Source of the DNA: Candidatus Poribacteria bacterium
GTDB lineage: Bacteria > Poribacteria > WGA-4E > WGA-3G
Length of the DNA: 64,000 bases
Reading direction: 5' to 3'
Assembly: GCA_022821065.1 (NCBI GenBank)
Contig: JAJEEK010000037.1
Span: forward strand, 16,642 to 80,641
Part shown: positions 1 to 64,000 of the stretch, one piece after another
How the letters are laid out: the number at the start of each line of letters is the position of its first letter
Numbering within the stretch: position 1 is the stretch's first letter
The notes under the pieces: model-generated
The model's input: the letters and a program-made list of their open reading frames with translations, nothing else
Told to the model about the DNA's origin: nothing
The model's database searches: none
Made by a program: the position numbers and the translations under genes

Positions 1-380
1 CCCGCACCCGAAGAGAACCTCCGTTGAACGGGATTATTGGTATCCAGTGGGAGCCGATGAATACACAGTATTGGGCGATGTTCTTTGTGCGCGGTGCTGC
101 CGAACAGAGAAGATTGAACCGGAGCGACATCCGCGATCCACGGATTCAAGGCTCAACGCGCGACCCGGCGGAAGTTGAATTTGACGCCAACGGTGCCGCT
201 ATAGATGCGGGTACACCGGCATGGTTTACACTAAATATCCGCGGTGGTGTCAAACTTTTTGATGCCACACGTTTGACGCTATCGCTTGACAATTTACTTA
301 ATAAGCGGTATCGTCCGCACGGGTCTGGTATCAATTCACCGGGTTTCAATGTAAGTTTGAGTTTGGACAATCGGTTCTAA
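1..380 (+). CDS. TonB-dependent outer-membrane receptor, C-terminal fragment (gene begins upstream of window)
   Basis: The reading frame is open to the window edge (no stop between nt 3 and 24). The C-terminal barrel strands LTLSLDNLLNKRYRPHG...NVSLSLDNRF end in a terminal aromatic F, typical of TonB-dependent receptors. Confidence 0.6.
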   Translation, partial: RTRREPPLNGIIGIQWEPMNTQYWAMFFVRGAAEQRRLNRSDIRDPRIQGSTRDPAEVEFDANGAAIDAGTPAWFTLNIRGGVKLFDATRLTLSLDNLLNKRYRPHGSGINSPGFNVSLSLDNRF

Positions 381-400
381 AGAATCGGAATATAGCGGGT

Positions 401-415
401 GCGGTTTTTAACCGC
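401..415. terminator. Short hairpin between convergent genes (possible bidirectional terminator)
   Basis: GCGGTT-TTT-AACCGC forms a 6 bp stem between the stop of the receptor gene (380) and the stop of coaD (425). The U-tract is weak. Confidence 0.3.
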
Positions 416-424
416 GTCCTCTAC

Positions 425-937
425 TTAGGTCACGTCAAATTTTTTCTTTATAAATTCGACGACGATTTCTGGTACCATCTCCTTCAATTTCTCTTCGCTT
501 AACTTTCGCTGTGCCATCTGCACGACTTCCATCACGAGCGTTGAACTGATATGTGCGTACTGTGTGTTTGCCATCATAAAGAGGGTATCGATGTCGGGTG
601 CGATCTGCTGATTCATCCGTGCCATCTTGAATTCCCATTCGAAGTCGGAAATTTCGCGTAGTCCACGGATGATAGCACACGCGCCGCGCGTCTGGGCATA
701 GTGTACTGTTAATCCCGTATAGCCATCAATTACGGCTTGTGGATACGGTTGAATGACGGTTTCAAGCATTTCGGTGCGCTCTTCGAGTGTGAAACGGGCC
801 GGCTTGGCAGGGTTCACACCGATAGCGACAATGAGTTGATCAAAGACACCGAGGTTGCATATCCGGTCGATGAGGTCGGCGTGTCCGTTCGTGACGGGAT
901 CAAAGCTTGCGGGGAAGATGGCGATTTTTTTCGGCAT
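425..937 (-). CDS. coaD: Phosphopantetheine adenylyltransferase
   Basis: MPKKIAIFPASFDPVTNGHADLIDR carries the (T/H)xGH nucleotidyltransferase motif and has CoaD length and organisation. I moved the start to the internal ATG at 937 because the longer ORF would overlap the upstream gene's stop at 960. Confidence 0.85.
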   Translation of the reverse strand: MPKKIAIFPASFDPVTNGHADLIDRICNLGVFDQLIVAIGVNPAKPARFTLEERTEMLETVIQPYPQAVIDGYTGLTVHYAQTRGACAIIRGLREISDFEWEFKMARMNQQIAPDIDTLFMMANTQYAHISSTLVMEVVQMAQRKLSEEKLKEMVPEIVVEFIKKKFDVT

Positions 938-959
938 TACGGTTTCCTTATTCGTGATA

Positions 960-2921
960 TTACGGCTTTTGGGACGGTTGTTCGGATTTTTCTTCGAGGT
1001 CAAATTCTCTCCAGACGATATTTCCGTGCATATCTATCATTGAGAGTTGAATCTCCTTGACCGCAGTTCCTGCTAATTCAAATTCGACAGTAGCCTTTTT
1101 TTCTCCATTTAGCGGTTGACAACTGTGCAGCTTGAAGCCCTGTTTTGTAACTGGATCGCTCGGTGTTGTTGGTACAATCAACTGGACTTGATGAATTCCG
1201 TCTTCGTCGGTAACATCGAATTGGAGCGGTGTTGAATTAGAAGTCGTTGGAAGTCGGTGCATCTTGATTGTGGCTGGTTTATCAAAGAAGGGTTGATTGG
1301 GATTAAAGAACCGGCTTTTATTTAGCCATTCAGCAGCACACTTAGACAGCACAGATCTTCGGCTCGCGTAAGACATGATTCTACGATTCGGTCCACGAAA
1401 ATCGTGTTCCAAACCGAACGCGTGCCCGAGTTCATGGGCAATCGTATCCCAATCTAAAGCGTTACGGGCAGCGGAAACGAAAGCACTACCGCCGTGAAGT
1501 GCTCTGCCGAGTTCATCGTTATATGTAAACGGAGTGAATCCTCCTACTCCAACTGTTGTACTATCTTTGTCATAAAATATACCGCTCCTGATGTCTACAA
1601 CAACAAGTAGAATGTTCTTTGAGCGATCAAAATGTTTGGTTATTTCCGTTTTGATTTTTTTTGTCGTATCTTCGCGATAATAACCGTCAGGATGCTGTGC
1701 TTTAAAAAGATATACCTTCGGTCTACCGCTGCTATCGGTCTCAAACGTAAAGGTTTTTCTCCTGAACCCGTGGTTTTTCATCTGGGTGGCGTAAAAATGT
1801 TGGGCTTGTCTTGTCAATTTATTGAGTTTAGTAGAGATACCGCGCTGTGGTGGATGTTCCTTTGAAAAAAAATAGATGAGTCGAACGACATCGTGTTGCG
1901 TGGTGTCAATTCTTGCTAATTGCTGTTCTGAAATATTCCACACGCTGAGCATTCCATTTCTACCGCCCCCGGCAAGCGTGTTTCCATCAGGTGAAAAGGC
2001 GATAGATATGGTAGCAGCAGTTGGGCCTTTAAGCGAAACAATTCGCTCACCATTTGTAATAGAGCGGAGCGTCACGCCCCTGAGATCAGAGGTTGCATAC
2101 ATTGTGTTATTAGGAGAAAAGTCAATATCTAAACCGATTGCTTCACCGAGTATGTTGCCATGAAGTTGCCACTCCGGTAAACGCCAGAGCGTATGGTTAT
2201 AAAATCCAATGCTTGCCAAAAAGTTTCCGTCTGCAGAAAATCGGACAGATCGAATATCATTGGAATCTACTTTTACGGATCGGACAAGTTTCTGGTGCTG
2301 TACGTCCCAAATTTCGAGTCTGCCATTTTCATCTCCGCATGCAAGCCATTTTCCATCAGGCGAAAAATCAACTGTCCAAATTAGCACCGATTTATCGTGT
2401 GGGAGCGTCTGAACCTCCACGATCTGCTTTGGGTTACGAATATCCCAGATTTTCGAGCGTCTACCGACGGTTGCCAAGTAGTTTCCATCTGGTGAAATAG
2501 CGACTGCAGCGGCGGGAGTCTCAAAGGAATTGATTTTCGTTGCGGAAGAGACATCCCACAATATAATTCGACCAAATAAATCCGCGCTCACGATCAATTC
2601 TCCGGTAGGTGAGAACGCTATGGATGTAACTGTACCAGCGGGTCCGCTGAGAATTGCTTGGGGTTCCGACGTGTCGGCGAGGTTCCACAACTTTATTGTG
2701 TTTCTATCGGTTCCGGCAATAAGGGCGGGATCTATTGGTGAAAACGCGACATCGGAAATCCGAGATTCATGTTTGAATTCGGCAATCGGTGTGAGTTTTT
2801 CTGGGGGTTGTGCGAATTTCTGATTCGATGGGTCCGTTTTCCAAAAGATATAGAAACCTATGGAACCAGAGATAAGAAGCGTGATTAGCACATAGAGAGG
2901 TAAAAGTTTTTTGGAACGCAA
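960..2921 (-). CDS. Membrane-anchored WD40 beta-propeller protein fused to a metzincin-type zinc metalloprotease domain (paralog 1)
   Basis: There is an N-terminal hydrophobic anchor (LLPLYVLITLLISGSIGFYIF). Repeated FSPDG...W(D/N) WD40-like blades follow. The zinc motif is HELGHAFGLEHDF followed by IMSY (HExxHxxGxxHD plus Met-turn), encoded around 1396-1440. Confidence 0.7.
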   Translation of the reverse strand: MRSKKLLPLYVLITLLISGSIGFYIFWKTDPSNQKFAQPPEKLTPIAEFKHESRISDVAFSPIDPALIAGTDRNTIKLWNLADTSEPQAILSGPAGTVTSIAFSPTGELIVSADLFGRIILWDVSSATKINSFETPAAAVAISPDGNYLATVGRRSKIWDIRNPKQIVEVQTLPHDKSVLIWTVDFSPDGKWLACGDENGRLEIWDVQHQKLVRSVKVDSNDIRSVRFSADGNFLASIGFYNHTLWRLPEWQLHGNILGEAIGLDIDFSPNNTMYATSDLRGVTLRSITNGERIVSLKGPTAATISIAFSPDGNTLAGGGRNGMLSVWNISEQQLARIDTTQHDVVRLIYFFSKEHPPQRGISTKLNKLTRQAQHFYATQMKNHGFRRKTFTFETDSSGRPKVYLFKAQHPDGYYREDTTKKIKTEITKHFDRSKNILLVVVDIRSGIFYDKDSTTVGVGGFTPFTYNDELGRALHGGSAFVSAARNALDWDTIAHELGHAFGLEHDFRGPNRRIMSYASRRSVLSKCAAEWLNKSRFFNPNQPFFDKPATIKMHRLPTTSNSTPLQFDVTDEDGIHQVQLIVPTTPSDPVTKQGFKLHSCQPLNGEKKATVEFELAGTAVKEIQLSMIDMHGNIVWREFDLEEKSEQPSQKP

Positions 2922-2930
2922 TTTAATTCC

Positions 2931-4988
2931 TTATTTTTTTCTTTTTATCTCTTTGAGGTTAAATATCCGAAATGTGATGTTGCCGTGTATGTCAATCATC
3001 TGAAGTTTAACACTGTCGTGGCTCGGTTCTGGTAAGTTGAATTCAACAGTCGCCTCTTTCTGGGCATTCAAGAGTTGGTAGTCATGCAGCACGAAGGATT
3101 TTGCTCTTTGTGTGTTTTCCCAATTTTTCTTATTCGTTTCCTCGTTTTTGCTTGACTGGTATCCGGGCAGCGGGGTATCCACCGTCGGTGGGGTAAACAA
3201 CATTGCTTGATGGAGGCCATCAACATCTTTGAGATGAAATTGGAGAACTTTCGACTTAGAGAGGTTGACTGAAGAGAGTCCTACCTCAATTTTCAGGGGC
3301 TCATCAAAGAAGGGTTGCCGCGGATTAAAATAATGGCTCTTATCCAGCCATTGTGCACTGCATTCGGATAACTGCTTCTGTGCGTTACCGTAGGACATCA
3401 GGTAGCTTGGATCTCGGAAATCGTGTTTTAGTCCAAAGGCGTGCCCGAGTTCATGTGCCATCACTTCCCAGTTGAACCCATCATCACCGGACGCTGGAAT
3501 AAAGGCGCGCCCTCCTCGTGTGCTCCACAAATCTTTTTCATAGTCAAGCCCAAAGGGTGTAACACCACCCGCGCCGGCTACATTTCCAATCCCTTCACTA
3601 CTGATATCTACGACAATGAGATGGATGTCTTTTATTCTATCAAACCTTTCAGTAACTTCATCCTCAACCCGCGTAAAAGTATTTTTAAGATAGTACTTAT
3701 CAGTATATTGACCTTCCACAAGATATACCTTTGCACTCCCGTCTTCATTTTTTTCAAAGGTAAAGGTTTTCTTCCCCAATCCGTGGTGCTCCATCTGATC
3801 TGCATAAAACTGCTGTACCTCTTTTATCAACTTGTCTAATTTCTCCGTAACCTCCGGCTGAGCGGCGCGGTCACTCGGTAGGAAGTAGATTAACCGCACT
3901 ATATCTTGGGAAACCGATTCCTGTGGGTTCATATACTGCGAAGTATCCGAGACCCGCAAAACGCCATCACTCCAACCACTTGCTAAGGCAGTTCCATCTG
4001 CCGAGAAAGCAACAGACTTAACCCAATTGGAAGAATTTTCTATAGCGGCGATACGCTCACCATTCTCCAAAGACCAAAACTCTACATCTCCAATACCGCC
4101 ACTGACAAGTATCTGTCCATCAGGTGTAAAGGCAAGATCGCGGACGGGTGCTGTTGTAATCGTGGCATGGTGGTGCCAGTCTGGCAAGGCGTATAGTTCA
4201 ATGTTTCCGTCATCGTCTGCCACGGCCAGCAACAGATTTTCTACATCTGGCGAAAACTCAAGCGTCCTCGTCCACCTTTTATTTTGGTTTAGTGTTTTGA
4301 TAACCTCTTGACTCTCAATATTCCAGATCGTCACGTCGCCCCCGATTTGGCTTCGGCTCGTGGTGGCTAATAGTTTGCTATCTGGTGAAAAGGCAAGTTT
4401 CTCCGGATGACCTCCACGAGATAAGGTGGATCCTGCCGTTACCGCTGTCGGTGTGCGAACATCCCACAACTTCACACCGAGACTGTCATTTGCGAGCCAT
4501 TGTCCATCCGGTGAGAAGGCGATTGGTTTATAACTCATTCTACCAAAAGTATTGATGGATTTTTGCTCATCTATAGACCACAATCTTATACCTCTTGACC
4601 ATCCAGTAATTGCAAGGAATTTGCCATCAGGGGAAAAAGCAAAAGAATCACCGGCAAGTACCGTCATAGGTTCGCTTGTATTTTTTAAATCCCACAATTT
4701 TATCGTGCGTGCTGCGCGACCGAGATTAGAAACACTGACAATAAGAGAGGGATCAATCGGCGAAAACGCGACGGTGTCAATAGAGCTATCGTGATTCGCC
4801 GTTGCGATAAGTTCAGGTGTACCTGGTGGTTCTGCGAATTTTTGTCGAATTTCATCTGGTATTGCAACTGTTCGAGGGGACGGACGCGGGTGATCAATGT
4901 TCCATCGGCGCAGCGTAAGAAGGATGAATATACCGATGAGAACGCCAATGACAATAGCCGATCGAAACAGAATGCTTCTGCGCCGCAT
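2931..4988 (-). CDS. Membrane-anchored WD40 beta-propeller + metzincin metalloprotease (paralog 2)
   Basis: The architecture matches the 960-2921 gene: anchor IVIGVLIGIFILLTL, WD40-like blades, then HELGHAFGLKHDF...LMSY encoded around 3421-3465. The two proteins are collinear along their full length. Confidence 0.7.
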   Translation of the reverse strand: MRRRSILFRSAIVIGVLIGIFILLTLRRWNIDHPRPSPRTVAIPDEIRQKFAEPPGTPELIATANHDSSIDTVAFSPIDPSLIVSVSNLGRAARTIKLWDLKNTSEPMTVLAGDSFAFSPDGKFLAITGWSRGIRLWSIDEQKSINTFGRMSYKPIAFSPDGQWLANDSLGVKLWDVRTPTAVTAGSTLSRGGHPEKLAFSPDSKLLATTSRSQIGGDVTIWNIESQEVIKTLNQNKRWTRTLEFSPDVENLLLAVADDDGNIELYALPDWHHHATITTAPVRDLAFTPDGQILVSGGIGDVEFWSLENGERIAAIENSSNWVKSVAFSADGTALASGWSDGVLRVSDTSQYMNPQESVSQDIVRLIYFLPSDRAAQPEVTEKLDKLIKEVQQFYADQMEHHGLGKKTFTFEKNEDGSAKVYLVEGQYTDKYYLKNTFTRVEDEVTERFDRIKDIHLIVVDISSEGIGNVAGAGGVTPFGLDYEKDLWSTRGGRAFIPASGDDGFNWEVMAHELGHAFGLKHDFRDPSYLMSYGNAQKQLSECSAQWLDKSHYFNPRQPFFDEPLKIEVGLSSVNLSKSKVLQFHLKDVDGLHQAMLFTPPTVDTPLPGYQSSKNEETNKKNWENTQRAKSFVLHDYQLLNAQKEATVEFNLPEPSHDSVKLQMIDIHGNITFRIFNLKEIKRKK

Positions 4989-5006
4989 TGTTAATTTCCT
5001 TAAGAT

Positions 5007-5127
5007 TAGGACTTACGCACTTTTGACTGTAGACTGTTTTGTTAGAAGAAAGTTTTCTAAAAACACAGCATTTTTGCGTCACAAACTAACAGTTTGTGGT
5101 ACAAAAGAGCGTTATGCGTAAGTCCTA
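5007..5127. mobile_element. MITE copy 1 (121 bp, 13 bp terminal inverted repeats, 5 bp target-site duplication AAGAT)
   Basis: The ends are TAGGACTTACGCA...TGCGTAAGTCCTA. AAGAT flanks the element at 5002-5006 and 5128-5132. It is collinear with the second copy at 15000-15152. Confidence 0.7.
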
Positions 5128-5285
5128 AAGATATTGGGTATACCAAGATAGTAGATTCTTCAGAGACAGTTTTTATTTTATCATAAACGTCGTTGGAATG
5201 CAAATCAGAAAAGCCGTCAGTTATCGGCAGTCCGTAGGATCGCTATTAAGGGTCGGCTCCTACAGGGAATTGGAACTAAAAAAGT

Positions 5286-5315
5286 TTGCTACTATTTTTG
5301 CACGTGTGGTATAAT
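5286..5315 (+). promoter_or_regulatory. Sigma-70-like promoter upstream of the ThuA-like gene
   Basis: TTGCTA, 18 nt spacer, TGgTATAAT (extended -10). An AGGAGG ribosome-binding site lies at 5333-5338 before the ATG at 5350. Confidence 0.4.
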
Positions 5316-5349
5316 AGCAATATCATTTAGCAAGGAGGCTAACGAACTA

Positions 5350-5982
5350 ATGGGAAAAATCAACACACTTGTTTTTGCCGGTGGTGCGATTCACGATTGG
5401 AAAGGGTGTAGTGACGAAATCGTGAACGTGCTCTCACAACGCGACGAATTTGAGATTACCAGAGTCGAGGAAGACCTTGACGCGCTTGTTTCACCGAATT
5501 TGGATCCGTACGATCTGATCGTTTTCTACTACACAGTAGGCGAGATTTCGGATGCCCAAAAGAACGGTCTGCTCAATCACGTCGCTTCAGGTAAGGGATA
5601 TGTCGGTATCCATTCGGCGGCGGATTCATTCCGTGGCTGTCCAGAATATCGTTCGATGGTAGGTGGCTATTTTGTCACGCACCCGCGTTATCGCGAGTAC
5701 CAAGTCAGTATCGTTGACAGTGAACACGAAATCACGGAAGGACTTGATGAGTTCGTCGTGACGGACGAACAATACATCCTCGATTACGATCCACGGAATC
5801 ATATACTGGCGTCAGCGTTATGGAAAGGTGCCGCGGCACCAGTGGCATGGACGAAGAATTGGGGTGAGGGCAAGGTTTTCTATCTTGCGCTCGGTCATGA
5901 CCCTTCGGCATGCCAGCACGAGATGTTCGGGACGCTGCTACAACGTGGTGCGCTCTGGGCAGGTAGCAACGGCAGTGAATAG
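5350..5982 (+). CDS. ThuA-like (trehalose utilisation) domain protein
   Basis: The motifs LVFAGGAIHDW, GYVGIHSAADSF, THPRY and WTKNWGEGKVFYLALGHD match the ThuA/class-I glutamine-amidotransferase-like family. A strong RBS precedes the start. Confidence 0.7.
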   Translation: MGKINTLVFAGGAIHDWKGCSDEIVNVLSQRDEFEITRVEEDLDALVSPNLDPYDLIVFYYTVGEISDAQKNGLLNHVASGKGYVGIHSAADSFRGCPEYRSMVGGYFVTHPRYREYQVSIVDSEHEITEGLDEFVVTDEQYILDYDPRNHILASALWKGAAAPVAWTKNWGEGKVFYLALGHDPSACQHEMFGTLLQRGALWAGSNGSE

Positions 5983-6139
5983 ATAGATAGCCGTCAGCAG
6001 TCGGCTTTCGGCAAAGAGGGTGCTTGTGGCAGTCGCAGAAATGTCAACCGCCACAGCACTATCTACTGAACGTTATGTGTGCCTTCAGCGTCGATTCAGG
6101 TTGCTGACCGCTGACCGTCGATGGTTTCCGAGAGCCACC

Positions 6140-6820
6140 ATGAAACAGAAAATTACCGATATTCAGGGAGTCCCAGAATTACCCTCACACCGACAACTCT
6201 TTTTAGACGGTTCCCCATTTGTTGTAATCCATGCATCCCTAATCGAAAAATTTGGGTTGCGTCTCGACTTAGAGATTGAAGCCGAGACTATCGAAAAGAT
6301 AATCGCAGCGGATGCGGTGATGCGCGCGAAGAATTATGCGCTCAGATTGCTACGTGAGGAGAAAGATAAGACGACAACAGACGAACCGGATACCTCCCGC
6401 CCTACAGTAAAACCGAGAACGTACACCAAAAGCGAGATAGAACAGCGACTCGAACGAGAAGGCTTTTCAGCCGACGCGATTGAAACATCTATTGCGGAGT
6501 TGATCCGCTCAGGACATATTCGCGACCGTAAGTTTGCCGAGAATTGGATCGTCCGCAGGCAAAAATCCAATCCGCGCGGGAAGACGCTACTTAAGCAGGA
6601 GCTAGTCAATAAAGGCATTGACAGGGAGACAGCGGAGCAGGTTGTCGCGACGGTAGAGACTGAAGACGAAGCGAAAGTTGCGCTTCAGATTGCGCAAAAA
6701 CGGGTGAAGCAATACAGACGACTGCCGATGCACGTCGCGAAACGGCGGCTCCATGGATTCTTAGCGCGACGCGGGTTCGGGGCGGCGGTTGTACGACAGG
6801 TACTCGAACAGATTTTTTGA
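6140..6820 (+). CDS. recX: RecX family regulatory protein
   Basis: The C-terminal repeats are RecX-like: KFAENWIVRRQKSNPRGKTLLKQELVNKGIDRETAEQVV and AKRRLHGFLARRGFGAAVVRQVLE. The gene sits directly upstream of alaS, as in many bacteria. I chose the start at the internal ATG (MKQKITD). Confidence 0.7.
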   Translation: MKQKITDIQGVPELPSHRQLFLDGSPFVVIHASLIEKFGLRLDLEIEAETIEKIIAADAVMRAKNYALRLLREEKDKTTTDEPDTSRPTVKPRTYTKSEIEQRLEREGFSADAIETSIAELIRSGHIRDRKFAENWIVRRQKSNPRGKTLLKQELVNKGIDRETAEQVVATVETEDEAKVALQIAQKRVKQYRRLPMHVAKRRLHGFLARRGFGAAVVRQVLEQIF

Positions 6821-6876
6821 GACGTTTGAATGCTGTACAAAGTTTAACGCATGGCATTTTTATATCCGTTTTTGTC

Positions 6877-6906
6877 TTGACTTCTCTATAAGAAATACAC
6901 TATAAT
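6877..6906 (+). promoter_or_regulatory. Sigma-70-like promoter upstream of alaS
   Basis: TTGACT, 18 nt spacer, TATAAT, located 34 nt upstream of the alaS ATG. Confidence 0.45.
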
Positions 6907-6939
6907 TAGAGATGGATATAAGAGGGGAAGGTTCACACA

Positions 6940-9597
6940 ATGACATCAGATGAAATTAGATCAAGTTTCTTAGAATACTTCCGCAAAAATGGGCACACGA
7001 TTGTTCCGAGTGCGTCCTTGATACCGGCAGATGACCCGACGCTGTTGTTTACGAACGCGGGTATGAACCAATTCAAGGATGTATTTCTCGGTATCGGGCA
7101 GCGGGAATACACGCGCGCCGTTGATACGCAGAAATGCCTACGCGTTAGCGGTAAACACAATGATCTTGAAGAGGTCGGTTATTCTCCGAGTCACCACACA
7201 TTTTTTGAGATGCTTGGGAACTGGTCGTTTGGCGACTATTACAAGCAAGAAGCGATTGCCTTTGCCTGGGAGTTGGTAACTGAACTCTGGCAGATACCAA
7301 CGGAACTTCTCTGGGCAACAGTGTACCTTGAAGACGACGAAGCAGAGAAATTTTGGCTCCAAGAGACAGATATCCCGCTCTCGCGTATCCGTCGCTGTGA
7401 TAAGGATAATTTTTGGGAAATGGGAGAGACGGGCCCTTGCGGACCCTGTAGTGAACTTTTTGTTGATATGGGTGTTGAAGCCTATCCTGAAACCGCGAGT
7501 GACCCGAACACCGGTCCGAACATCAGCGATCGGTTCCGAGAAATCTGGAATCTGGTGTTTATTCAATACAATCGGAATGAAAGCGGTGCGCTTGAACGGC
7601 TGCCTGCGACACACGTAGATACAGGCATGGGCTTTGAACGGATTACCTCTATATTGCAAGGTGTCGATTCAAACTACAAGACGGACCTCTTTACACCGCT
7701 CTTGTCAACTATCGCTGATATAACAGACAGTGCCTATTTTGATGATGAACGTGGCTTACCGCATCGCGTTATCGCTGATCATATCCGGTGTTTGACGTTC
7801 GCTATCGGTGATGGTGTGATGCCATCGAATGAGGGGCGCGGTTATGTCATCCGCCGAATTTTGCGGCGCGCTGTGCTTTACGGGAAAAAATTGGAGATGA
7901 ACGAAGCCTTCATCTATCGACTTGTTGATAACGTTATCGAGTTGCTCGGTGATGTATTTCCTGATGTCCTGCCGCGCCATGAATTTATCACGCGAACGAT
8001 TCAGAGTGAAGAGAACCGTTTTCATCAGACAATTGAGCGCGGCTTAGAGCTCCTCGATCAATCGTTTGATACACTCGCAACGGAAAACAACACCGAACTT
8101 GATGGCAAACGTGCCTTTGAGTTGCATGATACGTTCGGTTTCCCGCTCGATTTGACCCAGATGCTCGCCCGTGAACGCGGGTTTACTGTAGACGATGCAG
8201 GTTTTGTAGATAGCATGGCGGAACAGCGGGAACGTGGGCGCGCTGCATGGGAGGCGAAAGGCGGCACTAAGGACGAAGAGATTTCTATCTATGCAGAGGT
8301 GCTTAAAGAACACGGTGAAACGGAATTTGTCGGCTATAAGGAAGATAGTATTGATGCCGAAATTGTGGCTTTAGTCGCCGGTTCCGAGTCTGTAGGCAGT
8401 GCCCAGGCGGGGGACGAGGTGTTTGTGTTGTTGAATCGTACCCCATTTTATGGTGAGTCGGGTGGACAAGTCGGTGATATTGGCATTATTGAAAGTCGAG
8501 ATGCGAAATTGCGTGTTGAAGACACCCGTAAACCGTCCGCAGATTTGTTCGTTCATAAATGTAAAGTGCTTGAAGGTGAAATTACACCGTATACCACCGT
8601 TCATGCGAAAATTGATACCGAGCATCGAAGTGCCGTTGCTGTGAGCCACACGGCGACGCACCTTCTACATAGTGGATTACGGCAGGTGCTGGGCACACAC
8701 GTCGGGCAAGCAGGTTCACTCGTTGAAGCCGGTAGGTTGCGGTTCGACTTTTCGCACTACGAATCTGTTTCATCGGAACAATTACGGGAGATTGAGGCGT
8801 ACGTCAACGAAAGGATTCGTGGTAACGATGTGCTCTCTATCCGTGAGATGCCGTTGGATGCCGCGAAGGCGAAAGGTGCGTTAGCCTTTTTCGGGGACAA
8901 ATACGGCGACATCGTCCGCGTTGTGCAGGCTGGCGACTATAGTGTTGAGCTCTGTGGCGGTACGCACGTCAATGCGACTGGTGAACTCGGTTTCGTGAAA
9001 CTCATGAGCGAGAGCAGTATCGCTGCGGGTGTCCGACGCGTTGAGGCGTTGACGGGAAATACAGCGATGACGACTGTCCAAGAGGATACCGCGCTGATCT
9101 CTGATGTGGCGGGTCTGTTGAAAGCACCTAAAACGGATTTACGCGAACGGATTGAACGACTTCTTCAGGAACAGCGGGAGTTGGAACAGCAGCTGCAACA
9201 ACTTAAAAGCCAACAGGCACTTGGTAACGTTGATGCGTTGGTCAAGGGAGCGGCACTCGTAGCGGATGTGCCTGTTGTTGCTTCGCATGTAGCAGGTACA
9301 GATAGGAACGGATTGCGTCGGCTCGTTGATGAAATCAAGAACCGTTTAGCGTCAGGCGTTGTTGCCCTTGCCGCTGTGTCAGGAAACGAAGTCGCCTTTG
9401 TTGTGGGTGTTACCTCGGACTTAGTGAAAGATCGCGGTTTACATGCTGGCAAAATTATTTCGGAATTAGCACAGTTGGCAGATGGTCGCGGTGGCGGTCG
9501 TCCGGAACTTGCGCAAGGTGGCGGTAAAAACGCGAACAAAGTGGATGCGGCGATTGATGCAGCCGGTGAAATCGTTAAGAAACAACTTCAAACTTAA
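6940..9597 (+). CDS. alaS: Alanine--tRNA ligase
   Basis: The 885 aa product starts MTSDEIRSSFLEYFRKNGHTIVPSASLIP..DPTLLFTNAGMNQFK. It has the editing-domain HxxxH motif (HTATHLLH) and CGGTHV, plus a C-terminal DHHA1-like tail. Confidence 0.97.
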   Translation: MTSDEIRSSFLEYFRKNGHTIVPSASLIPADDPTLLFTNAGMNQFKDVFLGIGQREYTRAVDTQKCLRVSGKHNDLEEVGYSPSHHTFFEMLGNWSFGDYYKQEAIAFAWELVTELWQIPTELLWATVYLEDDEAEKFWLQETDIPLSRIRRCDKDNFWEMGETGPCGPCSELFVDMGVEAYPETASDPNTGPNISDRFREIWNLVFIQYNRNESGALERLPATHVDTGMGFERITSILQGVDSNYKTDLFTPLLSTIADITDSAYFDDERGLPHRVIADHIRCLTFAIGDGVMPSNEGRGYVIRRILRRAVLYGKKLEMNEAFIYRLVDNVIELLGDVFPDVLPRHEFITRTIQSEENRFHQTIERGLELLDQSFDTLATENNTELDGKRAFELHDTFGFPLDLTQMLARERGFTVDDAGFVDSMAEQRERGRAAWEAKGGTKDEEISIYAEVLKEHGETEFVGYKEDSIDAEIVALVAGSESVGSAQAGDEVFVLLNRTPFYGESGGQVGDIGIIESRDAKLRVEDTRKPSADLFVHKCKVLEGEITPYTTVHAKIDTEHRSAVAVSHTATHLLHSGLRQVLGTHVGQAGSLVEAGRLRFDFSHYESVSSEQLREIEAYVNERIRGNDVLSIREMPLDAAKAKGALAFFGDKYGDIVRVVQAGDYSVELCGGTHVNATGELGFVKLMSESSIAAGVRRVEALTGNTAMTTVQEDTALISDVAGLLKAPKTDLRERIERLLQEQRELEQQLQQLKSQQALGNVDALVKGAALVADVPVVASHVAGTDRNGLRRLVDEIKNRLASGVVALAAVSGNEVAFVVGVTSDLVKDRGLHAGKIISELAQLADGRGGGRPELAQGGGKNANKVDAAIDAAGEIVKKQLQT

Positions 9598-9690
9598 GCT
9601 TGCAGGACACGCGCCTTATAAGACAGATACCGGTAAAAGGATTATCTACGATGAGCCAGTGTCTAATCGCGAGCATACAAAGGAGAAACG

Positions 9691-10248
9691 ATGGATTGGA
9701 GTTTTATTGCCTCTCTTTTTTGGAAATTTAGTCTTGGGATTTTGCTACTCGCGCTGACGGCATTGGTTGGGTACCTTTGCGCGATGTTTGGTAGCCTCCG
9801 TAATTCACTAAATAGTATCCGAAATACGTTGAACTCCGCCGAAAACATTATTAATCAGGAGGTCGGGGTGCTGCTGACTGATGTGGATAAGACGGTGAAA
9901 GAGGTTAACAAGGAGCTGCCGCAGCTGCTACAAAATTTGAATGGATTGACGGCATCCTTACAAACGATTAGCGATTCCGAAGTCCGAGCCACTGCGCATA
10001 ATATCCAAGAAATGAGCGGTGCTCTGAATCAGAGTCTCCAACAGCTTGAAGAACTGGTTCAGAAAGCGAGTCGTTTTTCTGGGCAAACGATTGAACAAGC
10101 GACATTTTTCCGTAATCAGCTCGCAGGCTCTCTGACTGAGGTAGTAAGTTTGTGGCAGGGGCTCAAAGCGGGGTGGGGTAGTTTCGCATCCGGCCAATCA
10201 TCTGCCCCATCTGAAGATACATCGTCAGCTGAGGTACCCACTGAATAA
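9691..10248 (+). CDS. Membrane-anchored coiled-coil protein (DUF948-like), function unknown
   Basis: One N-terminal TM segment (FWKFSLGILLLALTALVGYLCAMF) is followed by a long helical, Q/L-rich region. I found no catalytic motif. Confidence 0.4.
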   Translation: MDWSFIASLFWKFSLGILLLALTALVGYLCAMFGSLRNSLNSIRNTLNSAENIINQEVGVLLTDVDKTVKEVNKELPQLLQNLNGLTASLQTISDSEVRATAHNIQEMSGALNQSLQQLEELVQKASRFSGQTIEQATFFRNQLAGSLTEVVSLWQGLKAGWGSFASGQSSAPSEDTSSAEVPTE

Positions 10249-10441
10249 CAGAATTCCAAGAGACCGAAACCAAAATATTACGACAAAATCACCTTAAGAG
10301 ATATGCATGAGAATTGAAACTTTTAAGACGAATTTTCGTATAGTAGGAGTAGTTTTACTTGCAGGTTATGTCATGTTTAGCAACACGTTTTAGTTTGCAA
10401 GTTACGCCAAAATAGACTCTCCAATAGAAAGGATATAAAAA

Positions 10442-10849
10442 ATGAGTAATAATGGACAGAACAACGGACTCACGATGATTTTTGCATTTTTCACTGGTTT
10501 TATGGCAGGTGCTGTGGTCAGTCTCCTCTATGCGCCGACTTCTGGTAAGGAGACTCGTCAGAAGATTCGCGATACATCGATTGATGCCAAAAACCGGACA
10601 GTTGAATTCGCGCAACATGCGACGAATAGTGCCCGGCAAGGGGTCCAGACTCTCGTTGAGCAGGGTAGAGAGGGTGTTCACGAAATCGTAGATACTGGGA
10701 AAGAACGTCTCCATGATGCTGGTGAACAGGTGAAGAGTGCGGTGGAGACAGGACGTAAAGTTTCCGCGGATGTTCGTGCGAAAATCGCCGAGTCGATTCC
10801 TGGTGTTGGCAGTGAACAATCGGACGAAGAAGCTCCTGAAGAAGCCTAA
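10442..10849 (+). CDS. YtxH-like general-stress-type protein
   Basis: The signature FFTGFMAGAVVSLLYAPTSGKETRQKIRD matches YtxH. It is followed by a helical, charged region. Confidence 0.6.
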   Translation: MSNNGQNNGLTMIFAFFTGFMAGAVVSLLYAPTSGKETRQKIRDTSIDAKNRTVEFAQHATNSARQGVQTLVEQGREGVHEIVDTGKERLHDAGEQVKSAVETGRKVSADVRAKIAESIPGVGSEQSDEEAPEEA

Positions 10850-10941
10850 ACGTCTCCTGATAATCTGCTGGCTTAGAAGGGTGGGTTCCGTACCTGCTCT
10901 TGCATGTGTACCCAACGACAGACACACCTATCCCTAAATGC

Positions 10942-11691
10942 ATGGAAATTGAAAAGTTAAGATCCCTACTTGAACAGGTTAAAGGTGGAGAGGTTGCAGT
11001 GGATGATGCGCTGCAATCTCTTCGCACGCTCCCGTTTGAAGATTTGGGGTTCTCAAAGATTGATCATCATCGTCAACTCAGGACAGGTTTTCCGGAAGTC
11101 ATTTTCTGTCAAGGGAAGACGGTTGAACATATTCAGCAGATTAGCGAGCGCATCCTCGCAGCGGGACATCCGCTTCTTGCGACGCGTGCGACCCCGGAGA
11201 TGTATGAAGCGGTCAAAGCGATTCAACCTGCGGCGCGTTATAATGCGCTCGGGCGAACTATCAGCGTCGCGCAATCCAAAGATGATGGGATTCCGGGGAT
11301 TCTTGTTGTTTCCGCTGGCACATCCGATTTGCCAGTTGCTGAGGAAGCCGCTGAAACTGCACTGATGATGGGAAACCCACCTGAACGGCTTTACGATGTC
11401 GGTGTTGCTGGGTTACACCGTTTAATTAGCAATCACGAGAAACTTTTATCTGCCCGTGTGATTATTGTTGTTGCGGGTATGGAAGGCGCGCTTCCGAGTG
11501 TTGTCGGTGGGTTGGTAGACTGTCCAGTGATCGCCGTACCGACGAGTATCGGTTACGGTGCAAGTTTCGGTGGACTCGCCGCCCTGTTGGGCATGCTTAA
11601 TAGTTGTGCCTCTGGTGTCACCGTCGTGAATATTGATAACGGTTTCGGTGCTGGCTATAGTGCAGCACTCATCAACCGATTAACATCTTAG
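10942..11691 (+). CDS. larB: Nickel-pincer cofactor biosynthesis protein LarB (PurE-like AIR-carboxylase fold)
   Basis: The N-terminal segment [52 protein letters not shown] and the PurE-like core [14 protein letters not shown]...[15 protein letters not shown] are LarB-like. Start set at MEIEKL. Confidence 0.75.
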
Positions 11692-11702
11692 CCTGTTATA
11701 TC

Positions 11703-12311
11703 TTACCCGTTCCTCTCCCCTGATCTCCTAAGCACAACCGATGCCGTTGCACTTTTTGACGGTCCCTGTGTACGAAAACCTGTTTTAGAGGAATCGTGTT
11801 CTGCTTTTACCCGAATGCTCTCGGTATCAATACTGAGAGTGATAACATCTGTTCCAATTTTACATCGAATTTGATAGGGATTTGATACAATTTGCTTCTC
11901 TGCGTAACGAGGCGGGTGCCATGTTACGCCGCATGCCTCCGCATAGGCTGTGAGGCAAGTTGTGGCAGCTTCTGCGGTGTTTCCGTTGGCGTTGAGCGTT
12001 TGTAGCGTGGCATTTGCGGCTCTATTTGCGGCACTTGTTAAACGTTCTTGGATCGTTTTGGCATCACGTTTGTCAATATCGTTATCATCCTTAGTGTTTC
12101 GGAGGGCGGTATAGACGACTGCCGTAAGTACAGCGAGAAAGGCAGCCGTACAGAGAAGGACGGTTGTTCGCAATTCACGACGGCGTGCCATGTTTTCAAA
12201 ATCCTCGCGATGATGTGGATAGAAAGCATCGTGAGCAGAGATTAGCGGACACCAATACAGCATGCCAATGGATTGCAATAGCAGTAAGAGAGCGAAAAAT
12301 TTTAGACGCAT
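11703..12311 (-). CDS. Hypothetical secreted/membrane protein
   Basis: The start MRLKFFALLLLLQSIGMLYW looks like a signal peptide, and a second TM segment follows. I recognised no domain. The start is inferred. Confidence 0.35.
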   Translation of the reverse strand: MRLKFFALLLLLQSIGMLYWCPLISAHDAFYPHHREDFENMARRRELRTTVLLCTAAFLAVLTAVVYTALRNTKDDNDIDKRDAKTIQERLTSAANRAANATLQTLNANGNTAEAATTCLTAYAEACGVTWHPPRYAEKQIVSNPYQIRCKIGTDVITLSIDTESIRVKAEHDSSKTGFRTQGPSKSATASVVLRRSGERNG

Positions 12312-12363
12312 CGGTTTATATTTACCTCTTTTTATCCCCGTAAGAAACACCCCAGCAAAAACA

Positions 12364-12388
12364 CCCCCTTATCAGGGGACTTTAAGAG
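12364..12388. repeat. 25-nt hairpin-containing motif, copy A (CCCCCTTATCAGGGGACTTTAAGAG)
   Basis: It is near-identical to the copy at 26719-26742. It contains the CCCCT-TATC-AGGGG hairpin and lies upstream of a minus-strand gene start. Confidence 0.6.
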
Positions 12389-12474
12389 GGCATTCGTCCG
12401 TCCTATAAACTCGTATAATGTCTAATATAGCAGCAGTTAACAGAAAAGTCAATTTTAGAAAAGGAAAATGAAAC

Positions 12475-12503
12475 TTGACCTAAAATTGTAAATTTGATAG
12501 AAT
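12475..12503 (+). promoter_or_regulatory. Sigma-70-like promoter upstream of the ABC transporter pair
   Basis: TTGACC, 17 nt spacer, TAGAAT. A GGGGAG ribosome-binding site lies before the TTG start at 12540. Confidence 0.45.
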
Positions 12504-12539
12504 AAGGGTATAGACACATAAAAATGGGGAGATAGAAAC

Positions 12540-13217
12540 TTGCAGCAAAGAACACCTATTGAAGAACAGATTGATCTGCCGTTTATAGAATCGTTACGGA
12601 TTAGTTTTCAGAGTTTGAAAATCCGTTTTGGTCGTTCAATTATCACGACAGCGGGGATTACACTGGGTATAGCGTTTCTTGTTTCGGTGTGGATGAATAA
12701 CGAAATCGGTTTAGCGTTACAGGAGAGCGGACGACAATCGACCATCAACACTTTTGAAGAGACAGCGGAACAAGGGATTTCGACAAAAGATATATGGCTG
12801 ATTATAATGTCGTTGATTGTCTGTGTCGTAGGTATTGCGAATTCGATGCTGATGGCAGTGACAGAGCGTTTCCGTGAGATCGGCACGATGAAATGTCTCG
12901 GTGCGTTAGACGGTTTCGTGGTTCGGTTGTTCCTACTCGAATCGGGGTTTCAAGGTTTTTCAGGTGCGCTCATCGGTGCGCTCATCGGGACATTGGGTGC
13001 GGTACTCTTAGGACTCAAAGATTACGGATTAGACCTATTTTTCTATTTTCCATTGTTACCTTCGAGTCCTGAAGATGGGCCGATGCAGCTTGGGGTGATC
13101 GTTATCATTTTACTTGGGTGTATTCTCGGCATGATTTTGGCTGTGATCGGTTCATCGTTCCCCGCGTGGCGTGCAGCGAAACTCCCGCCTGCTGAAGCGA
13201 TGCGTACCGAGGTATAG
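12540..13217 (+). CDS. ABC transporter permease, FtsX-like (MacB/LolC-type, short form)
   Basis: It has four predicted TM segments and the FtsX-domain core MAVTERFREIGTMKCLGALDGFVVRLFLLES. It ends ...AAKLPPAEAMR. The start codon is TTG. Confidence 0.7.
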   Translation: MQQRTPIEEQIDLPFIESLRISFQSLKIRFGRSIITTAGITLGIAFLVSVWMNNEIGLALQESGRQSTINTFEETAEQGISTKDIWLIIMSLIVCVVGIANSMLMAVTERFREIGTMKCLGALDGFVVRLFLLESGFQGFSGALIGALIGTLGAVLLGLKDYGLDLFFYFPLLPSSPEDGPMQLGVIVIILLGCILGMILAVIGSSFPAWRAAKLPPAEAMRTEV

Positions 13218-13231
13218 GACGGAGAAACATT

Positions 13232-13966
13232 ATGGCTGATATTGTTGTGAAGACCGAAGATGTCGTCAAAGAATACCGTATGGGTTCAAACATTCTTCGC
13301 GCTTTGGATGGCATCAACATTGAAATCGAACGTGGGGAATACATCTCACTGATGGGTCCCTCCGGTTCCGGCAAATCTACGCTGTTTAACATGATCGGTG
13401 CGCTTGATCGTCCGACAGAGGGACGGGTTTATATAGATGGACAGAATATGTCGCAGCTGTCGCAAAAACAGATTGCGGCGTTCCGCTGTCACCGTGTCGG
13501 TTATATTTTTCAGAGTTACAACCTGCTGCACGTGCGGAGTGCGCACGGTAACGTAACACTGCCTATGATTTTCGCGGGTATTTCTGAGAAACAACGCAAC
13601 GAAAAAGCGGAAAAATTGTTGGATATGGTCGGTTTAGGGGACAGGATGTACCACCTACCGGATGAATTGTCAGGCGGTCAGCGTCAACGTGTCGCTATCG
13701 CCAGAGCACTTGCGAACGATCCGAGCATTATCCTTGCCGATGAACCGACGGCGAACCTTGATACAATCACCGGACGCGAGATCATTGATCTCATTAAACG
13801 TTTGAATATAGAACAGGGTGTCACAGTCATTTCGGCGACACACGACTTGAAGATGCTTGATGTCTCCGATCGGATTGTGGACATCCGCGACGGACTCGTG
13901 GAACGTATCAGGAATCGAGATGAGATCGAAATCGAGGTCGGTGAAGTCGGCGGTGAGGGTGAGTAA
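13232..13966 (+). CDS. ABC transporter ATP-binding protein (LolD/MacB-type)
   Basis: Walker A GPSGSGKST, signature LSGGQRQRVAIARAL, Walker B ILADEPT, H-loop ATHD. Confidence 0.9.
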   Translation: MADIVVKTEDVVKEYRMGSNILRALDGINIEIERGEYISLMGPSGSGKSTLFNMIGALDRPTEGRVYIDGQNMSQLSQKQIAAFRCHRVGYIFQSYNLLHVRSAHGNVTLPMIFAGISEKQRNEKAEKLLDMVGLGDRMYHLPDELSGGQRQRVAIARALANDPSIILADEPTANLDTITGREIIDLIKRLNIEQGVTVISATHDLKMLDVSDRIVDIRDGLVERIRNRDEIEIEVGEVGGEGE

Positions 13967-13972
13967 AGACTC

Positions 13973-14992
13973 TTAAATTTCGGATAAGAGGACAGGACGG
14001 TTTTCGCGCAGTGATTTCAACGCCGCGAAACCCATCACAACAGGTGCGCGACTGTCTGCACCTGTAACCGGTGGCGTTGTGTCTTCCTGAATGCACGCGA
14101 AAAACGTTTGTAGTTCCGAAAGATATGCTGGCTTGTAGCGTTCGAGAAAGAAATATGGTGGCGATGCAGCGCGAATCCCGTCATGACTGCTAAGAGTGAC
14201 GGTATCCGTCGGTGGATTCTCTGCTGTAACCATCCCTTTTGAACCGAAAACTTCAACGCGCTGGTCGTAACCGTAAACCGCTTCTCTGCTGTTGTCAATC
14301 GTTCCGATGACCCCGTTTTGGAACCGTAGTGTGATGATGGCAGTGTCAATATCGCCTACCTCACCGATCCGCGGATCGATGCGGACCCCACCTGTTGCGT
14401 AGACCTCAACCACTTCGTCTCCGATGAGGTAACGCGCCATATCAAAATCGTGGATTGTCATGTCGAGGAAGATGCCGCCGGAGACTTTGACGTATTCGAT
14501 CAGTGGTGGTGCAGGGTCTCGGCTGGTAATGCGAACGATGTGTGGTTCTCCGATCTCGCCAGTGGCGACTGCCTCGCGTACACGCATGAAATTTGCATCA
14601 AACCGACGGTTAAAACCGATCTGAAACTTCACACCAGCTGCTTCCACAATCGCCAAAGTTTCGTCAATCTGCTGAAGGTTGAGTGCAATCGGTTTTTCGC
14701 AAAAGATGTGTTTCCCTGCTTTTGCTGCGGCTTGACAGATTTCGACGTGTGTATTGGTTGAAGAGGCGACCAACACAGCATCAATTCGAGGGTTTGTCAG
14801 GAGCGGACCATAATCGGTTGTTACTATGGGGACATTAAACCGTTCGGCGAGGGATTCGGCATCAGAAATGTTCAAGCCGCAGATCGAGATGAGTTCGGCT
14901 TCGGGTATGTTTTGGGCGATGTGTTCGATGTGGAGTTGACCGATACGTCCTGCACCGATAACGCCGACACCGATTTTTGAGGGGTTATTCAT
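13973..14992 (-). CDS. Gfo/Idh/MocA family NAD-dependent oxidoreductase (inositol 2-dehydrogenase-like)
   Basis: Rossmann motif IGVGVIGAGRIGQLH and the EKP motif (FCEKPIAL). I set the start at ATG 14992 because the longer ORF start lies inside the MITE at 15000-15152. Confidence 0.8.
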   Translation of the reverse strand: MNNPSKIGVGVIGAGRIGQLHIEHIAQNIPEAELISICGLNISDAESLAERFNVPIVTTDYGPLLTNPRIDAVLVASSTNTHVEICQAAAKAGKHIFCEKPIALNLQQIDETLAIVEAAGVKFQIGFNRRFDANFMRVREAVATGEIGEPHIVRITSRDPAPPLIEYVKVSGGIFLDMTIHDFDMARYLIGDEVVEVYATGGVRIDPRIGEVGDIDTAIITLRFQNGVIGTIDNSREAVYGYDQRVEVFGSKGMVTAENPPTDTVTLSSHDGIRAASPPYFFLERYKPAYLSELQTFFACIQEDTTPPVTGADSRAPVVMGFAALKSLRENRPVLLSEI

Positions 14993-14999
14993 AAAATTG

Positions 15000-15152
15000 T
15001 AGGACTTACGCACTTTTGAAAATAAGTGGTTCTGTTAGATGAAATGTTTCTGAAAACACAGCGTTCTTGTGTCACAAACTAACAGTTTTGCGGTGTACTC
15101 ACCCAGATGCGACGTGCATCGTGGTACAAAAGAGTGTACTGCGTAAGTCCTG
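15000..15152. mobile_element. MITE copy 2 (153 bp, same family as 5007-5127, 5 bp target-site duplication AATTG)
   Basis: The ends are TAGGACTTACGCA...TGCGTAAGTCCTG. AATTG flanks it at 14995-14999 and 15153-15157. It carries a roughly 31 bp internal insertion relative to copy 1 and shares the core GTCACAAACTAACAGTTT. Confidence 0.7.
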
Positions 15153-16049
15153 AATTGAATTCAGGTACTGCAGATTCCGTTCTGCGCTTTCGTAGGGGCT
15201 GCCCATTCCGGGTAAGACATCCTGCTCTACAACGATCCAACCGTCGTAGTTCCGATTTCGCAATTCCGCAAGGAACGCTGGAAAATCGACATCACCGTTC
15301 CCTAATTCACAAAAGACACCGTTGCCGACAGAGGTAAAATAATCCCATTCGTCTCGCCGAGAACGGGCAGCGATGTCGGGGTGGCAGTCCTTGAAATGGA
15401 CGTGCCAAATTCTATCGGCGTGTCGGGTGAACGCTTCAAGTGGGTCTCCACCACCGAATCGGTAGTGTCCTGTGTCGAAACACAGCCCGATGAGGTCAGG
15501 ATCGGTGCGTTGCATCAGTGTGTCGATTTCTGCTGCGGTCTCTATGTATCCGGCGCAGTGGTGATGGAAAACGGTGCGTAGACCTGTTTCTTCTCGTACG
15601 GCTTTGGCGATACGGTGTACGCCTTGTACAAAAATGTCCCACTGTTCGGGTGTCAATCCGTGTTCGGGACGGATACGACCAGCGTATTGGGTGCGGTGTT
15701 CTGTGGTGGCGTTGTCGTCTGAAAGGACGATGAACGGTGTGTCGCCAGCGACATCTGCTAACAGGCGTGCGTGCTGTAGGGCTGAGGCTTCACCGGGGGC
15801 GTGTGTCTCCGCATCGGCGAGTGCGACGGCTACAAACGCGCCTAAGAGTGTTAGCTCACGGGAGGCGAGTTCGGCGCGGAGTTGTTCGGGATCGGTCGGC
15901 ATGAACCCCCAATCGCCTAATTCGGTTCCTGTGTAACCGATGGCGTGCATTTCGTCTAATACTTGTATATAATCGGGTGCTTTGCCGTCTAACTCAAACT
16001 CAAGCACACCCCATGAGCATGGGGCATTTGCGATTTTCATTCGACTCAT
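15099..16049 (-). CDS. Sugar phosphate isomerase/epimerase (xylose-isomerase-like TIM barrel)
   Basis: MKIANAPCSWGVLEFE..., HHHCAGYIE, FDTGH and VHFKD are typical of the AP-endonuclease-2/IolE-like TIM-barrel family. The last 18 codons plus the stop (15099-15152) are encoded by the MITE. Confidence 0.75.
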   Translation of the reverse strand: MSRMKIANAPCSWGVLEFELDGKAPDYIQVLDEMHAIGYTGTELGDWGFMPTDPEQLRAELASRELTLLGAFVAVALADAETHAPGEASALQHARLLADVAGDTPFIVLSDDNATTEHRTQYAGRIRPEHGLTPEQWDIFVQGVHRIAKAVREETGLRTVFHHHCAGYIETAAEIDTLMQRTDPDLIGLCFDTGHYRFGGGDPLEAFTRHADRIWHVHFKDCHPDIAARSRRDEWDYFTSVGNGVFCELGNGDVDFPAFLAELRNRNYDGWIVVEQDVLPGMGSPYESAERNLQYLNSIQDLRSTLFCTTMHVASG

Positions 16050-16136
16050 AAGTCCTCTCTATAATGTTATTCCAGTAGCAGATCGTGACTGGCAGTATCT
16101 CAGGATACGAAGTATAGGATTTCAGTATTGGTATAT

Positions 16137-17429
16137 CTAATTCTGGGTTTTACTATGCTGCAACATTGTCACGATGTCTTTCGGTAACTGAACATTGTTT
16201 TTTTCCTCAAAATCGGCAGCACTCTCGTAGATTTTATGAAATTCAGTGATAATATTTATTTTTAAATTTCTGGCAAAAGTTAGGTCGAATTTCGCACTTT
16301 CCCATTCTTTTAGGTGTAACCACATGATACCGCGAGCAGCGTAGACCTCGGTAAATTTCGGTTTCAGTTCTAAGATCTTATCATAATCCTGAATAGCACA
16401 TTCAAATTTGTCTGTATGGAAGTAAGCCAAAGCGCGTGTGGCATAAACTTCTGGAAACTCTGGATTTAGTTCTATTGCTTTGCTAAAGTCTTCAATAGCC
16501 TTGTCATACTCACCTTTTTTACCGTAAACTTTACCGCGATCATAATAGGTTTCAGCATCATCGGGCCGGAGTTTTATCTCTATACTGAAATCTTCAATGG
16601 CTTTGCTATACTTATCTTTTTCACTATAAAGGGTGCCGCGACAACCATACGCATCGGCATGTTCTGGGTCAAGTTTTATCACCGCGCTAAAATCCGCAAT
16701 AGCTTTGTCATACGCTTCTGTCTCGTCGTAAAGCTTACCGCGATTGTAATATGCATCGGCATAATCGGGGTTGAGTTCTATCGCTTTGGTATAATCTGCG
16801 ATGGCCTTGCCAAAATCAACTTTATCACGGTAAACATTGCCGCGATTGTAATAGGCTTTGGCATAATTAGGTTTTAGCATTATTGCCTCACTGTAGTCTT
16901 TAATGGCTTTGTCATACTCTCCGATATAACTATAAGCGTTGCCGCGCTTAATATAGTCTTCAACCATTTTTGGGTTGAGGGTCAAGGTTGCAGTGTAAAG
17001 TTTAATGTATCCTTCGGCATCTTCCCTATTTTCAATTAGGAGGCGAGAGGGACCACCATTCAACTCTTGGCAGATTCTGGTAAACCCGATCAATCCAGCA
17101 ACTCCGAGTCTATCAACAAGGGCTTGACTTCCTATTTCATAAACCTCAGTATCTGTCATTTCTCGGATTTCGCTTTGAGGTGCAGCAAATCTTTTGGCAC
17201 GTGCGCGTTCTTCTGCTTCTCTTGCTGTCCGTCCATCTTGGATCTGTTGGACGATAGTGTCAATATCTGGTTGGTCGGCTAACAATTTATGCCGGTCGAC
17301 GGAGTAATCGCCTTTACCCGGTTTGCAATACCGAATAAACCGTTGCACCTGAGAGGCACCGAGTTTATCCGTAAGGACTTTACGACTTATTTCATAAAGT
17401 TCATCATCTGTCAGTTCTATTGCGTTCAT
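16137..17429 (-). CDS. TPR-repeat protein with two N-terminal copies of a ~45 aa antitoxin-like module
   Basis: Module 1 is ELTDDELYEISRKVLTDKLGASQVQRFIRYC and module 2 is MTDTEVYEIGSQALVDRLGVAGLIGFTRIC. About 8 TPR units of the AxxYxxRGxxY type follow. The start overlaps the PIN gene by 26 nt. Confidence 0.65.
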   Translation of the reverse strand: MNAIELTDDELYEISRKVLTDKLGASQVQRFIRYCKPGKGDYSVDRHKLLADQPDIDTIVQQIQDGRTAREAEERARAKRFAAPQSEIREMTDTEVYEIGSQALVDRLGVAGLIGFTRICQELNGGPSRLLIENREDAEGYIKLYTATLTLNPKMVEDYIKRGNAYSYIGEYDKAIKDYSEAIMLKPNYAKAYYNRGNVYRDKVDFGKAIADYTKAIELNPDYADAYYNRGKLYDETEAYDKAIADFSAVIKLDPEHADAYGCRGTLYSEKDKYSKAIEDFSIEIKLRPDDAETYYDRGKVYGKKGEYDKAIEDFSKAIELNPEFPEVYATRALAYFHTDKFECAIQDYDKILELKPKFTEVYAARGIMWLHLKEWESAKFDLTFARNLKINIITEFHKIYESAADFEEKNNVQLPKDIVTMLQHSKTQN

Positions 17430-17892
17430 TTTCTGTTATTTCCTGAAGCCATGTAAAGGGATTTTCAACATGGACGTGAAGTTGTGAAGCATCGCGTTTC
17501 GCTTTTCTAAGCAATTTGTCATCTGTTGTGAGAAAGACATCCACAGAACCGCTTTCAGAACAGGCAAGATGCAAAGCATCCAACTCTCCAAAGCTTAATA
17601 CTTCAAGTTGTTTGGATCTTGATTTTTCACCAATTCCAACGGAAACAGCCTGACGCACTTCAGTCAACCACACTTTGATGCGGAGACGTTGATCCGAATC
17701 AGGGATACGATTTATCTCAAAGATCAAAGCATCACTGGAGATCCAGTCCCAACGTCCCGCACGAAACTGAGAAATAATCCAATTGATAGCTTCGGTTTCT
17801 TGCCGGATTCGAGTTTGCGTTTGATTGTCAAAAAAACGGCTCAAGCAACATGTATCAAGATAAATTTTCCAAGGCTGCAAATTGTGCTGCAC
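17404..17892 (-). CDS. PIN-domain nuclease (VapC-like toxin fold)
   Basis: The acidic PIN residues are in the expected contexts: IYLDTCCL (D), SSDALIFE (D/E), ELDALHLA (D) and FLTTDDKLL (DD). Confidence 0.7.
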   Translation of the reverse strand: MQHNLQPWKIYLDTCCLSRFFDNQTQTRIRQETEAINWIISQFRAGRWDWISSDALIFEINRIPDSDQRLRIKVWLTEVRQAVSVGIGEKSRSKQLEVLSFGELDALHLACSESGSVDVFLTTDDKLLRKAKRDASQLHVHVENPFTWLQEITENERNRTDR

Positions 17893-18026
17893 AAGTAGAT
17901 CCAGACTCCGAAACGTGAAACAAAGTAGAATGCTTTAATGGGTTAGTATATCACAACAAAGGAACAGATCAGAGGCATTCAATTTTTAAAACTCCCTGTC
18001 AGAAAAGGTAGATTTGGGTTTCAGAT

Positions 18027-20270
18027 TCACCGCTGTGTTAACATTAACGCGATGTCTTCCGGTAACTGAAGATCATTCTTCTGCTCAAAGTCAGCAACGC
18101 TTTCGTAGTCGTTATAAAATGCAGCAGTAATATCCATTCCCATGTTCTTTGCTTGAGTCAGATCTGCCTTGGCTTTCTCCCATTCTTTTAACTGTAACCA
18201 AGCCTCCCCCCGAGCCCCGTATGCCTCGCCATAATCGGATTTGAGTTTTATCGCAAAACTATAATCCTCTATAGCCTTGCCAAGTTCACCTTTCATACGA
18301 TACGCAACGCCTCGCATACGGTATACTTCAGCATCATTAGGTTCAAGTTTTATTGCTACGTTATAGTCCTCTATTGCTCCGTTAGTTTTACCTGTGATAG
18401 CATAAGCAATACCACGGTTGCTATAGGCTTCGGCATAATCAGGTTTGAGTTCTATTGCTTTGTTAAGGTCTTGTATTCCTTTGTCATACTCGCCTTTGTT
18501 GAGGTAAGCAGCACCACGATTACTATAGGCTTCGGCATAATCGGGTTTGAGTTCTATTGCTTTGTTAAGGTCTTGCATTCCTTTGTCATATTCGCTTTTC
18601 CTAAAGTAAGCGGCACCACGGTTGCTATAGGCTTCGGCGTAATCAGGTTTGAGTTCTATTGCTTTGTTAAGGTCTTGTATTCCCTTGTCATATTCGCTTT
18701 TCCTAAAGTAAGCGGCACCACGGTTGCTATAGGCTTCGGCGTAATCAGGTTTGAGTTCTATTGCTTTGTTAAAATCTTGTATTCCCTTGTCATATTCGCC
18801 TTTGTCAAGGTAAGCGGCACCACGGTTGCTATAGGCTTCGACGTAATCAGATTTGAGTTCTATCGCCTTGCTAAAATTTTGCAAGGCATTGTCAAGTTGA
18901 TTTTTTTTTCCATATTCCACTCCGAGATTGTTATAGGCACTTGCATAATCAGATTTCAGGTTTACTGCCGTGCTAAAGTCTGCAATGGCACGATTAACAT
19001 CGCCTTTATCGCTGTAAGCCATTCCGCGATTGTTATAGGCGTTCACATAATAGGGGTCAAATTCTATCGCTTTGTTATAGTTCTTGATAGCATTGTCAAG
19101 TTCACCTCTCTCGTCATAAACCACGCCTCGATTGTTATAAGCCTTGGAAAACTTTGGATCTAACTTTATTGCTTTATTATAGTCTTCGACCGCCAGATCA
19201 ACCTCACCTATTTCTTTATAAATTAGACCGCGGTTATTATAAGAATCTGCAGATTCCGGTTCCAAATCTATCGCCGTGTTAAAATCTTGGAGAGCACTGT
19301 CGTGCCTACCATTTTTGCCGTAAGCCACTCCACGATTATTATAGGCATTTGCACAATCAGGTTCCAAATCTATCGCTATATTAAAATCTTTGAGAGCTAA
19401 GTCAAATTCACCTTTATCGCGATAAATCGCACCGCGATTATTATAGGCTTCAACACAATCAGGTTTCAATTTTAAGGTTTCGGTGTAATGTGCGAGAGCT
19501 TTTTCATACCAGTTTTGTTTTTCTTTTCTTTCGCTTACTAAGTCTCCTCTGTTTTGATTGATTACCCCTTTACCAAACTCAAGCATAGGATTGAGGTATC
19601 CGCCTAACCATTTTATAAATCCATGGACATCTTTGTAAATCTTTTTGGTAGATATGTTGTGATACTTTTCAAGATGATTTAGGACGGGAAGTTTGAGTTC
19701 TTTTGGAATAACCACCACAAGGTCTGGATTGATAAAACCTTTTGGTGATCGGAGGAGTACACTTTTTTGGGATTCCACCCGTTTAATTGCTTCTGAAGGT
19801 GTTTCCGATTGGTAATCTTCTGACTCTCTTTTTTGTAAGATAACCCGGCCATCTTTGTGGTAGGATCTATCGCAGGCAAAAAAGAGAGCAATCAGGTAGT
19901 CAGTTGTGAAGTCTATAAGATTGGTCTTTCCACCATAGTGTTGGAGTTGTGCTAAGATTTCAAAATCACTGATTGTTTCGCTGCCAACTTCATACAAATA
20001 CTCTTTTGCCGCTTCCAAAGTCCCCTTTTCCATTTTCTCAATCTGAGGTTCAATAATTTTACGGTACTCTTCTATACCCTCTTCCATTATAGCATCAGTC
20101 AATAATGCGCGATATAGATTTGAGGAAACCTTTCCATGGTAAGGATGTTCTTTATACTCTTCCGGTTCACCCCGATAGATGTAGTCTCCATCAGCGGATT
20201 TTTTTATTATTTCTTGAATCTTTTCCAAAACGCTATCAAGATTCTCTTGGATAGTGGATTCACCGTTCAT
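18027..20270 (-). CDS. FRG-domain protein fused to a long TPR array
   Basis: The N-terminal region contains LAQLQHYGGKTNLIDFTTDYLIALFFAC, which matches the FRG-domain core motif. About 14 TPR units follow. The C-terminal ~50 aa are shared with the 16137-17429 protein. Start set at ATG 20270, preceded by GGGAGAGAG. Confidence 0.65.
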   Translation of the reverse strand: MNGESTIQENLDSVLEKIQEIIKKSADGDYIYRGEPEEYKEHPYHGKVSSNLYRALLTDAIMEEGIEEYRKIIEPQIEKMEKGTLEAAKEYLYEVGSETISDFEILAQLQHYGGKTNLIDFTTDYLIALFFACDRSYHKDGRVILQKRESEDYQSETPSEAIKRVESQKSVLLRSPKGFINPDLVVVIPKELKLPVLNHLEKYHNISTKKIYKDVHGFIKWLGGYLNPMLEFGKGVINQNRGDLVSERKEKQNWYEKALAHYTETLKLKPDCVEAYNNRGAIYRDKGEFDLALKDFNIAIDLEPDCANAYNNRGVAYGKNGRHDSALQDFNTAIDLEPESADSYNNRGLIYKEIGEVDLAVEDYNKAIKLDPKFSKAYNNRGVVYDERGELDNAIKNYNKAIEFDPYYVNAYNNRGMAYSDKGDVNRAIADFSTAVNLKSDYASAYNNLGVEYGKKNQLDNALQNFSKAIELKSDYVEAYSNRGAAYLDKGEYDKGIQDFNKAIELKPDYAEAYSNRGAAYFRKSEYDKGIQDLNKAIELKPDYAEAYSNRGAAYFRKSEYDKGMQDLNKAIELKPDYAEAYSNRGAAYLNKGEYDKGIQDLNKAIELKPDYAEAYSNRGIAYAITGKTNGAIEDYNVAIKLEPNDAEVYRMRGVAYRMKGELGKAIEDYSFAIKLKSDYGEAYGARGEAWLQLKEWEKAKADLTQAKNMGMDITAAFYNDYESVADFEQKNDLQLPEDIALMLTQR
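18410..18930. repeat. Near-identical 102 bp (34-codon) tandem repeats inside the FRG-TPR gene (about 5 units)
   Basis: CTATAGGCTTCGGC recurs at about 18421, 18523, 18624, 18726 and 18828. The encoded units AIELKPDYAEAYSNRGAAYFRKSEYDKGIQDLNK are almost identical. Confidence 0.85.
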
Positions 20271-20406
20271 TACTCTCTCCCGCAAGTGCAATTTTGTTCT
20301 ACATTGAAACAACACTTGTTCACTACAAAGGTACCAATTGAATTGTCCACCAAATTAAACTTATCCCAATCGTGCAGTCGCTATGCATTTTCACGATTTG
20401 GCTTCA

Positions 20407-20700
20407 TTAGATTATTGGATCCATAAAACTCGAAGTTTCAAGTCTTCCACTCCAAGAAACACGCTCTTTAAAGTCTGAAAAAGCAGAAGGATCTACAGAA
20501 AATCGAGGATTTACGATTTTGGTTCCTATATGAATAGCCGGGACCAACTGTGTAGCGACTTCTACGTTCGTAATGAATTCGCGCCGAAATGCCTCTTCAG
20601 CTTCAGCGACGGCTTCATCTTCAGTCTGATTTTCGTAATAATCAATGATCTTTTGCACACGTTCTTCATTCCAGCCAGGGGGGAATTTATTCTGTTTCAT
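20407..20700 (-). CDS. Putative antitoxin-like small protein
   Basis: PPGWNEERVQKIIDYYENQTEDEAVAEAEEAF is a motif I associate with small partners of BrnT-like toxins. It overlaps the upstream ORF by 4 nt. The C-terminal half looks atypical. Confidence 0.35.
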   Translation of the reverse strand: MKQNKFPPGWNEERVQKIIDYYENQTEDEAVAEAEEAFRREFITNVEVATQLVPAIHIGTKIVNPRFSVDPSAFSDFKERVSWSGRLETSSFMDPII

Positions 20701-20984
20701 CGTCTGCCTCTCCTTCGTTGTCGCCGGCGGTAAGCCGTTAAAGGTTTTCCTTTCAATTCGTAAGCTGTAATTACAAAAACACTATTGGGTTGCGGATCTC
20801 TAACGTAAATTACTTGCAAGTAGCGTCCACTTTGTGTTTGACCAATGGCAATTCTTGAGTTATCACGCCCTGCCCAATCTTCGCTAGGATTCAGTAAAAT
20901 ATCTTCAATCTCATCTTCATCAACATTATGGTTATAAATATGAGGCAAGCCAGTGTCTTGATCAGTGTTAAAGCGGATATTCAT
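20697..20984 (-). CDS. Putative BrnT/DUF497-like toxin
   Basis: The 95 aa product has HNVDEDEIEDIL...RIAIGQTQSGRYLQVIYVRD...VFVITAYEL and a basic tail. The 4-nt overlap with the downstream ORF gives a typical type II TA layout. Confidence 0.35.
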   Translation of the reverse strand: MNIRFNTDQDTGLPHIYNHNVDEDEIEDILLNPSEDWAGRDNSRIAIGQTQSGRYLQVIYVRDPQPNSVFVITAYELKGKPLTAYRRRQRRRGRR

Positions 20985-21284
20985 TTACTGTTCCTTGAAT
21001 TAGTGTTCGTGCCTCATTTTTCTTGCACAGAACCATCAGAGTTAAGTATAGCATAACACACACCACATCGCAAACTGTTTCTGATGGAGAAAACATAAAT
21101 TCCACTAATAGAAAAAAATATGGTATACTGCAACCGACTCTAACCCAAAGACGCTATTGATTTGCCACGTTTAAAATGATAGGTTAGATTGACTGAATAG
21201 TTGGGTTTCACTACGTTCAACCCAACCTACAAACCATCAAAATAATCATGACGGAACACCACACTCTTATCAGGGTAAAAAATT

Positions 21285-23177
21285 ATGTTTCCTACGATTG
21301 AAGCACAGACGCAACTCCAGACACCACCAGCATGGGCAGTGCTTGAACGTCAACTTATTGATAAAATGAATGCGGCGGGACCGCAGGTCTTGGAGAGATA
21401 TACACGCCCAGATGGCACGCTGTTCTGGCCGACAAACCCGGATTTTCAGAGTATCGACGGACTCGACGATGCCTATGAGAGTTTTCATAACTGGCCCCTC
21501 TTTTATATGCTCGGTGGCGACGCGCAATTTTTGGTCGATGCGGATATGGAATTTGATGTTATCACAAACGATATGGCACGATATGGTACCGGTCACGGTT
21601 ATCCGATGGTCGTGAAGGAATATCAACCCGGTTACGACTGGTTTCATCAAGGCGAAGGGAACTATCTCTTTTATATACTCTGTATGGCGGATCCGTCAAA
21701 CGCGAAGCATATCGAGCGCGCGAAACGGTTTGCTGGGTTCTTCATGAACGAAGACCCTGATGCTGAAAACTACGACAAACAGCATAGGATTATCAAATGT
21801 GCGATGAACGGCAGTCAGGGAGCGGCGTTTTGGGCGTTCGGTGGACATCCGTATTGGCCCTGGGATGGCTACAATATGCCGTTCTACGATGTACCGGGAT
21901 GCACGAGTCATGAAGCGGTACGAGAAAACGAAGCGTTGCGCGTCCGCATGGGGCAGCTGATCTGTGAGCGGCAAGGTGTTGGGGATTCAGTCGTCAACCT
22001 CGCAGCGACAACGCTTGCTACGAATGCCTATCTGCTGACTGGTCAAGAGAAATATAAGGCGTGGGTGACGGAATACGTTGACGCATGGATAGCACGCACG
22101 GAGCAGAACGGCGGTATCGTCCCTGATAACGTCGGACTTACGGGAAAGATTGGCGAACATATAGACGGTAAGTGGTACGGCTCTTATTACGGTTGGAGTT
22201 GGCCCCACGGATGGCATAGCGTCGGGCAAGCGGTCAGTATTGCTGGACAGAATGCGGCGTTGCTTTGGCGAGACTTGGCGTACCTTGATTTCCCACGCTC
22301 CCAGATTGACGTTTTAATCGAGCAGGGGATTGAGAGAAACGATCAACTCTATGTGCCACAGAAGTACGGCGATCCGGGGAAGGTTAACTATGTCCCTGGG
22401 GCTTGGCTGCAATATCCGATTACAAACGAAGATGGAACGGCTTTGCAAGTGGACGGTTGGTTTGAATTTATGCCGATGCACGCCTCGGATGTTGCACACC
22501 TATGGGCACTGTCAATGGATCCGGCGGATCAAAAACGGGCAGAGAACATCTCGAAAAAGACGGGTTCAAAATTCGATATTAACGCGTGGCATCATACGAA
22601 GGATAGCGGCGGACACGACGGATCATGGCTTGCGTATATCCGGGGTGAATATCCAGAGTATCCAGAAGCGATCCTCAATTACAACCTTTCGCAGGTTGAG
22701 GCACGTCTTGATTTTATGGCGAACGATGAAGAGGATCCGGCGAACTATGGAGATGCGTATTTTCAAAGGCGTAACCCGATCACGTGTGAAGGACTGGTGC
22801 AACTGACCTGCGGGGGTCCATTGCCACACTATAACGGTGGGTTGCTCGTGACGCGGTTACGGCATTTTGACGGACAACGAAAGCGGCCCGGGCTGCCACC
22901 GGATGTCGGTGCCTTGATTACCGAAATGACAGCGGACACGACGGAGCTGCGGCTCGTCAATCTTAACACGACGGAACGGCGAGAAGTTATTGTGCAAGCC
23001 GGTGCGATGGGGGAACATAATTTTAGTTCAGTGCGTGTCAAAGACAGTCAAAATGGACAAGCGACATCGGTCAATGGAACGTATTTCCGTGTTCAGCTGC
23101 CGCCGAATACAGAAATTGATTTAGAATTGGGGATGGAGCGTTTTGTGAATGCGCCGTCATATAGGTATCCGTGGTAA
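21285..23177 (+). CDS. Conserved hypothetical protein (630 aa), no domain recognised
   Basis: This is a long uninterrupted ORF with ordinary composition. I could not name a motif with confidence. It may be a glycan-active alpha/alpha-barrel type, but that is unsupported. Confidence 0.45.
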   Translation: MFPTIEAQTQLQTPPAWAVLERQLIDKMNAAGPQVLERYTRPDGTLFWPTNPDFQSIDGLDDAYESFHNWPLFYMLGGDAQFLVDADMEFDVITNDMARYGTGHGYPMVVKEYQPGYDWFHQGEGNYLFYILCMADPSNAKHIERAKRFAGFFMNEDPDAENYDKQHRIIKCAMNGSQGAAFWAFGGHPYWPWDGYNMPFYDVPGCTSHEAVRENEALRVRMGQLICERQGVGDSVVNLAATTLATNAYLLTGQEKYKAWVTEYVDAWIARTEQNGGIVPDNVGLTGKIGEHIDGKWYGSYYGWSWPHGWHSVGQAVSIAGQNAALLWRDLAYLDFPRSQIDVLIEQGIERNDQLYVPQKYGDPGKVNYVPGAWLQYPITNEDGTALQVDGWFEFMPMHASDVAHLWALSMDPADQKRAENISKKTGSKFDINAWHHTKDSGGHDGSWLAYIRGEYPEYPEAILNYNLSQVEARLDFMANDEEDPANYGDAYFQRRNPITCEGLVQLTCGGPLPHYNGGLLVTRLRHFDGQRKRPGLPPDVGALITEMTADTTELRLVNLNTTERREVIVQAGAMGEHNFSSVRVKDSQNGQATSVNGTYFRVQLPPNTEIDLELGMERFVNAPSYRYPW

Positions 23178-23207
23178 AACAAGGGATAATGAATAAGTCC
23201 TAAAGAA

Positions 23208-23462
23208 TTAGGATCTAATCAGACGTTCATATTCATCATGCTTACCAATCCAAATCCAAGTAAAATCATTATCATCTTTAATAGCAAGTGCTCTATAAGC
23301 CTCTCCTACACGAACAGACCAATACTTGCCAACTTTCTTAAAATGGAGAGATAAGTGTCGAGGATTTGCTTTGAGCAAATCGAAATTTTGTCTTGCAACC
23401 CTTTGCACAGGTTCTGGAAGCTGCTGAAGATGTCTCCAGAAACGCGATGTTGTTCTATGCAC
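23208..23462 (-). CDS. RelE/ParE-superfamily type II toxin
   Basis: The 84 aa product has LPEPVQRVARQNFDLLKANPRHLSLHFKKVGKYWSVRVGEAYRALAI...WIWIGKHDEYERLI, a typical RelE/ParE-like pattern. It directly abuts the upstream small ORF. Confidence 0.65.
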   Translation of the reverse strand: MHRTTSRFWRHLQQLPEPVQRVARQNFDLLKANPRHLSLHFKKVGKYWSVRVGEAYRALAIKDDNDFTWIWIGKHDEYERLIRS

Positions 23463-23663
23463 CTAAAGATCCTTGAGCGTTCCTTTCTCTTTTTCTTCGA
23501 GAGCCTCAGCAATTAGGAAATCCAATTTTCCTGCGTCTGAATCCGCTTCGATTTCTTGGTCCCATTTTTCCCAATCTAATTCGTTGAACCACTGTCGTAA
23601 TTGTTTGTACTCAGCTTCAGGAAGCGCGAGAATTTGTTGTTGAATTTTCGTAAGACGTGACAT
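23463..23663 (-). CDS. Cognate antitoxin (small acidic helical protein)
   Basis: MSRLTKIQQQILALPEAEYKQLRQWFNELDWEKWDQEIE... Its stop codon is immediately adjacent to the toxin ATG. Start inferred at the internal ATG. Confidence 0.5.
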   Translation of the reverse strand: MSRLTKIQQQILALPEAEYKQLRQWFNELDWEKWDQEIEADSDAGKLDFLIAEALEEKEKGTLKDL

Positions 23664-23737
23664 TATGCTTTCTCCTTTTGTTACAAATCGTCTCATAAAT
23701 ATGAAATTAGAACCTCGCCAACGAAGGAACATAAAAT

Positions 23738-25213
23738 TTATGCCCAGCGTTCAACGACGACTTTCTTTTGCGTGAAGAAGTCTACGGCATCCCAACTCTG
23801 ACCGTGGAGGTCGCCGAAGAAGCTGTCCTTCCACCCGCTGAATGGGAAGAACGCCATCGGTGCGGCGACACCGATGTTAATGCCGATATTTCCGATCTCT
23901 GCTTCGTAACGGAATTTTCGGGCAGATGCGCCGCTCCGCGTAAAGAGACACGCCATATTACCGTAGCTGCCGCTATTGATTAGTTCGATGGCATCGTCAA
24001 TCGTTTCGACGTGAATGAGTCCTAAAACGGGTCCGAAGATTTCAGTTTTCGCGATTTCGCCTTGTGGGTTGAGGTCGTTAAGGATTGTCGGACGGATGAA
24101 GTTGCCGTTCTCGCCCCCGGGTATACTCGGATACCTCCCATCGACGAGGAGTTGCGCGCCTTCATCTGTGCCTGCCTGAATGAGTCCTTCGATTCGTTTC
24201 CTGCTTTCAGGGGTGATGACGGGCCCCATTTCGGTCCCCTCTTCTAGCCCGTTTCCGACGACTCGATTGGTAGCGGTGTCTGCGATGGCTTCTGTGAACC
24301 AGTTCCGCGCGGCACCGACTGTAAGTGTGAGTGACGCGGCAAGACAGCGTTGACCTGCGCACCCGAACGCGCTCTCTGCTGTGGCGTTAACGGTGAACTC
24401 TGGGTCAGCATCTGGGAGAACAATCAATGGATTCTTGGCACCGCCTTGGCACTGGACACGCTTCCCGTTCGCAGCGGCTTTTGCATAGATGGCTTTCGCT
24501 GTTTCGGTTGCACCGACAAAGCTAATGGCCCGGATGTCTGGGTGTGTCAAGATGGCATCTACAGTCTCACGTCCGCCGTTGACGAGGTTAACCACGCCTT
24601 TGGGGAGTCCGGTTTGTTCGAGGAGTTGGAACACCTTTTGCATGGTGATGGGTACTTTTTCGGACGGTTTGACGATGTAGGTATTTCCACAGGCAATCGC
24701 GTAGGGTAGAAACCAGAAGGTAATCATCCCAGGAAAGTTGAAAGGTGCGATAGCGGCACAAACACCAACGGGTTGACGAATCATGAATTCATCAATACCG
24801 GTTGCGATATCCTCAAGGTTTGTGCCTTGCATAAGCGTGGGAATACCGCAGGCGACCTCGACGTTTTCGATGGCGCGTCGCATTTCGCCCTTCGCCTCAT
24901 CAAGTGTTTTACCGCATTCCAACGTGATTGTTCTGGCGATGTCCTCCAGATTTTCTTCAAGGAGATTTTTCAAGGCAAAAAGATATTGGATGCGTTGGAC
25001 AGGTGGTGTCCGTCGCCATTCGTGGAGTGCTTCTGCGGCAGCAATCGCGGCTTGATGTACCTCTTCGGTTGGTGAAAGCGGGACTCGTGTGAGTACCGCT
25101 CCGGTCGCTGGGTTCGTAACATCCAGCAGTTCATTCGCTTCCGATTTCTGCCATTCGTTATTAATATAGTTTGGCAGTGGTGTTTGGACCGTGGGTTCGG
25201 TGGTTTCAGGCAT
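23738..25213 (-). CDS. mmsA: CoA-acylating methylmalonate-semialdehyde dehydrogenase (aldehyde dehydrogenase family)
   Basis: It has the ALDH fold with catalytic Cys context [10 protein letters not shown] and EIFGPVL. The N-terminus [10 protein letters not shown]...DVTNPATG and C-terminus [12 protein letters not shown] match MmsA/IolA. Confidence 0.8.
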
Positions 25214-25226
25214 CTGACATCCTCCG

Positions 25227-26678
25227 TTAGTTTTGGTTTCCGAAGAGTTCGAGTACCTTCAACTGGTCCATAGCGGCGACGATCTGCGGGTCGTGCTCGA
25301 GCTCGTCTTGAGGCGTTTCAGTGATTTCTGCAAGTGCGTATTTCAGTCCGCGATCGCTGAGGATGATCTGCTCTTCTGTGAGTGCGTCGCCTAAGCGTTG
25401 GTAGTTCTGTCGGAGTCTCGCGGCTTGCTCGTCATCGCGTGCGGCATGTTCAGCATCGGTAAGTTTGTTTAGTACGTCGTCGCCATTCTCTTCGATAAAG
25501 GTTTTGACCTTCTCGTGATTCTGGAGTTTCAACTGCATCAGCCGTTCAGACCGGCTAAACCATTCGGTTTCAACATCGGGTATGATCCCAATTTTCTCGA
25601 TGTCGCCGCCGTTGGGTGTATAGTAGCTCGCGACGGTGAGTTTAACAGCAGATTTTCCGTTTCTGAGTCGGAACACGCGTTGGACAGAAGCCTTCCCGAA
25701 AGTTTTTCCACCCATGACGAGTCCGCGTTTGTGGTCTTTTACGGCACCTGCGACGATTTCAGAGGCACTTGCGCTACCACCGTTGACGAGTACAATTAGT
25801 GGAAAATACTCCCGTTTGATCCCGTCCGCGGGGAAATTATCGCGGGATCCGGGGCCTTTACCTTGACTATAAACGACGAGTTGACCGGGAGCCAGGAAAT
25901 CACTTGCGATCTCGACAGCTGAAGAGAGTAAGCCGCCTGGGTTTGAGCGGAGGTCAAGGATGATTCCACGGACATTTTGTGCGTTGAAGGCATCAAAGGC
26001 GTTATCGACATCATCTGCAGTTGTATCAAGAAATTGATTGATTTTGATGTATCCGATTTTATCGCCGATAATATTTTGCTCAACGCTGGGGATCCGGATG
26101 ACTTCGCGGGTGATGGTGAGTTCGATCGGGCGGCTCTCGTTTTCACGAATAATCGTAATTGAGACCGAAGTTCCGGGTTCACCGCGTAGCCGATCGACAG
26201 CATCCGTCAAAGACATCGTTGCAGTGGATTCACCTTCAATTTGGCTGATGATGTCGCCGTTTAGAACACCTGCGAGTGCAGCGGGATTATTTTTAAAGGG
26301 TGTAATCACAGTCAACATATCTTCTCGAATACCGATTGTCATGCCGAGTCCGGCATATTTACCTTGGTTCTGTGTCTGAAACTCAAGGTAGTCTGGGATG
26401 AATTGGCTGTATGGATCCAATTCGCGCAGCATACCGTTGATGGCACCTGCTATGACCTCTTTGCTATCGGGGGTATCAACATGGTTCTGTTTGACCTGCC
26501 CCAAGATTTCAGAAAGAAGAGCGATGTTTTCCAGCATTTTGCTGTCGGATTCCTCTGCTGTCTTTTCCGACCCCCAAGTAGGTTGGAGGAACGAAGAGAT
26601 AAGGAATACAGACACCAAGATGTGAAAACAGATTTTAGGTAAAGTGTGCGATCCAGAGTTTGTTATTAGCAGTTTCAT
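25227..26678 (-). CDS. S41 family carboxy-terminal processing peptidase (PDZ domain)
   Basis: There is a signal/anchor, a PDZ segment [35 protein letters not shown], and the S41 motifs [12 protein letters not shown] and [17 protein letters not shown]. Confidence 0.88.
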
Positions 26679-26718
26679 TTTTTTCCTCCTGCAGTCCGTT
26701 TTGGAATAACCCCTAAAT

Positions 26719-26742
26719 CCCCCTTATCAGGGGCTTTAAGAG
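26719..26742. repeat. 25-nt hairpin-containing motif, copy B (CCCCCTTATCAGGGGCTTTAAGAG)
   Basis: It matches 12364-12388 apart from a 1-nt indel. It lies 41 nt upstream of the S41 peptidase start codon. It is followed by TGCGTAAGT, which resembles the MITE terminal repeat. Confidence 0.6.
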
Positions 26743-26756
26743 AAAATGCGTAAGTT

Positions 26757-27239
26757 TTATTTGTATAGCAAGTTTCGCAATCGTCGGATGTTTGGAATGC
26801 GAAAAGCGATGAAGGCAGCGACCGCTGCGTAGAGTAGGTCAATCTGCGTCAGTCGTTGTTGCATCAATTCCCATACAGATTGCCCTTTAAAAACTGTTGT
26901 GGCGATCGGCATCGCTTGTTGTATGGACATGTTGTTTTCCTTGCTAATCTGTTCAGCGATTTGCGCGACGGCGTTCCACTGGACATCGAGATATTTTCCG
27001 ATAAAGATACCGAATATTGCGAAAACCGCAGCACCGACACCGACAAGCCTCCACGTTGTTTTTGCGTCTGGTGAGAGGCTACGGCTGCTTGTCAGCAGTA
27101 TCCCTGCACCGGTTAATACACCAATACTGATAGCGACGAAGCCAGCGGTGTGTCCTGTCCACTGGATATATTTTGCCCAGAGTACACCGCCGAGTGCTGC
27201 GCCCAAGAAGCCTCCAAACGGTGCTATCACAGTGTTCAT
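26757..27239 (-). CDS. Hypothetical integral membrane protein
   Basis: The 160 aa product has 4 hydrophobic segments and no recognisable motif. Its start abuts the gatA stop. Confidence 0.4.
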   Translation of the reverse strand: MNTVIAPFGGFLGAALGGVLWAKYIQWTGHTAGFVAISIGVLTGAGILLTSSRSLSPDAKTTWRLVGVGAAVFAIFGIFIGKYLDVQWNAVAQIAEQISKENNMSIQQAMPIATTVFKGQSVWELMQQRLTQIDLLYAAVAAFIAFRIPNIRRLRNLLYK

Positions 27240-28717
27240 TAACCCACTCCATTCGTTTGGATTTGCGGTTTCTGTTGGTGGTGTTCGGTGTTCTGCTCAA
27301 AAGTGTAGGCGACGCGCAGAACGTTTTCTTCTGCGAAGGGTGCACCGAGCAGTTGTAATCCGACCGGCAGTCCGCTCTTCACAAGACCGCACGGTATAGA
27401 GATCCCTGGCAATCCGGCGTGACTTGCAGGCGTAGTCATCACATCGGAAAGATACATCTGTAGTGGGTCGGCAGTCCGTTCACCTATTTTGAATGCTGGT
27501 GTAGGTGAGGTCGGCGTTGCGATAACATCCACCTTCTCAAACGCGGCATCAAAATCGGATTTTATGAGTGTCCGTACTTTCTGTGCTTTTTTATAGTATG
27601 CATCTTGGTAGCCTGCGCTGAGTGCGAAGGTGCCGAGCATAATCCGACGTTTGACCTCTTCACCGAATCCTTCGCTCCGCGTCTTCTTGTACATAGAGAT
27701 GAGGTCTTCCGGGTTTTCGTTGCGGTATCCGTAGCGGACACCGTCGTATCTTGCAAGGTTCGCGCTCGCTTCAGCGGGTGCGATGATGTAGTATGTGGCA
27801 ATGGCATATTCGGTATGTGGTAGCGAGACCTCTTCAACAGTCGCCCCGAGTCCTTCAAGCACAGCAATAGCGGCGTGCACGTTGTCGGCAATGTCTGCGT
27901 CTAACGCCGGTGTGAAGTATTCTTTTGGGACCCCGATTTTTAAACCTTCCACGTCGTTGATGAGGCACTGCGTAAAATCTGGCACCGGAGCATCAACAGA
28001 GGTTGCATCCCTCGCGTCGCTTCCGCAGATGGCGTTGAGTAGCAAGGCGCAATCGGTAACATCCTTAGTGAAGGGACCGATTTGGTCGAGTGAAGAAGCG
28101 AAGGCGACGAGTCCGTAGCGCGAGACGCGTCCGTAGGTCGGTTTCATACCGACGACCCCACAGAGTGCTGCGGGTTGACGGATGGATCCGCCGGTATCTG
28201 AACCGAGCGAACAGACGGCAGTATCCGCGGACACAACTGCGGCAGAACCGCCACTTGAACCGCCGGGAATCGTATCGAGGTCCCACGGGTTGTGCGTGAT
28301 CTGGTATGCCGAGTTTTCAGTAGAGGAACCCATAGCGAACTCATCCATGTTCGTTTTACCGACCATGACAACGCCTTGTGCATGGAGTTTCGTCATAACG
28401 GTTGCATTGTATGGCGGAACGAAGTTTTCGAGGATTTTGGAGCCGCAGGTCGTTCGGACATTTTTGGTGCATATCACGTCTTTAATCGCAATTGGGATTC
28501 CAGCGAGGGGTGGCATCTCATCCCCGTTTTGGAATCCTTCGTCGGCGCGACTCGCCTGTTCCAAGGCGATATCTTTTGTCAATGTCAAGTAACCTTTAAC
28601 ATGTGGTTCGACTTCGGCGATGCGTTCGTAGACAGCCTCGGTGAGTTCCTGAGCGGTGATTTCACGTGCTTTGAGTTTTTCGTGTAAGGCGTGTGCCGTC
28701 AATTCATATAGTGGCAT
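27239..28717 (-). CDS. gatA: Asp-tRNA(Asn)/Glu-tRNA(Gln) amidotransferase subunit A
   Basis: It has the amidase signature [13 protein letters not shown] and [13 protein letters not shown]. The N-terminus [16 protein letters not shown] is GatA-like, and gatC lies directly upstream. Confidence 0.95.
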
Positions 28718-28734
28718 TTAGTCGTTCCTCTATT

Positions 28735-29064
28735 TTACCCGCGGTCGACCACTCTGGGTACACCGAAGTATCCTTCTTCGGGTTCAGGTGCGTTTGCGAG
28801 AACTTCTTCGATCGGGTAGGAGGGTTTAACGGCATCCGGTTTCGCGACGTGAGGTGCGCCTTCTTCTGACCCTAAGATGAAAATTTGGTGCGGATGGATG
28901 TGCGAAGTTGGTGGCACGTCATCTGTTTCAAGTTCATTTAATTTCCCGATATAGTCGAGGATCCGGGCAAGCTGCTCGGTAAAGTGTGCTGTCTCTTCGT
29001 CGTTAAATTCGAGGCGCGCCAGATTTGCGACGTGGCGTACGCCGTCTATAGTAATCGTTGCCAT
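28735..29064 (-). CDS. gatC: Asp/Glu-tRNA amidotransferase subunit C
   Basis: VRHVANLARLEFNDEETAHFTEQLARILDYIGKLNELETDDVPPTSH is the GatC signature. An AAGGAGA ribosome-binding site precedes the start. Confidence 0.85.
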   Translation of the reverse strand: MATITIDGVRHVANLARLEFNDEETAHFTEQLARILDYIGKLNELETDDVPPTSHIHPHQIFILGSEEGAPHVAKPDAVKPSYPIEEVLANAPEPEEGYFGVPRVVDRG

Positions 29065-29157
29065 TTTTATCTTTTCGTCTCCTTATTAATCATCTAATCT
29101 TCGGGCAGGATCCCCAATGCTTTAGCGTTGGGAGGAATGTCCACTCCTTTTTTTTTC

Positions 29158-29186
29158 TTGACCAATCAAGTCAAAAATGTTATACT
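29158..29186 (+). promoter_or_regulatory. Near-consensus sigma-70 promoter with no downstream ORF
   Basis: TTGACC, 17 nt spacer, TGtTATACT (extended -10). It points into the ORF-less interval 29187-29459 between two minus-strand genes. Confidence 0.5.
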
Positions 29187-29459
29187 GCTCTTTGTAGTGT
29201 AAGGTTGCGAGTTAGGCTGCTGTTCGCTACCCCCGTGTGCAACTCGTGTAAAGCTACAGCACAAGACGGAAAAGAAACAGATACTGGTGGAACACTTGAG
29301 TGTAATGAACTGCCACAGGTAAAAGCGTGGGTTCGTAAACGCACTGTAAAAAAACAAATAGTCAACTTTTGTTGAGAGGGCTGCTTGGATCCCTCTGTGG
29401 AGCAGATGTAAGACGTTTCCTCGGAAACGCAAACTGCTATGAAGCACAAGCCCAATCCT

Positions 29460-31676
29460 TCAGGTTTGGGTGCCTTGACCAGACACTGTTAGGTCCGGTA
29501 CAATTGATGGGTCAAGTTGCTTGGTCATGCCACTACGACTAAACCTAACAGTGATATAAACATTGCTTTTTCCGCCGCTGATTTTTGTTATCTTACCTCT
29601 TCCGAATTGTGGATGATGAACAATCTGATTGACGTAGTAATCGTTTGCCTCGTCCTCGATGACCTCATACAAACCGTCTGATTGTTGGAATGGAGAGCGG
29701 TAGCGATCAACAGGTTTGATAAGGTGTTCCGGGATTTCGGCGATAAAACGCGACGGTGTTCGATACTCTCTTTCGCGGTAGGTTCTTCGTGCGGTCGCGT
29801 GTGAGAGATAAAGCTGCTCCATCGCTCGCGTGATTCCGACGTAACAGAGTCTGCGTTCTTCCTCTAATTCGGGTTCCGTACTGATAGAACGTTGATGCGG
29901 TAGATATCCCTCTTCCATGCCGACGATAAAGACGAATGGGAATTCCAAGCCTTTGGCACTGTGGAGTGTCATCAGCGTCACGAGATCGGTGTTGTCGGTT
30001 TCCATAGTATCAATATCTGCGATGAGTGCGATGTTCTCCAAATAATCCGAGAGGCTCGGTTCGGGGGCATTATGCTCATATTCGATAACGGCGTTAATGA
30101 GTTCTTCAATGTTTTCGACGCGATTTTGTGCTTCGATTGAGTTCTGTCCCTCTAAATTTTTGAGATAGCCGGTTATCTTCAGGGTGTAATCAAGCGCATC
30201 GGCTGGCAAGGTCGTCGCGTCAAAATCGTCGAAGGCTTCGGCGAAGCGTTGGACTTTTGTCTGGATGCCGCGGCTAATGGTATCAACTTCATCGACACGT
30301 TGGATCGCTTCAAAGAGTGAGATGCCTTCGCGCATCGCGAAATCGTTAAGTCGTTCAACCGTTGTGGCACCGATCCCTTTGGCGTGGTTGTTGATGCTGC
30401 CCGATATATTAATGATACGTCGGAGGCTCATAGAGTCGTTGGGGTTACACATCACACGGAGGTATGCGAGGAGGTCCTTGACTTCCATCCGGTCGTAGAA
30501 ACCGACACCCCCGACAATCTGATAGGGGATGTTTGCGGCTCGGAACGCCTCCTCAAAGATACGGGATTGTGCGTTGATCCGATAGAAGATCGCGAAGTCT
30601 TTGTAATCCACGCCTTCTTTATGCCAATCTTCGATTTTCGTGCCGACGAATCCCGCCTCATCGTTTTCGTCTATCGCTTCGTAACAGGTAATCAGTTCTC
30701 CCTCGTCCTGTTCGGTCCAGAGTTTTTTCGGTTTTCGTGCTTTGTTGTTTTGTACGACGTTCCACGCCGCGTCCAATATATTTTGTGTGGAACGGTAATT
30801 CTGTTCTAAACGGAGGACACGGGTGTCTGGATAGTCTTTCTCAAAGTCGAGGATATTCCTGATGTCTGCACCGCGAAAAGCGTAGATGGATTGGTCGTCG
30901 TCCCCGACGACGCAGATGTTCTGTGTTGAACCCGTTAGCAGACGGACCAATTCATACTGGCATCGGTTGGTGTCCTGATACTCGTCAACGAGGATGTACT
31001 CGAATTTGTTTTGATAAAATTTATGTGTTTCGGGGTTCTTTTTTAGAAGATCCACAGCAAAGAGGAGTAGATCATCGAAGTCGAGAGAGTTGTTGAGACG
31101 GAGTGATTCTTGATAAAGCGGATAAACTTTCGCGACGACGCTCTCGAAATAGCCGTCAGTCGTTCTCTCGTATTCCGCTGGCGAGATGGATTCGTTCTTG
31201 GCGCGACTGATGAGGCTGAGGATGGAGCGCGGATTGAATTGTTTCTCGCTATAGTTAAGTTGTCGGAGGACATCTTTGACGATTGTTGCCTGTTCACCTG
31301 TATCGAAGATAGTGAAATTGCGGGTGTAGACATGTTTTGTTGATTGCCCTTCATTAGGGTTCAACTTTTCAATATCTCGGCGTAAGATACGCGCACAAGT
31401 TGCGTGGAAGGTTGAGACCCAGAGGTCACGGCTAACGCCGCCTTCAACGAGTACATCAAGCCGCTCTTTCATCTCTCTCGCTGCCTTGTTTGTGAAAGTC
31501 ACGGCGAGGATCCGGTATGGAGAGATGCCGTGGTGTTTGAGGAGGTAGGCGATGCGATGCGTAATGACGCGCGTTTTGCCGCTCCCCGCACCGGATAAGA
31601 TGAGAAGCGGTCCGTTGACGTGCTCAACGGCTTCACGCTGGACATCGTTTAAGGAATTTAATAGGGTATCGCTCAA
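29460..31676 (-). CDS. pcrA: ATP-dependent DNA helicase, PcrA/UvrD family (SF1)
   Basis: It has AGSGKTRV (motif I), DEYQDTN (motif II), TLHSAKGLEFPFVF and the YVGITRA motifs. A C-terminal Tudor-like tail HPQFGRGKI is present. Confidence 0.92.
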   Translation of the reverse strand: MSDTLLNSLNDVQREAVEHVNGPLLILSGAGSGKTRVITHRIAYLLKHHGISPYRILAVTFTNKAAREMKERLDVLVEGGVSRDLWVSTFHATCARILRRDIEKLNPNEGQSTKHVYTRNFTIFDTGEQATIVKDVLRQLNYSEKQFNPRSILSLISRAKNESISPAEYERTTDGYFESVVAKVYPLYQESLRLNNSLDFDDLLLFAVDLLKKNPETHKFYQNKFEYILVDEYQDTNRCQYELVRLLTGSTQNICVVGDDDQSIYAFRGADIRNILDFEKDYPDTRVLRLEQNYRSTQNILDAAWNVVQNNKARKPKKLWTEQDEGELITCYEAIDENDEAGFVGTKIEDWHKEGVDYKDFAIFYRINAQSRIFEEAFRAANIPYQIVGGVGFYDRMEVKDLLAYLRVMCNPNDSMSLRRIINISGSINNHAKGIGATTVERLNDFAMREGISLFEAIQRVDEVDTISRGIQTKVQRFAEAFDDFDATTLPADALDYTLKITGYLKNLEGQNSIEAQNRVENIEELINAVIEYEHNAPEPSLSDYLENIALIADIDTMETDNTDLVTLMTLHSAKGLEFPFVFIVGMEEGYLPHQRSISTEPELEEERRLCYVGITRAMEQLYLSHATARRTYREREYRTPSRFIAEIPEHLIKPVDRYRSPFQQSDGLYEVIEDEANDYYVNQIVHHPQFGRGKITKISGGKSNVYITVRFSRSGMTKQLDPSIVPDLTVSGQGTQT

Positions 31677-31836
31677 TGTTTATCCTTTGCTATGTCGTAT
31701 TTTTAGAGGCGTAGGAGACCCAATACCGTTGGGTTTCGGTAACATGCTTGCAAGCGGCGCGACACGCCCCTAACTTCATTCTACAAAGTATATACGATTT
31801 GGATTAATTTTGCAAAGGAAATTTCGGAATGGGTTC

Positions 31837-32016
31837 CTAATGTTTTTGATAACTTTCCTTAACACCTTTCCAAGCGAGCGCGAGTTCTTTCAGCGCCCCT
31901 TCTGGTGTATCTGAAAACGCTGATACATTGGGCATTTCAACAAAGTGAGCTAAGTAATCGCCATCCTCGTCAAGAAATATGTTCACATTGAATCCATCAA
32001 ACACATCTTCATTCAT
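31837..32016 (-). CDS. HicB-like (UPF0150) small protein, 59 aa, absent from the supplied ORF track
   Basis: Hand translation gives MNEDVFDGFNVNIFLDEDGDYLAHFVEMPNVSAFSDTPEGALKELALAWKGVKESYQKH. This fits the HicB N-terminal pattern (Y.A...E.P...A.G.T.EEA...L..A). No HicA partner was seen. Confidence 0.45.
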   Translation of the reverse strand: MNEDVFDGFNVNIFLDEDGDYLAHFVEMPNVSAFSDTPEGALKELALAWKGVKESYQKH

Positions 32017-32159
32017 AAAGATCGCACCTATTAGTCTGTCAACATTGAAATGAAAGGTAAACCCGGCTTGTAGTCGTGCGATTTATCGCACGTCAAGAAC
32101 GGGCAATGAATTGCCCTACTACGAACCATCCATCAGTTTAGATGTGACAGGCTACTCTG

Positions 32160-35030
32160 TCAGGTAAGGTATTCCTTCAAGAACTGACCAGTGAAGGAGC
32201 CTTCGACAGCTGCGACTTCTTCTGGGGTGCCGCACGCTAAGACTTTCCCGCCTTTGTGTCCACCTTCGGGGCCAAGGTCGATGATATAATCGGCGGTTTT
32301 GATGACATCCAGATGGTGCTCGATGACAATCACGGTATGTCCGGTATCGACGAGGCGATTGAGACTGTCGAGGAGTTTCTGTACGTCTGCGATGTGCAGC
32401 CCTGTCGTCGGTTCATCTAAGATATAGAGGTTATGCTTGCTGCGCTTGAGTTTACCGAGTTCGCTTGCCAATTTTACCCGTTGTGCTTCGCCCCCGGAGA
32501 GAATTGGGGCGGGATGCCCGATCTGGAGATACCCCATACCGAGTTGGTTTAAGACGCTCAACTTATGGTTAATCAATCGCTGATCGGCGAAGAACTCGAC
32601 ACCTTCCTCGATGGACATATTAAGAATTTCGGAGATATTCTTGCCGTTGTAGGTAACATCAAGCGTATCTTCGTTGTAGCGCGCGCCTTTACAGGTCGGG
32701 CAGACGACTTCAACGTCCGGCATAAAGTGGAGCTGCGTTGTGATGGTGCCATCACCGTGGCATTCTTCGCACCGTCCGCCTTTGACGTTGAAACTGAATC
32801 GTGAGGCGGTGTAGCCTCTTGAGACTGAGAGCGGCGCGCTGGCGAAAAGTTTACGGATATTGTCGTAGAATTTGATGTAGGTGGCGGGATTGGAACGCGA
32901 GGAGCGTCCGATCGGCGATTGGTCGATGCTAATCACATCGTCGACGTGCTGGTGTCCGTCAAGTTCATTATGCTCGCCGTAGAGCGTTCGGCTGTCGTGA
33001 TAGATAGAATGTAATCGCTTGTAGAGAATTTCGTTGACGAGGGTACTCTTACCGGAACCGGAAGCACCGGTAATGCAGATAAATACACCGAGCGGAATAT
33101 CTACGTCAATGTTATTGAGGTTGTTTTCTCTGGCACCGGTGATACTGATGAATTTACCGTTTGAGGTACGGCGTTGCTTCGGTAGTGGTATCTCTCGTCT
33201 TCCACTCAAATAGAGACCTGTCAGAGATTCGGGACAGTCAAGTATCGTTTCAAGTTCGCCTTGGATGACGACTTCGCCGCCGTGGACGCCGGGACCTGGT
33301 CCGAGTTCGATAATGTGATCGGCGGCACGAATGGTGCTTTCGTCGTGTTCAACAACGATAACGGTGTTCCCGATGTCTCTTAGTTTTCGTAAGGTCTCTA
33401 TCATTTTTGCGTTGTCTTTCGGGTGCAGACCGATACTCGGTTCGTCAAGGACATAGAGCATGCCCATCAAGCCGGAACCAATCTGTGTGGAGAGTCGGAT
33501 CCGCTGCGATTCGCCGCCGGAGAGCGTTGCGGAGCGACGGTTAAGGTTGAGATAATCGAGTCCAATACCGAGCAGGAGGTTAATCCGGATTACCAATTCA
33601 CTAATGACGCGGTTGCCTGCCTCTCGCTGTTTTTCGGGGATACCTGTGATGGCTGATAAGAAGTCTCTTAATTCCTCGAAATGTAGCTCGCCGACTTCGT
33701 GGATGGTTTGACCGTCAATGGTAACAAGAAGTCGTTGCCGTTTAAGTTTTGCGCCGTTGCAATCAGGACAGATGCGCTCTACCATCACCTTTCGGAGATA
33801 TTCTTCCATACCGGAGTGTGCTTCTCCCTGTTTTCGGTAGCGGCGATAGTGTCTATCAATTCGGGTAACAATACCATCGAACCGGATTTTTCGACCGAGG
33901 TGGCGTTTTTCGACGGGGCGCGCGCCTTCAGGTTGGCGGATCGGAAATTCTTCGCCGTGTGTGCCGTGATAGAGGATGTCAACAATGTTTTCTGGTAAGT
34001 CGGCAAAAGGGGTGTCGAGGTCAAATCCGTAGTGTGCAGCGAGGCTGTACATTGTCCTGCCGTCCCATCTATCAGGATCGTAGTTAAAGGCTTGATGTAC
34101 GAACGCGCCACCGGTGATACTTCGGGTCTTATCAGGGACGAGGAGGTTTGGATGTACCTGTAAATAGGTGCCGAGTCCTGAACAGGTTACACATGCGCCG
34201 CTCGGTTCGTTAAAAGTGAAGTGATGCGGACCGAGTTCAGCCATGATAATGCCGTGTTTCGGGCATCCGAACCCTTCCAACTGCTGTATAGCGTCTGGGT
34301 CAGCATCTTCAGGGAACTCGACATCGAAACGCATGAAGCCTTCCCCGACGAGCATGGCGTGTTCAAGAGAGGCGAGTACCTGTTTATCAATATCCTTTTT
34401 AACGTAGAATTTGTCAACAATGACTTGGAGATCGTATTCTTCCTCTGGGTCAAGTTCGATTTCCTCGCTGATGTCGTGTTCGATGCCGTCGATTTTGACG
34501 TGTCGGCACCCTTTTGTACGGATGTCGTCAAAGAGGTAGTCGTAATCTTCGCCGTAGATTTTGAAGACGGGTGCATGAATCTCGACCTCTGTATCCTCTG
34601 GTAAGGAGAGCATCCGTTCGAGTATCTGATGGTGCGAACGGATAGGAATCTCAACGTTACAGTAAGGACAGTGCGCGATACCGATGGTTGCGAATAGCAT
34701 GCGGAGGTAGTCCAGCAAATCGGTCATGGTACCGACGGTAGAACGCGGATTCATCGTGACTGTTTTCTGTTCGATAGAGACAACCGGAGATAACCCGTCA
34801 ATGAAATCGACATCTGGTTTTTTCAGTTGTGTGATAAAGCGTTTGGCGTAGGTGGACATCGATTCCAAGAATCTGCGTTGTCCTTCGGCGTAGACAGTAT
34901 CAAACGCTAATGAGGATTTACCGGAACCGCTGATACCGGTAACGACGACGAGTTGGTCTCGAGGGATTTCAAGTTCAATATCTTTTAGGTTGTTTTCACG
35001 TGCACCTTTAACGGCGACAGTCTGTCTCAT
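32160..35030 (-). CDS. uvrA: Excinuclease ABC subunit A
   Basis: The 956 aa product starts [39 protein letters not shown]. It has two ABC modules, zinc-finger cysteines and LSGGE(S/A)QR signatures. Confidence 0.97.
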
Positions 35031-35158
35031 GCATGCCTCCTACGGTGGATTTTTAGGGTTTAGTGGGGTAAAATGGCTACTTTTTTATCCGATATATCCG
35101 AATGGACATCTATTAATTTAACGTACTTAAAGGCAAAATCGGAACGAGTTATTTGTGC

Positions 35159-37084
35159 CTATAAGAACGGGTTATTTGCATCGAAATAATATGCGGGTTC
35201 CTCTACCGAGGTTTGGCTGTCCTTTGTTAATCGGACGGGTGCGGAGAACTGCTCTATGATTTCTTTTTGCGCGAGCCATTCGCATGCCAATTCCAGTGCG
35301 AGTCCGCGTTTACCGAAATGCATATAGATGTCGGTTATCGTGCGTTCTTCGCCTGATTCCTCTAAGAAATCGAGGAGCGGTTTGAATAATATCTGTAAGT
35401 TGTCTTCCAAATACATGTCTACCTGTTCAAGCGCGTCTCGAAGCATCGCCTCATCTTTCGGTTTGTCTATCAGGTCTGTGAAAACGGTGTTGAAAAAAGA
35501 CGGATTGTGTTTGAGTGCCTGATAGATAACCTTCCGTCGTGGTGTTTCGCTATGCTTGAGTACCTCAATACGTGCCAATTGCCTGACCATATAAGTTAGA
35601 TAGAGAAAAGTGTAATCGTAATCCTGCTTGAGGTGGAACCACTTTTCGGCTTTTGCGAGTATTGTCGTTGCCATGGCGGCGGCGTTGAAGAGTTGTGAGT
35701 GCATATCGCGTTCTGCGACACATAAGTAGGACGGATCACCGACGCTGAAGTTCGCGTCTCCATCTACAGAAAAGAGACTGTCTTTAGAGAAGAGGACGCG
35801 GCTTTCGGCGAGGATCGAATGGAGTGTGCTGCCTTGTAGGGTACTGTCGAGCAGTTTCCTGTAATCGCTGCGGGTGTAGAGTTGGACACGGATCGGGATA
35901 CCTTCTTCGATTAATTGAAACTGCCGCTGCTTGAATTTTGTTCCATCTCGGAGGATTAGGGTCATCTGAACGGTTGTTTTTTCCCAGACATTGTCTTCAG
36001 CGAGGTTGCTGGTGAGGATTGCCGCGAGGATGTATCGATCCTGTTCGAGTCTGTCTGTTATACTTTCAACTGCGTTTTGGATCTGTGCGTGAATATCACT
36101 TTTCAGACGCATTTGATCTTGTTTTGCATCCGTTCTGTCATAATAGTAGGCGGGTTCTTCGACGGCAATCTGGCTTTTCACAGTGAGTTTCATCGGCATC
36201 GCGACCTGCTTGACGATCCCTTTCCATGCCAACCACTGGCAGACCAGATCGAGCGATTCTTCATCAAATTCTGGTATGCCTTCACTGTTGTGTAATCCGC
36301 GTCCTAAGTCGGCGTTCAATTCGGTCATGGAACGCGGCGTTTTCTGCTCAGCCAAATAGTCGAGAACGGGTTGAAAAATAAATTGCCGTTCATCAAGGTA
36401 GCCGTTAATCGTATCAAGCGCGTCCTGAAGGACCGGTTCGTTTTTTTCGCGGTTGATAAAATCTGTATAAACACGATCAAAGAAGTCAGAGTTGTACCGG
36501 AGTGCGGGCTGGATGACCTCGCGGGCTGGGATTTCATTGTTCAGGAGTACCTCTATGCGTGCTAACTCCTGTACGACGTTTAGGAGCGATAAGAAACAGG
36601 TGAGATAATCTTTATTGACGTAAAACTGTTTTTCGGCATAGATGAGGCTCGGCAAAGTACCAGCAATGACGTTGAGAAGTTGAAATTGTTTATCACGTTC
36701 GCCGATGTTATTGAGGTTCGCGTTTTTGTCGTACCACTCTTGGATGGAGGCATCCCGTGAAAAAAGGAGCGTGCTGTGCGAGAAATAAGAGTGCATAAAA
36801 GAACCTTGTTGCGCGCTTTCTATCGACTGCTTAAAAGCGTTTCGTGGCGTTATGTTGGCGTGGATGTTTACGCCGTTTTCGACGAGCGAAAAGAAAGATT
36901 GTGTCGGGCGAATCGCATCTCTACCGATGAGTTCGACATCGAGGTCCGATTTCTCCCATACTTGTGCGTAAGAGAAGCTGCCAGCGACAATGGCGGCGAG
37001 GATATAGGGATCCTTTTCAACCTTCTCGACGAGTGCGTCCACGGCTTTGTGGTACTGCTGTTCAATAACGTCTTGGGATCGCAT
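35159..37084 (-). CDS. Internally duplicated nucleotidyltransferase-fold / helical (HEPN-like) / winged-helix protein
   Basis: The two ~329 aa halves are collinear. Half 1 has the Pol-beta NTase motif GS-x10-DLD (AGSFSYAQVWEKSDLDVE). Half 2 has lost it (LTSNLAEDNVWEKTTVQMT). Both halves end ...SVEEPAYY(Y/F)D. Start set at ATG 37084, preceded by AGGAGA. Confidence 0.55.
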   Translation of the reverse strand: MRSQDVIEQQYHKAVDALVEKVEKDPYILAAIVAGSFSYAQVWEKSDLDVELIGRDAIRPTQSFFSLVENGVNIHANITPRNAFKQSIESAQQGSFMHSYFSHSTLLFSRDASIQEWYDKNANLNNIGERDKQFQLLNVIAGTLPSLIYAEKQFYVNKDYLTCFLSLLNVVQELARIEVLLNNEIPAREVIQPALRYNSDFFDRVYTDFINREKNEPVLQDALDTINGYLDERQFIFQPVLDYLAEQKTPRSMTELNADLGRGLHNSEGIPEFDEESLDLVCQWLAWKGIVKQVAMPMKLTVKSQIAVEEPAYYYDRTDAKQDQMRLKSDIHAQIQNAVESITDRLEQDRYILAAILTSNLAEDNVWEKTTVQMTLILRDGTKFKQRQFQLIEEGIPIRVQLYTRSDYRKLLDSTLQGSTLHSILAESRVLFSKDSLFSVDGDANFSVGDPSYLCVAERDMHSQLFNAAAMATTILAKAEKWFHLKQDYDYTFLYLTYMVRQLARIEVLKHSETPRRKVIYQALKHNPSFFNTVFTDLIDKPKDEAMLRDALEQVDMYLEDNLQILFKPLLDFLEESGEERTITDIYMHFGKRGLALELACEWLAQKEIIEQFSAPVRLTKDSQTSVEEPAYYFDANNPFL

Positions 37085-37271
37085 GGGGTCTCCTATTTCG
37101 ATGTATTCTGAAGCCGAATTTTGTTTTACCAAATAGGGAATTCTCTATTGTTAATTATACTATAAATCTGTTAAGAATGCAAGTAAATTTGACAAGGATT
37201 GTCAGTTATGGAATCAGTCATCGGTAGAGGCGTTTCATCGTTTTTATCGGACATCAAATTGACACCACTTT

Positions 37272-37300
37272 TTGCAATAATTTTCCATTTATGCTAATAT
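37272..37300 (+). promoter_or_regulatory. Sigma-70-like promoter upstream of the discoidin-domain gene
   Basis: TTGCAA, 17 nt spacer, TAATAT. A GGAGGA ribosome-binding site precedes the ATG at 37339. Confidence 0.35.
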
Positions 37301-37338
37301 TGACACCAAGTGGAAGCTCAGAAACGGAGGAACGTACG

Positions 37339-38052
37339 ATGAGATGGGTAAATTATGGGTGGTTTGCGTTGATAGTGGTGCTAATCAGCACGTCTGCTGT
37401 CTTCGCACTGCATGATGAAGATCAGGGACCTGAGAAGTTTGGACGCTACGAATTCAAGGAACAGGACATCAAAGCTGCAACGGACGCGTGTGAAGCTGGG
37501 GGTAGACCGGGACCCGAATTCGTACCGACAGTCCGAGACAATGAACCGAACTTAGCACTTTTGAAGGATGCGAAAGCGGAGGCATCTTCTTCTATAGCGG
37601 GCTGGTGTCCGCAACGGCACTGCACCGAATATCTCAACGACGGTTTTTATAACAACTGCCGAAGTTGGATTATCGGAACAATACCGGGTTGGGCACAAGT
37701 TGATATTGGTGATGTTGCGAATGTGAATCGTATTATTTTCGGTAGCGATCATTCGCAAGGTTTTCTTGACAGGATGGCAGTGGATTTTGATGTCCTTGTT
37801 GCAACAACGAAGGCTGACCCGGATTCCGAAGCGAATACGTGGGAGAAAGTCTACACGCACAAAGGGGACCCCGTCAGCGAGACGACTGAATTCACTTTTG
37901 ATGATGTAGCGGCTCGATGGCTCCGCATCCATGTCCGAACGAACGCTGGCACGCGGATCGACGAACTCGAGATTTACGGTGGCCGGGATCCGATGGCTGT
38001 TGAACCGAAAGACAAACTCACCATAACGTGGGGAACCCTCAAAATACAATGA
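37339..38052 (+). CDS. Secreted/anchored F5/8 type C (discoidin, galactose-binding-like) domain protein
   Basis: It begins with the signal-anchor MRWVNYGWFALIVVLISTSAVFA. The C-terminal ARWLRIHVRTNAGTRIDELEIYG is a typical discoidin-domain ending. Confidence 0.6.
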   Translation: MRWVNYGWFALIVVLISTSAVFALHDEDQGPEKFGRYEFKEQDIKAATDACEAGGRPGPEFVPTVRDNEPNLALLKDAKAEASSSIAGWCPQRHCTEYLNDGFYNNCRSWIIGTIPGWAQVDIGDVANVNRIIFGSDHSQGFLDRMAVDFDVLVATTKADPDSEANTWEKVYTHKGDPVSETTEFTFDDVAARWLRIHVRTNAGTRIDELEIYGGRDPMAVEPKDKLTITWGTLKIQ

Positions 38053-39059
38053 ATTCTAAAAAATCGTTAGCGATAGGCATTATCGGTGCGGGGCGTATGG
38101 GGGGGCATCACCATAAAGCGGTAGCCGACTACGGTGGACGCGTCGTTGCGGTGCATGATGTGCGGCTTGACGCGGCCCGTGAACTTGCGATGGATGCCGA
38201 CACAGCACTCGCGACGACCGAATTAGGTGCGTTTTTTGATGTAGAGATGGACGGGGTGGTGGTGACGACACCACCGCCTGTCCGATTTGAACCGATTCAG
38301 ATGGCGTGCGATCGCGGTATTCCGATGTTGATCGAAAAACCGCCTGCTCTAAATATGGCTGAAGGCAGGAGATGCCTCGCGTGCATTGAGGAGGTGGGTG
38401 TTATCGCTGCTGTCGGATTCCAACTCCGGTACCATCCGCTCTATGAGCGGCTGCAAACGTTAATCGCGACAGAGACGATACATCTTGTTCGGACGGTCTG
38501 TACGATTGACTATTACCTCACATTCAGAATGCCGTCGTGGTTTCTGAAGTCTGAGATTAGTGGCGGTCCATTACCGGAACAGGCGGTGCATGTCTTGGAT
38601 TGTGCACGGTTCGTTATGGGGAACCCGAAACCGGTACAGGCGCATGCACTCGCAACGAAAAATATGGCGTTAGAGCGGACAGAATTCGACGCGGAAAACG
38701 CCATCCAGATGACGTACCAATTAGATAACGGCGTTTTCGGGACACATACGAACCATTGTGGGACGGAAAGATTTTGTTTTGAAGTTGAAGTCCTCGGACC
38801 GCACCTGCGGCTACACGCAAATATGACAGACAGTACCATTCACGGCTATCTTAACGGCGAAATCGTCAACGAACCGGTCGTTGGTGAGAACAGTTTGGAG
38901 TTAGATAAAACCGGCGCGTGGCTGTGTGCCATTGAAACAGGCGACAGGTCACTCATTCGGTCGCCTTTCGCTGACGCAGTCCAAACCCTCGCGTTGATTG
39001 ATGCTGCGGTCCAAAGCCGCGGTACTGGCAGATTTATTAACGTGGAAGAGTTGAATTAG
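38049..39059 (+). CDS. Gfo/Idh/MocA family oxidoreductase
   Basis: Rossmann motif LAIGIIGAGRMGGHH and EKP motif (LIEKPPAL). The ATG overlaps the upstream stop as ATGA at 38049-38052. Confidence 0.8.
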   Translation: MNSKKSLAIGIIGAGRMGGHHHKAVADYGGRVVAVHDVRLDAARELAMDADTALATTELGAFFDVEMDGVVVTTPPPVRFEPIQMACDRGIPMLIEKPPALNMAEGRRCLACIEEVGVIAAVGFQLRYHPLYERLQTLIATETIHLVRTVCTIDYYLTFRMPSWFLKSEISGGPLPEQAVHVLDCARFVMGNPKPVQAHALATKNMALERTEFDAENAIQMTYQLDNGVFGTHTNHCGTERFCFEVEVLGPHLRLHANMTDSTIHGYLNGEIVNEPVVGENSLELDKTGAWLCAIETGDRSLIRSPFADAVQTLALIDAAVQSRGTGRFINVEELN

Positions 39060-39085
39060 AAAAGCGCGAAGCTTGGAACACATAG

Positions 39086-39104
39086 GGGCGAGGTCTCCTC
39101 GTCC
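39086..39104. repeat. GC-rich hairpin GGGCGAGG-TCT-CCTCGTCC downstream of a stop codon
   Basis: An 8 bp stem lies 27 nt after the stop at 39059. It has the same design as the hairpin at 48127-48147. There is no U-tract. Confidence 0.35.
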
Positions 39105-39185
39105 GTATAGAAAGCGGATAGATGGAAAGATCCTTGAAATCCGTTGGGGAAACCCCACTTCACCGAACCATAAGGAAAATAAAAA

Positions 39186-39524
39186 ATGATCGATTGGATC
39201 TATTTTCGGAACAGCTGAAACTCATGTAAAAAAGTGCAAGAGTTTCTTGACACACATAACTTACAAGCGGAAAACCGTACGGACGCTCGAAAAGAACGGA
39301 TGGATGCCGAAGCGGTATGGGATTTAATGGGCAGTGCGAAGCATATCGTTGTCGCGAAAGGGAAGCGCGTTGAAACTTTCGTGCCGTCTGAGGAGACACA
39401 AGAACCGATCCTGAAAGCGGTCCTTGGTCGTAGTGGTAGCCTGCGGGCACCGACAGTCCAGAGTGGGGATGCCTTTCTTGTCGGTTACAACGTGGCACTC
39501 TATGAGAACCCACCGTTTGTCTAA
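39186..39524 (+). CDS. ArsC/Spx-family thioredoxin-fold protein with in-frame TGA (candidate selenocysteine, U-x-x-C)
   Basis: ATG 39186 lies behind an AAGGA ribosome-binding site. The frame reads MIDWIYFRNS-TGA-NSCKKVQEFLD and continues into the track ORF 39234-39524. The TGA (39216-39218) aligns with the first Cys of the family's Y-x4-C-x-x-C-(R/K)-K motif. Confidence 0.5.
39217..39246 (+). promoter_or_regulatory. Stem-loop immediately 3' of the in-frame TGA (candidate bacterial SECIS)
   Basis: GAAACUC pairs with GAGUUUC (7 bp). After an A-A mismatch come 4 more pairs (UGUA/UGCA including one G-U) and the apical loop AAAAAG. Confidence 0.3.
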
Positions 39525-39545
39525 ATCCTACGAGGACGGAAACCG

Positions 39546-40313
39546 ATGGCAACCATTGAAAAAGTTTTGATTACCGGTGCGAGTGGATATTTAGCACAAT
39601 TTATTATTGACCGGTTGCACGGCACGTACCAATTGACGCTTACCGACATTGTTGAACCAGCGCATATACCTGAAAACACGACCTTTATCAAAGCGGATGT
39701 GACGAATGCTTCTGAAATTGAAACAGCGTGTACGGATCAGGATGCGGTTGTGCATCTCGTCGCCTTGGTACGCGGACGGTCCGGTAAACCTGCTTCCTTG
39801 TTTGCTGATGTGATGGTGAAGGGGACATGGAATGTTGCAGAAGCCTGTGTTCAGCAAGGTGTTCGGAGATTGGTGAATATTTCGAGTATCTCGGCGTGCC
39901 CTCCTGCGCCGAGTGCCAAACTGCCTTACGAGGTCAACGACGATTTTCAGTTCGGTCCGGGGGACCTCTACTATTCGTTGGCGAAGTATCTCGGTGAACA
40001 GATCGGTGCAGCGTATCATCAGGCACGTGGATTGGACGTAATTCATGTCCGTCCGGGTGTTATCGCAGGAGATGGGCAAAATCCCGGTCCGTCAGCACCT
40101 GATGTTGTAACGGGTCCTTGGTTCGTTTATGTGGATCCGAGAGATGTTGCGCAGTGTGTTGCTTGTGCGATTGAGACGGAAACCGTAAACTATGGCGCGT
40201 ACAACGCTGTCGCTGGACGTGCAGATTCCCGTTTTTCGTGGCAGCAGGCAAAAGACGATTTGGGGTATTCACCGGAACATAACTGGCCAGATATCCCCGG
40301 TGACGATGCGTAA
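39546..40313 (+). CDS. NAD-dependent epimerase/dehydratase (extended SDR)
   Basis: Rossmann motif VLITGASGYLAQFI and the catalytic YxxxK (YSLAKYLGE). Confidence 0.8.
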   Translation: MATIEKVLITGASGYLAQFIIDRLHGTYQLTLTDIVEPAHIPENTTFIKADVTNASEIETACTDQDAVVHLVALVRGRSGKPASLFADVMVKGTWNVAEACVQQGVRRLVNISSISACPPAPSAKLPYEVNDDFQFGPGDLYYSLAKYLGEQIGAAYHQARGLDVIHVRPGVIAGDGQNPGPSAPDVVTGPWFVYVDPRDVAQCVACAIETETVNYGAYNAVAGRADSRFSWQQAKDDLGYSPEHNWPDIPGDDA

Positions 40314-40321
40314 GGACGTTT

Positions 40322-41752
40322 ATGACTCCTGAAAACAGTAAAACCCAATCACGAAGTGCTGAACTCCGTGAACAAGTCGCCGTGCTTGATGCTGAACTTA
40401 CTGAGGATTTCAAAGCACAATTCTCAGTATCTCCCTTCTTGTCGCGGAAAATTGTGAGTTTTCAAGGAAATAAGGATAAACCTGCGTATAGTTGGTACAA
40501 ATACAAAGAAGCCTTCTCAGTCCCCCTTGTTGAATATTTCCTCAGTAGTTACGATGGACAAATATCAGAAAAGGTGCTCGATCCGTTTGCTGGGATAGGC
40601 ACAACGCTGTTTGCCGCAAGTTCTCAAGGAATCCCTGCCGATGGTATAGAATTGTTGCCTATCGGACAAGAGATTATCCACGCACGCCTTTTGTCTGAAA
40701 GAGAAATGTCGTCGGATGATCTCGCTACACTTGAGCATTGGATAACCTCTTTTCCTTGGAACGAATGTCGAGAAAGGGTGCCATTCAGTACAATCCGAAT
40801 CACAGAGAACGCCTATCCGCAAGAAACAGTGGAGACAATCGAAAGGTATAGAGGGGCACTCCATGAAGAAAATGAGAAAATCCAGACGATTCTGCAATTC
40901 GCACTACTGTGTATTTTAGAAAGCATCAGTTACACCCGAAAAGATGGACAGTATTTGCGTTGGGATGCTCGATCAGGTAAGAGACGACCTGGGACAAAGG
41001 CTTTCGACAAAGGTGAAATCCTTCCTTTTGATGCTGCTATAACCGCTAAGCTCAAAGAAATTTTATCGGATATCCGCAATGCTGAGACCCCTCTAACGCT
41101 TTTTCCTGTTAAACAGACAGCGAAGGATATTAGGTTATTCAAAGGTTCATGTCTTGAGATTCTTCCAACACTTGAAACGGCTGCTTACGGTGCAGTTATG
41201 ACTTCTCCACCGTATTGTAACCGTTACGATTACACGCGGACTTATGCACTTGAACTCGCGATGTTAGGATTGACACATACAGAAGTTTCTGATTTACGGC
41301 AAGAAATGCTCAGTTGTACTGTAGAAAATAGAGAAAAGGATCTCTTGAAAATCTGTCCGCAGTGGAATCCATTTATAGAAGCAGCCAGTCAGCAAAAACT
41401 ACTACAGGCAATATATGCCTATCTTGAACATGAAAAGGCATCCGGCAATTTAAACAACAGTGGCATCCCAAGGATGGTTCGCGGATATTTCTCTGAAATG
41501 GCATGTGTCATCGGCGAATGCGCTCGCGTCCTAAAGCCAAATGCGCGTCTTTTCATGGTAAACGATAACGTACGCTATGCGGGTGTAAGCATCTCGGTAG
41601 ACACGATTTTATCCGACGTTGCGCGGTCCCTCGGTTTTGAGGTGGAAAAGATCCTTGTTGTCCCCGGCAAGAAAGGAAACAGCAGTCAGCAAATGGGAAC
41701 GTATGGGCGGGTACCCCTTCGGAAATGCGTATATGTCTGGAGAAAGAGATAG
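40322..41752 (+). CDS. DNA methyltransferase (N6-adenine/N4-cytosine type, motif I before motif IV)
   Basis: The AdoMet motif is LDPFAGIGTT (about aa 87). The catalytic motif is VMTSPPYCNRYDY (SPPY, about aa 297), about 200 aa further downstream. An AAGGA ribosome-binding site lies 8 nt after the SDR gene stop. Confidence 0.8.
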   Translation: MTPENSKTQSRSAELREQVAVLDAELTEDFKAQFSVSPFLSRKIVSFQGNKDKPAYSWYKYKEAFSVPLVEYFLSSYDGQISEKVLDPFAGIGTTLFAASSQGIPADGIELLPIGQEIIHARLLSEREMSSDDLATLEHWITSFPWNECRERVPFSTIRITENAYPQETVETIERYRGALHEENEKIQTILQFALLCILESISYTRKDGQYLRWDARSGKRRPGTKAFDKGEILPFDAAITAKLKEILSDIRNAETPLTLFPVKQTAKDIRLFKGSCLEILPTLETAAYGAVMTSPPYCNRYDYTRTYALELAMLGLTHTEVSDLRQEMLSCTVENREKDLLKICPQWNPFIEAASQQKLLQAIYAYLEHEKASGNLNNSGIPRMVRGYFSEMACVIGECARVLKPNARLFMVNDNVRYAGVSISVDTILSDVARSLGFEVEKILVVPGKKGNSSQQMGTYGRVPLRKCVYVWRKR

Positions 41753-42698
41753 TGCCATATCGCCGACATTTATCCACCAGTACCGACCTCATAACTGCTC
41801 CCGAGGAAATTCGCGCCGGTTTCGTTGCTTTGGCTTTGGAAAGAAGTCGGCAAGCGTCCCCTTTTGTAGAACAAGCGCGTGCTCTGAAAATTTCAGCTAT
41901 GCGTGCTAAACGCCCTAGCGAACTGCTTGATATTCAGGGAATACGAACTGCCCTACTAACCGCGTCTGGATTTTCAGAAAAAGCAACTACACATACAAAT
42001 GAAACCGATAAAACAATTGCTATTCAAAGTTTTATAGAGAAATTTTTAGAGCCAGCAGGGACGAATTTTGTTGAGGAACTGGTCTACAGATTTCTGTTGA
42101 CACGCGGAGATTCATTAGGGGCTCAATGCGAAATATCGCAGGGAAACTGGCAGAAAGAAAAGTTAATCGAGCTATCATTTCTGCACTGACACTAACCGAA
42201 ACAACTTATCAGTGGCTTAATGCTGCGAGTAACACGTGGATCGACGGGACACGCGACGATGCGGACATAGAATTGAGTCTCAAAGGACTCAGTTGGAAAA
42301 AGGACAAAGAAATACGAACACTGGTTTACAATCGTACAATTCCGCTTGTAGGAAAAAACATAGACATGTGTCTACTCCATTGTACACCAGATGAAGTGAA
42401 ACCTGCAACTTACAGAATACCTGAGAAGTTTATTGCCTTTGGAGAGTTGAAGGGTGGAATAGATCCAGCAGGGGCAGATGAACATTGGAAAACTGCTCAA
42501 ACTGCCTTAACACGTATCAAAACCGCTTTTGCTAATGTGAATCTATCGCCAGATCTCTTTTTTATTCCGGCAGTTATCGTTGACAGCATGGCACGAGAAA
42601 TTTGGAACCAACTCGAGGAAGGCACTCTGAAAAATGCAGCTAACTTAACAGAGCCGGATCAAGTCGCATCGTTAGCTAATTGGCTTGTTGGTTTGTAG
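41752..42698 (+). pseudogene. Type II restriction endonuclease-like gene (PD-ExK) split by a 1-nt frameshift at a G-run
   Basis: Track ORFs 41725-42189 and 42126-42698 overlap in adjacent frames. One extra G in GGGG (42118-42121) would read ...LLTRGDSLGGSMRNIAGKLAERK. The second part carries D (NIDMCLL) ... ELK (FGELKGG). The span is 947 nt, one short of a multiple of 3. A GTG start at 41752 overlaps the methylase TAG. Confidence 0.5.
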
Positions 42699-42729
42699 CC
42701 GTAACAACTACTTCACTTTTCGCCTATTT

Positions 42730-42762
42730 AGAGAACGTTTAGAATTAAAGAGACGGTTCTCT
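42730..42762. terminator. Hairpin between the convergent R-M and ATPase/nuclease operons
   Basis: AGAGAAC...GTTCTCT forms a 7 bp stem followed by GTTTAAAG. It sits between the stops at 42698 (+) and 42771 (-). Confidence 0.3.
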
Positions 42763-42770
42763 GTTTAAAG

Positions 42771-43283
42771 TCAGAGATAACCTGCCTCGGATAGTAGATT
42801 AGCGAGGTTTCTTTTTCTACCACAACGTCCTATCAAAATCTGCAGGGGTTTACCTTGGAAGTTCACTGTAAATTGTTGTCGATGTCTTGGATTCGTCCAG
42901 TTAATGCCCCGTCCGTGGAACAGCACTGGAACGTAGACGGTTTCTCCACCTTCCTTTCGATTCGGAGCGATAGTAGCGGCAAATTTCAAACTGTTTTCTA
43001 ATTTTTCGCGGACATCTGATTCCTCGGCTTTACCACTTTTGAGTTCAATTGGAACCGCTATGAAGGTCTTTTTAGCATCATTGTCGTAAAATAGCATCCG
43101 GTCACACCGTTTTCCGCTCTCTCCACGTGCGTCAAATTCTTTCTCTACATCTATTATGACCTTCTGGCTGGGTATGTCGGTAAGGTATACCTGACAGCCT
43201 TCTCCACTGCATGAATTCGTGAGGCTGTCTGAGGATACCTGCTCTTGAATGTGGGTAAGACTTTTATTCAGATTCAACCGCAT
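42771..43283 (-). CDS. Small PD-(D/E)xK-type putative nuclease, partner of the upstream ATPase
   Basis: GKRCDRMLFYDN...FIAVPIELKSGK gives a D...E-x-K arrangement on alternating beta-strand-like segments. It overlaps the ATPase gene by 20 nt from ATG 43283 (an alternative TTG lies at 43304). Confidence 0.45.
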   Translation of the reverse strand: MRLNLNKSLTHIQEQVSSDSLTNSCSGEGCQVYLTDIPSQKVIIDVEKEFDARGESGKRCDRMLFYDNDAKKTFIAVPIELKSGKAEESDVREKLENSLKFAATIAPNRKEGGETVYVPVLFHGRGINWTNPRHRQQFTVNFQGKPLQILIGRCGRKRNLANLLSEAGYL

Positions 43284-44715
43284 CGCTCGCTTTGGTTTGC
43301 TCAATTCTGTTTTGGAGTCCTGCGGACTGGTTATAGAGGTCCTCCGCTATATCCAAATGATCCTCTGGCTCTATACCTTCAACAAGGTCAAAGGGGAGTT
43401 CTGTGACCGGTTCGTTCTTATAGAATTGCCACGCGCCGACCTCTTCTTTTCTCAGGTAGTCTGCTGATTCACTTGTGGATTCTCCGAGCTTCTGCAATTC
43501 ACCTTCGCGGATTAGGTTTCCGATTTGTTGGAGGAGATAGTTGCTATGTGTTGTAATCAGGACGCGAACACCGGCTCTGACCAAACGGGCAAGGGTTTGC
43601 GCAATTTTGGTTTGTGCACCCGGATGTAGGTGAGATTCAGGTTCTTCAATGATGATCAAGTCCCCTGGTCCGATGATACCTTGCAGAAGATAAACTAAAG
43701 GTGCAAGTTCAGATACCATCGCCGAGGCGTGGCTCATCCGCAGTGTCTCTTTCCCTTGATCTGGACGGTATAGAAATTCCGAATACGCTTCTGGCGTGGA
43801 GCGTTTAACCTCTATTCTACCCTCCAACAGATCCGTCTCCAGTTGTTCAGCGGCGCGACGTATGCTGCTCGATGATGTGCCGATTTCCGTGTAACTGATG
43901 ACCCACTCCAGAAAATCCGCTATCATTCCGGAAAATGTAGATGATTCAAGGCGATCTAAACCGATGCGCGTCGTCCGCTTGATGAGAGAAAGTTTGATCA
44001 CACCGAGGCTTTGCATGATGCCGCTCCGAGCGGCAGGCAAGTAGTATGAATCCGAACTTCTCCACCGACGGGCATGTAAGGTCCGAAATAGACGTTCAAC
44101 ATCGGGTATCTCATGCAACTCAGTTTTACGCCTTGCGTCGTTTGGGGCGAGGAGAGTCATGTCTGGGTTGATATGCCCGGTTATAGTGGGTTTAGCGGAT
44201 CCAGCGGCTTGCATCTCAAAATCCCAATACTTTTGATTGCCTTCGCGAACCGACAGTGAAACTTTCATCGGGTTGTCTTGGCTGCCGGTGAATCGAATTA
44301 ACTTAGAAACAGTCTCAAAGTCGAAGCACCGTATAAGTTCGTCTGGGAAGCCTTCCTGATCTGTGAGTATAGACTGTGACCGAGTGGTTATCTGTTGGGG
44401 TAAATCAGAAAATTTAAACGGACGCTCAGGCGTGTTTAATTTTTCGAGTGCCTCTAATATGTCTTGTTCTAACGCCTCCCGCTGACTTTGTGGGTAACCG
44501 TCTCGCGAACGGTAAAGAAAACTAAAATGGGAAGCAACAAAGTCTGCCCAAGGAAATTGTGGGATACCCCCAAAATGTTTGTGTAATGCGTAGATGAGCG
44601 CGGCGAGATACGTCTTGCCGGTGTTACTCTCACCGACGAATACAGTCAGCGGACGCAGGTCTATCTCTGCCTTTTCTATGGGACCGAAGTTTTTTACTTT
44701 AATGTAGATGTCCAT
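43264..44715 (-). CDS. ABC/SMC-type (AAA_15/AAA_21-like) ATPase
   Basis: Walker A VGESNTGKTY, a long helical insert, Walker B/D-loop DLIIIEEPESHLHP and H-loop LITTHSNY. Start set at ATG 44715, preceded by AGGAGA. The longer track ORF would run through the promoter. Confidence 0.8.
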   Translation of the reverse strand: MDIYIKVKNFGPIEKAEIDLRPLTVFVGESNTGKTYLAALIYALHKHFGGIPQFPWADFVASHFSFLYRSRDGYPQSQREALEQDILEALEKLNTPERPFKFSDLPQQITTRSQSILTDQEGFPDELIRCFDFETVSKLIRFTGSQDNPMKVSLSVREGNQKYWDFEMQAAGSAKPTITGHINPDMTLLAPNDARRKTELHEIPDVERLFRTLHARRWRSSDSYYLPAARSGIMQSLGVIKLSLIKRTTRIGLDRLESSTFSGMIADFLEWVISYTEIGTSSSSIRRAAEQLETDLLEGRIEVKRSTPEAYSEFLYRPDQGKETLRMSHASAMVSELAPLVYLLQGIIGPGDLIIIEEPESHLHPGAQTKIAQTLARLVRAGVRVLITTHSNYLLQQIGNLIREGELQKLGESTSESADYLRKEEVGAWQFYKNEPVTELPFDLVEGIEPEDHLDIAEDLYNQSAGLQNRIEQTKASDAVESE

Positions 44716-44749
44716 TGTTTTTTCTCCTATTGGTAATGACTTCAAATCA

Positions 44750-44778
44750 ATTATATGCACATCTGCAATCAATTTCAA
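44750..44778 (-). promoter_or_regulatory. Consensus sigma-70 promoter of the ATPase/nuclease operon
   Basis: On the minus strand it reads TTGAAA, 17 nt spacer, TATAAT. It lies about 35 nt upstream of ATG 44715 and just downstream of the neighbouring gene's stop (44798). Confidence 0.5.
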
Positions 44779-44797
44779 GGAAAACAAGGGGTCATTG

Positions 44798-46504
44798 TTA
44801 TCTTATTCCTTGATTGTCTACAATTCCGTGTCCCTCTTTGATGCGGAGGATTTGGTTTGATTTTAGATTAGAAAACTGTTCTATGTGTCCGCTCTGCCAG
44901 TGGATTTCGAGGGTGTCGATTTCTGTCCGTTTCCCGAGTCCGAAATGGACGCGAAGATCGCTTTGCGATAGGTAACTTGCACCGCTGCGGACCTCTTTAT
45001 AAAGAGACAAATCCCGCGCCTTTAGGATTATCTTTGTTCCGATTCCCGATGCGTTGCTCTGTGTGCCAATCGGTTGGATTGTCAGCCAATGGTTACGATT
45101 GCCGCCTTCGTTGCGGAGGAGTGTTGGAGGTTGATTGGAGTTGTTGAGAAAGATATCGATATCGCCGTCGTTGTCGTAGTCGCCGAACGCTGCGCCGCGG
45201 CTAACCTTCTTAGACAGTTGTGCCAACCCGATTTCAGCGGAGGCATCCGTAAAGTGATAAGTGCCATCTTGTTGGCGCGCATTACGGAAAATCAAATCAA
45301 ATTGCGGATACGTGCTGTCTGAGAACAATGCGATGTTTTCTTGAAGATGTCCATTGGCAACAAAAAGGTCGAGAAGTCCATCGTTGTCGTAATCGAAGAA
45401 TTCGACTGCCCACTTAAAATAGGGGAGCGTCACTGCGCCAATTCCTGCTGTAAAAGAGACATCCGTAAAAAAAGCGGCACTTTCGTTTTGATAGAGGACC
45501 ACTGGCAGTGAAGAAGCATTGCTGACAACGAGATCCAGATAGCCATCGTTATCGTAATCACCGAATGCGCTGCCCATACCGCTTCCGGGAAACCCGTTCC
45601 CATCATAGCCTGTGCCGGTAAGGTCGGCAGCCTCAGTAAAGGTGCCATCGCCGTTGTTCCGGTAGAGAAAATCTGCTTCCATATCGTTGGCAATATGAAG
45701 GTCTGGGTAACCGTCGTTGTCATAATCGCCGATCGCGACAGCGAGACCGAGCGCGCGGTGTGAAATCCCAGAGGCTTCCGTGACATCCGTGAAAGTACCA
45801 TCGCCGTTATTGCGATAGAGGATGTCAGGTTCGCTGACAAAGTGGCTGCCAGCAATCTGATCCGTAGGGCTACAATAGGTTCTGATACCGCGCGTTTCCC
45901 ACCATTGGTTATCGTCAATAGAGAATTTCATGTAGTTAACGACGTATAGGTCAACATCTCCATCTACATCGTAATCGAGGAAAGCACAACTGGTTCCCCA
46001 GCGTTCATCACCGACCCCAGCCTGTTGTGTAATATCCGTAAAAGTGCCGTCTCCGTTGTTATGGTAGAGTGTGTTACGTCCGTAGTTGGTTACGTAAATT
46101 TCGGGGTAGCCGTCATTGTCAATATCCGCGGCGGCGCATCCGACACCGTAGCCGATGTCACCGACGCCTGCTTTGTCTGTAAAATCGGTAAAAGTGCCGT
46201 CCCCGTTGTTGTGATAGAGTGTATTTCGTGGGAGTTGTGCTTGTGATGTTTTTTCAGTGTTAGGCGTAGGCGGTGGGATAGACGTAGCGTTCACGACATA
46301 GAGATCGAGATGCGTATCGGCATTAAAGTCAAAAAAGAGTGCCCCGGATCCGAGGGTTTCTATGAGGAATTTTTCGCCGGTTCTGCCATCAACGTGTTGG
46401 AACGTGATACCTGCGATGGCAGTCGCATCAACAAATTTGACTTCGGCAGTCGCAGAAGTCATCAGAATGAAGAAGAGGGGAATGCAACAACAGAGGCATC
46501 TCAT
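44798..46504 (-). CDS. FG-GAP/VCBS-repeat protein with C-terminal ASPIC/UnbV domain (CRTAC1 family)
   Basis: The motif YHNNGDGTFTD recurs, with DxDxDG Ca-binding-like loops (DYDNDGYPD). The C-terminal GIGTKIILKA...VRSGASYLSQSDLRVHFGLG is ASPIC/UnbV-like. A signal peptide is present. Confidence 0.85.
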   Translation of the reverse strand: MRCLCCCIPLFFILMTSATAEVKFVDATAIAGITFQHVDGRTGEKFLIETLGSGALFFDFNADTHLDLYVVNATSIPPPTPNTEKTSQAQLPRNTLYHNNGDGTFTDFTDKAGVGDIGYGVGCAAADIDNDGYPEIYVTNYGRNTLYHNNGDGTFTDITQQAGVGDERWGTSCAFLDYDVDGDVDLYVVNYMKFSIDDNQWWETRGIRTYCSPTDQIAGSHFVSEPDILYRNNGDGTFTDVTEASGISHRALGLAVAIGDYDNDGYPDLHIANDMEADFLYRNNGDGTFTEAADLTGTGYDGNGFPGSGMGSAFGDYDNDGYLDLVVSNASSLPVVLYQNESAAFFTDVSFTAGIGAVTLPYFKWAVEFFDYDNDGLLDLFVANGHLQENIALFSDSTYPQFDLIFRNARQQDGTYHFTDASAEIGLAQLSKKVSRGAAFGDYDNDGDIDIFLNNSNQPPTLLRNEGGNRNHWLTIQPIGTQSNASGIGTKIILKARDLSLYKEVRSGASYLSQSDLRVHFGLGKRTEIDTLEIHWQSGHIEQFSNLKSNQILRIKEGHGIVDNQGIR

Positions 46505-47643
46505 TGTTCGTCGGCGTACGCTTTCTGTTTTTCGCGGGCATGCTGTGCCTCATCTTGTAATCCGAGTGTGTCACAGATTTCGGAGAGCGTATCCCAATAA
46601 TTCGCATCTGTGGGAGCCAGACGGACAGCTGTCCGTGCGTGGAAGAGAGCCTTGTCCAAATTTGTCTTCAATTCTGTATAGCAGACTGCGATATTATTAT
46701 GTGCGATTGCGAGGTCTGTATCAACAGCGAGTGCCTGCTGATACGCTGCGATAGCGGATTCAATTTTCCCTTGCTTGTGGTATGCATGTCCTAAGTTGTA
46801 GTGTGCAGTTGCTAAGTCGGGTGCGAGAGAGATCGCGTGTTTATAGTTCGCAACGGCATCAGCAAAACGGCGGCGAGCGAGGTAGACGATACCGAGGTTA
46901 TTGTAGCCTCTCGCGTCATCAGGATGCTTTTTGACCCACATTTCGGCTTTCTCAAGGAGTGGATCCGTTTGGCTGAGGGTTTTAAAAAACGCCATCGCCG
47001 ATGCGGCTTTCTCTTTTTTACCGAGTTTGATGTAAATCTGGGCGAGTTGATAGTATGCCTCCGTATTGTCCACCTGAATTTCAATCGCTTTCTGAATAGT
47101 GGTGGTTGCCGTATCTAAGTGTCCCTGCTTTGCGTAGGTTTTACCTAACCCTAAAACGGGAGCGGCATCTTTCGGATTAAGGCGTATGGCATCTTTGTAG
47201 GCGCGTGCGGCGTCTTCAAAATTGCCCTGTTTCAAGTGGATTTCAGCAAGTCCGGTGTACGGATCACCCCATTTAGGGTCTGTGGTGATAGCGTGTTTAA
47301 ACGCCTCGGCGGCGCGAGGGAGGTCACCCTGTTTGAGGTAAACCAAGCCGATGTTATAATGGGGTTCAGCCGCCATAGGAGACAACGCGAGTGCCTTCCG
47401 GTAAGCGTCGAGTGCGGCATCGTATTGCTTTAATTCGGAATAGGCAACACCGAGTTTGTTGTAGAGGATCGGGGAATTTGGGTCAAGTGCGATGGCTTTC
47501 TTGTATTCGGCGACAGCCTGCTCGAATTCGCCTTGTGTATGGTAGGTGGTGGCACTTTTGTAATACTTTTCAGAAGGTGTATCGGATAAAGTGGTATATG
47601 AAAAAGAAACGAGGAAGATCAATATGGTGGGATATTTTAGCAT
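46501..47643 (-). CDS. TPR-repeat protein (secreted), co-transcribed with the CRTAC1-like gene
   Basis: It has about 9 TPR units (A..Y..A...P....A.YNLG). The N-terminal signal is MLKYPTILIFLVSFSY. The start is preceded by GGAGGA. A 4-nt overlap joins it to the downstream gene. Confidence 0.75.
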   Translation of the reverse strand: MLKYPTILIFLVSFSYTTLSDTPSEKYYKSATTYHTQGEFEQAVAEYKKAIALDPNSPILYNKLGVAYSELKQYDAALDAYRKALALSPMAAEPHYNIGLVYLKQGDLPRAAEAFKHAITTDPKWGDPYTGLAEIHLKQGNFEDAARAYKDAIRLNPKDAAPVLGLGKTYAKQGHLDTATTTIQKAIEIQVDNTEAYYQLAQIYIKLGKKEKAASAMAFFKTLSQTDPLLEKAEMWVKKHPDDARGYNNLGIVYLARRRFADAVANYKHAISLAPDLATAHYNLGHAYHKQGKIESAIAAYQQALAVDTDLAIAHNNIAVCYTELKTNLDKALFHARTAVRLAPTDANYWDTLSEICDTLGLQDEAQHAREKQKAYADEQ

Positions 47644-47757
47644 ACGCTTTCCTCCAATGTAAGGACAGCGTTTGCACCGCCCTATAGTCTGTTGCGTTAG
47701 AGTCAGCGCGTTTTTCAATTTTAAGTCGCGTTAGATACAGTCTATAAAAATTCCAGT

Positions 47758-48051
47758 TTATTGGATAAAATTTTCGCGCTTGAGAAGCAGCGTAAGCATC
47801 TCTTTGATTTCGGTGTATCGTGCTGCTAAAATATTGAACTCTTGTCGAATATCTTGATTCTCTTTCGTGAGTCTATCCACTTCTTTTGTGAATCTATCCA
47901 CTTCCGCTTGTAGTCTTCCATTTTCCGCTTGTAATCTTCCATTTTCTCGCTCAAGGATAGCGATTCTTCGGAAGAGCCAAGCGAATCCGATGATTCCGAT
48001 GCTTACGATGCCTATATCAATAACAGTGATTCCAAACCAACTGAAATCCAT
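47758..48051 (-). CDS. Small membrane-anchored coiled-coil protein
   Basis: The anchor MDFSWFGITVIDIGIVSIGIIGFAWLF is followed by heptad-like ENGRLQAENGRLQAEVDRFTKEVDRLTKE. Start inferred, because the longer ORF would overlap the LamG gene. Confidence 0.4.
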   Translation of the reverse strand: MDFSWFGITVIDIGIVSIGIIGFAWLFRRIAILERENGRLQAENGRLQAEVDRFTKEVDRLTKENQDIRQEFNILAARYTEIKEMLTLLLKRENFIQ

Positions 48052-48126
48052 TTTGGTTTCCTTATAATAGGATATATGCGATGTGATGTGCTGGTTTTCT
48101 GTCCGGTTCAAATCGATAAGTTTTTC

Positions 48127-48147
48127 GGGACGAGGCAACCTCGTCCC
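48127..48147. repeat. Perfect 9 bp hairpin GGGACGAGG-CAA-CCTCGTCCC downstream of the LamG gene stop
   Basis: It lies 26 nt past the stop at 48173 on the minus strand. It belongs to the same hairpin family as 39086-39104. There is no U-tract on the transcribed strand. Confidence 0.35.
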
Positions 48148-48172
48148 TACGAAGAACAGTCTGGATAAAGGG

Positions 48173-48949
48173 TCAGTCGCGATCAGTTTTAATGCTCGCC
48201 CATGTTGTTGCAAGTTTCTCTGCGGGTTCCACCGGTAGAAAATCACCGCTCATAATTTCGTTGACTTCTGCTTCAGTGATGATTCGATTGAAGACAAATA
48301 CCTCGTCAATGACACCGGTGAAAAATTCCTCGCCGGGGTGTCGTGCACCGACCATAACGGAACCGTCAATTTCATCAACGGGTGGAGGTTTGGCACCGCC
48401 CCCTGCTTTTTTTCCGTCGTTGTAGATAACGATTTCGGAGTCTGTGTCGTGGGTCACCGTGAGGTGTACCCAATCTTCGGGTTGGATGTCGTCACTAACG
48501 GCTTTTTGTGCCCAACCCCCACCGGATGTCGACCAGAAATAAGTTTTGCTGTCCCCTCTGTTTAAAATTGATGCCCACTTCAAGGTCCCTGCTGTCACCA
48601 TGTAATTCCAATCCCGAATTTGGGTATCGCCACGCTTAACCCAGAAAGCGATCGAGAATTGCTCTCTTAATTGCAAAGTATCATTGATAGGTACCTTTAC
48701 ATGCTGTTGCTTCGTTCCATCAAACTCTAACGCTTTGCCGAACTGTCCATCTACCCATGTTGGACTTTTGATAAGCTCGCCATCGTGGCCATGCAGGGAA
48801 CTGTCTGCAGCATTATCACCTTTTCCTTCATCAAAAGAGAGATACAAAACGAGGGATTCGTCATCGAGTCCTGCATACAAAGCAGTTGTGAGTGAGAACA
48901 GGACGCATATAGCGACAAGCCCGCGTATAACTTGTTCAAATTTGAGCAC
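48173..48949 (-). CDS. Secreted LamG (concanavalin A-like lectin/glucanase) domain protein
   Basis: LVLYLSFDEGKGDNAADSS..HGHDG, FGKALEFDG, WVHLTVTHD and IDEVFVFNRIITEAEV are Laminin_G_3-like. The GTG start at 48949 lies 7 nt behind AAGGAGG and yields the signal peptide LKFEQVIRGLVAICVLFSLTTALYA. Confidence 0.7.
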   Translation of the reverse strand: MLKFEQVIRGLVAICVLFSLTTALYAGLDDESLVLYLSFDEGKGDNAADSSLHGHDGELIKSPTWVDGQFGKALEFDGTKQQHVKVPINDTLQLREQFSIAFWVKRGDTQIRDWNYMVTAGTLKWASILNRGDSKTYFWSTSGGGWAQKAVSDDIQPEDWVHLTVTHDTDSEIVIYNDGKKAGGGAKPPPVDEIDGSVMVGARHPGEEFFTGVIDEVFVFNRIITEAEVNEIMSGDFLPVEPAEKLATTWASIKTDRD

Positions 48950-49110
48950 AGTGCGTTCCTCCTTGTTAAGAGTTGTCAGCAGTCGGTTGTCAGTTGTTGA
49001 ACTTGTGGCAAGTATCTTTGTTGTTACTGCCACTGGTCGTTACTGACGGCTGAAGGTTAATAACTTAATATGCTGGCAGCCGATGGTTTCCGATGGCTGA
49101 CGGCTTCTTT

Positions 49111-50877
49111 TTAGCAGGCACCACATTTCTTACAGACGGTCGTATCGCATTCACTGGTCATAAACCCTTTTTCGTGTTTGTTGAATTCAAGTTGTAGGAA
49201 TTGGGGTTTAACGTTTAGGTCAAGGTGGTCCCACGGGTTGACTTCATGGAGTGGACGTTGGCGCGTAGCGTAAAAGTGTGGCATTAACCCGTGTTTTCGG
49301 AAGGCTTGGTTCCATGATGCGCCGTTTGCGAGTTCCAAGATAACTTTTCCGAGCCGTCGGTCGCCGCGTGCGAAGGCGGCTTCTTGGTGTGCGAGTCTGG
49401 CACTTGCAGAGCCGACTTTTATACTGCCGAGTTGGTTAATTTCACGTTTAAGAAAATTGAGTTTCCGAGAGATGGTTTTCGGAGGTTCCATCGCTACCCA
49501 TTGGAAAGGTGTATGCGGTTTTGGCACCATCGGTGAAATCGTGAAACTGATACGTGCGATTCTTCCGGTTCGTTTTGCGTGTGGGAGTACGATGGTGCGC
49601 ATCTCCTTTGCCATATCAACGATAGCTTGGACATCTTGCGGTGTTTCGTGTGGCACACCGATCAGAAAATAGAGTCGCAGGTTGAGGATATCCCGCTTCA
49701 ATGCTTCTTCAAAAATGTAATAGAGTCGCTCGCGGGGAATTGCTTTATTGACGACCTTCTGAAGGTCTTCAGTGGCGACTTCAGGTGCTATAGTAATGGT
49801 GCCTTGTTCGCTGTCTGCGAGTGCATCGAGTAGTGGGGCGCGGACGGTTTCGGCACGGAGTGAGGCGCAAGAGATGCGGAACCCGCGTGCAACGAGTCCT
49901 GATGCGATTTCATCAATTTGTGGATGGTCAGAGATAGAAGCACCAACCAGTCCGATCCTGTCCGTAATCCCGCGTGCGCGCTCAGCGAGTGTAAGTGTGC
50001 TTTCTACAGAACGGTGTCGGGGCCATCGACGGGCATAGTCGGCGACGCAAAAACGGCATTGCCTACCACATCCGCGCACGATTTCGATGAGGTGTGCGTT
50101 CGCGAATTCAGTATTCGGTGTGTGAATGTGTGTACAAGTTTCGACATCGTCGAGTTTTGGGACGGCACCGGCACGAATACGCGGGGGTATACCCGGTTTT
50201 GGCGTAACTGCATTGATAGTGCCGTCATCGCGATAGGTTACGTCGTAAAAACTCGGTACATAAAGCCCTGGAACAGTCGCCAATGTTTCGAGTAACGCAT
50301 GCTTTGCGGCGCGAGCCTTCTTCCATTCGTTAAAGTGATCCATGAGTTGATGGATGGTATGTTCGGCTTCTCCAACAACGAAAACATCAACGAAATCAGT
50401 GATCGGTTCTGGGTTGTAAGAGATATTGATACCGCCTGCGATGACAAGGGGGTCCCATTCTGTCCGTTTTTCGGCAAGCGGTGGTATATTCGCAAGCTGC
50501 AAGGTACGCGGGATGTTCACATAATCGGATTCAAAGGAGACTGAAAACCCGATGACATCAAACTGGTTAAGTGGGGTTTGCGTTTCGAAGGAGAAAAGCG
50601 GTTTTTGCTGAGTGATAAGTTTCTGAATATAATTAGATTCTGGGACAAAAACACGCTCACAAGCGGTATCCGCTCGGCTGTTGAGAATAGAATGGATCAC
50701 CTGAACGCCGAGACTTGACATGCCAAGTTCGTAGGTGCTCGGATAGACAAGTGCGAACCTGTTAGGTTTTCTGAAATTATTCTGCGCACCGTGTTCCTGA
50801 CTGTGCAGGTGTTGGTAGTGTTGACGTAAGTTGAGCATTGTTTTGAGTATTACTAAAGTGTGCCTTGAGCGAGGCAC
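49111..50877 (-). CDS. B12-binding-domain radical SAM protein
   Basis: The radical SAM cluster motif is RGCGRQCRFC (CxxxCxxC). An N-terminal Rossmann-like B12-binding region precedes it. The start codon is uncertain (GTG at 50877 or ATG at 50838). Confidence 0.75.
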   Translation of the reverse strand: MPRSRHTLVILKTMLNLRQHYQHLHSQEHGAQNNFRKPNRFALVYPSTYELGMSSLGVQVIHSILNSRADTACERVFVPESNYIQKLITQQKPLFSFETQTPLNQFDVIGFSVSFESDYVNIPRTLQLANIPPLAEKRTEWDPLVIAGGINISYNPEPITDFVDVFVVGEAEHTIHQLMDHFNEWKKARAAKHALLETLATVPGLYVPSFYDVTYRDDGTINAVTPKPGIPPRIRAGAVPKLDDVETCTHIHTPNTEFANAHLIEIVRGCGRQCRFCVADYARRWPRHRSVESTLTLAERARGITDRIGLVGASISDHPQIDEIASGLVARGFRISCASLRAETVRAPLLDALADSEQGTITIAPEVATEDLQKVVNKAIPRERLYYIFEEALKRDILNLRLYFLIGVPHETPQDVQAIVDMAKEMRTIVLPHAKRTGRIARISFTISPMVPKPHTPFQWVAMEPPKTISRKLNFLKREINQLGSIKVGSASARLAHQEAAFARGDRRLGKVILELANGASWNQAFRKHGLMPHFYATRQRPLHEVNPWDHLDLNVKPQFLQLEFNKHEKGFMTSECDTTVCKKCGAC

Positions 50878-50950
50878 CTACGAGCTATAAAAGGGTGTGG
50901 CGCGCTTAACCAACGCGCCAGTGGCGAAAAATATGTGAAAACGAACCGAA

Positions 50951-50978
50951 CCCTTTGTGTTATAAAAACACAAATGGG
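50951..50978 (-). terminator. Rho-independent terminator after ftsZ (end of dcw cluster)
   Basis: An 11 bp stem (CCCTTTGTGTT / AACACAAA(T)GGG) closes a 5-nt loop. On the minus strand it is followed by the T-rich TTCGGTTCGTTTTCACATATTTTT. Confidence 0.55.
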
Positions 50979-51069
50979 TTTCAAACCAAGTTCTGAGATT
51001 TCAAACAAGAAATTTCAGTCGTTTTTATGATAAAAAGCGTATATGATAGGAGACAGATAGCGTTGATAC

Positions 51070-52392
51070 CTATTTATCGTTCCGGTTTTTTGAGTTGACG
51101 CGCAAAAAAGCCGGAATTTCCCAATCTGTGTCGCGCCGTCGTGCGCTTTGCTCTCGTCCTCTGGCAGGTCTCCGTCCTCTACCTTGTGGCTCATGCTCTT
51201 CGTCTTCAGCAGGTTCGGGATTGGGTTCTGGTGCGTGTGTCGATGTGTTCGTTCTACGAGCGGGTGCTCTACCGCCTCCGGGCCGGGATCTGCCGCCGCC
51301 TGCTGTACGTTGTTCGGCTGGCGTCGATGGTTGTCTTTGATAAACATCTGCGTCATCGTATCGCGAGGTTCTGCCGCCACTGCTAGCCCGTGGGGATCCA
51401 GTTCCCAGTGCGTATCTATTATCGGCAATAGTATCGAATCCGGTGGCGATGACAGTTACGAGGACTTCATCATCGAGTTCCAATTCATCTTTGTAAACGA
51501 GACCAAAGATGATTTGTGCGTCTGGTGCGGTGTCTTTAATAACCTGCATTGCCTCGTCAAGTTCATACATCATAAAATCAGGGGGTGCGGTAATGTTAAC
51601 GATCATACCGACAGCCCCGGCGATGTTGGTCTGTTCGAGGAGTGGCGAACTGATGGCTTGTTCTGCGGCGATGTGTGCTCGGTTATCGCCAGTTGCGTGT
51701 CCCATTCCCATCAATGCGCTTCCAGCATTTCGCATGATGGACTCAACATCCGCGAAATCAACGTTAATTTCGCCGGATTCGGTAACGATGTCAGAGATAC
51801 TTTTGACGCCGTGTAGTAGGATCTGGTCTCCCATACGAAAAGCCTCTCGTATCGGAAGTTTTCTGTCCATTGTATCGATGAGCCGTTGGTTCGGGACGAC
51901 GATCACAGAATCAGCGGCTTCACGGAGTTCTTGAAGTCCGGCTTCGGCGGATGCTGCGCGGCGTTGTCCTTCAAAGTCAAATGGACGCGTAACAACACCG
52001 ATCGTCAGTGCGCCGGATTCGCAGGCAAGCGAAGCGATGAGGGGTGCTGCCCCGGTTCCGGTTCCGCCCCCCATACCTGCTGTAATGAAGACCATGTTTG
52101 CGTTTTCAACAATCGCCTGAAGTTGTTCTCTATCCTCTTCAGCGGCTTTCCTGCCGATTTCAGGGTTTGCTCCGGATCCCAAACCTTCGGTTGTATTATA
52201 GCCGATCTGGATTTGGGTTGCCCCGAGACAGGTCAATAGTGCTTGTTGATCGGTATTAACGGCATAAAATTCTATACCGGTGAGTCCGGCTTCAATCATA
52301 CGTTTAACTGCATTTCCACCTGCTCCACCGACTCCGATGACTTTAATCCGTGCGCGTAAATTTTCAAATTCTTCTTGTTCAAATTCTATCAT
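51070..52392 (-). CDS. ftsZ: Cell division GTPase FtsZ
   Basis: It has [14 protein letters not shown] and the tubulin signature [11 protein letters not shown] long R/G/P-rich linker leads to the C-terminal peptide DWEIPAFLR. Confidence 0.97.
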
Positions 52393-52512
52393 ATTGGATT
52401 TCAGTTACCATAAGATGGACATAGCAACCTAATTCCTCCTATCATCAATATAGCCTCAATCTCCAGACCGAGGTTCCTTCATAACTGATGTTGGTTCGCG
52501 TTTTCACATTAA

Positions 52513-52541
52513 ATTATACGCTATAAGCAAGTTTAAGTCAA
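52513..52541 (-). promoter_or_regulatory. Consensus sigma-70 promoter in the ftsA-ftsZ spacer
   Basis: On the minus strand it reads TTGACT, 17 nt spacer, TATAAT. It lies about 120 nt upstream of the ftsZ ATG. Confidence 0.5.
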
Positions 52542-52592
52542 ATATTCCTGCCCGTCTCATTTGGATGGGATATAACGGTTCGCGCAATAGGT

Positions 52593-53819
52593 TTAATATC
52601 CAAACCATTCTTTGATACGTTGCAGGAAGTTTCCGACCCCCCTTTCACGATGCCGAGCGTTCTGTTCCTGTTCTTGACGGCGCAAAGATTCACCATACAG
52701 TGCGAGGCCTATACTTGCGGCATACATTGGGTGGTTTACTCGATCCGTTAATCCTTGTAACCCACGCGGGTAGCCGACCTGTACGCGAAGTTGCAGCATC
52801 GCTTCAGCGAGTTCTTGAAGTCCATCCATAAGGGCGGTGCCTCCGGTAAGTATCAATCCACCTGGAAGCGGTATGTCGCCTAATTCCTCACCGATTACTT
52901 CTAAGATTTCTGCCATTCGGTATTCAATAATTTCTGCCAGTTCGATACGGTCAATGAACCGTGGTGGGTTAGCATCGCTTGTAACGGGGATGGCTCTATC
53001 ATCAGCCGGATCGACCAATTCCGTCCAAGCGCAACCGCGATGAAGTTTGAGTGCCTCCGCTTCAGGGAGGGTAACTTTTAAGTACTGTGCGATATCGTTG
53101 GTAACGTGCTGCCCGCCGACTGGAATGACTGCTGTGTGTTGAATAGAATCTTCTTTGTAAATGATGATTTCAGTTGTTCCGTCTCCGATGTCAACGAGAG
53201 CGATACCGACTTCACGTTCATCTCTTGAAACGACTGTCTGTGTCGCAGCGAGGGGTGCGGCGACAAGCGTCTCTACGATAGGCACGCCAGCCTTTTCAAT
53301 ACTATTAAGCAAATTCTGAATAGCCGTAGTGCCCCCTGTAATGATGTAAGCATAGGCTTCGAGACGCGCCCCGGACATACCGACGGGTTCCCTAATACGA
53401 TCTTGAGCATCGACGACGAAACTTTGTTGGATAACATGCAGTATCTCTCGGTCTGCAGGAATAGAAATCGCTTTCGCCGCGATCATTGCGCGGTCAACAT
53501 CTTCGTATGAAATCTCGGTATTGGCGACTGAAACGACACCGTGCGAAGTCTGTCCAATGATATGTGCTCCGGAAATACCGACACAGACAGCGTCTATCTT
53601 TACACCTGCCATCAATTCCGCGTTAGAGATAGCTTTACGGATTGCTTCGGCGGTCTGGTTGATGTCCACGACAACACCTGCCCGAAGCCCTTCGGCGGGT
53701 GCGTGTCCAACACCGATGACTCCTATCTTCTGGGTACTTCCTTGTAATGTATTTGCAACGATGACCGAAATTTTGCTTGAACCGATATCAAGTCCAGCAA
53801 TAATGTTTTGTTTTGGCAT
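52593..53819 (-). CDS. ftsA: Cell division protein FtsA
   Basis: It has the actin-like ATPase motifs GLDIGSSKISVIV, VDIGDGTTE and LTGGTA, and sits between ftsQ and ftsZ. Confidence 0.95.
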   Translation of the reverse strand: MPKQNIIAGLDIGSSKISVIVANTLQGSTQKIGVIGVGHAPAEGLRAGVVVDINQTAEAIRKAISNAELMAGVKIDAVCVGISGAHIIGQTSHGVVSVANTEISYEDVDRAMIAAKAISIPADREILHVIQQSFVVDAQDRIREPVGMSGARLEAYAYIITGGTTAIQNLLNSIEKAGVPIVETLVAAPLAATQTVVSRDEREVGIALVDIGDGTTEIIIYKEDSIQHTAVIPVGGQHVTNDIAQYLKVTLPEAEALKLHRGCAWTELVDPADDRAIPVTSDANPPRFIDRIELAEIIEYRMAEILEVIGEELGDIPLPGGLILTGGTALMDGLQELAEAMLQLRVQVGYPRGLQGLTDRVNHPMYAASIGLALYGESLRRQEQEQNARHRERGVGNFLQRIKEWFGY

Positions 53820-53903
53820 TTAAGTGCTTCACCTCCTTTTCCATCAAACTTGAAAAGCGATAGCCTCGGAATATTACCGTATATTATTGGTTATAGCACA
53901 CGA

Positions 53904-54797
53904 TTATTGGTTTTTCTTACGTGCTGCCAACCCGCCTAAGTATACTGTATCTTCATATCTTGCATCTAAGTACAGGTGTTCTGGCTTGGTTCCGACACTG
54001 ATAAGTTCAAGTCCATAGGTATTTTGCTGTTTTAAGAACAGCGCAACGTGATGCAGTCCTGATTCGACAGCATCTCCAGCGAGCCAAACAGTCCCTGGAA
54101 AATTATTGAGACGGAGTTTAATCTTCCGTGGATCACTTGCGTCAATATTCTTGATCTGTCTTGCAAGGCTTCGTTCCAAAAGCAAGGCAGTTTTCAGAAT
54201 ATTTAATCCGATGGTGAGCTCAGATATCTTAACGACCGTCCCGACCTTCGGTGACGTATCATTAACGACTCTGAGGACAGCCATGTTTCGGAATTCCTCA
54301 GGGATTGATGAACTCGTTGCAACCTTATCTATATGTTTTAACACATGTCCTTCGCTATCTACCAAAAAAAATGAATAATCTTTACCGTCCGTTGGGTTAA
54401 TTCTCAGAAGCGCGAACGGGGCACGCTCGGTAATTTCAATTGTCAGCATCCGTTTCATTACATTTTTGGTAACGTAGGCATCTTTTATATAACTCAAGTT
54501 TTTTTTCAGATAGGTGGCTGTCTGTTCTTCAGAATCTGTGACGATATTTTGTAGTTTTTTGCCTAAGACATCATAGATTTGTAAATCAGTATAATGCATA
54601 TTACCAGAAAGTTCAAGCGAAACATATTCAGCACCGAAAAAGCTGAGGATCGTTTTAGTGATGAACGCTAAAGTCAATAGGAGAGCGATGGTGAAAACGA
54701 TTCGCCGGAGCTGGTATATTTTGGCATTCGGATGCTTACCGAGTTGCCGTGGTGGCATTGAGTTTTGCCGAGTATATTGTCCACGCTTCTTACGCAA
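53904..54797 (-). CDS. ftsQ: Cell division protein FtsQ/DivIB (POTRA)
   Basis: It has a basic N-terminus, a single TM segment (IVFTIALLLTLAFITKTIL) and a POTRA-like region. It sits between murC and ftsA. Confidence 0.75.
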   Translation of the reverse strand: MRKKRGQYTRQNSMPPRQLGKHPNAKIYQLRRIVFTIALLLTLAFITKTILSFFGAEYVSLELSGNMHYTDLQIYDVLGKKLQNIVTDSEEQTATYLKKNLSYIKDAYVTKNVMKRMLTIEITERAPFALLRINPTDGKDYSFFLVDSEGHVLKHIDKVATSSSIPEEFRNMAVLRVVNDTSPKVGTVVKISELTIGLNILKTALLLERSLARQIKNIDASDPRKIKLRLNNFPGTVWLAGDAVESGLHHVALFLKQQNTYGLELISVGTKPEHLYLDARYEDTVYLGGLAARKKNQ

Positions 54798-54845
54798 GAA
54801 TGAACCCTCTTTTCTGCGTTCTGATAGTTTAGGAGATCCTTTTAC

Positions 54846-56213
54846 TTAATTCGATGCCTGAAGCCTTTTTAAGAATTCACGTCCGATCTTACTAATGTCG
54901 CCGGCACCTAATGTAATCACGAGGTCCTCAGGTTGCGTTATGTCTATGAGAACATCGGTAATCTCATTGGCATCCGGGACATAAAGGACTTGTCGGTGTC
55001 CATGTGCTTGTATTGATTCTGCGAGTTTTTCGGCGGTAACGTTTTCTATAGGGACCTCGCCTGCTCCGTAAATTGATGTAACAATAAGTACATCTGCCTG
55101 ATAAAAGGATCGGGCAAATTCGTCTGCTAAATCTCTGACGCGTTGGTATCGGTGTGGCTGGAAAACTGCGATGATGCGGCGCTTGTAGCCGTCTCGTGCG
55201 CCGCTGAGTGCTGCTTTCAATTTCGCTGGATTATGTGCATAATCGTCAACGACGATGATATCGTTTGCTTCACCGAGTATCTCAAAACGGCGATGAACGC
55301 CTTGGAACGCCTCAAGACTCTCTTGAATCCGGTCAAATGGGACATCAAGTTCGAGGGCGACAGCGATGGCTGCTAAGGAGTTAGAGATGTTGTGCCGTCC
55401 TGGCATTTTGAGATGAATTTCACCGTATAGATGTCCGTTTCTTCGGACCCGATAGCGCGATGTTGGTCCTTCTACGGTAATCCCTTCGGCGATCAAATCC
55501 GCGCGTGTATCGAGACCGTAGGTGATATAGCGTTTCTTAATCCCTGGGATGAATTTTTGGATATTTTCCGAATCCAGGCAGAGTACCGCTGCACCATAGA
55601 ACGGTACTTTATTAATGAATTTGAGAAAGGTTTCGGCGATTTCATCAACGCTGCTGTAATAATCGAGGTGGTCCGCATCAACGGACGTAACGACAGCAAC
55701 TGTTGGATAGAACATCTCGATAGAGCCGTAAGCCTCGTCTGCTTCAATGACCATAACATCGCCTTCACCGGTTCTGGCGTGGCTGCCGTCTACGAGTTTC
55801 CCGCCAACGACGACCGTCGGGTCAAGGCTGCTAAGGACTGTCGCTGTCATAGCGGTGGTAGTTGTTTTCCCGTGTGTTCCACTGATTGCTACGCTATAGC
55901 GCATGCGTGTGATCTCGTTGAGCATCTCTGCGCCTCTAACGATTGGAATATTTGAAGCCTTTGCAGCAATAAGTTCTGGATTATCGACTGGAATCGCTGG
56001 CGAAATGACGACAACATCGGCACCGTGTACGTGCGACGCGGCATGCTTATAATGGATAGTCGCCCCGCGTTTACGCAAATGTTCTGTCGTGTATGACTCC
56101 CGAATATCTGATCCTGTTACATGAAACCCAAGATCGAGCAGAATTTCAGTGATTCCACTTAAACCTGCACCGCCGATACCGATGATATGTATGTGTCGTG
56201 TTTTTCCAAACAT
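54846..56213 (-). CDS. murC: UDP-N-acetylmuramate--L-alanine ligase
   Basis: [28 protein letters not shown] and [11 protein letters not shown] are MurC-like. Start set at MFGKTRHIH so it does not overlap murG. Confidence 0.93.
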   Translation of the reverse strand: [455 protein letters not shown]

Positions 56214-56235
56214 TTTTTTCCTTAATAAAAGTTCG

Positions 56236-57465
56236 TTAAGCGTGCGAAAGAATAGATTTAGCAATATCATCGCTGGCGTGAGGCTTACCGAGTGCGCGGC
56301 TCGCGATAACCATCCGTTCGTGCGTATTTATGTCGAGTAGGGTGCTGGTCAGTTTTTCGACAAGCGTTTCTATTGTAAATTTTCCTTGTTCCAACACGAC
56401 AGCGGCACCTTCTTTGGCGACACTGTGTGCGTTTAGGACTTGGTCGTTTCCGGTTTGTGAGGGTAAAGGTATAAAGATGGCTGGAATACCACATGCGGTG
56501 ACTTCAGCGACAGTCATTCCACCTGCCCGGCAGATCATAACGTCGGCGATACTGTAGATTTCTTCAACGGTATCAAAGAAAGGACGCACACAGTGTAAGA
56601 ACTTACCGTCTAATCCGGTGTGTTTTTCATATTCGCTTTGAACTATTGCTGCCTCATCTGCGCCGGTTTGGTGAACGATTTGGATTTGTCCAGCAAGTTT
56701 GAGCAGGTGTGGCAGTGCGGCAACAACAGCCTCATTAATCGTCCGAGCGCCTTGGCTTCCGCCCATCACAAAGACAGTTTTTAGGTCTGGCGATAGCCCG
56801 AATTTCTTATACGTTTCGGTATTTCTCGAAAATTCGGCGATGGCTGGCCGGATCGGGTTTCCGGTGACCTCAATATGTTTTGTGTGTCGGAACGCGTTGT
56901 TCTCGCGCGCAGATGCCATAGCGAGGTAGACTGCCTTCGCCCAGCGTGCTAAGACACCATTCGTTAAACCGACAGAAGCGTTCTGTTCTTGGATCACTAT
57001 CGGAATTCTACGGAGGAGCGCAGCTAAAAGCACTGGCCCGGAAACATATCCACCAGTTCCGATAACGATGTCCGGTTTCAGCTGCGTCATATACTGCAAA
57101 GATTGGGTAAGTCCACGAATCGCCTTCCAGATTACGGGCCCCCATTCGAGCGTTATGCGTCTCGGGAAACCGGCGGCTGAAATAGGTAGGAAACGGAAAC
57201 CGTGTTTCGGGACCAGCGTTGATTCCAATTTGCCGGCACCACCAACGAATACAATGTCCACTGTGTCATCCAAGCGTTGCAATGCTTGAGCAATGCCAAT
57301 CGCCGGATAGATGTGGCCACCTGTGCCGCCACCGGCGATGACGACGCTCTTCGACGTTTCTATGTGCTGGAGTGCCGCTGTATCATGACGACTTGTCTCT
57401 GATATATTTGTATCGTAATGTTTAGAAGTAACCATAGTTGAACCTATCGAAACGCCATCTGACAT
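56236..57465 (-). CDS. murG: Undecaprenyldiphospho-muramoylpentapeptide beta-N-acetylglucosaminyltransferase
   Basis: IAGGGTGGHIYPAIGIA and GGSQGARTIN are MurG-like, with a C-terminal GT-B fold. The exact start is uncertain. Confidence 0.9.
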   Translation of the reverse strand: MSDGVSIGSTMVTSKHYDTNISETSRHDTAALQHIETSKSVVIAGGGTGGHIYPAIGIAQALQRLDDTVDIVFVGGAGKLESTLVPKHGFRFLPISAAGFPRRITLEWGPVIWKAIRGLTQSLQYMTQLKPDIVIGTGGYVSGPVLLAALLRRIPIVIQEQNASVGLTNGVLARWAKAVYLAMASARENNAFRHTKHIEVTGNPIRPAIAEFSRNTETYKKFGLSPDLKTVFVMGGSQGARTINEAVVAALPHLLKLAGQIQIVHQTGADEAAIVQSEYEKHTGLDGKFLHCVRPFFDTVEEIYSIADVMICRAGGMTVAEVTACGIPAIFIPLPSQTGNDQVLNAHSVAKEGAAVVLEQGKFTIETLVEKLTSTLLDINTHERMVIASRALGKPHASDDIAKSILSHA

Positions 57466-57482
57466 AATCGGTTAATTGGGTC

Positions 57483-58751
57483 TTATTCAGTCTCCCGATT
57501 CATACCCCTTGAAATATTGAGAAGGATGCCGACACTCAATAAGCTGAGAACGATTGACGAACCGCCATAACTGATAAAAGGTAACGTGATCCCTTTCGTC
57601 GGTAGCAGGCCTGTCACAACACCGATGTTGATAAAGGCTTGCAAACCGATTAAAGTTGTGATACCGATAGCGAGCAGGGATCCGAAATGGTCACTCGTAT
57701 AGCGGGCGATGTGAAGTCCTCGCCAGATAAATAACATAAAAATGATTGTTACAGCTGCGGCACCGATAAAGCCGAATTCTTCTCCTAACACGGCAAAGAT
57801 AAAATCGGTGTGTGGGTAAGGCAGCCGTGAGATTTTTTGTAAGCTGCTATCGAGTCCCAATCCGAGGAGACCGCCGCCTTCAAGAGCATCGAGTGAGCGT
57901 GTGAGTTGGTAATTGGTTGCATCCGGCGATTTCAACATTGCGACATAGTCCATGAGTCGTTTCAGTTTATATGAATCTCGGGCGATGAGTAAACTGAGAC
58001 ACCCGACGCCGATGCCAGAAAGTGTTAGCACGTGCCAGATACGCATCCCACCAACAAAGAGTACGATGCATACGGTTACTGCCAACAAGAACGCCGACCC
58101 GAAATCTGGTTGGCTTACGACAAGCCCAAAAGCGGCAGCAATAATCAGGATATTCGGAAGTACACCGTTAAAGAAGCTCTTAATGCGTTCCGGGTTACGG
58201 CTGATGAAATTCGCGACGTGTATGACCAATGCTATTTTGGCAAGTTCGACGGGTTGGAAGTTGATCGGTAAATTTCCGATACGGATCCAACGTCGAAATC
58301 TCCCACCTTCGGCCCCTTGTACACTTGATCCTAAACTTGGCACGAAAACCAATAACAACATGACGAAAGAGAGTATTAAAAAGAGGTTCGCATATCTTGC
58401 ATAAAACTTATAAGGTAGATAAGAAGCCATGTACATACCGACTAAACCGAGTACACATGCGATGATATGTATTTGCAGGTATCGGAAACTGTATCCGTCA
58501 TAGTGTCTGGAAGAGAGGAGATGGCTGGAGCTGTATACCATCAAAACACCGATCGCAACGAGACAGAGAGTCACTGCTAATAACACTTTGTCCATTCGCC
58601 CCTGTTTCCCCGGAGATAGTGTGTCGAATATTGGTTCCTGCTCTTTTTCACGCTCAAAATAGTCGCGTGTGTTTGTCCACCAGGGTCCAGGTTTTCGTTT
58701 CGTCTTGAAATTCTTCCTGCTGCGGGAAGAATTCTGGTAACTTCGGAACAT
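57483..58751 (-). CDS. ftsW: SEDS-family peptidoglycan polymerase FtsW
   Basis: It is a multi-TM SEDS protein with motifs QPVELAKIALVI, PDFGSA, HTDFIFAVLGEEFGFIG and TKGITLPFISYGGSS. Start at ATG 58751, preceded by AAGGAAGGA. Confidence 0.88.
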   Translation of the reverse strand: MFRSYQNSSRSRKNFKTKRKPGPWWTNTRDYFEREKEQEPIFDTLSPGKQGRMDKVLLAVTLCLVAIGVLMVYSSSHLLSSRHYDGYSFRYLQIHIIACVLGLVGMYMASYLPYKFYARYANLFLILSFVMLLLVFVPSLGSSVQGAEGGRFRRWIRIGNLPINFQPVELAKIALVIHVANFISRNPERIKSFFNGVLPNILIIAAAFGLVVSQPDFGSAFLLAVTVCIVLFVGGMRIWHVLTLSGIGVGCLSLLIARDSYKLKRLMDYVAMLKSPDATNYQLTRSLDALEGGGLLGLGLDSSLQKISRLPYPHTDFIFAVLGEEFGFIGAAAVTIIFMLFIWRGLHIARYTSDHFGSLLAIGITTLIGLQAFINIGVVTGLLPTKGITLPFISYGGSSIVLSLLSVGILLNISRGMNRETE

Positions 58752-58815
58752 CGTGACGTTTTTCCTTCCTTGTGTTACTTGAGATCCAAAGAGCCGGTTT
58801 GTTGCGTATTTTTTA

Positions 58816-60228
58816 TCAAATCGGTTGAAGGGCATTAACGGCTGCTTTAAAGTCAGCACCGCGTGCCTTATAATCTGTGTACATATCAAAACTTGCATTT
58901 GCTGGTGACAACAGGACGATGTCTCCGGGTGCTGCATTTTTGTAGGCAAGCTGCACAGCTTCTGCCATTGTTTTTGCGTTTATTATATCTGTGGTATTGA
59001 CAAGGGTTTTTTCAATCTGTTGCGTGTATTCACCGAGCATCACAGCGGTCTTGACCCGCTCTTTAACAAGTTGACGTAGCGGTGTATAGTCGTTCCCCTT
59101 ATCGTAGCCCCCCATTATCAAGATAATGTTTGAGTTCTCGATTGCTTCGAGTGCTGCCTTAACTGCTGCGACATTTGTCGCCTTCGAGTCGTCTATGAAT
59201 TCGATGCCTGTCAAAGTTCTCACGGGTTCAAAAGCGTGAGATAGTGCAGGATGTGATCGATCAAATGTCTGTAGTGCTTGCTGAATTTGGGGCTCCGTCG
59301 CGCCGAAAATCAGTCCAACAGCAATTGCGGCGAGGACGTTCTGTACGTTGTGTGCCCCGCGAAGTGGGCTATCAGCGACATCACACACCTTCTTACGGGT
59401 ACCGTCCAATAGTGTAAACAGTCCTGTCCCATCTCGAAACACGCTTGGGAACGTCGAATTTTCAGGTGGACCCGTGTCAGTAAAATAAACGACTTTCGCC
59501 GCTGTTGATACAGCGAAATCGTTGAGAGTTGGATCCGAACCGTTGAGGATCATCCAGTCGGCAGGTGTCTGATTATCCGTAATTTTCTGTTTTGCTGCGC
59601 GATAGGCAGCCATCGTTTTGTGGCGGTCTAAGTGATCGCGTGATAGATTCAGTACGACACTGACCTTCGGATGAAAGGTAACGGTACTTTCTAACTGAAA
59701 GCTGCTCGCCTCAACCACAACGATGTCTCTATCTGTAAGGTTTTGCACCTCCGCTGTCAACGGGACACCAATGTTTCCTGCGACGCACACGTTTGAGAAC
59801 CGGTCGGTAGCCTTTAGGATTGCTGCCGTAAGGAGTGTCGTTGTCGATTTTCCTTTTGTGCCAGTGATTGCGACAATCGGTGCTGTGCATCTGCTTGCAG
59901 CGACTTCCAATTCTGCGAGGATCGGGAGGTTTCGTGCCCGCGCTTCACAAAGAATTGGAATCTCAAGTGGCACCCCTGGTGAGACGACTATAAAATCCGC
60001 TTCAGCGATGCATTCTGGCGGATGTCCACCCAAAAATTTTCGATACGGGCTGCCGGCTTGCTCCGAATTCTGCGAGTTGTCTAACGCAGCGATTTCTGTT
60101 GACAGTGTGTCAGCGGTGCGTGTGTCTGTAACCGTAACAGTAGCACCGGATGTCTGTAGTAATTGTGCAGCGGCGACACCACTTCGATTTATCCCAAAAA
60201 CTGTGACCTGTTTTCCTCGTAATTGCAC
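58816..60228 (-). CDS. murD: UDP-N-acetylmuramoylalanine--D-glutamate ligase
   Basis: It has the Mur ligase P-loop ITGTKGKSTTT and the N-terminal Rossmann VTVFGINRSGVAAAQLL. It sits between mraY and ftsW. Confidence 0.92.
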   Translation of the reverse strand: MQLRGKQVTVFGINRSGVAAAQLLQTSGATVTVTDTRTADTLSTEIAALDNSQNSEQAGSPYRKFLGGHPPECIAEADFIVVSPGVPLEIPILCEARARNLPILAELEVAASRCTAPIVAITGTKGKSTTTLLTAAILKATDRFSNVCVAGNIGVPLTAEVQNLTDRDIVVVEASSFQLESTVTFHPKVSVVLNLSRDHLDRHKTMAAYRAAKQKITDNQTPADWMILNGSDPTLNDFAVSTAAKVVYFTDTGPPENSTFPSVFRDGTGLFTLLDGTRKKVCDVADSPLRGAHNVQNVLAAIAVGLIFGATEPQIQQALQTFDRSHPALSHAFEPVRTLTGIEFIDDSKATNVAAVKAALEAIENSNIILIMGGYDKGNDYTPLRQLVKERVKTAVMLGEYTQQIEKTLVNTTDIINAKTMAEAVQLAYKNAAPGDIVLLSPANASFDMYTDYKARGADFKAAVNALQPI

Positions 60229-60262
60229 GCAAAAGCCCCCAACGCGTGGTGCAAAGCGACAC

Positions 60263-61366
60263 CTACCGGAGTTTCAATGTACTCAAAGCGATTAAAACTA
60301 AGATGAGTCCGACAATCAAAAACCTGATAACAACTTTAGATTCCTTCCAACCGGAGAGCAGGAAATGATAGTGAATCGGCGACATCTTGAATACGCGTTT
60401 GCCGAATGTGCGGTATGACCAGACCTGAATGATAACCGATAGTGTCTCAGCAACGAAAATAGCGCCGACAATCAGAAGTAGAAACTCTTGTTTTATAAGG
60501 ACAGCCACGGTTCCGAGCGTCGCTCCGAGTGCTAAAGAGCCAGTATCTCCCATAAAGACTTGCGCGGGATGCCCATTATACCATAGGAATCCTAAGCCTG
60601 CGCCGACCAGTGAAGCACAGAAAACCGTCGCAACTTCGCCGCTTACTGGTAGGTGGAAGATATTCAGATACGCTGCGATCTCATTGTGGCTCGTCATGTA
60701 GCCGACTATGCCTAAAGTTCCGGCAACGAACAGCGTGCAGCCTATCGCGAGTCCATCCATTCCGTCTGTAAGATTGACGGCATTAGAGGCCCCGACAATG
60801 ACCAAAGTTGCGAACGGAATAAATAGGATGCCTAAATTTGGCTGGACATCTTTGAAAAAAGGGAGCGTCAGCACTGTTCGTGTTGCCGGATCATCGGCGT
60901 GCATCGGTCCCCATTTATAGAGATACCCGGCGATCGCCAGTGCCCCTATTGTTTGAAGTACGATCTTATGCCATCCGCGCAGCCCTAAGGACTGCTGTTT
61001 TAGCAGTTTGCTGTAATCATCAAGAAACCCGAGTCCGCCAAACCAGAGGGTCGCCAAAATCATCAGGTAGATGTAGTGCTGGTCCAACCGTGACCAAAAT
61101 ATCACCGATATTAGCACGGAGACGATGATGAGGACGCCGCCCATCGTTGGGGTTCCGGCTTTGCTTTGGTAATCTTTGGGTCCTTCTTCGCGTATATGTT
61201 CGCCGATCCGAAGCTGCTTGAGCCGTCTTATCATGAATGGGCCCAAGACGAGGGCAATGATAAGCGATGTTGCCGTTGCATAAATAGCACGAAAACTGAT
61301 ATAACGAAAGACGTTGAATGGCGAAAAAATATCGACGAGATTCTCGTACAGGAACTGGTAAAACAT
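60263..61366 (-). CDS. mraY: Phospho-N-acetylmuramoyl-pentapeptide transferase
   Basis: The motifs KAGTPTMGG, LGFLDDY, NAVNLTDGMDGLA, VFMGDTGSLALG and MSPIHYHF match MraY. Confidence 0.95.
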   Translation of the reverse strand: MFYQFLYENLVDIFSPFNVFRYISFRAIYATATSLIIALVLGPFMIRRLKQLRIGEHIREEGPKDYQSKAGTPTMGGVLIIVSVLISVIFWSRLDQHYIYLMILATLWFGGLGFLDDYSKLLKQQSLGLRGWHKIVLQTIGALAIAGYLYKWGPMHADDPATRTVLTLPFFKDVQPNLGILFIPFATLVIVGASNAVNLTDGMDGLAIGCTLFVAGTLGIVGYMTSHNEIAAYLNIFHLPVSGEVATVFCASLVGAGLGFLWYNGHPAQVFMGDTGSLALGATLGTVAVLIKQEFLLLIVGAIFVAETLSVIIQVWSYRTFGKRVFKMSPIHYHFLLSGWKESKVVIRFLIVGLILVLIALSTLKLR

Positions 61367-61407
61367 TTTATTCTACAAGAAAAGCATCAGCGATTTTGTA
61401 ATTTGAT

Positions 61408-62613
61408 TTACGCCGTATCTCCGAGCTTGTTATCCCTTTTCAATTTGGAAAAGCTTGCATCTGCTTGGCTTAGGAGATTCGTCGTATAAGTATAAGTTAA
61501 TGTATTTTTCTCTGCGTGCGTTGCAAACGCTAAGTCAATCAGTTCCGATACCAATTGCGGGAATTCAATACCTTGATGTGCCCACAAATAATAGCCATAC
61601 GAACCGGGGATCGTATTAATTTCATTGACGTAGACATTTTCATCGGCATCTACGAGGAAATCAATACGTGCGACACCGGCACAATCTAAAACCTGAAAGG
61701 TGCGTTCTGCAAGCTGCTGTATATGTAACGTTAGTTCTTCTGAAATGGGTGCAGGAATTTTCCGATCTGCACCTGCCATCCCTGAAGATTCATCTTCTTG
61801 ATGGATATATTTATCATCAAAGCTGAGGAAGTTCGCTGCTGTTATCGGTTGCTCGCATACGGAGATCGTTGGTTCGTCTGTTCCCATTACGGCACAATTA
61901 ATTTCAAGCGGGTCCTCAACGGCTTGTTCAGCGAGCATCCTCCGCGAGTAGTGTCCGGCGACCTCAATAGCACTGAGCAGCTCATCCTGATTTTTGACAT
62001 GGGCGACCCCGATACTGGAGCCTCCCATCGCAGGTTTGACAAAAAGCGGATAGGAGAGCGTTGTCTCGACATCTTCAATGATCGCGCCAGCTCCGATTTC
62101 CCACTCTTGCTGATCCCACCACACATAAGGAAGTACAGGGAGTTGATTTTCGTTGAAAATCGCTTTCATCACGATTTTATCCATACCGACAGCTGAGCCG
62201 ACTACCCCGGCACCAACATACGGTAGATTCATGAGTTCTAACAGACCTTGGAGGGTTCCGTCTTCGCCATGCATCCCGTGTATCGCCGGAAAAACAACGT
62301 CTACCGGAAGAACAGTCCGCTTGCGGAGGTTCTGACCAAGCCAATGTTTGGAATTGACAACAAATTTCGGTTCCGGATGGAATTCGACGGTAACTTTGTC
62401 GAAATCAGACGGATGTGGTAGAGAACCTCCAGTGAAGGTGGATAAATCGTGAAGTGCGTCGCCTGTCAGCCATTCACCGTTCTTCGTGACGTAAATAGGG
62501 ATGACATTATGGTTCTCTTGCAAAGCGAGGCAGACCTGGTGTGCGGTTACGATTGAGACTTCGTGTTCAGGTGTGCGTCCGCCAAATATAAGGGCTACAT
62601 TGTATTTTGACAT
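61408..62613 (-). CDS. ddl: D-alanine--D-alanine ligase (long form)
   Basis: VALIFGGRTPEHEVSI and HGMHGEDGTLQGLLELMNLPYVG are Ddl-like. It has the ATP-grasp fold and EINTIPG. Confidence 0.92.
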   Translation of the reverse strand: MSKYNVALIFGGRTPEHEVSIVTAHQVCLALQENHNVIPIYVTKNGEWLTGDALHDLSTFTGGSLPHPSDFDKVTVEFHPEPKFVVNSKHWLGQNLRKRTVLPVDVVFPAIHGMHGEDGTLQGLLELMNLPYVGAGVVGSAVGMDKIVMKAIFNENQLPVLPYVWWDQQEWEIGAGAIIEDVETTLSYPLFVKPAMGGSSIGVAHVKNQDELLSAIEVAGHYSRRMLAEQAVEDPLEINCAVMGTDEPTISVCEQPITAANFLSFDDKYIHQEDESSGMAGADRKIPAPISEELTLHIQQLAERTFQVLDCAGVARIDFLVDADENVYVNEINTIPGSYGYYLWAHQGIEFPQLVSELIDLAFATHAEKNTLTYTYTTNLLSQADASFSKLKRDNKLGDTA

Positions 62614-62672
62614 ATTTATTAAGTAGTTGTCAGTTATCAGTACGGTTTATCTGCGAGACACCTTTCAGTTAT

Positions 62673-62736
62673 CAGTTAAAGAGGGTTGCTGTGGCAGGAG
62701 CATCATCTATAACTGCCACAGGTTGTCTCTTAACTG
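62673..62736. repeat. Long imperfect hairpin in the murF-ddl spacer
   Basis: The outer stem is CAGTTAA(A)GAG / CTCTTAACTG. The inner stem is CTGTGGCAG / CTGCCACAG (9 bp) around a 15-nt loop. Copies of the GTCAGTTATCAG motif flank it. Confidence 0.5.
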
Positions 62737-62747
62737 GTAACCGATAC

Positions 62748-64000
62748 CTAAAAACTGATAGCCGACTGCTGTTCCTCGTTATAATTGTCCGGAAGGTCAT
62801 TCTCAAAGAGGACAACATCCCCTGCTTGTACCTGTGTCGCTAAATGCTGTTTGACCTCTTCGAGGTTGAGAGCGACGATAATCTGTTGGCTTGGGTATCC
62901 AGCAGCCTTCAAACCGTCAAGGATCGGTTTGGTTTGTATGGGTCCAACTAAGATAACCAGATCACAGACATCGGCGGCTTCTTCTCCGAGCCGTCTGTTT
63001 TCTTCGTATTCTTTTTCGCCGAGTTCTATCATACCGGGCGTTACGAGTACCTTTTTCCCGTCCCCGATTTCATTGAGGGCTTCAAGTGCTGCTTTCGCGC
63101 CGACAGGATTCGAGTTGAAACTGTCATCAATGATGGTCACACCAGCGGCACCGGTTGTCAGTTGCAATCGATGCGGTACAGGTTCGACCTTAGTGATGGC
63201 TTCCCGAATCTCTTCGATTTCCATTCCACATTCGATAGCGACTGTCATAGCAGCGAGGATGTTAGAAACATTGTGTTTGCCTAAAAGTCGCGTCTGAATT
63301 TCTGTGTCAGGAATATCGAATTTCTCAGTATTCGCGTGTACGGTGAAGGCGAGTCCGTTATCGGTGTATCGAACATTCGTAGCGATCAGGTCAGCAGTAT
63401 CGGTGCCTGAAGGCACAGGAGATGCTTCGGTCGCGTAGCGTCTGACGGGACTCCCAGTCTGCTCCCGTTTATCGGCAAGTCCGGCACAAATTTCGTTATC
63501 GCAATTGAAGACAGCAAGTCCATCCGCTGGTAACGACGCAATGAGTTCGTATTTTCCTTTTGCGATATTTTCTATGCTTTTAAACCGCTCCAAATGTTGG
63601 GGTCCGACAGCCGTGAGAATACCGATTTGCGGGAACGCTAAATTACACAATTCACGGATGTCGCCGCGTTTATAAGCGCCCATTTCAACAATAAAGACCT
63701 CGTGTTCTGCAGTCAGGTCGCCACGGATAACCTTACAAATTCCCATGGGTGTATTGTAACTGTTCGGTGTCATTAAGGTGTTGAATTTCTGTGATAGGAT
63801 TTGATGCAAAATATACTTCGTACTCGTTTTGCCGTAACTTCCGGTAATACCGATGACTCTGGGTTGAAGCGTCTTGATACGTCTCCTTGCAGAAAGGAGG
63901 TATGCTTCATTTATCGTCCGTTCCAAAGGATAAATGAGTAGGTTCGCGACCGTTAGGTTGATGACGGCTATCTCACTAAAAAGGAGGATAGCGATTCGCC
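62748..64000 (-). CDS. murF: UDP-N-acetylmuramoyl-tripeptide--D-alanyl-D-alanine ligase (MurF-type Mur ligase), N-terminus beyond window
   Basis: It has the P-loop VIGITGSYGKTSTK, the Mur ligase middle and C-terminal domains, and DDSFNSNP. The frame stays open upstream of the track start (63926) to the window edge. Confidence 0.85.
   Translation of the reverse strand, partial: RIAILLFSEIAVINLTVANLLIYPLERTINEAYLLSARRRIKTLQPRVIGITGSYGKTSTKYILHQILSQKFNTLMTPNSYNTPMGICKVIRGDLTAEHEVFIVEMGAYKRGDIRELCNLAFPQIGILTAVGPQHLERFKSIENIAKGKYELIASLPADGLAVFNCDNEICAGLADKREQTGSPVRRYATEASPVPSGTDTADLIATNVRYTDNGLAFTVHANTEKFDIPDTEIQTRLLGKHNVSNILAAMTVAIECGMEIEEIREAITKVEPVPHRLQLTTGAAGVTIIDDSFNSNPVGAKAALEALNEIGDGKKVLVTPGMIELGEKEYEENRRLGEEAADVCDLVILVGPIQTKPILDGLKAAGYPSQQIIVALNLEEVKQHLATQVQAGDVVLFENDLPDNYNEEQQSAISF

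Follow-up and report, generated by a model that had tools for sequence, protein, structure and literature searches.

A probable MITE superfamily with 13-bp inverted ends and 5-bp target duplications in Candidatus Poribacteria

Bacterial MITEs, e.g. RUP of Streptococcus pneumoniae, MITEAba12, Nezha of cyanobacteria and Chunjie of Geobacter, are non-coding elements of ~100-300 bp, and several of these named families make a TA or a 9-bp duplication. The Correia elements of Neisseria (CREE/NEMIS) have ~26-bp repeats, a TA duplication and promoter and IHF motifs; to our knowledge, they are restricted to Neisseria and have no known autonomous partner. Among insertion sequences (ISs), IS1380, the ISAba11 group of IS701, IS1634 and ISH3 make duplications of 4-6 bp and have terminal repeats of ~13-17 bp, as summarised in ISfinder. 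REP/REPIN and IS200/IS605-type elements have, as far as we know, neither target duplications nor terminal inverted repeats.

The element described here resembles the bacterial MITEs in its terminal inverted repeats, fixed-length duplication, many copies, intergenic location and polymorphism between strains. It differs from them in its ends (YAGGACTTACGCA), in a variable, AT-rich duplication of 5 bp and in its host, an uncultured candidate phylum; furthermore, unlike for the named MITEs, its cognate IS was not found in ~1.7 Mb. With the Correia elements it shares two size classes set apart by one internal block, a copy number of ~100 or more per genome, a position between genes or at gene ends, co-transcription with its neighbours and a long hairpin fold. 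In contrast to them, its repeats are 13 bp long, its duplication is 5 bp and variable, no promoter motif was found in it and the block that separates its size classes also lives outside the element. Like the ERIC/IRU and BIME mosaics of enterobacteria, it is an imperfect palindrome that takes discrete blocks at fixed internal sites and is associated with mosaics of REP-like hairpins and other short motifs, but it has a fixed-length duplication and defined terminal repeats, whereas ERIC and BIME are without clear ones. Its likeness to IS1380, IS701-ISAba11, IS1634 and ISH3 lies in duplication length and short terminal repeats, although no such IS was found in the DNA examined.

The window, i.e. 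the whole stretch of DNA that was analysed, comprises 64,000 nt of a Candidatus Poribacteria bacterium (GCA_022821065.1, contig JAJEEK010000037.1, positions 16,642-80,641) and is ordinary core chromosome, with alaS, recX, uvrA, a UvrD-type helicase gene, ftsZ/ftsA/ddl/mur and many WD40, TPR and GFO/IDH/MocA genes. With a probability of about 0.9, two short stretches within it belong, as copies, to a family of non-autonomous DNA transposons (MITEs) in Candidatus Poribacteria (Table 1). Copy 1 reads TAGGACTTACGCA...TGCGTAAGTCCTA and copy 2 TAGGACTTACGCA...TGCGTAAGTCCTG, each with the 13-bp terminal inverted repeat; in the right repeat of copy 2 only the outermost base departs from the perfect complement, and the exact 13-mer occurs in the window just at these four ends. 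The copies are collinear, i.e. the first 89 nt are 83% identical, one indel follows and the last 32 nt align again. A family profile (nhmmer) recovers copy 1 at E=2.6e-30, copy 2 at E=3.4e-24 and no other copy in the window, while the family covariance model scores the two at 126.6 and 91 bits, respectively. The element is non-coding at either length and neither copy codes for a transposase.

Table 1. Coordinates of the element copies and related features in the window
Feature	Position	Strand	Remarks
MITE copy 1, short form	5007-5127	+	121 bp; terminal inverted repeats 5007-5019, 5115-5127
Target-site duplications of copy 1 (AAGAT)	5002-5006 left, 5128-5132 right	.	identical letters
Left internal hairpin (P2), copy 1	5035-5065	+	single-sequence fold; family support moderate
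Conserved internal hairpin (P3), copy 1, CACAAA-CTAACAG-TTTGTG	5080-5098	+	two stem pairs covary
MITE copy 2, long form	15000-15152	+	153 bp; terminal inverted repeats 15000-15012, 15140-15152
Target-site duplications of copy 2 (AATTG)	14995-14999 left, 15153-15157 right	.	identical letters
Two-hairpin module (TGCGGTGTACTCACCCAGATGCGACGTGCATC), the copy 1/copy 2 indel	15089-15120	+	32 nt
Truncated one-ended sister-family copy (TAAAACTTACGCATTTTCTCTTAAAG-CCCCTGATAAGGGGGATTTAGGGG)	26700-26759	-	aligns with L096:991, L024:3976, L002:2481

A sequence-only reading had already described both copies with their ends, coordinates and perfect 5-bp flanking repeats, and rereading the letters of the window bore all of this out; it also gave the right distances, 18 nt and 7 nt, to the minus-strand start codons, which are the ATG at 4988 for copy 1 and that at 14992 for copy 2. 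It correctly saw a single internal indel, the size of which is 32 bp instead of the ~31 bp given. Two further sites had been proposed as degenerate ends: that at 26748-26756 is the end of the truncated sister-family copy, while that at 23192-23204 finds no support, the family profile missing it at E<=10. A third copy at 23171-23217, 70% alike over 47 nt, was likewise rejected on the profile, and to us it appears to be a local palindrome, TCCTAA/TTAGGA, that follows a stop codon. The window had been said to hold no transposase, and none of the 43 ORFs with individual Pfam tables, out of 49 non-overlapping ORFs of at least 120 aa, has a transposase domain; the scan of all 49 gives the 25 commonest of 146 families.

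The window also contains several features of separate interest. Tandem paralogous WD40 plus reprolysin-like genes (960-2921 and 2931-4988, minus strand) and two TPR genes of 102-nt (34-aa) repeats (16137-17429 and 18027-20315, minus strand) account for most of its direct-repeat families. At 40322-42695 on the plus strand, two overlapping ORFs (41725-42186 and 42126-42695) behind a DNA methylase gene make up a BsobI-type restriction endonuclease, an arrangement which suggests a frameshifted and probably inactivated nuclease; an AAA_15/AAA_21 ATPase gene (43267-44787) adjoins it.

The element is widespread in the phylum. A scan of one genome per species (query AGGACTTACGCAMTTTTGA) gave at least 105 loci, and among the matches listed 103 of 105 belong to ~35 Candidatus Poribacteria assemblies, including the single-cell genome WGA-3G and complete long-read chromosomes. 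The remaining two come from one MAG labelled 'Cytophagales' and are alike at the ends but different in the interior; they are identical 121-bp elements (L022:1459-1579 and L076:2676-2796) in which the same ends extend to ~16 bp, and either the transposase specificity also occurs in a second phylum or the MAG was wrongly binned. Family lengths are ~92, 119-130 and ~153 bp. The window is present nearly entire in one sponge metagenome run (X1), and 31-mers of the element alone are common to dozens of sponge, coral and marine metagenomes and four metatranscriptomes. Contig depth over the window rises from ~60-75 to 10^3-10^5 exactly at 5007-5127 and 15000-15152, and the 173-343 contigs per DNA run that align to the copies disagree in their flanks (agreement 0.4-0.5), the disagreement starting beyond 5006/5008 and 5126-5128 in hundreds of contigs. 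Such a sharp rise in depth together with disagreeing flanks is the signature of a sharp-ended dispersed repeat. Seven small elements in ~380 kb of non-redundant DNA, i.e. ~1 per 50 kb, were counted in 400 kb around IS copies in two complete chromosomes, stretches that had been picked for another reason, and a Poribacteria genome is estimated to hold about 100 copies. The further copies that the sequence-only reading proposed to search for therefore exist, as hundreds of contigs per sponge metagenome and at least 105 genome loci.

These copies carry the marks of transposition. A set of 108 repeat-bounded copies was taken from the listed scan loci and the window, and 58 of them have a perfect 5-bp duplication exactly at the boundary of the 13-bp repeat, against 0.34 expected from control offsets, at which 5-bp flanks match in 0.32% of cases. 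A further 15 have one mismatch and the other 35 have two or more; we take these 35 to be old copies. Other duplication lengths or offsets are about absent. The sequence-only reading held that the flanking repeats in the window would be coincidental if other copies lacked them, which is not the picture given by 58 of 108 perfect repeats at the same boundary. A/T makes up 83% of the letters in the duplications, compared with 53% in the fetched loci, none of 96 copies lies inside an ORF and the 12 inner pairs of the terminal repeats are paired in 92-99% of 101 copies. In MAG JAJDXV, nine contigs each carry a copy of one subfamily; six of these copies are identical over 121 nt, and all nine have perfect duplications, each different, which points to a recent burst and so to a recently active transposase.

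Empty sites are also found. At copy 1, contigs from runs X1, X2 and X9 join position 5001 to 5128, skipping 126 bp and keeping a single AAGAT, and the letters shared at the joint are five (AAGAT) in X1 and X9 and two in X2. These contigs derive from sponge or marine metagenomes and represent relatives ~95% identical to the window. At the site of copy 2, ~90% identical relatives have unrelated 32-45-nt spacers and one relative (run X6) has the element. Empty-site alleles, which had been suggested as something to look for, are therefore precise for copy 1, and the ends, duplications, copies and empty sites all favour the original reading of the element as a MITE.

In the proposed mechanism, a transposase supplied in trans would bind both ends, cut AT-rich intergenic DNA with a stagger of 5 bp and insert the element there, gap repair then producing the 5-bp duplication. 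We infer that this enzyme is most likely a DDE transposase, as target duplications from staggered cuts are typical of DDE transposases. No similarity to the element was found among the PLSDB plasmids, Rfam gave no match at gathering score in the window and none at E<=10 on copy 2 or on a module-bearing hairpin, and a literature search found no report of the element. The earlier claim of a new family is plausible, given no match in Rfam or PLSDB and no report in the literature searched; we regard the element as one of a familiar kind, within which it would form a new family and indeed a superfamily.

The superfamily is evident from the ends, which are common to unrelated interiors: those of the main family, of a G-rich family 92 nt long, of a 'CTCTTAAAG...' family and of families built internally of one or two REP-like hairpins with a GTAG head. 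A sister family starts CTCTTAAAGTCCCCCTGATAAGGGGGATTTAGGGG, and its truncated copy in the window lies ~20 nt upstream of the start codon (26678) of an S41/PDZ peptidase gene (25227-26678). The element at L121 has the same ends, an interior made of a REP doublet (GTAG-headed hairpins) and the duplication ATAAA, and many one-ended remnants of the 13-bp ends are present in the fetched loci. Unrelated interiors with common ends imply that one transposase specificity appears to mobilise the whole superfamily.

An autonomous element with the same ends was found neither in the window nor in 105 + 87 + 36 fetched loci (~1.7 Mb, nearly all poribacterial), and none was found around unpaired ends. Several candidates were rejected, and the IS-size repeat pairs in the loci enclose ordinary genes. 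A 3.1-kb stretch flanked by CCAAA (L007/L092) contains a 965-aa ORF, the orthologous counterparts of which at other loci have sigma-70 domains, and this ORF does not resemble a transposase. A 2.5-kb segment (L096:991-3530) with inverted ends of the same rare variant (TAGGACTTACGTA) has no transposase and no duplication; it contains an FRG-domain gene and a repeat-rich ORF that on reading resembles a TPR protein, and may be a passenger-carrying (MIC-like) element. Transposases beside an unpaired end at L054 belong to two nested ISs, both with other ends. The first (L054:1701-3106) is a 1.4-kb IS with a 425-aa DDE_5/DDE_Tnp_1 transposase; this abundant IS701/IS4-like type differs from the element in its ends (ACTAWAGTTTGGACAAT) and its 8-9-bp duplication. 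It also occurs at L106-L111 and L199-L218 and is very common in Poribacteria, its transposase having hundreds of 80-88% identical database proteins, many on contigs of ~1400 bp. The second is 1.1 kb long, with a 353-aa transposase, ends GAGGGTGTTTCATAAAT and a duplication of ~7 bp read from a single insertion only. An IS1595-like IS was also rejected as the parent, with ends GGCTCATGTAAAAAGTAAGTGCT and an 8-bp duplication. Ends were thus read for three poribacterial IS types, and the terminal repeats differ from YAGGACTTACGCA in each. A generic search of all loci for IS-like inverted repeats with 3-9-bp duplications gave chance-level matches only, a screen for multi-copy ORFs gave no mobile gene and the 400 kb around IS copies in two complete chromosomes contained no long element with these ends. 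As a lead, a 5-bp duplication with short ends presumably fits IS1380, ISAba11-type IS701, IS1634 or ISH3, and the ends of ISEcp1 (IS1380 family) share a loose TAG....TACG.CA pattern with YAGGACTTACGCA.

The interior of the element is structured. In the main-family alignment (A2, 79 copies), P3 is a conserved hairpin, CACAAA-CTAACAG-TTTRTG, with two covarying pairs, AU50/GC26 and AU36/GC24/CG16/UA3, the latter 100% paired. At P2, 60-95% of cells are paired across the family, with some compensatory pairs. The terminal stem, P2 and P3 form a Y-shaped three-helix fold that recurs in single-sequence folds; overall 85% of cells pair, compared with 32-46% when the partners are slid. RNAalifold on the MAFFT alignment returned the terminal stem only and the inner helices came from a hand-drawn structure and covariance model, realignment to which gave the same picture. 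As a separate observation, columns 92 and 113 of A2 (window positions 5082 and 5096) form a C-A mismatch in 59 of 79 copies, while both window copies have C-G. Compensatory base changes are not expected of plain decaying junk, so the element may be under structural selection; the constraint on the interior could reflect selection on structure for mobilisation or at the RNA level, or correction of the DNA palindrome.

This structure raises the question of whether the family is instead a structured non-coding RNA or regulatory gene family kept for its fold, with the terminal repeat as the closing stem of the three helices. The fold, the excess of paired cells and the two strongly covarying stem positions agree with such a function, as do, weakly, an excess of G-U over A-C in plus-strand helices (read from the pair counts) and an abundance of RNA contigs. 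However, template-switch correction in DNA palindromes also produces compensatory changes, and the 5-bp duplications, empty sites and bursts are signatures of insertion and not of a gene family. The unrelated interiors have just the 13-bp ends in common, Rfam has no match and orientation to neighbouring genes is nearly random, with a weak bias of 30 vs 19 in co-directional contexts. Family members were found in four metatranscriptomes (as undirected contigs), but over-expression is not clear: in the same three samples, the ratio of element to ThuA depth is 147, 212 and 4240 in RNA and 690-850 in DNA, and as the former bracket the latter, transcription is roughly in line with copy number. An RNA or regulatory gene family is thus an improbable explanation compared with a MITE. 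The same orientation count gives no support to any significance of the position of both window copies 5' of minus-strand genes, to which the sequence-only reading had drawn attention, and an orientation rule was rejected as a property of the family.

The most unusual thing seen is the 32-nt block by which copy 2 exceeds copy 1. Its consensus, TGCGGYGTAnnCRCCCARATGCGAnnTGCATY, forms two mini-hairpins, in each of which one pair covaries almost perfectly (CG62/TA14/other 2 in the first, AT49/GC27/other 2 in the second). Within a sublineage, the block is the sole difference between long and short copies. Once the block is taken out, two copies from one genome (L010:3137 and L019:5929) are identical at 121 of 123 positions; this pair, L009:360 and L046:57 are the long copies with a short counterpart at >=95% identity, while the other long copies, including the window pair, are at 84-86%. 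A scan of metagenomes found 90 instances of the block, only 8 of them in the MITE. The block lies at L003:4280, L041:4255, L095:2119, L095:7549 and L103:4256 and, in 82 instances, in L112-L198; where it is not part of the MITE, it sits in the loops of REP-like hairpins of several kinds. Outside the MITE, the block has a constant orientation to the GTAG head and always follows TT(T/C), without duplication and sometimes in tandem. We tentatively propose, as a possibility that we consider rather doubtful, that it is a separate ultra-small, strand-specific module that repeatedly enters or leaves single-stranded hairpin loops; its hosts would be the REP-like hairpins and the inner hairpin of the MITE, and its spread could depend on an HUH-type enzyme or on templated repair. 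If true, the transposon would harbour a repeat that in turn harbours another, and the block might be the smallest mobile unit yet described for bacteria. Alternatively, the block may be a conserved protein- or RNA-binding motif kept in loops by selection.

Poribacteria contain families of REP-like hairpins, e.g. GTTCGTAGTAGCGCAATTC..ATTGCGC and CCGGTAGGTTCGGTTTCCTAACCGAACC, which often adjoin a single YAGGACTTACGCA end (L014:508, L032:4605, L053:4849, L096:3518, L097:7135 and the L112-L198 contexts); REP-like hairpins and single ends make up a BIME-like mosaic repeat system. It could be argued from this that the element itself belongs to the mosaic repeats of the REP/BIME type and owes its spread to a RAYT (HUH tyrosine) transposase and not to a DDE enzyme. 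In the alignment, GTGG or GTAG mostly stands before the inner hairpin, as in REP heads; GTAG-headed REP-like hairpins abound in these genomes, which also contain IS605 OrfB genes, and some same-ended elements such as L121 contain REP doublets. Against this, a 5-bp duplication at the boundary of the 13-bp repeat is the rule, and the element departs from REP/REPIN in having terminal repeats and a duplication at all, only its inner hairpin being REP-like, so that spread by RAYT is very unlikely. Chance or local duplication with coincidental flanking repeats, for which there is only the presence of just two full copies in 64 kb, is refuted by the family-wide copies, the duplications and the burst and has a negligible probability.

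Returning to the MITE copies in the window, their insertions have visibly affected two gene junctions. On the minus strand, copy 2 interrupts the letters between ...AAT TCA ATT and TTA TGA. Deleting it in silico with one AATTG restores ...AAT TCA ATT TTA TGA, the TGA of which overlaps ATG AAT AAC (ATGA), the start of the downstream GFO/IDH/MocA gene; the upstream gene then ends ...NSIL*, the same C-terminus as in relatives without the element. Copy 2 went into the final two codons of a gene for a xylose-isomerase-like TIM-barrel protein (15099-16049, minus strand) and replaced the terminal Leu with a 16-residue tail, i.e. the last 16 codons and the stop codon come from the element and the protein now ends ...NSIQDLRSTLFCTTMHVASG*. 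The ATGA-coupled pair is split by 158 bp, with 106 nt now between the stop codon and the start codon that follows. Copy 1 is upstream of a WD40/reprolysin-like (metallopeptidase) gene, in a divergent intergenic region and at 18 nt from the ATG; the AAGGA ribosome-binding sequence of this gene lies outside the element. A promoter-like site is located further upstream (5204-5175), and if it is used, copy 1 would be part of the 5' leader of this gene. The idea that the element supplies an outward promoter found no support, as no sigma-70-like promoter, and no intrinsic-terminator-like site, was detected within either copy; on reading, the family consensus offers a -35-like TTGACT but lacks a -10 that could be used with it.

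Poribacteria live as abundant symbionts in sponges and are uncultured, and MAGs and single cells are the only sources on the dynamics of their genomes. Insertions of the element differ between closely related populations, so it can serve as a strain-level marker, and an element of ~100 copies explains assembly breaks in short-read MAGs. It has altered a C-terminus and separated two ATGA-linked genes, and in leaders and intercistronic RNA it would add a structured stretch of 120 nt. At least one transposase specificity appears to have moved a variety of short cargos. Taken with the nested 32-nt module, the REP-like hairpins point to a small-repeat system in this phylum that is rich and undescribed.

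What the first reader, a model, noticed from the sequence alone, without database searches (positions are those of the whole stretch)
16137..17892. PIN nuclease translationally coupled to a TPR protein that carries two antitoxin-like N-terminal modules
The PIN gene (conserved acidic residues D/E/D/DD present) overlaps the start of the downstream 430 aa gene by 26 nt.

That protein begins with two tandem copies of a ~45 aa module: ELTDDELYEISRKVLTDKLGASQVQRFIRYC and MTDTEVYEIGSQALVDRLGVAGLIGFTRIC. To my recollection this module resembles small stand-alone partners of this PIN subfamily. About 8 TPR units follow.

If so, this is a toxin-antitoxin pair in which the antitoxin has been fused to a protein-binding sensor array. 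That layout recalls defence systems where release of the toxin is triggered by ligand binding. The region looks AT-rich compared with its neighbours.
Basis: inference. Interest (0 to 1): 0.7.

Follow-up and report, generated by a model that had tools for sequence, protein, structure and literature searches.

The report
PIN toxin with TPR-fused antitoxin partner
A sponge-symbiont (Poribacteria) genome carries a VapC-like PIN nuclease gene that overlaps a partner gene whose front end belongs to an undescribed family of small PIN partners and whose back end is a protein-binding TPR array, so it looks like a toxin-antitoxin pair whose antidote has gained a possible sensor.

Summary
A 162-aa PIN gene (17404-17892, minus strand) overlaps a 430-aa gene (16137-17429) by 26 nt, inside a low-GC island.

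The partner has four sections:
- a full ~65-aa module with the motif GDYSVDRH;
- a linker helix;
- a partial second copy of the module (helical hairpin only);
- about 7.5 TPR units and a C-terminal cap.

In all 80 related PIN loci examined, a gene carrying this module lies directly next to the PIN gene. It is usually downstream and overlaps the PIN stop codon. The partners vary:
- a single module of about 70 aa;
- a double module;
- a double module plus TPR (a coherent PIN clade that includes the window);
- a module plus trypsin-like protease plus TPR;
- a module plus GerE HTH;
- PIN and module fused in one chain.

The module matches nothing in Pfam, NCBIfam or the PDB. The PIN model superposes on VapC toxins.

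The TPR part is under purifying selection and is mosaic between close relatives.

Toxicity, neutralisation and any sensing by the TPR array remain inference.

Verdict: a new variant of VapBC-like toxin-antitoxin systems, with a previously undescribed modular partner family that is greatly expanded in Poribacteria.

The parts
17404..17892 (-). PIN-domain gene (162 aa, GTG start), a VapC-like putative toxin
   Evidence: ORF. Pfam PIN scores 24.1 bits. D13, E59, D105 and D124 are invariant in family alignment A1. The AF2 model of a relative superposes on VapC structures with TM 0.62-0.74 normalised to the target and probability 1.0. The GTG start and an upstream GGAG are conserved in orthologous loci.
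17404..17429 (-). 26-nt overlap between the PIN 3' end and the partner 5' end (translational coupling)
   Evidence: Sequence read. In most of the 70 loci where the partner gene lies downstream, the called partner ORF overlaps or abuts the PIN stop codon; -26 is the commonest value, others include -38, -29, -23, -14, -4 and +1. These offsets use the longest possible ORF, so some starts are over-extended.
17441..17444 (-). AGGA Shine-Dalgarno-like motif 11 nt upstream of the partner ATG, inside the PIN coding sequence
   Evidence: Read directly from the sequence. Its function is inferred.
17945..17953 (-). TGnTATACT extended -10-like element about 53 nt upstream of the PIN start (candidate promoter)
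   Evidence: Sequence. Conserved in the window, L004 and L005 upstream regions. Inferred, and not picked up by the two-hexamer scan.
16137..17429 (-). Partner gene (430 aa): module, linker, half-module, TPR array and cap
   Evidence: ORF. Domains. The conserved N-terminal start MNxxEMTD in 84 homologue clusters supports this start codon. Orthologues of 425-426 aa are found in L005 and L006.
17235..17429 (-). Module 1 (residues 1-65): two short helices, the conserved loop KPGKGDYSVDRHKLL and the start of a long helix. This is the putative PIN-binding element.
   Evidence: Module HMM hit at 1-65. The motif is found once. In a 54-sequence alignment of single-module relatives L19 and R46 are invariant, and L23, G24, F31, G38, G40 and Y42 are nearly so. 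AF2 secondary structure.
17166..17234 (-). Charged linker helix (residues 66-88, REAEERARAKRF)
   Evidence: AF2 predicts helix 56-81. The segment is conserved in alignment A2.
17055..17165 (-). Partial second module (residues 89-125): helical hairpin only, without the GDY..RH motif
   Evidence: BLASTP repeat, E = 3e-9. HMM hit 89-121 covers only the first half of the model.
16251..17009 (-). TPR array (residues ~141-393): one half unit plus 7 units
   Evidence: Pfam TPR_1 1.9e-56 with 6 stretches. My own TPR HMM gives 7 hits. dN/dS is 0.14-0.24 against orthologues. Nucleotide identity to close relatives is mosaic.
16161..16334 (-). Last TPR unit plus C-terminal cap (residues 366-423), shared with other poribacterial TPR proteins
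   Evidence: 59% identical (E = 9e-26) to the C-terminus of the neighbouring FRG-TPR protein. The same tail is seen in L001, L005, L006, L007 and L013 partners. NCBIfam TPR_END_plus also matches the protein, though its reported best stretch lies earlier in the array (residues 295-327).

Best explanation
This is a two-gene, VapBC-like type II toxin-antitoxin module in reversed order, with the toxin gene first.

**The PIN protein.** It has a VapC-like fold, shown by structure prediction of a close relative. It keeps all four catalytic acidic residues, shown by alignment. By inference it is a Mg2+-dependent endoribonuclease that is harmful when free.

**The partner.**
- Its gene is translationally coupled to the PIN gene through a 26-nt overlap (shown).
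- It carries at its N-terminus a ~65-aa module that is the constant, PIN-linked element of a previously undescribed partner family (shown).
- By inference this module binds the PIN protein and blocks its active site through the conserved loop G-D-Y-x-x-D/E-R-H. The invariant arginine (R46) would plug the acidic pocket, as FitA Arg68 does in the FitAB VapBC-type complex (my own knowledge of that structure).
- The partial second module probably pairs with the first hairpin to give a pseudo-dimeric core (inferred).

**The C-terminal extension.** Whatever follows the module varies across the family: nothing, a TPR array, a protease plus TPR, a GerE HTH, or a ~260-aa domain that matches no Pfam family. 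In the window's clade it is a TPR array with a cap. That array is conserved under purifying selection, yet it is exchanged by recombination independently of the PIN-module part (shown).

**Most likely role of the TPR array.** It is a protein- or peptide-binding surface that couples neutralisation to the presence or absence of a bound ligand. Binding of a phage or cellular protein, or loss of one, would shift or destabilise the antitoxin and free the nuclease (inferred, the weakest step).
For: **PIN identity**
- Pfam PIN hit.
- D13, E59, D105 and D124 invariant.
- The top 20 Foldseek PDB hits of the relative's model are mostly VapC toxins (16 VapC/VapBC entries and 3 other PIN-domain proteins); the one exception, rank 17, is a CbCas9-PcrIIC1 complex chain.

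**Coupling**
- 26-nt overlap with an internal AGGA.

**Pairing**
- 80 of 80 PIN loci have an adjacent co-oriented module gene.
- Partner architecture follows PIN clades in a neighbour-joining tree.
- PIN and module distances correlate, r = 0.47, with 0 of 999 permutations reaching this value.
- At least 11 clusters of natural PIN-module single-chain fusions exist.

**Modularity of the partner**
- PIN followed by module-GerE (L084) and by module plus a 260-aa domain (L086); both partner genes overlap the PIN gene.
- Module plus Trypsin_2 plus 8 TPR units in L025 and L037.

**TA-like population biology**
- More than 487 copies in the one-genome-per-species bacterial and archaeal collection scanned; nearly all of the 80 best loci are Poribacteria. 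There are several copies per genome, for example 5 on OY764016.1.
- Orphan partner genes occur.
- The pair lies in a low-GC island.
- The chromosomal site is syntenic across species. Its other cargo is restriction-modification genes, GmrSD, an FRG/PDC-S15-like gene and a DUF4258 pair.

**The TPR part is functional and swappable**
- dN/dS is 0.14-0.24.
- Nucleotide identity to L005 and L004 is 93-99% over PIN and module. It drops to 66-88% inside the array, at different breakpoints in the two comparisons.

**Background**
- Sponge symbionts are enriched in TA and restriction-modification genes (PMC5649159).
- An antitoxin domain can act as a sensor, as in CapRel (PMC9712102).
Against: - There is no experimental evidence for toxicity or neutralisation in any family member. 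Every database name is 'hypothetical protein' or 'PIN domain-containing protein'.
- The module resembles no known antitoxin and no DNA-binding domain was detected in it, so autoregulation, a common VapBC feature, is unexplained.
- PADLOC gives only weak hits for PIN and partner.
- No relatives were found in IMG/VR.
- The TPR part shows purifying selection, not the diversifying selection often seen in sensors.
- TPR arrays with the same cap are attached to unrelated proteins in the same organism, for example FRG-TPR. Fusion may reflect a promiscuous cassette rather than a dedicated sensor.
- Covalent PIN-module fusions are hard to reconcile with a classical model in which the antitoxin is degraded.
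- The interface in the AF2 model could not be inspected.
Confidence: 0.6

Rival explanations
1. It is an ordinary toxin-antitoxin pair in which the TPR array is structural. The array would oligomerise, stabilise or scaffold the antitoxin, replacing the dimerisation or DNA-binding domain that this partner family lacks. It would sense nothing.
For: - Single-module partners of about 70 aa with no extension serve the same PIN family, so the extension is dispensable for the core function.
- The TPR part is under plain purifying selection.
- TPR number varies freely, from 2 to 12 units, among relatives.
- The same capped TPR cassette is attached to an unrelated FRG protein next door.
Against: - The fusion is kept across a whole PIN clade of 14 loci from different species.
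- It arose again independently, in L032 and in the protease-TPR form in L025 and L037.
- The array is swapped by recombination while PIN and module stay nearly identical. That pattern is more typical of specificity determinants.
Confidence: 0.22
2. It is not a toxin-antitoxin system. The module-TPR protein would be a targeting or regulatory subunit that recruits an otherwise controlled PIN ribonuclease to particular protein-RNA complexes. This would loosely resemble the combination of PIN and TPR-like domains in eukaryotic SMG5/6/7 (from my own knowledge).
For: - Natural PIN-module fusions fit a stable holoenzyme as well as they fit an inhibited toxin.
- No DNA-binding or autoregulatory domain was found.
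- TPR arrays typically bind protein partners.
Against: - The family is massively paralogous.
- It sits in low-GC variable islands alongside restriction-modification genes and other TA genes.
- Orphan partner genes occur and gene order varies.
- The closest structural neighbours are VapC toxins.
- All of this is typical of selfish or defence modules, not housekeeping RNases.
Confidence: 0.13
3. The long partner ORF is an artefact: a frameshifted or misassembled join of a small antitoxin gene with a neighbouring TPR gene, or a decaying pseudogene.
For: - Many database relatives are truncated or frameshifted (88-99-aa and 192-239-aa forms).
- In L013 the array is split into a 290-aa gene and a separate 245-aa TPR ORF.
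Against: - Intact 425-426-aa orthologues exist in independent assemblies, L005 and L006. dN/dS is 0.14-0.19 across the module-TPR junction and the array.
- 13 of the 80 loci, from different genomes, carry the double-module plus TPR fusion.
Confidence: 0.03

Closest known systems
VapBC type II toxin-antitoxin systems (e.g. Shigella VapBC, Neisseria FitAB, M. tuberculosis VapBC11)
   Same: - PIN fold with four conserved acidic residues.
- The best structural matches are VapC toxins.
- A tightly linked, co-transcribed small partner gene.
- Many paralogues per genome.
- A conserved arginine in the partner could plug the active site, as in FitA (my own knowledge).
   Different: - The toxin gene comes first in about 90% of loci.
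- The partner belongs to a family absent from Pfam, NCBIfam and the PDB, with no detectable AbrB, RHH, PhD or HTH DNA-binding domain.
- The partner carries a duplicated module and a C-terminal TPR array.
MqsRA and HigBA (toxin-first type II systems; MqsA binds its toxin through its N-terminal domain and DNA through its C-terminal HTH; my own knowledge)
   Same: - Toxin-first gene order.
- The toxin-linked element lies at the partner's N-terminus and variable functions at its C-terminus.
- The relative in L084 (module plus GerE HTH) has exactly that layout.
   Different: - The toxin here is a PIN nuclease, not a RelE-like one.
- The window's partner has TPR repeats instead of an HTH.
CapRel-type fused toxin-antitoxin defence proteins (PMC9712102, PMC11578894)
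   Same: - Relatives of this system occur as single chains, with PIN at the N-terminus and the module at the C-terminus.
- They share the idea that the antitoxin part also acts as the sensor.
   Different: - The toxin fold differs (PIN rather than toxSAS).
- In the window the two parts are separate genes.
- The candidate sensor is an added TPR array.
- No phage trigger or defence phenotype is known.
STAND/Avs-type and other defence proteins that use TPR arrays as sensors (PMC7159879)
   Same: A TPR array joined, through the partner, to a nuclease effector and located among defence-like genes.
   Different: - No NTPase or other switch domain is present in either protein.
- The effector is a separate small PIN protein.
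- PADLOC gives only weak hits.
Poribacterial 'eukaryote-like' TPR repeat proteins
   Same: The same kind of TPR units and the same C-terminal cap as other TPR proteins of the organism, for example the FRG-TPR protein 135 nt upstream of the PIN gene.
   Different: - I saw no obvious signal peptide in the N-terminus (MNAIELTDDELYE...); no predictor was run.
- The array is fused to a PIN-linked module and is inherited together with a PIN clade.

Membership tests
VapBC type II toxin-antitoxin | PIN-domain toxin with the conserved acidic quartet and a VapC-like fold | tested here: met
   Pfam PIN scores 24.1 bits against a cut-off of 23.6. D13, E59, D105 and D124 are invariant. Foldseek hits to VapC structures have TM 0.62-0.74 normalised to the target and probability 1.0, using the model of relative P0181, which is 57% identical to the window PIN.
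VapBC type II toxin-antitoxin | Adjacent, co-oriented cognate partner gene in one operon | tested here: met
   26-nt overlap in the window. 80 of 80 related loci have an adjacent module gene.
VapBC type II toxin-antitoxin | Antitoxin encoded first, with an N-terminal DNA-binding domain (AbrB, RHH, PhD or HTH) for autoregulation | tested here: not met
   The PIN gene is first in the window and in 71 of 80 loci (counting L010, whose partner is cut by the contig end), with one further fused ORF. No DNA-binding family is detected in the module by Pfam or NCBIfam, and there is no structural match. Only a rare relative has an added GerE HTH.
VapBC type II toxin-antitoxin | Toxin arrests growth and the partner neutralises it by direct binding | not testable with these tools
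   HMMs built from the window's family detect the 68-83-aa downstream proteins in 24 loci. The profile search returns mostly 68-80-aa proteins. They share the signature LG..RF....G.GDY...R.
Fused, sensor-type TA defence (CapRel-like) | Toxin and antitoxin in one polypeptide | tested here: not met
   The window has two genes in different frames. Relatives P0181, P0190 and P0350-P0358 are fused.
Fused, sensor-type TA defence (CapRel-like) | The antitoxin or sensor domain binds a phage protein and releases the toxin, giving an anti-phage phenotype | not testable with these tools
   No data. Only context is available: a defence-like island and a mosaic TPR array.
STAND/Avs NTPase sensors with TPR arrays | Central STAND NTPase domain between the effector and the TPR sensor | tested here: not met
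   No NTPase family was found in the PIN protein or the partner.
Known defence systems in PADLOC-DB v2 | Significant match of the components to a system model | tested here: not met
   The PIN protein hits only PDC-M11A at 17.8 bits. The partner has only generic TPR hits with E of 1e-4 or weaker.

The most novel reading that the evidence does not exclude
The module family is a general adaptor that tethers a VapC-like nuclease to interchangeable C-terminal sensor or regulator domains: a TPR array, a protease plus TPR, an HTH, an unknown 260-aa domain, or the toxin itself. Under this reading the TPR-fused forms, expanded in sponge symbionts, are ligand-triggered abortive-infection or stress switches. 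Their specificity would be set by a recombining TPR cassette. That would make them a new class of sensor-coupled PIN defence systems.
Probability: 0.27. Interest if true: 0.8.

Novelty: new variant of a known kind. Interest (0 to 1): 0.58.

Why it matters
How type II toxins are released is a long-standing question, and 'the antitoxin is the sensor' is the current leading idea, so far backed by few examples. This family offers a natural series for testing it. One PIN toxin family has a constant ~65-aa partner module. That module carries nothing, a TPR array, a protease plus TPR, or a DNA-binding domain, or it is fused to the toxin itself.

The work also defines a partner family missing from Pfam and NCBIfam. 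It explains part of the known excess of TA genes and TPR proteins in sponge symbionts. More than 487 PIN copies were found in the one-genome-per-species collection scanned, and nearly all of the 80 best loci are Poribacteria.

Tried and rejected
**Searches for a known relative of the module (all negative)**
- Pfam and NCBIfam scans of the N-terminal 141 aa, of each half, of stand-alone modules and of 54 family members found no recurring family.
- PDB sequence-profile searches with A1, A2 and A6 found nothing significant.
- Foldseek of the N-terminal model against the PDB and BFVD found nothing below E = 1.

**Other negative searches**
- PADLOC gave only weak or generic hits for the PIN protein and the partner.
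- The IMG/VR scan for PIN relatives found none.
- Literature searches for a PIN or VapC toxin with a TPR-fused antitoxin found no description.

**Steps that failed or were limited**
- A combined alignment of PIN-only, module-only and fused proteins (A3) was misaligned by MAFFT and discarded. I used the third homology search to collect natural fusions instead.
- The look-up of P0015 was not on record.
- The inverted-repeat search upstream of the PIN gene failed because of a strand argument and was not repeated.
- A PIN-module interface could not be read from the AF2 model because coordinates are not exposed.

**Hypotheses rejected**
- That the FRG-TPR gene is part of the system. It accompanies the pair only in the window and in L005.
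- That the partner ORF is an assembly artefact.
Full report
**1. What is in the sequence**

On the minus strand a 162-aa ORF (17404-17892, GTG start) is followed by a 430-aa ORF (16137-17429). The second ATG lies 26 nt before the first stop codon, in another frame. An AGGA sits 11 nt upstream of that ATG.

The first protein matches Pfam PIN just above the gathering cut-off, at 24.1 against 23.6 bits. In an alignment of 34 relatives D13, E59, D105 and D124 are invariant and D125 is nearly so.

The second protein has no family hit in its first ~140 residues. After that come six to seven TPR units and a ~55-aa cap.

The internal repeat is real. Residues 5-40 and 101-136 are 42% identical, E = 3e-9.

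The pair lies in a low-GC island. GC is 0.405 over 16050-21284 against 0.49-0.50 in the flanks, and GC3 is 0.36-0.38 against 0.52-0.54.

**2. The partner family**

*Close homologues.* A homology search with the N-terminal 141 aa found 84 clusters, nearly all unnamed or from Candidatus Poribacteria. They fall into three size groups:
- about 240-aa or longer forms with TPR repeats;
- about 157-aa forms without TPR repeats;
- about 90-aa fragments, several of which read like frameshifted copies.

*Distant homologues.* An exhaustive profile search found only 242 representatives. Most are 68-80-aa proteins consisting of one module. Their shared signature is LG..RF....G.GDY...R, with R46 invariant.

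*No known relatives.* The module matches nothing in any resource tried:
- Pfam and NCBIfam;
- PDB sequences;
- the PDB or viral structures, by fold.

Database names are all 'hypothetical protein'.

*Structure prediction.* AF2 predicts an all-helical N-terminal region with mean pLDDT 77. The conserved loop has low confidence, as expected for a segment that folds on a partner.

*The second copy.* In the window only the first copy carries the GDYSVDRH motif. The second is a hairpin-only half copy. The same holds for most double-module relatives.

**3. Is the pairing conserved?**

*Survey.* A scan of one genome per bacterial and archaeal species with the PIN alignment gave more than 487 relatives. 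The best 80 loci are almost all Poribacteria, with a few from Latescibacterota, Pyrinomonadaceae and Anaerolineae. Several copies occur per genome.

*Adjacency.* I called ORFs in these loci and searched them with HMMs built from the PIN and module alignments. Every locus has a co-oriented module gene touching the PIN gene:

| Position relative to PIN | Partner architecture | Loci |
|---|---|---|
| Downstream | Single module | 24 |
| Downstream | Double module (including L010, cut by the contig end) | 32 |
| Downstream | Double module plus TPR | 13 |
| Downstream | Single module plus Trypsin_2 protease plus 8 TPR units | 2 |
| Upstream | Double module | 8 |
| Same ORF as PIN | Fused | 1 |

Most downstream partner ORFs overlap or abut the PIN stop codon.

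*Co-diversification.* In a neighbour-joining tree of the PIN proteins, partner architecture follows clades. The window sits in a 14-member clade in which every partner is double module plus TPR. L032 and the protease-TPR pair are separate TPR acquisitions. PIN and module distances correlate, r = 0.47, with 0 of 999 permutations reaching this value.

*Other extensions.* Two further variants also follow and overlap a PIN gene: module plus GerE HTH (L084) and module plus a ~260-aa domain that matches no Pfam family (L086).

*Natural fusions.* At least 11 protein clusters are single-chain PIN-module fusions of 221-230 aa. One of them has 24 members on long contigs. At the join the protein reads ...TWLQExT-MNxNQL.... 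From the window DNA (ACA GAA A ATG AAC) I infer that the module ATG is brought into frame by one A fewer in a short A-run. The DNA of the fused genes was not read. These fusions are 'Rosetta stone' evidence for a direct functional link.

**4. The PIN protein**

AF2 of fusion P0181, which is 57% identical to the window PIN, gave pLDDT 83.9 and pTM 0.83. The PIN core scores above 90 and the module's last helix 87-89.

The top 20 Foldseek PDB hits are, with one exception, VapC toxins or other PIN-domain proteins. They include Shigella VapC, P. horikoshii VapC4, and M. tuberculosis VapBC11 and Rv0301.

**5. The TPR part**

*Selection.* Against orthologues L004, L005 and L006 the TPR region has dN/dS of 0.14-0.24. 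This is similar to the module region (0.12-0.38) and lower than the PIN gene (0.33-0.38). The array is therefore a functional coding region and not decaying.

*Mosaic history.* The TPR part has a different history from the rest of the operon:
- Nucleotide identity to L005 is 90-97% from the promoter region through PIN, module and the first TPR units. It then falls to 79-88% in most windows of the array and to 70% in the cap.
- Identity to L004 is mostly 90-99% as far as 16704 and then falls to 50-78%.
- L006 is uniformly 70-86% identical across the two genes.

Breakpoints inside the array at different positions indicate recombination or gene conversion of the TPR cassette.

*Variable arrays.* The same cap ends the neighbouring FRG-TPR protein (59% identity) and other poribacterial TPR proteins. 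TPR number ranges from 2 to 12 among relatives. In L013 the array is split into two ORFs.

**6. Context**

The flanking genes are a 630-aa protein of unknown function and a xylose-isomerase-like TIM-barrel protein. They are 80-86% identical to those flanking the pair in L004, L006, L008 and L013, so this is a syntenic variable site.

Other cargo at this site and in related loci includes:
- an N6/N4 DNA methylase;
- BsaWI-type restriction endonucleases;
- an HSDR_N protein;
- GmrSD;
- a Sipho_Gp157 protein.

In the window itself the site also holds an FRG-TPR protein that matches the PADLOC candidate system PDC-S15, and a DUF4258 pair.

No relatives were found in IMG/VR. Sponge symbionts are known to be enriched in TA and restriction-modification genes (PMC5649159).

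**7. Interpretation**

*Shown.*
- A VapC-like PIN gene is invariably linked, and usually translationally coupled, to a gene carrying a conserved ~65-aa module.
- That module is the constant part of a partner family whose C-terminal end is interchangeable.
- The TPR fusion is old, is maintained by selection and recombines.

*Inferred.*
- The PIN protein is a toxic RNase.
- The module binds and inhibits it. The invariant arginine in the G-D-Y-x-x-D/E-R-H loop is a plausible active-site plug, by analogy with FitA Arg68 in FitAB (my own knowledge).
- The TPR array couples inhibition to a bound protein.

*Analogies.* The GerE variant resembles MqsA-like antitoxins, which bind their toxin at the N-terminus and DNA at the C-terminus. 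The fused variants resemble CapRel-type fused systems, in which the antitoxin domain is the sensor (PMC9712102; the same parallel is drawn for fused HicAB in 10.1101/2023.12.08.570793).

The homology and pairing claims stand, and the toxin, antitoxin and sensor claims are untested.

**8. Rivals**

- The TPR array is a passive scaffold or oligomerisation domain (0.22).
- The module-TPR protein is a targeting subunit of an active nuclease rather than an inhibitor (0.13).
- The long ORF is an artefact or pseudogene (0.03). Intact orthologues and low dN/dS argue against this.

**9. Novelty**

I found no paper describing a PIN or VapC toxin with a TPR-fused antitoxin, or describing this partner family. 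I class the finding as a new variant of a known kind, namely VapBC-like TA. Its distinguishing features are:
- toxin-first gene order;
- an undescribed modular partner family;
- large expansion in Poribacteria.

Interest is moderate to high (0.58). It would be high if the TPR and protease-TPR forms prove to be ligand-triggered switches.

Noticed in passing
window 18027-20315 (-): The gene 135 nt upstream of the PIN gene encodes a 762-aa protein with an N-terminal FRG domain (Pfam 3e-13) and about 13-14 TPR units. It matches the PADLOC candidate single-gene defence system PDC-S15 (E = 6e-16). It ends in the same C-terminal cap as the PIN partner. The gene contains 4.5 tandem copies of a 102-bp unit, which equals one TPR unit, at 91% identity (18411-18874). 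This points to recent repeat amplification. The gene accompanies the PIN pair only in the window and in L005.
   Followed up: partly
window 20407-20984 (-): A second small two-gene pair lies here. A 95-aa DUF4258 protein (20697-20984, Pfam 1.9e-6, a RelE/barnase-like toxin fold family) overlaps a 97-aa acidic protein (20407-20700) by 4 nt. It is probably another toxin-antitoxin pair in the same low-GC island.
   Followed up: partly
L025 3464-5161 and L037 3464-5158: In two Poribacteria genomes the PIN gene is followed by a ~565-aa protein. It consists of one partner module, a trypsin-like serine protease domain (Pfam Trypsin_2, 3e-22) and 8 TPR units. This is an antitoxin-like module fused to a protease and a repeat array.
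   Followed up: partly
proteins P0181, P0190, P0350-P0358; locus L021 2938-3666: PIN and partner module occur naturally as one polypeptide of 221-230 aa, in at least 11 clusters. The protein join (...T-E/T-M-N...), compared with the window DNA (GAA A ATG), suggests one A fewer in a short A-run puts the module ATG in frame; the fused genes' DNA was not read. Cluster members include both 228-aa and 74-aa gene calls of the same region. The module may therefore also be made separately from the internal ATG.
   Followed up: partly
L084 1177-2054 and L086 230-1715: Other partner architectures also sit behind an overlapping PIN gene. One is module plus a GerE/LuxR HTH (144 aa). The other is module plus a ~260-aa domain with no Pfam match (340 aa). 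One further relative (the P0277 cluster) is annotated as HicB-like by one source.
   Followed up: partly
L001 3107-5104, L005 25-1202, L007, L079, L080: TPR-type and 157-aa-type partner genes are often neighbours, sometimes without any PIN gene (orphans). L001 has two tandem partner genes, a TPR fragment and then GmrSD genes. L007 has two complete PIN-partner pairs in tandem.
   Followed up: partly
window 15099-16049 and 21285-23177, compared with L004, L006, L008 and L013: The island lies between two conserved chromosomal genes (80-86% aa identity across species). This is a syntenic hot spot whose cargo differs between genomes: DNA methylase, BsaWI-type restriction enzymes, HSDR_N, Sipho_Gp157 and a transposase-like ORF.
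   Followed up: partly
window 46501-47718 (-): Another ORF with about 6 TPR-like units is detected by the TPR HMM. It lies far from the island.
   Followed up: no
protein P0347 (622 aa): A weak hit of the module profile (E = 4e-5) with five repeats of a unit resembling SEWKAVYNKLGKT.GS.EAARFLQQVKPGAA.F. It lacks the GDY..RH motif and has an Ala/Lys-rich N-terminus. It may be a distant, repeated relative of the hairpin part of the module.
   Followed up: no

Follow-up and report, generated by a model that had tools for sequence, protein, structure and literature searches.

A predicted anti-phage operon of an OLD-type ABC ATPase and a restriction-fold nuclease in Poribacteria, related to PD-T4-4 and WonAB

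The gene pair analyzed here is a genuine operon with its own promoter and consists of a gene for an ABC-type ATPase and a small gene for a restriction-enzyme-like nuclease. With a probability of roughly 0.7 we regard it as a two-gene anti-phage module of the abortive-infection type, predicted to belong to the family of OLD-type ABC ATPases paired with restriction-fold nucleases. The characterized relatives of this family are PD-T4-4 and WonAB. Throughout, the window refers to the whole stretch of 64,000 nucleotides that was analyzed.

Both ORFs were found where the original prediction had placed them, and all features of the pair lie on the minus strand. The ATPase ORF (43264-44787) opens at a TTG, but the likely start codon is an ATG at 44715. 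The resulting gene (43264..44715) encodes an OLD-type ABC protein of 483 aa, here referred to as the A component and proposed as sensor or regulator. The small ORF (42771..43283) encodes 170 aa from its ATG; this PD-(D/E)xK-like B component is the proposed nuclease effector. As read from the sequence, the start of the small ORF overlaps the 3' end of the ATPase gene by 20 nt (43264..43283). The previously noted overlap is therefore real, and it constitutes translational coupling. It was retained in most Poribacteria loci, and in more distant homologues the genes overlapped by 1-14 nt or abutted.

A predicted sigma-70-type promoter spans 44750..44778, with TTGAAA as -35 element (44778-44773), a 17-nt spacer and TATAAT as -10 element (44755-44750). 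This site matched at 11 of 12 positions in a consensus scan. Since about 3.5 such promoter-like sites are expected by chance in the region, the conservation of the promoter outweighs the consensus match. In 12 syntenic Poribacteria species the -35 core TTG(C/A)AA, an invariant TATAAT and the spacing were kept while nearby bases varied. The ribosome-binding site AGGAG (44724..44728, read from the sequence) lies 8 nt upstream of the ATPase ATG and was kept in 10 of the 12 aligned species, the other two carrying variants. Promoter and ribosome-binding site had both been proposed earlier; both are present, and they are conserved across the syntenic Poribacteria.

The larger protein is an OLD-type ABC ATPase, a class employed by defence systems, which supports the initial assignment to a defence-associated class. 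Within Pfam it matched AAA_15 (1.5e-22) and AAA_21 (3.2e-13). The PADLOC ranking was led by PD-T4-4_A (4.1e-38), followed by PDC-M47A (7.8e-32), NsnB (1.5e-28) and AriA (2.3e-24), the last of these belonging, together with Old (1.1e-14) and GajA (3.9e-14), to the weaker matches. The AAA_15, AAA_21, OLD and GajA models align on the nucleotide-binding motifs of the protein, which retains the complete set of motifs for nucleotide binding and hydrolysis. Walker A (GESNTGKT, residues 28-35, with K34; 44611..44634) had a column entropy of about 0.1 bit among 33 orthologues. The Walker B/D-loop segment LIIIEEPESHLHP (residues 353-365, with E357 and E358; 43621..43659) was the best-matched stretch in the OLD, GajA and PtuA models, and the H-loop ITTHS (residues 387-391, with H390) is located at 43543..43557. 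All of these OLD-type motifs, each of them already recognized in the first reading of the sequence, are nearly invariant among orthologues.

The same reading had placed a helical insert of about 270 aa between Walker A and Walker B. However, the gap measures about 317 aa and is not one helical insert; it holds a conserved LPAARSG element (residues 226-232) and a signature-like region (residues 328-336). Among 33 Poribacteria orthologues the column entropy peaked at residues 46-225 (44041..44580), where identity to the window ATPase was 47-77% as compared to 81-93% in the core (residues 331-405). This variable insert region is a candidate sensor surface.

The small protein matched no Pfam or NCBIfam family. 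Its own family comprises 694 representative clusters at E<=1e-3. Family conservation delimits a catalytic core at residues 45-98 (42990..43151) with D45, E47, C60-D61, E80-L-K82, G84 and K94-L-E-N-S. The D...ELK arrangement described before is present as RCDRMLFY (D61) and PIELKSGK (E80, K82). Among 111 diverse members, E80 was found in all, D61 in 110 and K82 in 108, and position 47 was acidic in 102. Position 94 is a glutamine in 103 of the 111 members and a lysine in the window protein. Additionally, the family has near-invariant cysteines, namely C30 (111/111), C154 (108/111) and C60 (106/111), and C25 is usual.

An AlphaFold2 model of the effector built from the alignment of these 111 sequences reached a pLDDT of 93.8 and a pTM of 0.90, all five models being at or above 90. 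It replaced an earlier run on 36 Poribacteria sequences, in which one of five models was confident and the Foldseek results were weaker. In the model D61 stands at the start of a strand (62-68), and E80 and K82 lie at the end of another (73-82) that is followed by a helix. The top 30 PDB matches in Foldseek were mostly PD-(D/E)xK nucleases, the top names being FokI, Nt.BspD6I, BsmI, MspJI, Can2, McrC, HamA, EcoO109I, BamHI and SgrAI. The best match was the FokI cleavage domain (E 0.058, probability 0.66, TM-score normalized to the query 0.36), and no Foldseek match of the model reached E<=1e-3. A search of the viral library returned UL24, a bunyavirus endonuclease, VRR-NUC and a resolvase. Comparing the effector profiles with the sequences of solved structures gave chance matches only (avidin, a myosin kinase). 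The conserved D...ExK favours the restriction-endonuclease fold put forward in the original prediction; the structural matches are mostly PD-(D/E)xK enzymes, none of them significant. The small protein almost certainly carries the predicted PD-(D/E)xK (restriction-endonuclease-like) catalytic core.

PD-T4-4 is the closest named system at the level of the ATPase. It originates from E. coli ECOR58, is entered as 'ATPase, nuclease' and was validated with phages by Vassallo et al. 2022 (PMC9519451, Table S1/S2); its class is that of a PD-(D/E)xK nuclease-NTPase system (bioRxiv 10.1101/2025.07.10.664194). The PADLOC models concerned are PDLC04032-04037 for PD-T4-4 and PDLC04664-04669 for PDC-M47. 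An ATPase-based search located genuine PD-T4-4 copies on the K. pneumoniae plasmid pKPN6 (L050) and in the temperate Vibrio phage 1.202.O (L051), and a tblastn search of plasmids with the small protein gave no match. The gene order is the same, with the ATPase gene first, the small nuclease gene second and both abutting or overlapping, and the lengths are similar (1,973 bp in ECOR58, 1,945 bp here). However, the match of the window ATPase to PD-T4-4_A, its best in PADLOC, is divided into two stretches, the better one covering residues 235-424, whereas genuine members score between 7.6e-91 and 4.5e-233 over residues 1-470. Only the conserved N- and C-terminal ATPase parts align, and the insert regions are unmatched. 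By BLASTP the window ATPase and PD-T4-4_A of pKPN6 shared 29% identity over 167 aa (E 1e-17).

A similar picture was obtained for the effector. It has the core motifs CD...(D/E)xKS...QLEnS in common with PD-T4-4_B, and its HMM match to this model was sub-threshold (0.013); 8 of 36 close homologues matched at E 0.1 or better, the best at 0.0018. We built a profile around the genuine PD-T4-4_B of pKPN6 (PADLOC 3.6e-93), and hhalign aligned it with the window family at a probability of 81% (E 1.2e-5, 98 columns) with the catalytic motifs in register. The phage-borne genuine PD-T4-4_B gave a similar result (E 1.4e-5). Nevertheless, PD-T4-4_B is longer (206-210 aa versus 170 aa), has an insertion of about 30 aa before the CD motif that is absent from the window effector, and differs in its C-terminal half. 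Only its 'CD' cysteine is conserved, whereas the window family adds C30, C154 and usually C25.

PDC-M47 provided the second-best match of the ATPase and, with PDC-M47B, the best match of the effector (0.002, sub-threshold). PDC-M47B was also matched by 28 of 36 close homologues and by 64 of the 111 effector-family members, the best at 2e-8. These matches of the window pair to PDC-M47, that of the ATPase being partial, are weak, and PDC-M47 is itself a computational candidate system. Since the PDC-M47B and PD-T4-4_B models match each other's members, the named groups form one continuum. Judged by sequence comparison, the small protein is homologous at its core to both. The original prediction named as counter-evidence that both genes match a named system cleanly, and half of such a match was found: the ATPase matched partially (4e-38), and the effector reached 0.002-0.013 by HMM and 81% in the profile-profile comparison. 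Because the ATPase match is partial and the effector lies below the HMM threshold but aligns at 81%, we assign the pair to a divergent subfamily of a known kind.

The second characterized relative, WonAB, was described by Adams et al. 2025 from the V. cholerae WASA-1 prophage (WonA/WonB, AWB73975.1/AWB73976.1; PMC12137116); a pair from Anaerovibrio lipolyticus (SHI83489.1/SHI83462.1) is on record as well. WonAB resembles the window pair by its published description, and so does the operon of Krishnan et al. 2020 ('OLD-ABC ATPase + novel REase fold') as far as it is cited in PMC12137116: in each, a small variant PD-(D/E)xK protein accompanies an OLD-type ABC ATPase. WonAB defends by abortive infection, for which K34, E300 and H333 of WonA and K71 of WonB are required (PMC12137116). 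The Walker A lysine bears the same number, K34, in the window ATPase and in WonA, where it is essential (PMC12137116), and the spacing E358-H390 of 32 residues compares with 33 for E300-H333. The span from Walker A to Walker B is shorter in WonA (K34-E300 versus K34-E358). K71 of WonB is an early catalytic lysine like K82 here, and its position is closer to the window family (about 71-82) than to PD-T4-4_B (about 110). Unlike the window copy, which is chromosomal and has its own promoter, WonAB is prophage-borne and lies behind a regulator gene.

Septu (PtuA-PtuB), PARIS (AriA-AriB), Gabija (GajA) and P2 OLD share the same broad OLD-type ABC ATPase class and likewise combine an ATPase as sensor with a nuclease as effector. 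Their effectors, however, are HNH or TOPRIM and not PD-(D/E)xK. No HNH or TOPRIM domain was matched in either window protein in Pfam, which rules out membership in Septu, PARIS or Gabija. The NCBIfam PtuA model scored 29.6 bits (cut-off 500), and the model for the retron Eco8 effector scored 25.4 (cut-off 250). The pair had been proposed as a distinct, undescribed variant, but operons of an ABC ATPase and a PD-(D/E)xK protein have already been published as PD-T4-4 (2022), WonAB (2025) and, going by the description cited for it, the Krishnan operon (2020). As this architecture is known from PD-T4-4 and WonAB, the pair does not constitute a new system but a divergent representative of a known kind.

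By analogy with WonAB and other nuclease-NTPase systems, the ATPase would form a head-to-head dimer enclosing two ATP molecules. It would also carry the nuclease, for which its conserved C-terminal extension is the probable site. The co-variation between this extension and the effector type was weak (rho 0.39, p 0.03) and was therefore not counted as support for a WonA-like binding surface. An infection cue might be sensed by the variable insert of the ATPase (residues 46-225), and ATP binding and hydrolysis would subsequently permit cleavage of nucleic acid by the nuclease. The cutting would stop phage development and sacrifice the infected cell. The target could be DNA, as expected of a restriction fold, or RNA as proposed for WonB. 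For the latter, cleavage of tRNA or rRNA has been suggested, its activation blocking translation without degradation of the genome (PMC12137116).

The same components might instead form a selfish addiction module resembling a toxin-antitoxin system, in which the ATPase restrains a nuclease toxin and cells that lose the module die; a dedicated anti-phage role would be absent. The tight gene overlap would agree with this, as would the Pfam wording for AAA_21 ('putative AbiEii toxin, Type IV TA system') and the presence of relatives on small plasmids and prophages. WonB is furthermore toxic when overproduced and shows Lon-dependent instability (PMC12137116). However, its toxicity requires active WonA and is not seen in a strain without wonAB, and simple sequestration has been excluded (PMC12137116). 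PD-T4-4 and WonAB do protect against phage (PMC9519451, PMC12137116), and the syntenic chromosomal copy of the Poribacteria resides on no recognizable mobile element. We consider an addiction module unlikely.

The genome that hosts the pair is that of a sponge symbiont of the Poribacteria. Among the 48 loci first retrieved, from Poribacteria, two Alphaproteobacteria genomes, two Caldilineaceae genomes and metagenomic contigs, an ATPase homologue was located directly upstream of the small gene in every case. The same pairing was found in four more loci with remote family members, one of which has two tandem pairs. In total, the adjacent and co-oriented A-then-B arrangement held in all of the about 55 related loci examined, a survey whose taxonomic sample is skewed to close relatives, i.e. 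Poribacteria. The conservation as a unit, which had been suggested as a check, was thus intact.

The pair occurs in representatives of about 35 Poribacteria species, and clustering at 90% identity gives more than 120 protein clusters. Its chromosomal position, beside an FG-GAP/ASPIC gene near the cell-division gene cluster, is shared by at least 12 Poribacteria species. At many loci housekeeping genes such as those for ATP synthase or alanine racemase are neighbours. With its fixed position, conserved promoter and host-like GC content, the pair shows a stability that is unusual among defence systems. Together with the housekeeping neighbours, this stability would fit a resident cellular function as well. 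Such a module would serve housekeeping or genome maintenance and not immunity, the ABC ATPase bringing in a structure-specific nuclease for DNA repair, for recombination or for the processing of replication forks. SbcCD, RecN and RecF-type ABC proteins are precedents for an ABC ATPase acting in DNA repair with nuclease recruitment. The breadth of occurrence, the shared position, the promoter and the GC content all favour this reading.

Against this, the nearest profile matches were all defence components and no repair family was matched. Other Poribacteria carry the pair elsewhere, and altogether it was found in at least four distinct genomic contexts. Two to three divergent paralogous pairs occur in some genomes, and the effector gene is truncated in two copies (L046, L047). 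Furthermore, the effector changes by exchange or divergence independently of the ATPase and of the genes at its flanks, and plasmid pKPN6 and a temperate Vibrio phage carry relatives. A housekeeping role thus appears quite improbable. For the defence role we counted the variation of the ATPase insert, the decoupled divergence of the effector, the paralogous pairs, the truncated effectors, the multiple contexts and the frequent restriction-modification (R-M) neighbours. The 142 flanking ORFs included about 10 methyltransferases, 4 type ISP/IIG enzymes and 5 Uma2 proteins, and R-M genes were frequent neighbours across loci.

In the window, an R-M module is the tail-to-tail neighbour of the pair, as pointed out before. 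The module consists of an N4/N6 methyltransferase gene (40322-41752), which as read is intact, and a BsoBI-family endonuclease gene, which is broken by a frameshift into two ORFs (41725-42189 and 42126-42698). The pair had been described, by eye, as more AT-rich than the flanking core genes. It is not AT-rich: its GC content of 0.469 compares with a window mean of 0.476 (sd 0.026, 2-kb windows) and corresponds to the 32nd percentile. The ATPase gene has 0.483, and the R-M genes are lower at 0.44-0.45. An AT-rich foreign island is therefore ruled out by the host-like GC of the pair, and obligatory R-M coupling by the lack of conservation of the R-M neighbour.

A looser coupling would be that of a back-up sentinel resembling PrrC or RloC, i.e. 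an ATPase-nuclease that the R-M enzyme keeps silent until restriction is inhibited by a phage. The tail-to-tail BsoBI-type module and the R-M genes beside other loci would suit such a role, but in syntenic loci (L001/L011, L008-L012) other genes replace the R-M neighbour, the two modules are convergent and not co-transcribed, and the endonuclease is frameshifted. No PrrC or RloC model outscored PD-T4-4 in PADLOC, and PD-T4-4 and WonAB are fully anti-phage in a host without an R-M partner. A sentinel is very improbable. Just as improbable is an inactive small protein that has degenerated to an adaptor or DNA-binding subunit of restriction fold and leaves the output to the ATPase, e.g. by ATP depletion or target binding: the absence of a significant structural match and of a Pfam family and the unusual lysine at position 94 would agree with it, but the (near-)invariant D61, E80 and K82 with the acidic position 47 across 111 members are the pattern expected of a working active site, and the corresponding lysine K71 of WonB is essential (PMC12137116).

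Within the anti-phage reading we tentatively propose, as a possibility that is still doubtful, that the window pair represents a distinct subfamily of the ABC-ATPase/restriction-fold-nuclease superfamily. Its effectors of 155-170 aa would be marked by the near-invariant cysteines, possibly a Zn or Fe-S site controlling the activity or stability of the nuclease, and might cut RNA rather than DNA, like WonB. The pair would have become nearly a core gene set of the Poribacteria, keeping its position and promoter fixed while exchanging effector alleles and accumulating paralogous pairs.

The pair opens no new category of system; its unusual points are the near-fixed synteny in Poribacteria and the conserved cysteine set. 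It means that the WonAB/PD-T4-4-type immune architecture reaches well beyond Proteobacteria, and that one clade of the effector family is nearly fixed in a phylum of uncultured sponge symbionts, symbiont genomes being rich in defence genes (PMC5099237). The effector family of 694 clusters is only marginally detected by the PADLOC v2.0 models and has no Pfam or NCBIfam entry, and annotation would gain from a better effector profile. The conserved cysteines, and a stable synteny set against a swapped effector, offer leads on the regulation and evolution of such modules in symbionts.

The operon in the window is composed of two overlapping ORFs on the minus strand. The ATPase ORF spans 43264-44787 when read from a TTG; translation probably starts at the ATG at 44715, behind an AGGAG ribosome binding site (44728-44724), giving a protein of 483 aa. 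The small ORF (42771-43283) starts with its own ATG and encodes 170 aa. As read from the sequence, the ATPase ORF overlaps the start of the small ORF by 20 nt, ending with its stop codon at 43264-43266, which is the arrangement claimed in the original prediction. A promoter-like site matching the consensus (TTGAAA-17-TATAAT) is located at 44778-44750 on the same strand. Since a consensus scan gives a chance expectation of about 3.5 such sites in the region, the match by itself is weak evidence. However, an alignment of the intergenic region from 12 Poribacteria species with a common upstream gene showed that TATAAT is invariant and that the -35 core, the spacing and the ribosome binding site are kept too, while adjacent bases vary. 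The claim that the pair has its own promoter is therefore supported. The proposed AT-richness was not confirmed, as the GC content of the pair (0.469) is close to the window mean (0.476 ± 0.026).

The translated ATPase carried the three motifs proposed before, namely the Walker A motif GESNTGKT at residues 28-35 (K34), LIIIEEPESHLHP at residues 353-365 and ITTHS at residues 387-391 (H390), all of them intact. In Pfam the protein matched AAA_15 and AAA_21. Among the PADLOC models PD-T4-4_A ranked best (4.1e-38), followed by PDC-M47A (7.8e-32) and then NsnB and AriA, with far weaker scores for OLD and GajA. In NCBIfam the models for PtuA, MAD3 and the retron Eco8 effector were matched, but far under their cut-offs. 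Across 33 Poribacteria orthologues, hardly any variation was seen in the nucleotide-binding motifs or in the C-terminal extension (residues 406-483), and residues 46-225 formed the most variable region. The helical insert of about 270 aa that had been proposed between the motifs did not hold in size or nature, with the conserved motif LPAARSG found at residues 226-232.

For the small protein no family match was obtained in Pfam or NCBIfam. Repeated weak matches were found to the PADLOC models PDC-M47B and PD-T4-4_B, the partner genes of those systems that the neighbouring ATPase matches best. Its translation contains the motifs CSGEGC (residues 25-30), VEKEF (46-50), RCDRMLFY (59-66, with D61) and PIELKSGK (78-85, with E80 and K82). 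The catalytic columns were kept in nearly all members of the family alignment: E80 was present in 111 of 111 members, D61 in 110, K82 in 108 and an acidic residue at position 47 in 102. G84 (106/111) and a Q at position 94 (103/111) were conserved as well. The same alignment showed strongly conserved cysteines (C30 111/111, C154 108/111, C60 106/111). Together with the common C25, these three near-invariant residues span 42820-43211 of the window, and together could make up a Zn or Fe-S site.

AlphaFold2 gave a confident model from the 111-member alignment (pLDDT 93.8, pTM 0.90, five of five models at least 90). In this model D61 is predicted to open a strand (62-68) and E80 and K82 to close another (73-82), which is followed by a helix (88-105). 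As to the nuclease fold originally proposed, no Foldseek match was significant and the best, FokI, reached E 0.058 (prob 0.66), but most of the top matches were PD-(D/E)xK nucleases (FokI, Nt.BspD6I, BsmI, MspJI, Can2, McrC, HamA, EcoO109I, BamHI and SgrAI). In the viral library the top matches included UL24, bunyavirus cap-snatching endonucleases, VRR-NUC and a resolvase. We read the small protein as a putative divergent restriction-endonuclease fold, mainly on the basis of the invariant D...ExK arrangement and secondarily of the structural ranking.

[quoted passage not shown] Both are genuine PD-T4-4 systems according to PADLOC (pKPN6: A 4.5e-233, B 3.6e-93; Vibrio phage 1.202.O: A 6.4e-185, B 6.5e-18). 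In its C-terminal ATPase half the window ATPase shared 29% identity with PD-T4-4_A of pKPN6 (E 1e-17); the Walker A region aligned as well. In a profile-profile comparison the PD-T4-4_B alignment built here (A3) matched the window effector family over 98 columns (Prob 81%, E 1.2e-5), pairing RCD with SCD, ELKS with DQKS and QLQ/KLENS with LQLENS. Single sequences from the Vibrio phage (E 1.4e-5) and a Bernardetia plasmid (E 1.8e-5) matched the window profile too. The core of the effector is homologous to PD-T4-4_B and PDC-M47B. In contrast to the window effector, PD-T4-4_B is about 40 aa longer, carries an insertion of about 30 aa ahead of the CD motif, has an unrelated C-terminal half and lacks C30 and C154; of the window-family cysteines it has only that of the CD motif. 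As for the PADLOC check of the locus, both proteins best match PD-T4-4/PDC-M47 components, but the v2.0 models catch them only partially.

Named homologues of both proteins belonged to the sponge-symbiont phylum Candidatus Poribacteria. A word-indexed search returned 291 close relatives of the small protein. When 1.84 billion cluster representatives were searched with a profile, 694 matched at E<=1e-3, of which 171 reached E<=1e-10; most were 150-180 aa long. In all 48 loci fetched first (about 35 Poribacteria species representatives, two Alphaproteobacteria and two Caldilineaceae genomes, and metagenomic contigs) tblastn placed an ATPase homologue of 40-85% identity that ended at or just within the start of the small gene. 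The same arrangement was present in four more loci with remote family members, so that the genes were paired at every locus examined.

Two pairs in tandem, with an integrase fragment (rve_3) between them, were found at one of these four loci, a metagenomic contig (L055:72-5495), and some genomes carried two or three divergent pairs: OY282383.1 (loci L028, L036), OZ242029.1 (L033, L040) and CBDANF01 (L016, L021, L048). At two Poribacteria loci (L046:6001-6250 and L047:6001-6257) the small gene was internally truncated, with its N- and C-terminal parts alone aligning next to a full-length ATPase; the copies could be in decay, or the truncation could stem from the assembly. In three loci (L005-L007:1-4300) a remote pair was found in an apparent defence island, directly preceded by a further ATPase of the SMC_N/AAA_15 type, an AAA ATPase and a Y4kK_N-Peptidase_S8 protein; in L005 a DDE transposase followed downstream.

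Upstream of the ATPase gene, on the same strand, lies a gene for a FG-GAP/ASPIC protein (44798-46504). The order of a TPR gene, this gene and the pair was kept in at least 12 species; in other Poribacteria the pair follows a PBP1 gene or is found elsewhere. Effector identity to the window ranged from 47 to 96%, compared to 74-85% for the adjacent ATPase and 82-91% for the flanking FG-GAP gene (loci L027, L029, L031 and L041 versus L008-L010); in L027 the values were 66%, 81% and 90%, respectively. Furthermore, two effector types occurred, one of them with a GRGKG insertion after ELK and a deletion of three residues near residue 110. The decoupled identities and the two types suggest allele replacement within the operon.

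The restriction-modification module predicted to lie tail-to-tail with the pair is present on the plus strand, but only in part intact. Its N4/N6 methyltransferase (40322-41752) is intact, whereas a frameshift near 42117-42190 breaks the BsoBI-family endonuclease into two ORFs that overlap (41725-42189 and 42126-42698; Pfam profile positions 1-137 and 124-313). Either the system is decaying and has left the methylase an orphan, or the assembly has a single-base error here. We compared the syntenic site (window 39546-44787) with L001/L011, L008-L012, L019, L020, L027, L029, L031 and L046, covering 12 Poribacteria species. The module is peculiar to the window, the downstream flank differs between species, and the position is occupied elsewhere by unrelated ORFs of 126-518 aa. 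The segment downstream behaves as a variable cargo hotspot beside the stable pair.

Two other parts of the window deserve mention. The stretch with the lowest GC (16000-21000, 0.39-0.43) encodes, on the minus strand, a 762-aa protein (18027-20315) in which an N-terminal FRG domain precedes many TPR repeats, a PIN-domain protein (17404-17892) and a 430-aa TPR protein (16137-17429), and may be another conflict-related or acquired island. A 657-aa protein (35159-37132, minus strand) consists of two similar halves, as seen by eye in the translation. Each half resembles a Pol-beta-type nucleotidyltransferase with a YgxA-like substrate-binding domain (weak Pfam matches, 5.9e-06 and 6.6e-05).

A cell-division and cell-wall cluster apparently fills 49111-64000, with FtsZ recognisable at 51070-52392; in the syntenic locus L001, FtsA, FtsZ and a radical-SAM gene follow the same order as in the right-hand part of the window. 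The pair is thus at most about 6 kb from core division genes, an unusual location for a defence module. Housekeeping neighbours, stable synteny in a Poribacteria clade and the host-like GC content would be compatible with a resident cellular role of the pair, which we regard as improbable. In several respects its evolution is that of an immune module. Most of the variation falls in the insert of the ATPase, and the divergence of the effector does not follow that of the flanking genes. There are paralogous pairs and truncated copies, the genomic context takes several forms, and restriction-modification genes often adjoin the pair.

PD-T4-4 was found by functional selection, and the supplement of PMC9519451 lists it as 'ATPase, nuclease', validated, with 1,973 bp in ECOR58. 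It has since been treated as a PD-(D/E)xK nuclease-NTPase system forming higher-order complexes (bioRxiv 10.1101/2025.07.10.664194). WonAB, from the V. cholerae WASA-1 prophage, combines an OLD-type ABC ATPase with a variant PD-(D/E)xK protein and needs both genes, the ATPase motifs K34, R182, E300 and H333, and K71 of WonB. It acts by lysis-independent abortive infection in which translation is blocked and the genome is not degraded; WonB is toxic only alongside active WonA and is degraded by Lon (PMC12137116). Its authors see it as related to PD-T4-4 and also to an operon described by Krishnan et al. 2020 ('OLD-ABC ATPase + novel REase fold'), which is quoted there as occurring in 0.96% of bacterial genomes. 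Since all three are published, the architecture regarded as undescribed was already in the literature. The catalytic lysine is K82 in the window effector, K71 in WonB and at about 110 in PD-T4-4_B; this is a hint that the window pair may coincide with the WonAB/Krishnan family.

By homology and analogy, the most likely mechanism is one in which an ATPase dimer would act as sensor and regulator and the small protein as nuclease effector. Upon an infection cue, ATP binding and hydrolysis would license the nuclease and the infection would be aborted. The complex would presumably form through the C-terminal extension of the ATPase, sensing may be performed by its variable insert, and the substrate could be DNA, or RNA as proposed for WonB.

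The original interpretation is thus correct only by half: the pair is a defence-type ATPase-nuclease pair, but one of a known kind. It is a divergent subfamily, only partially caught by the PADLOC v2.0 models. It stands out by its shorter effector with conserved cysteines, by ATPase inserts that differ, and by being nearly fixed in Poribacteria.
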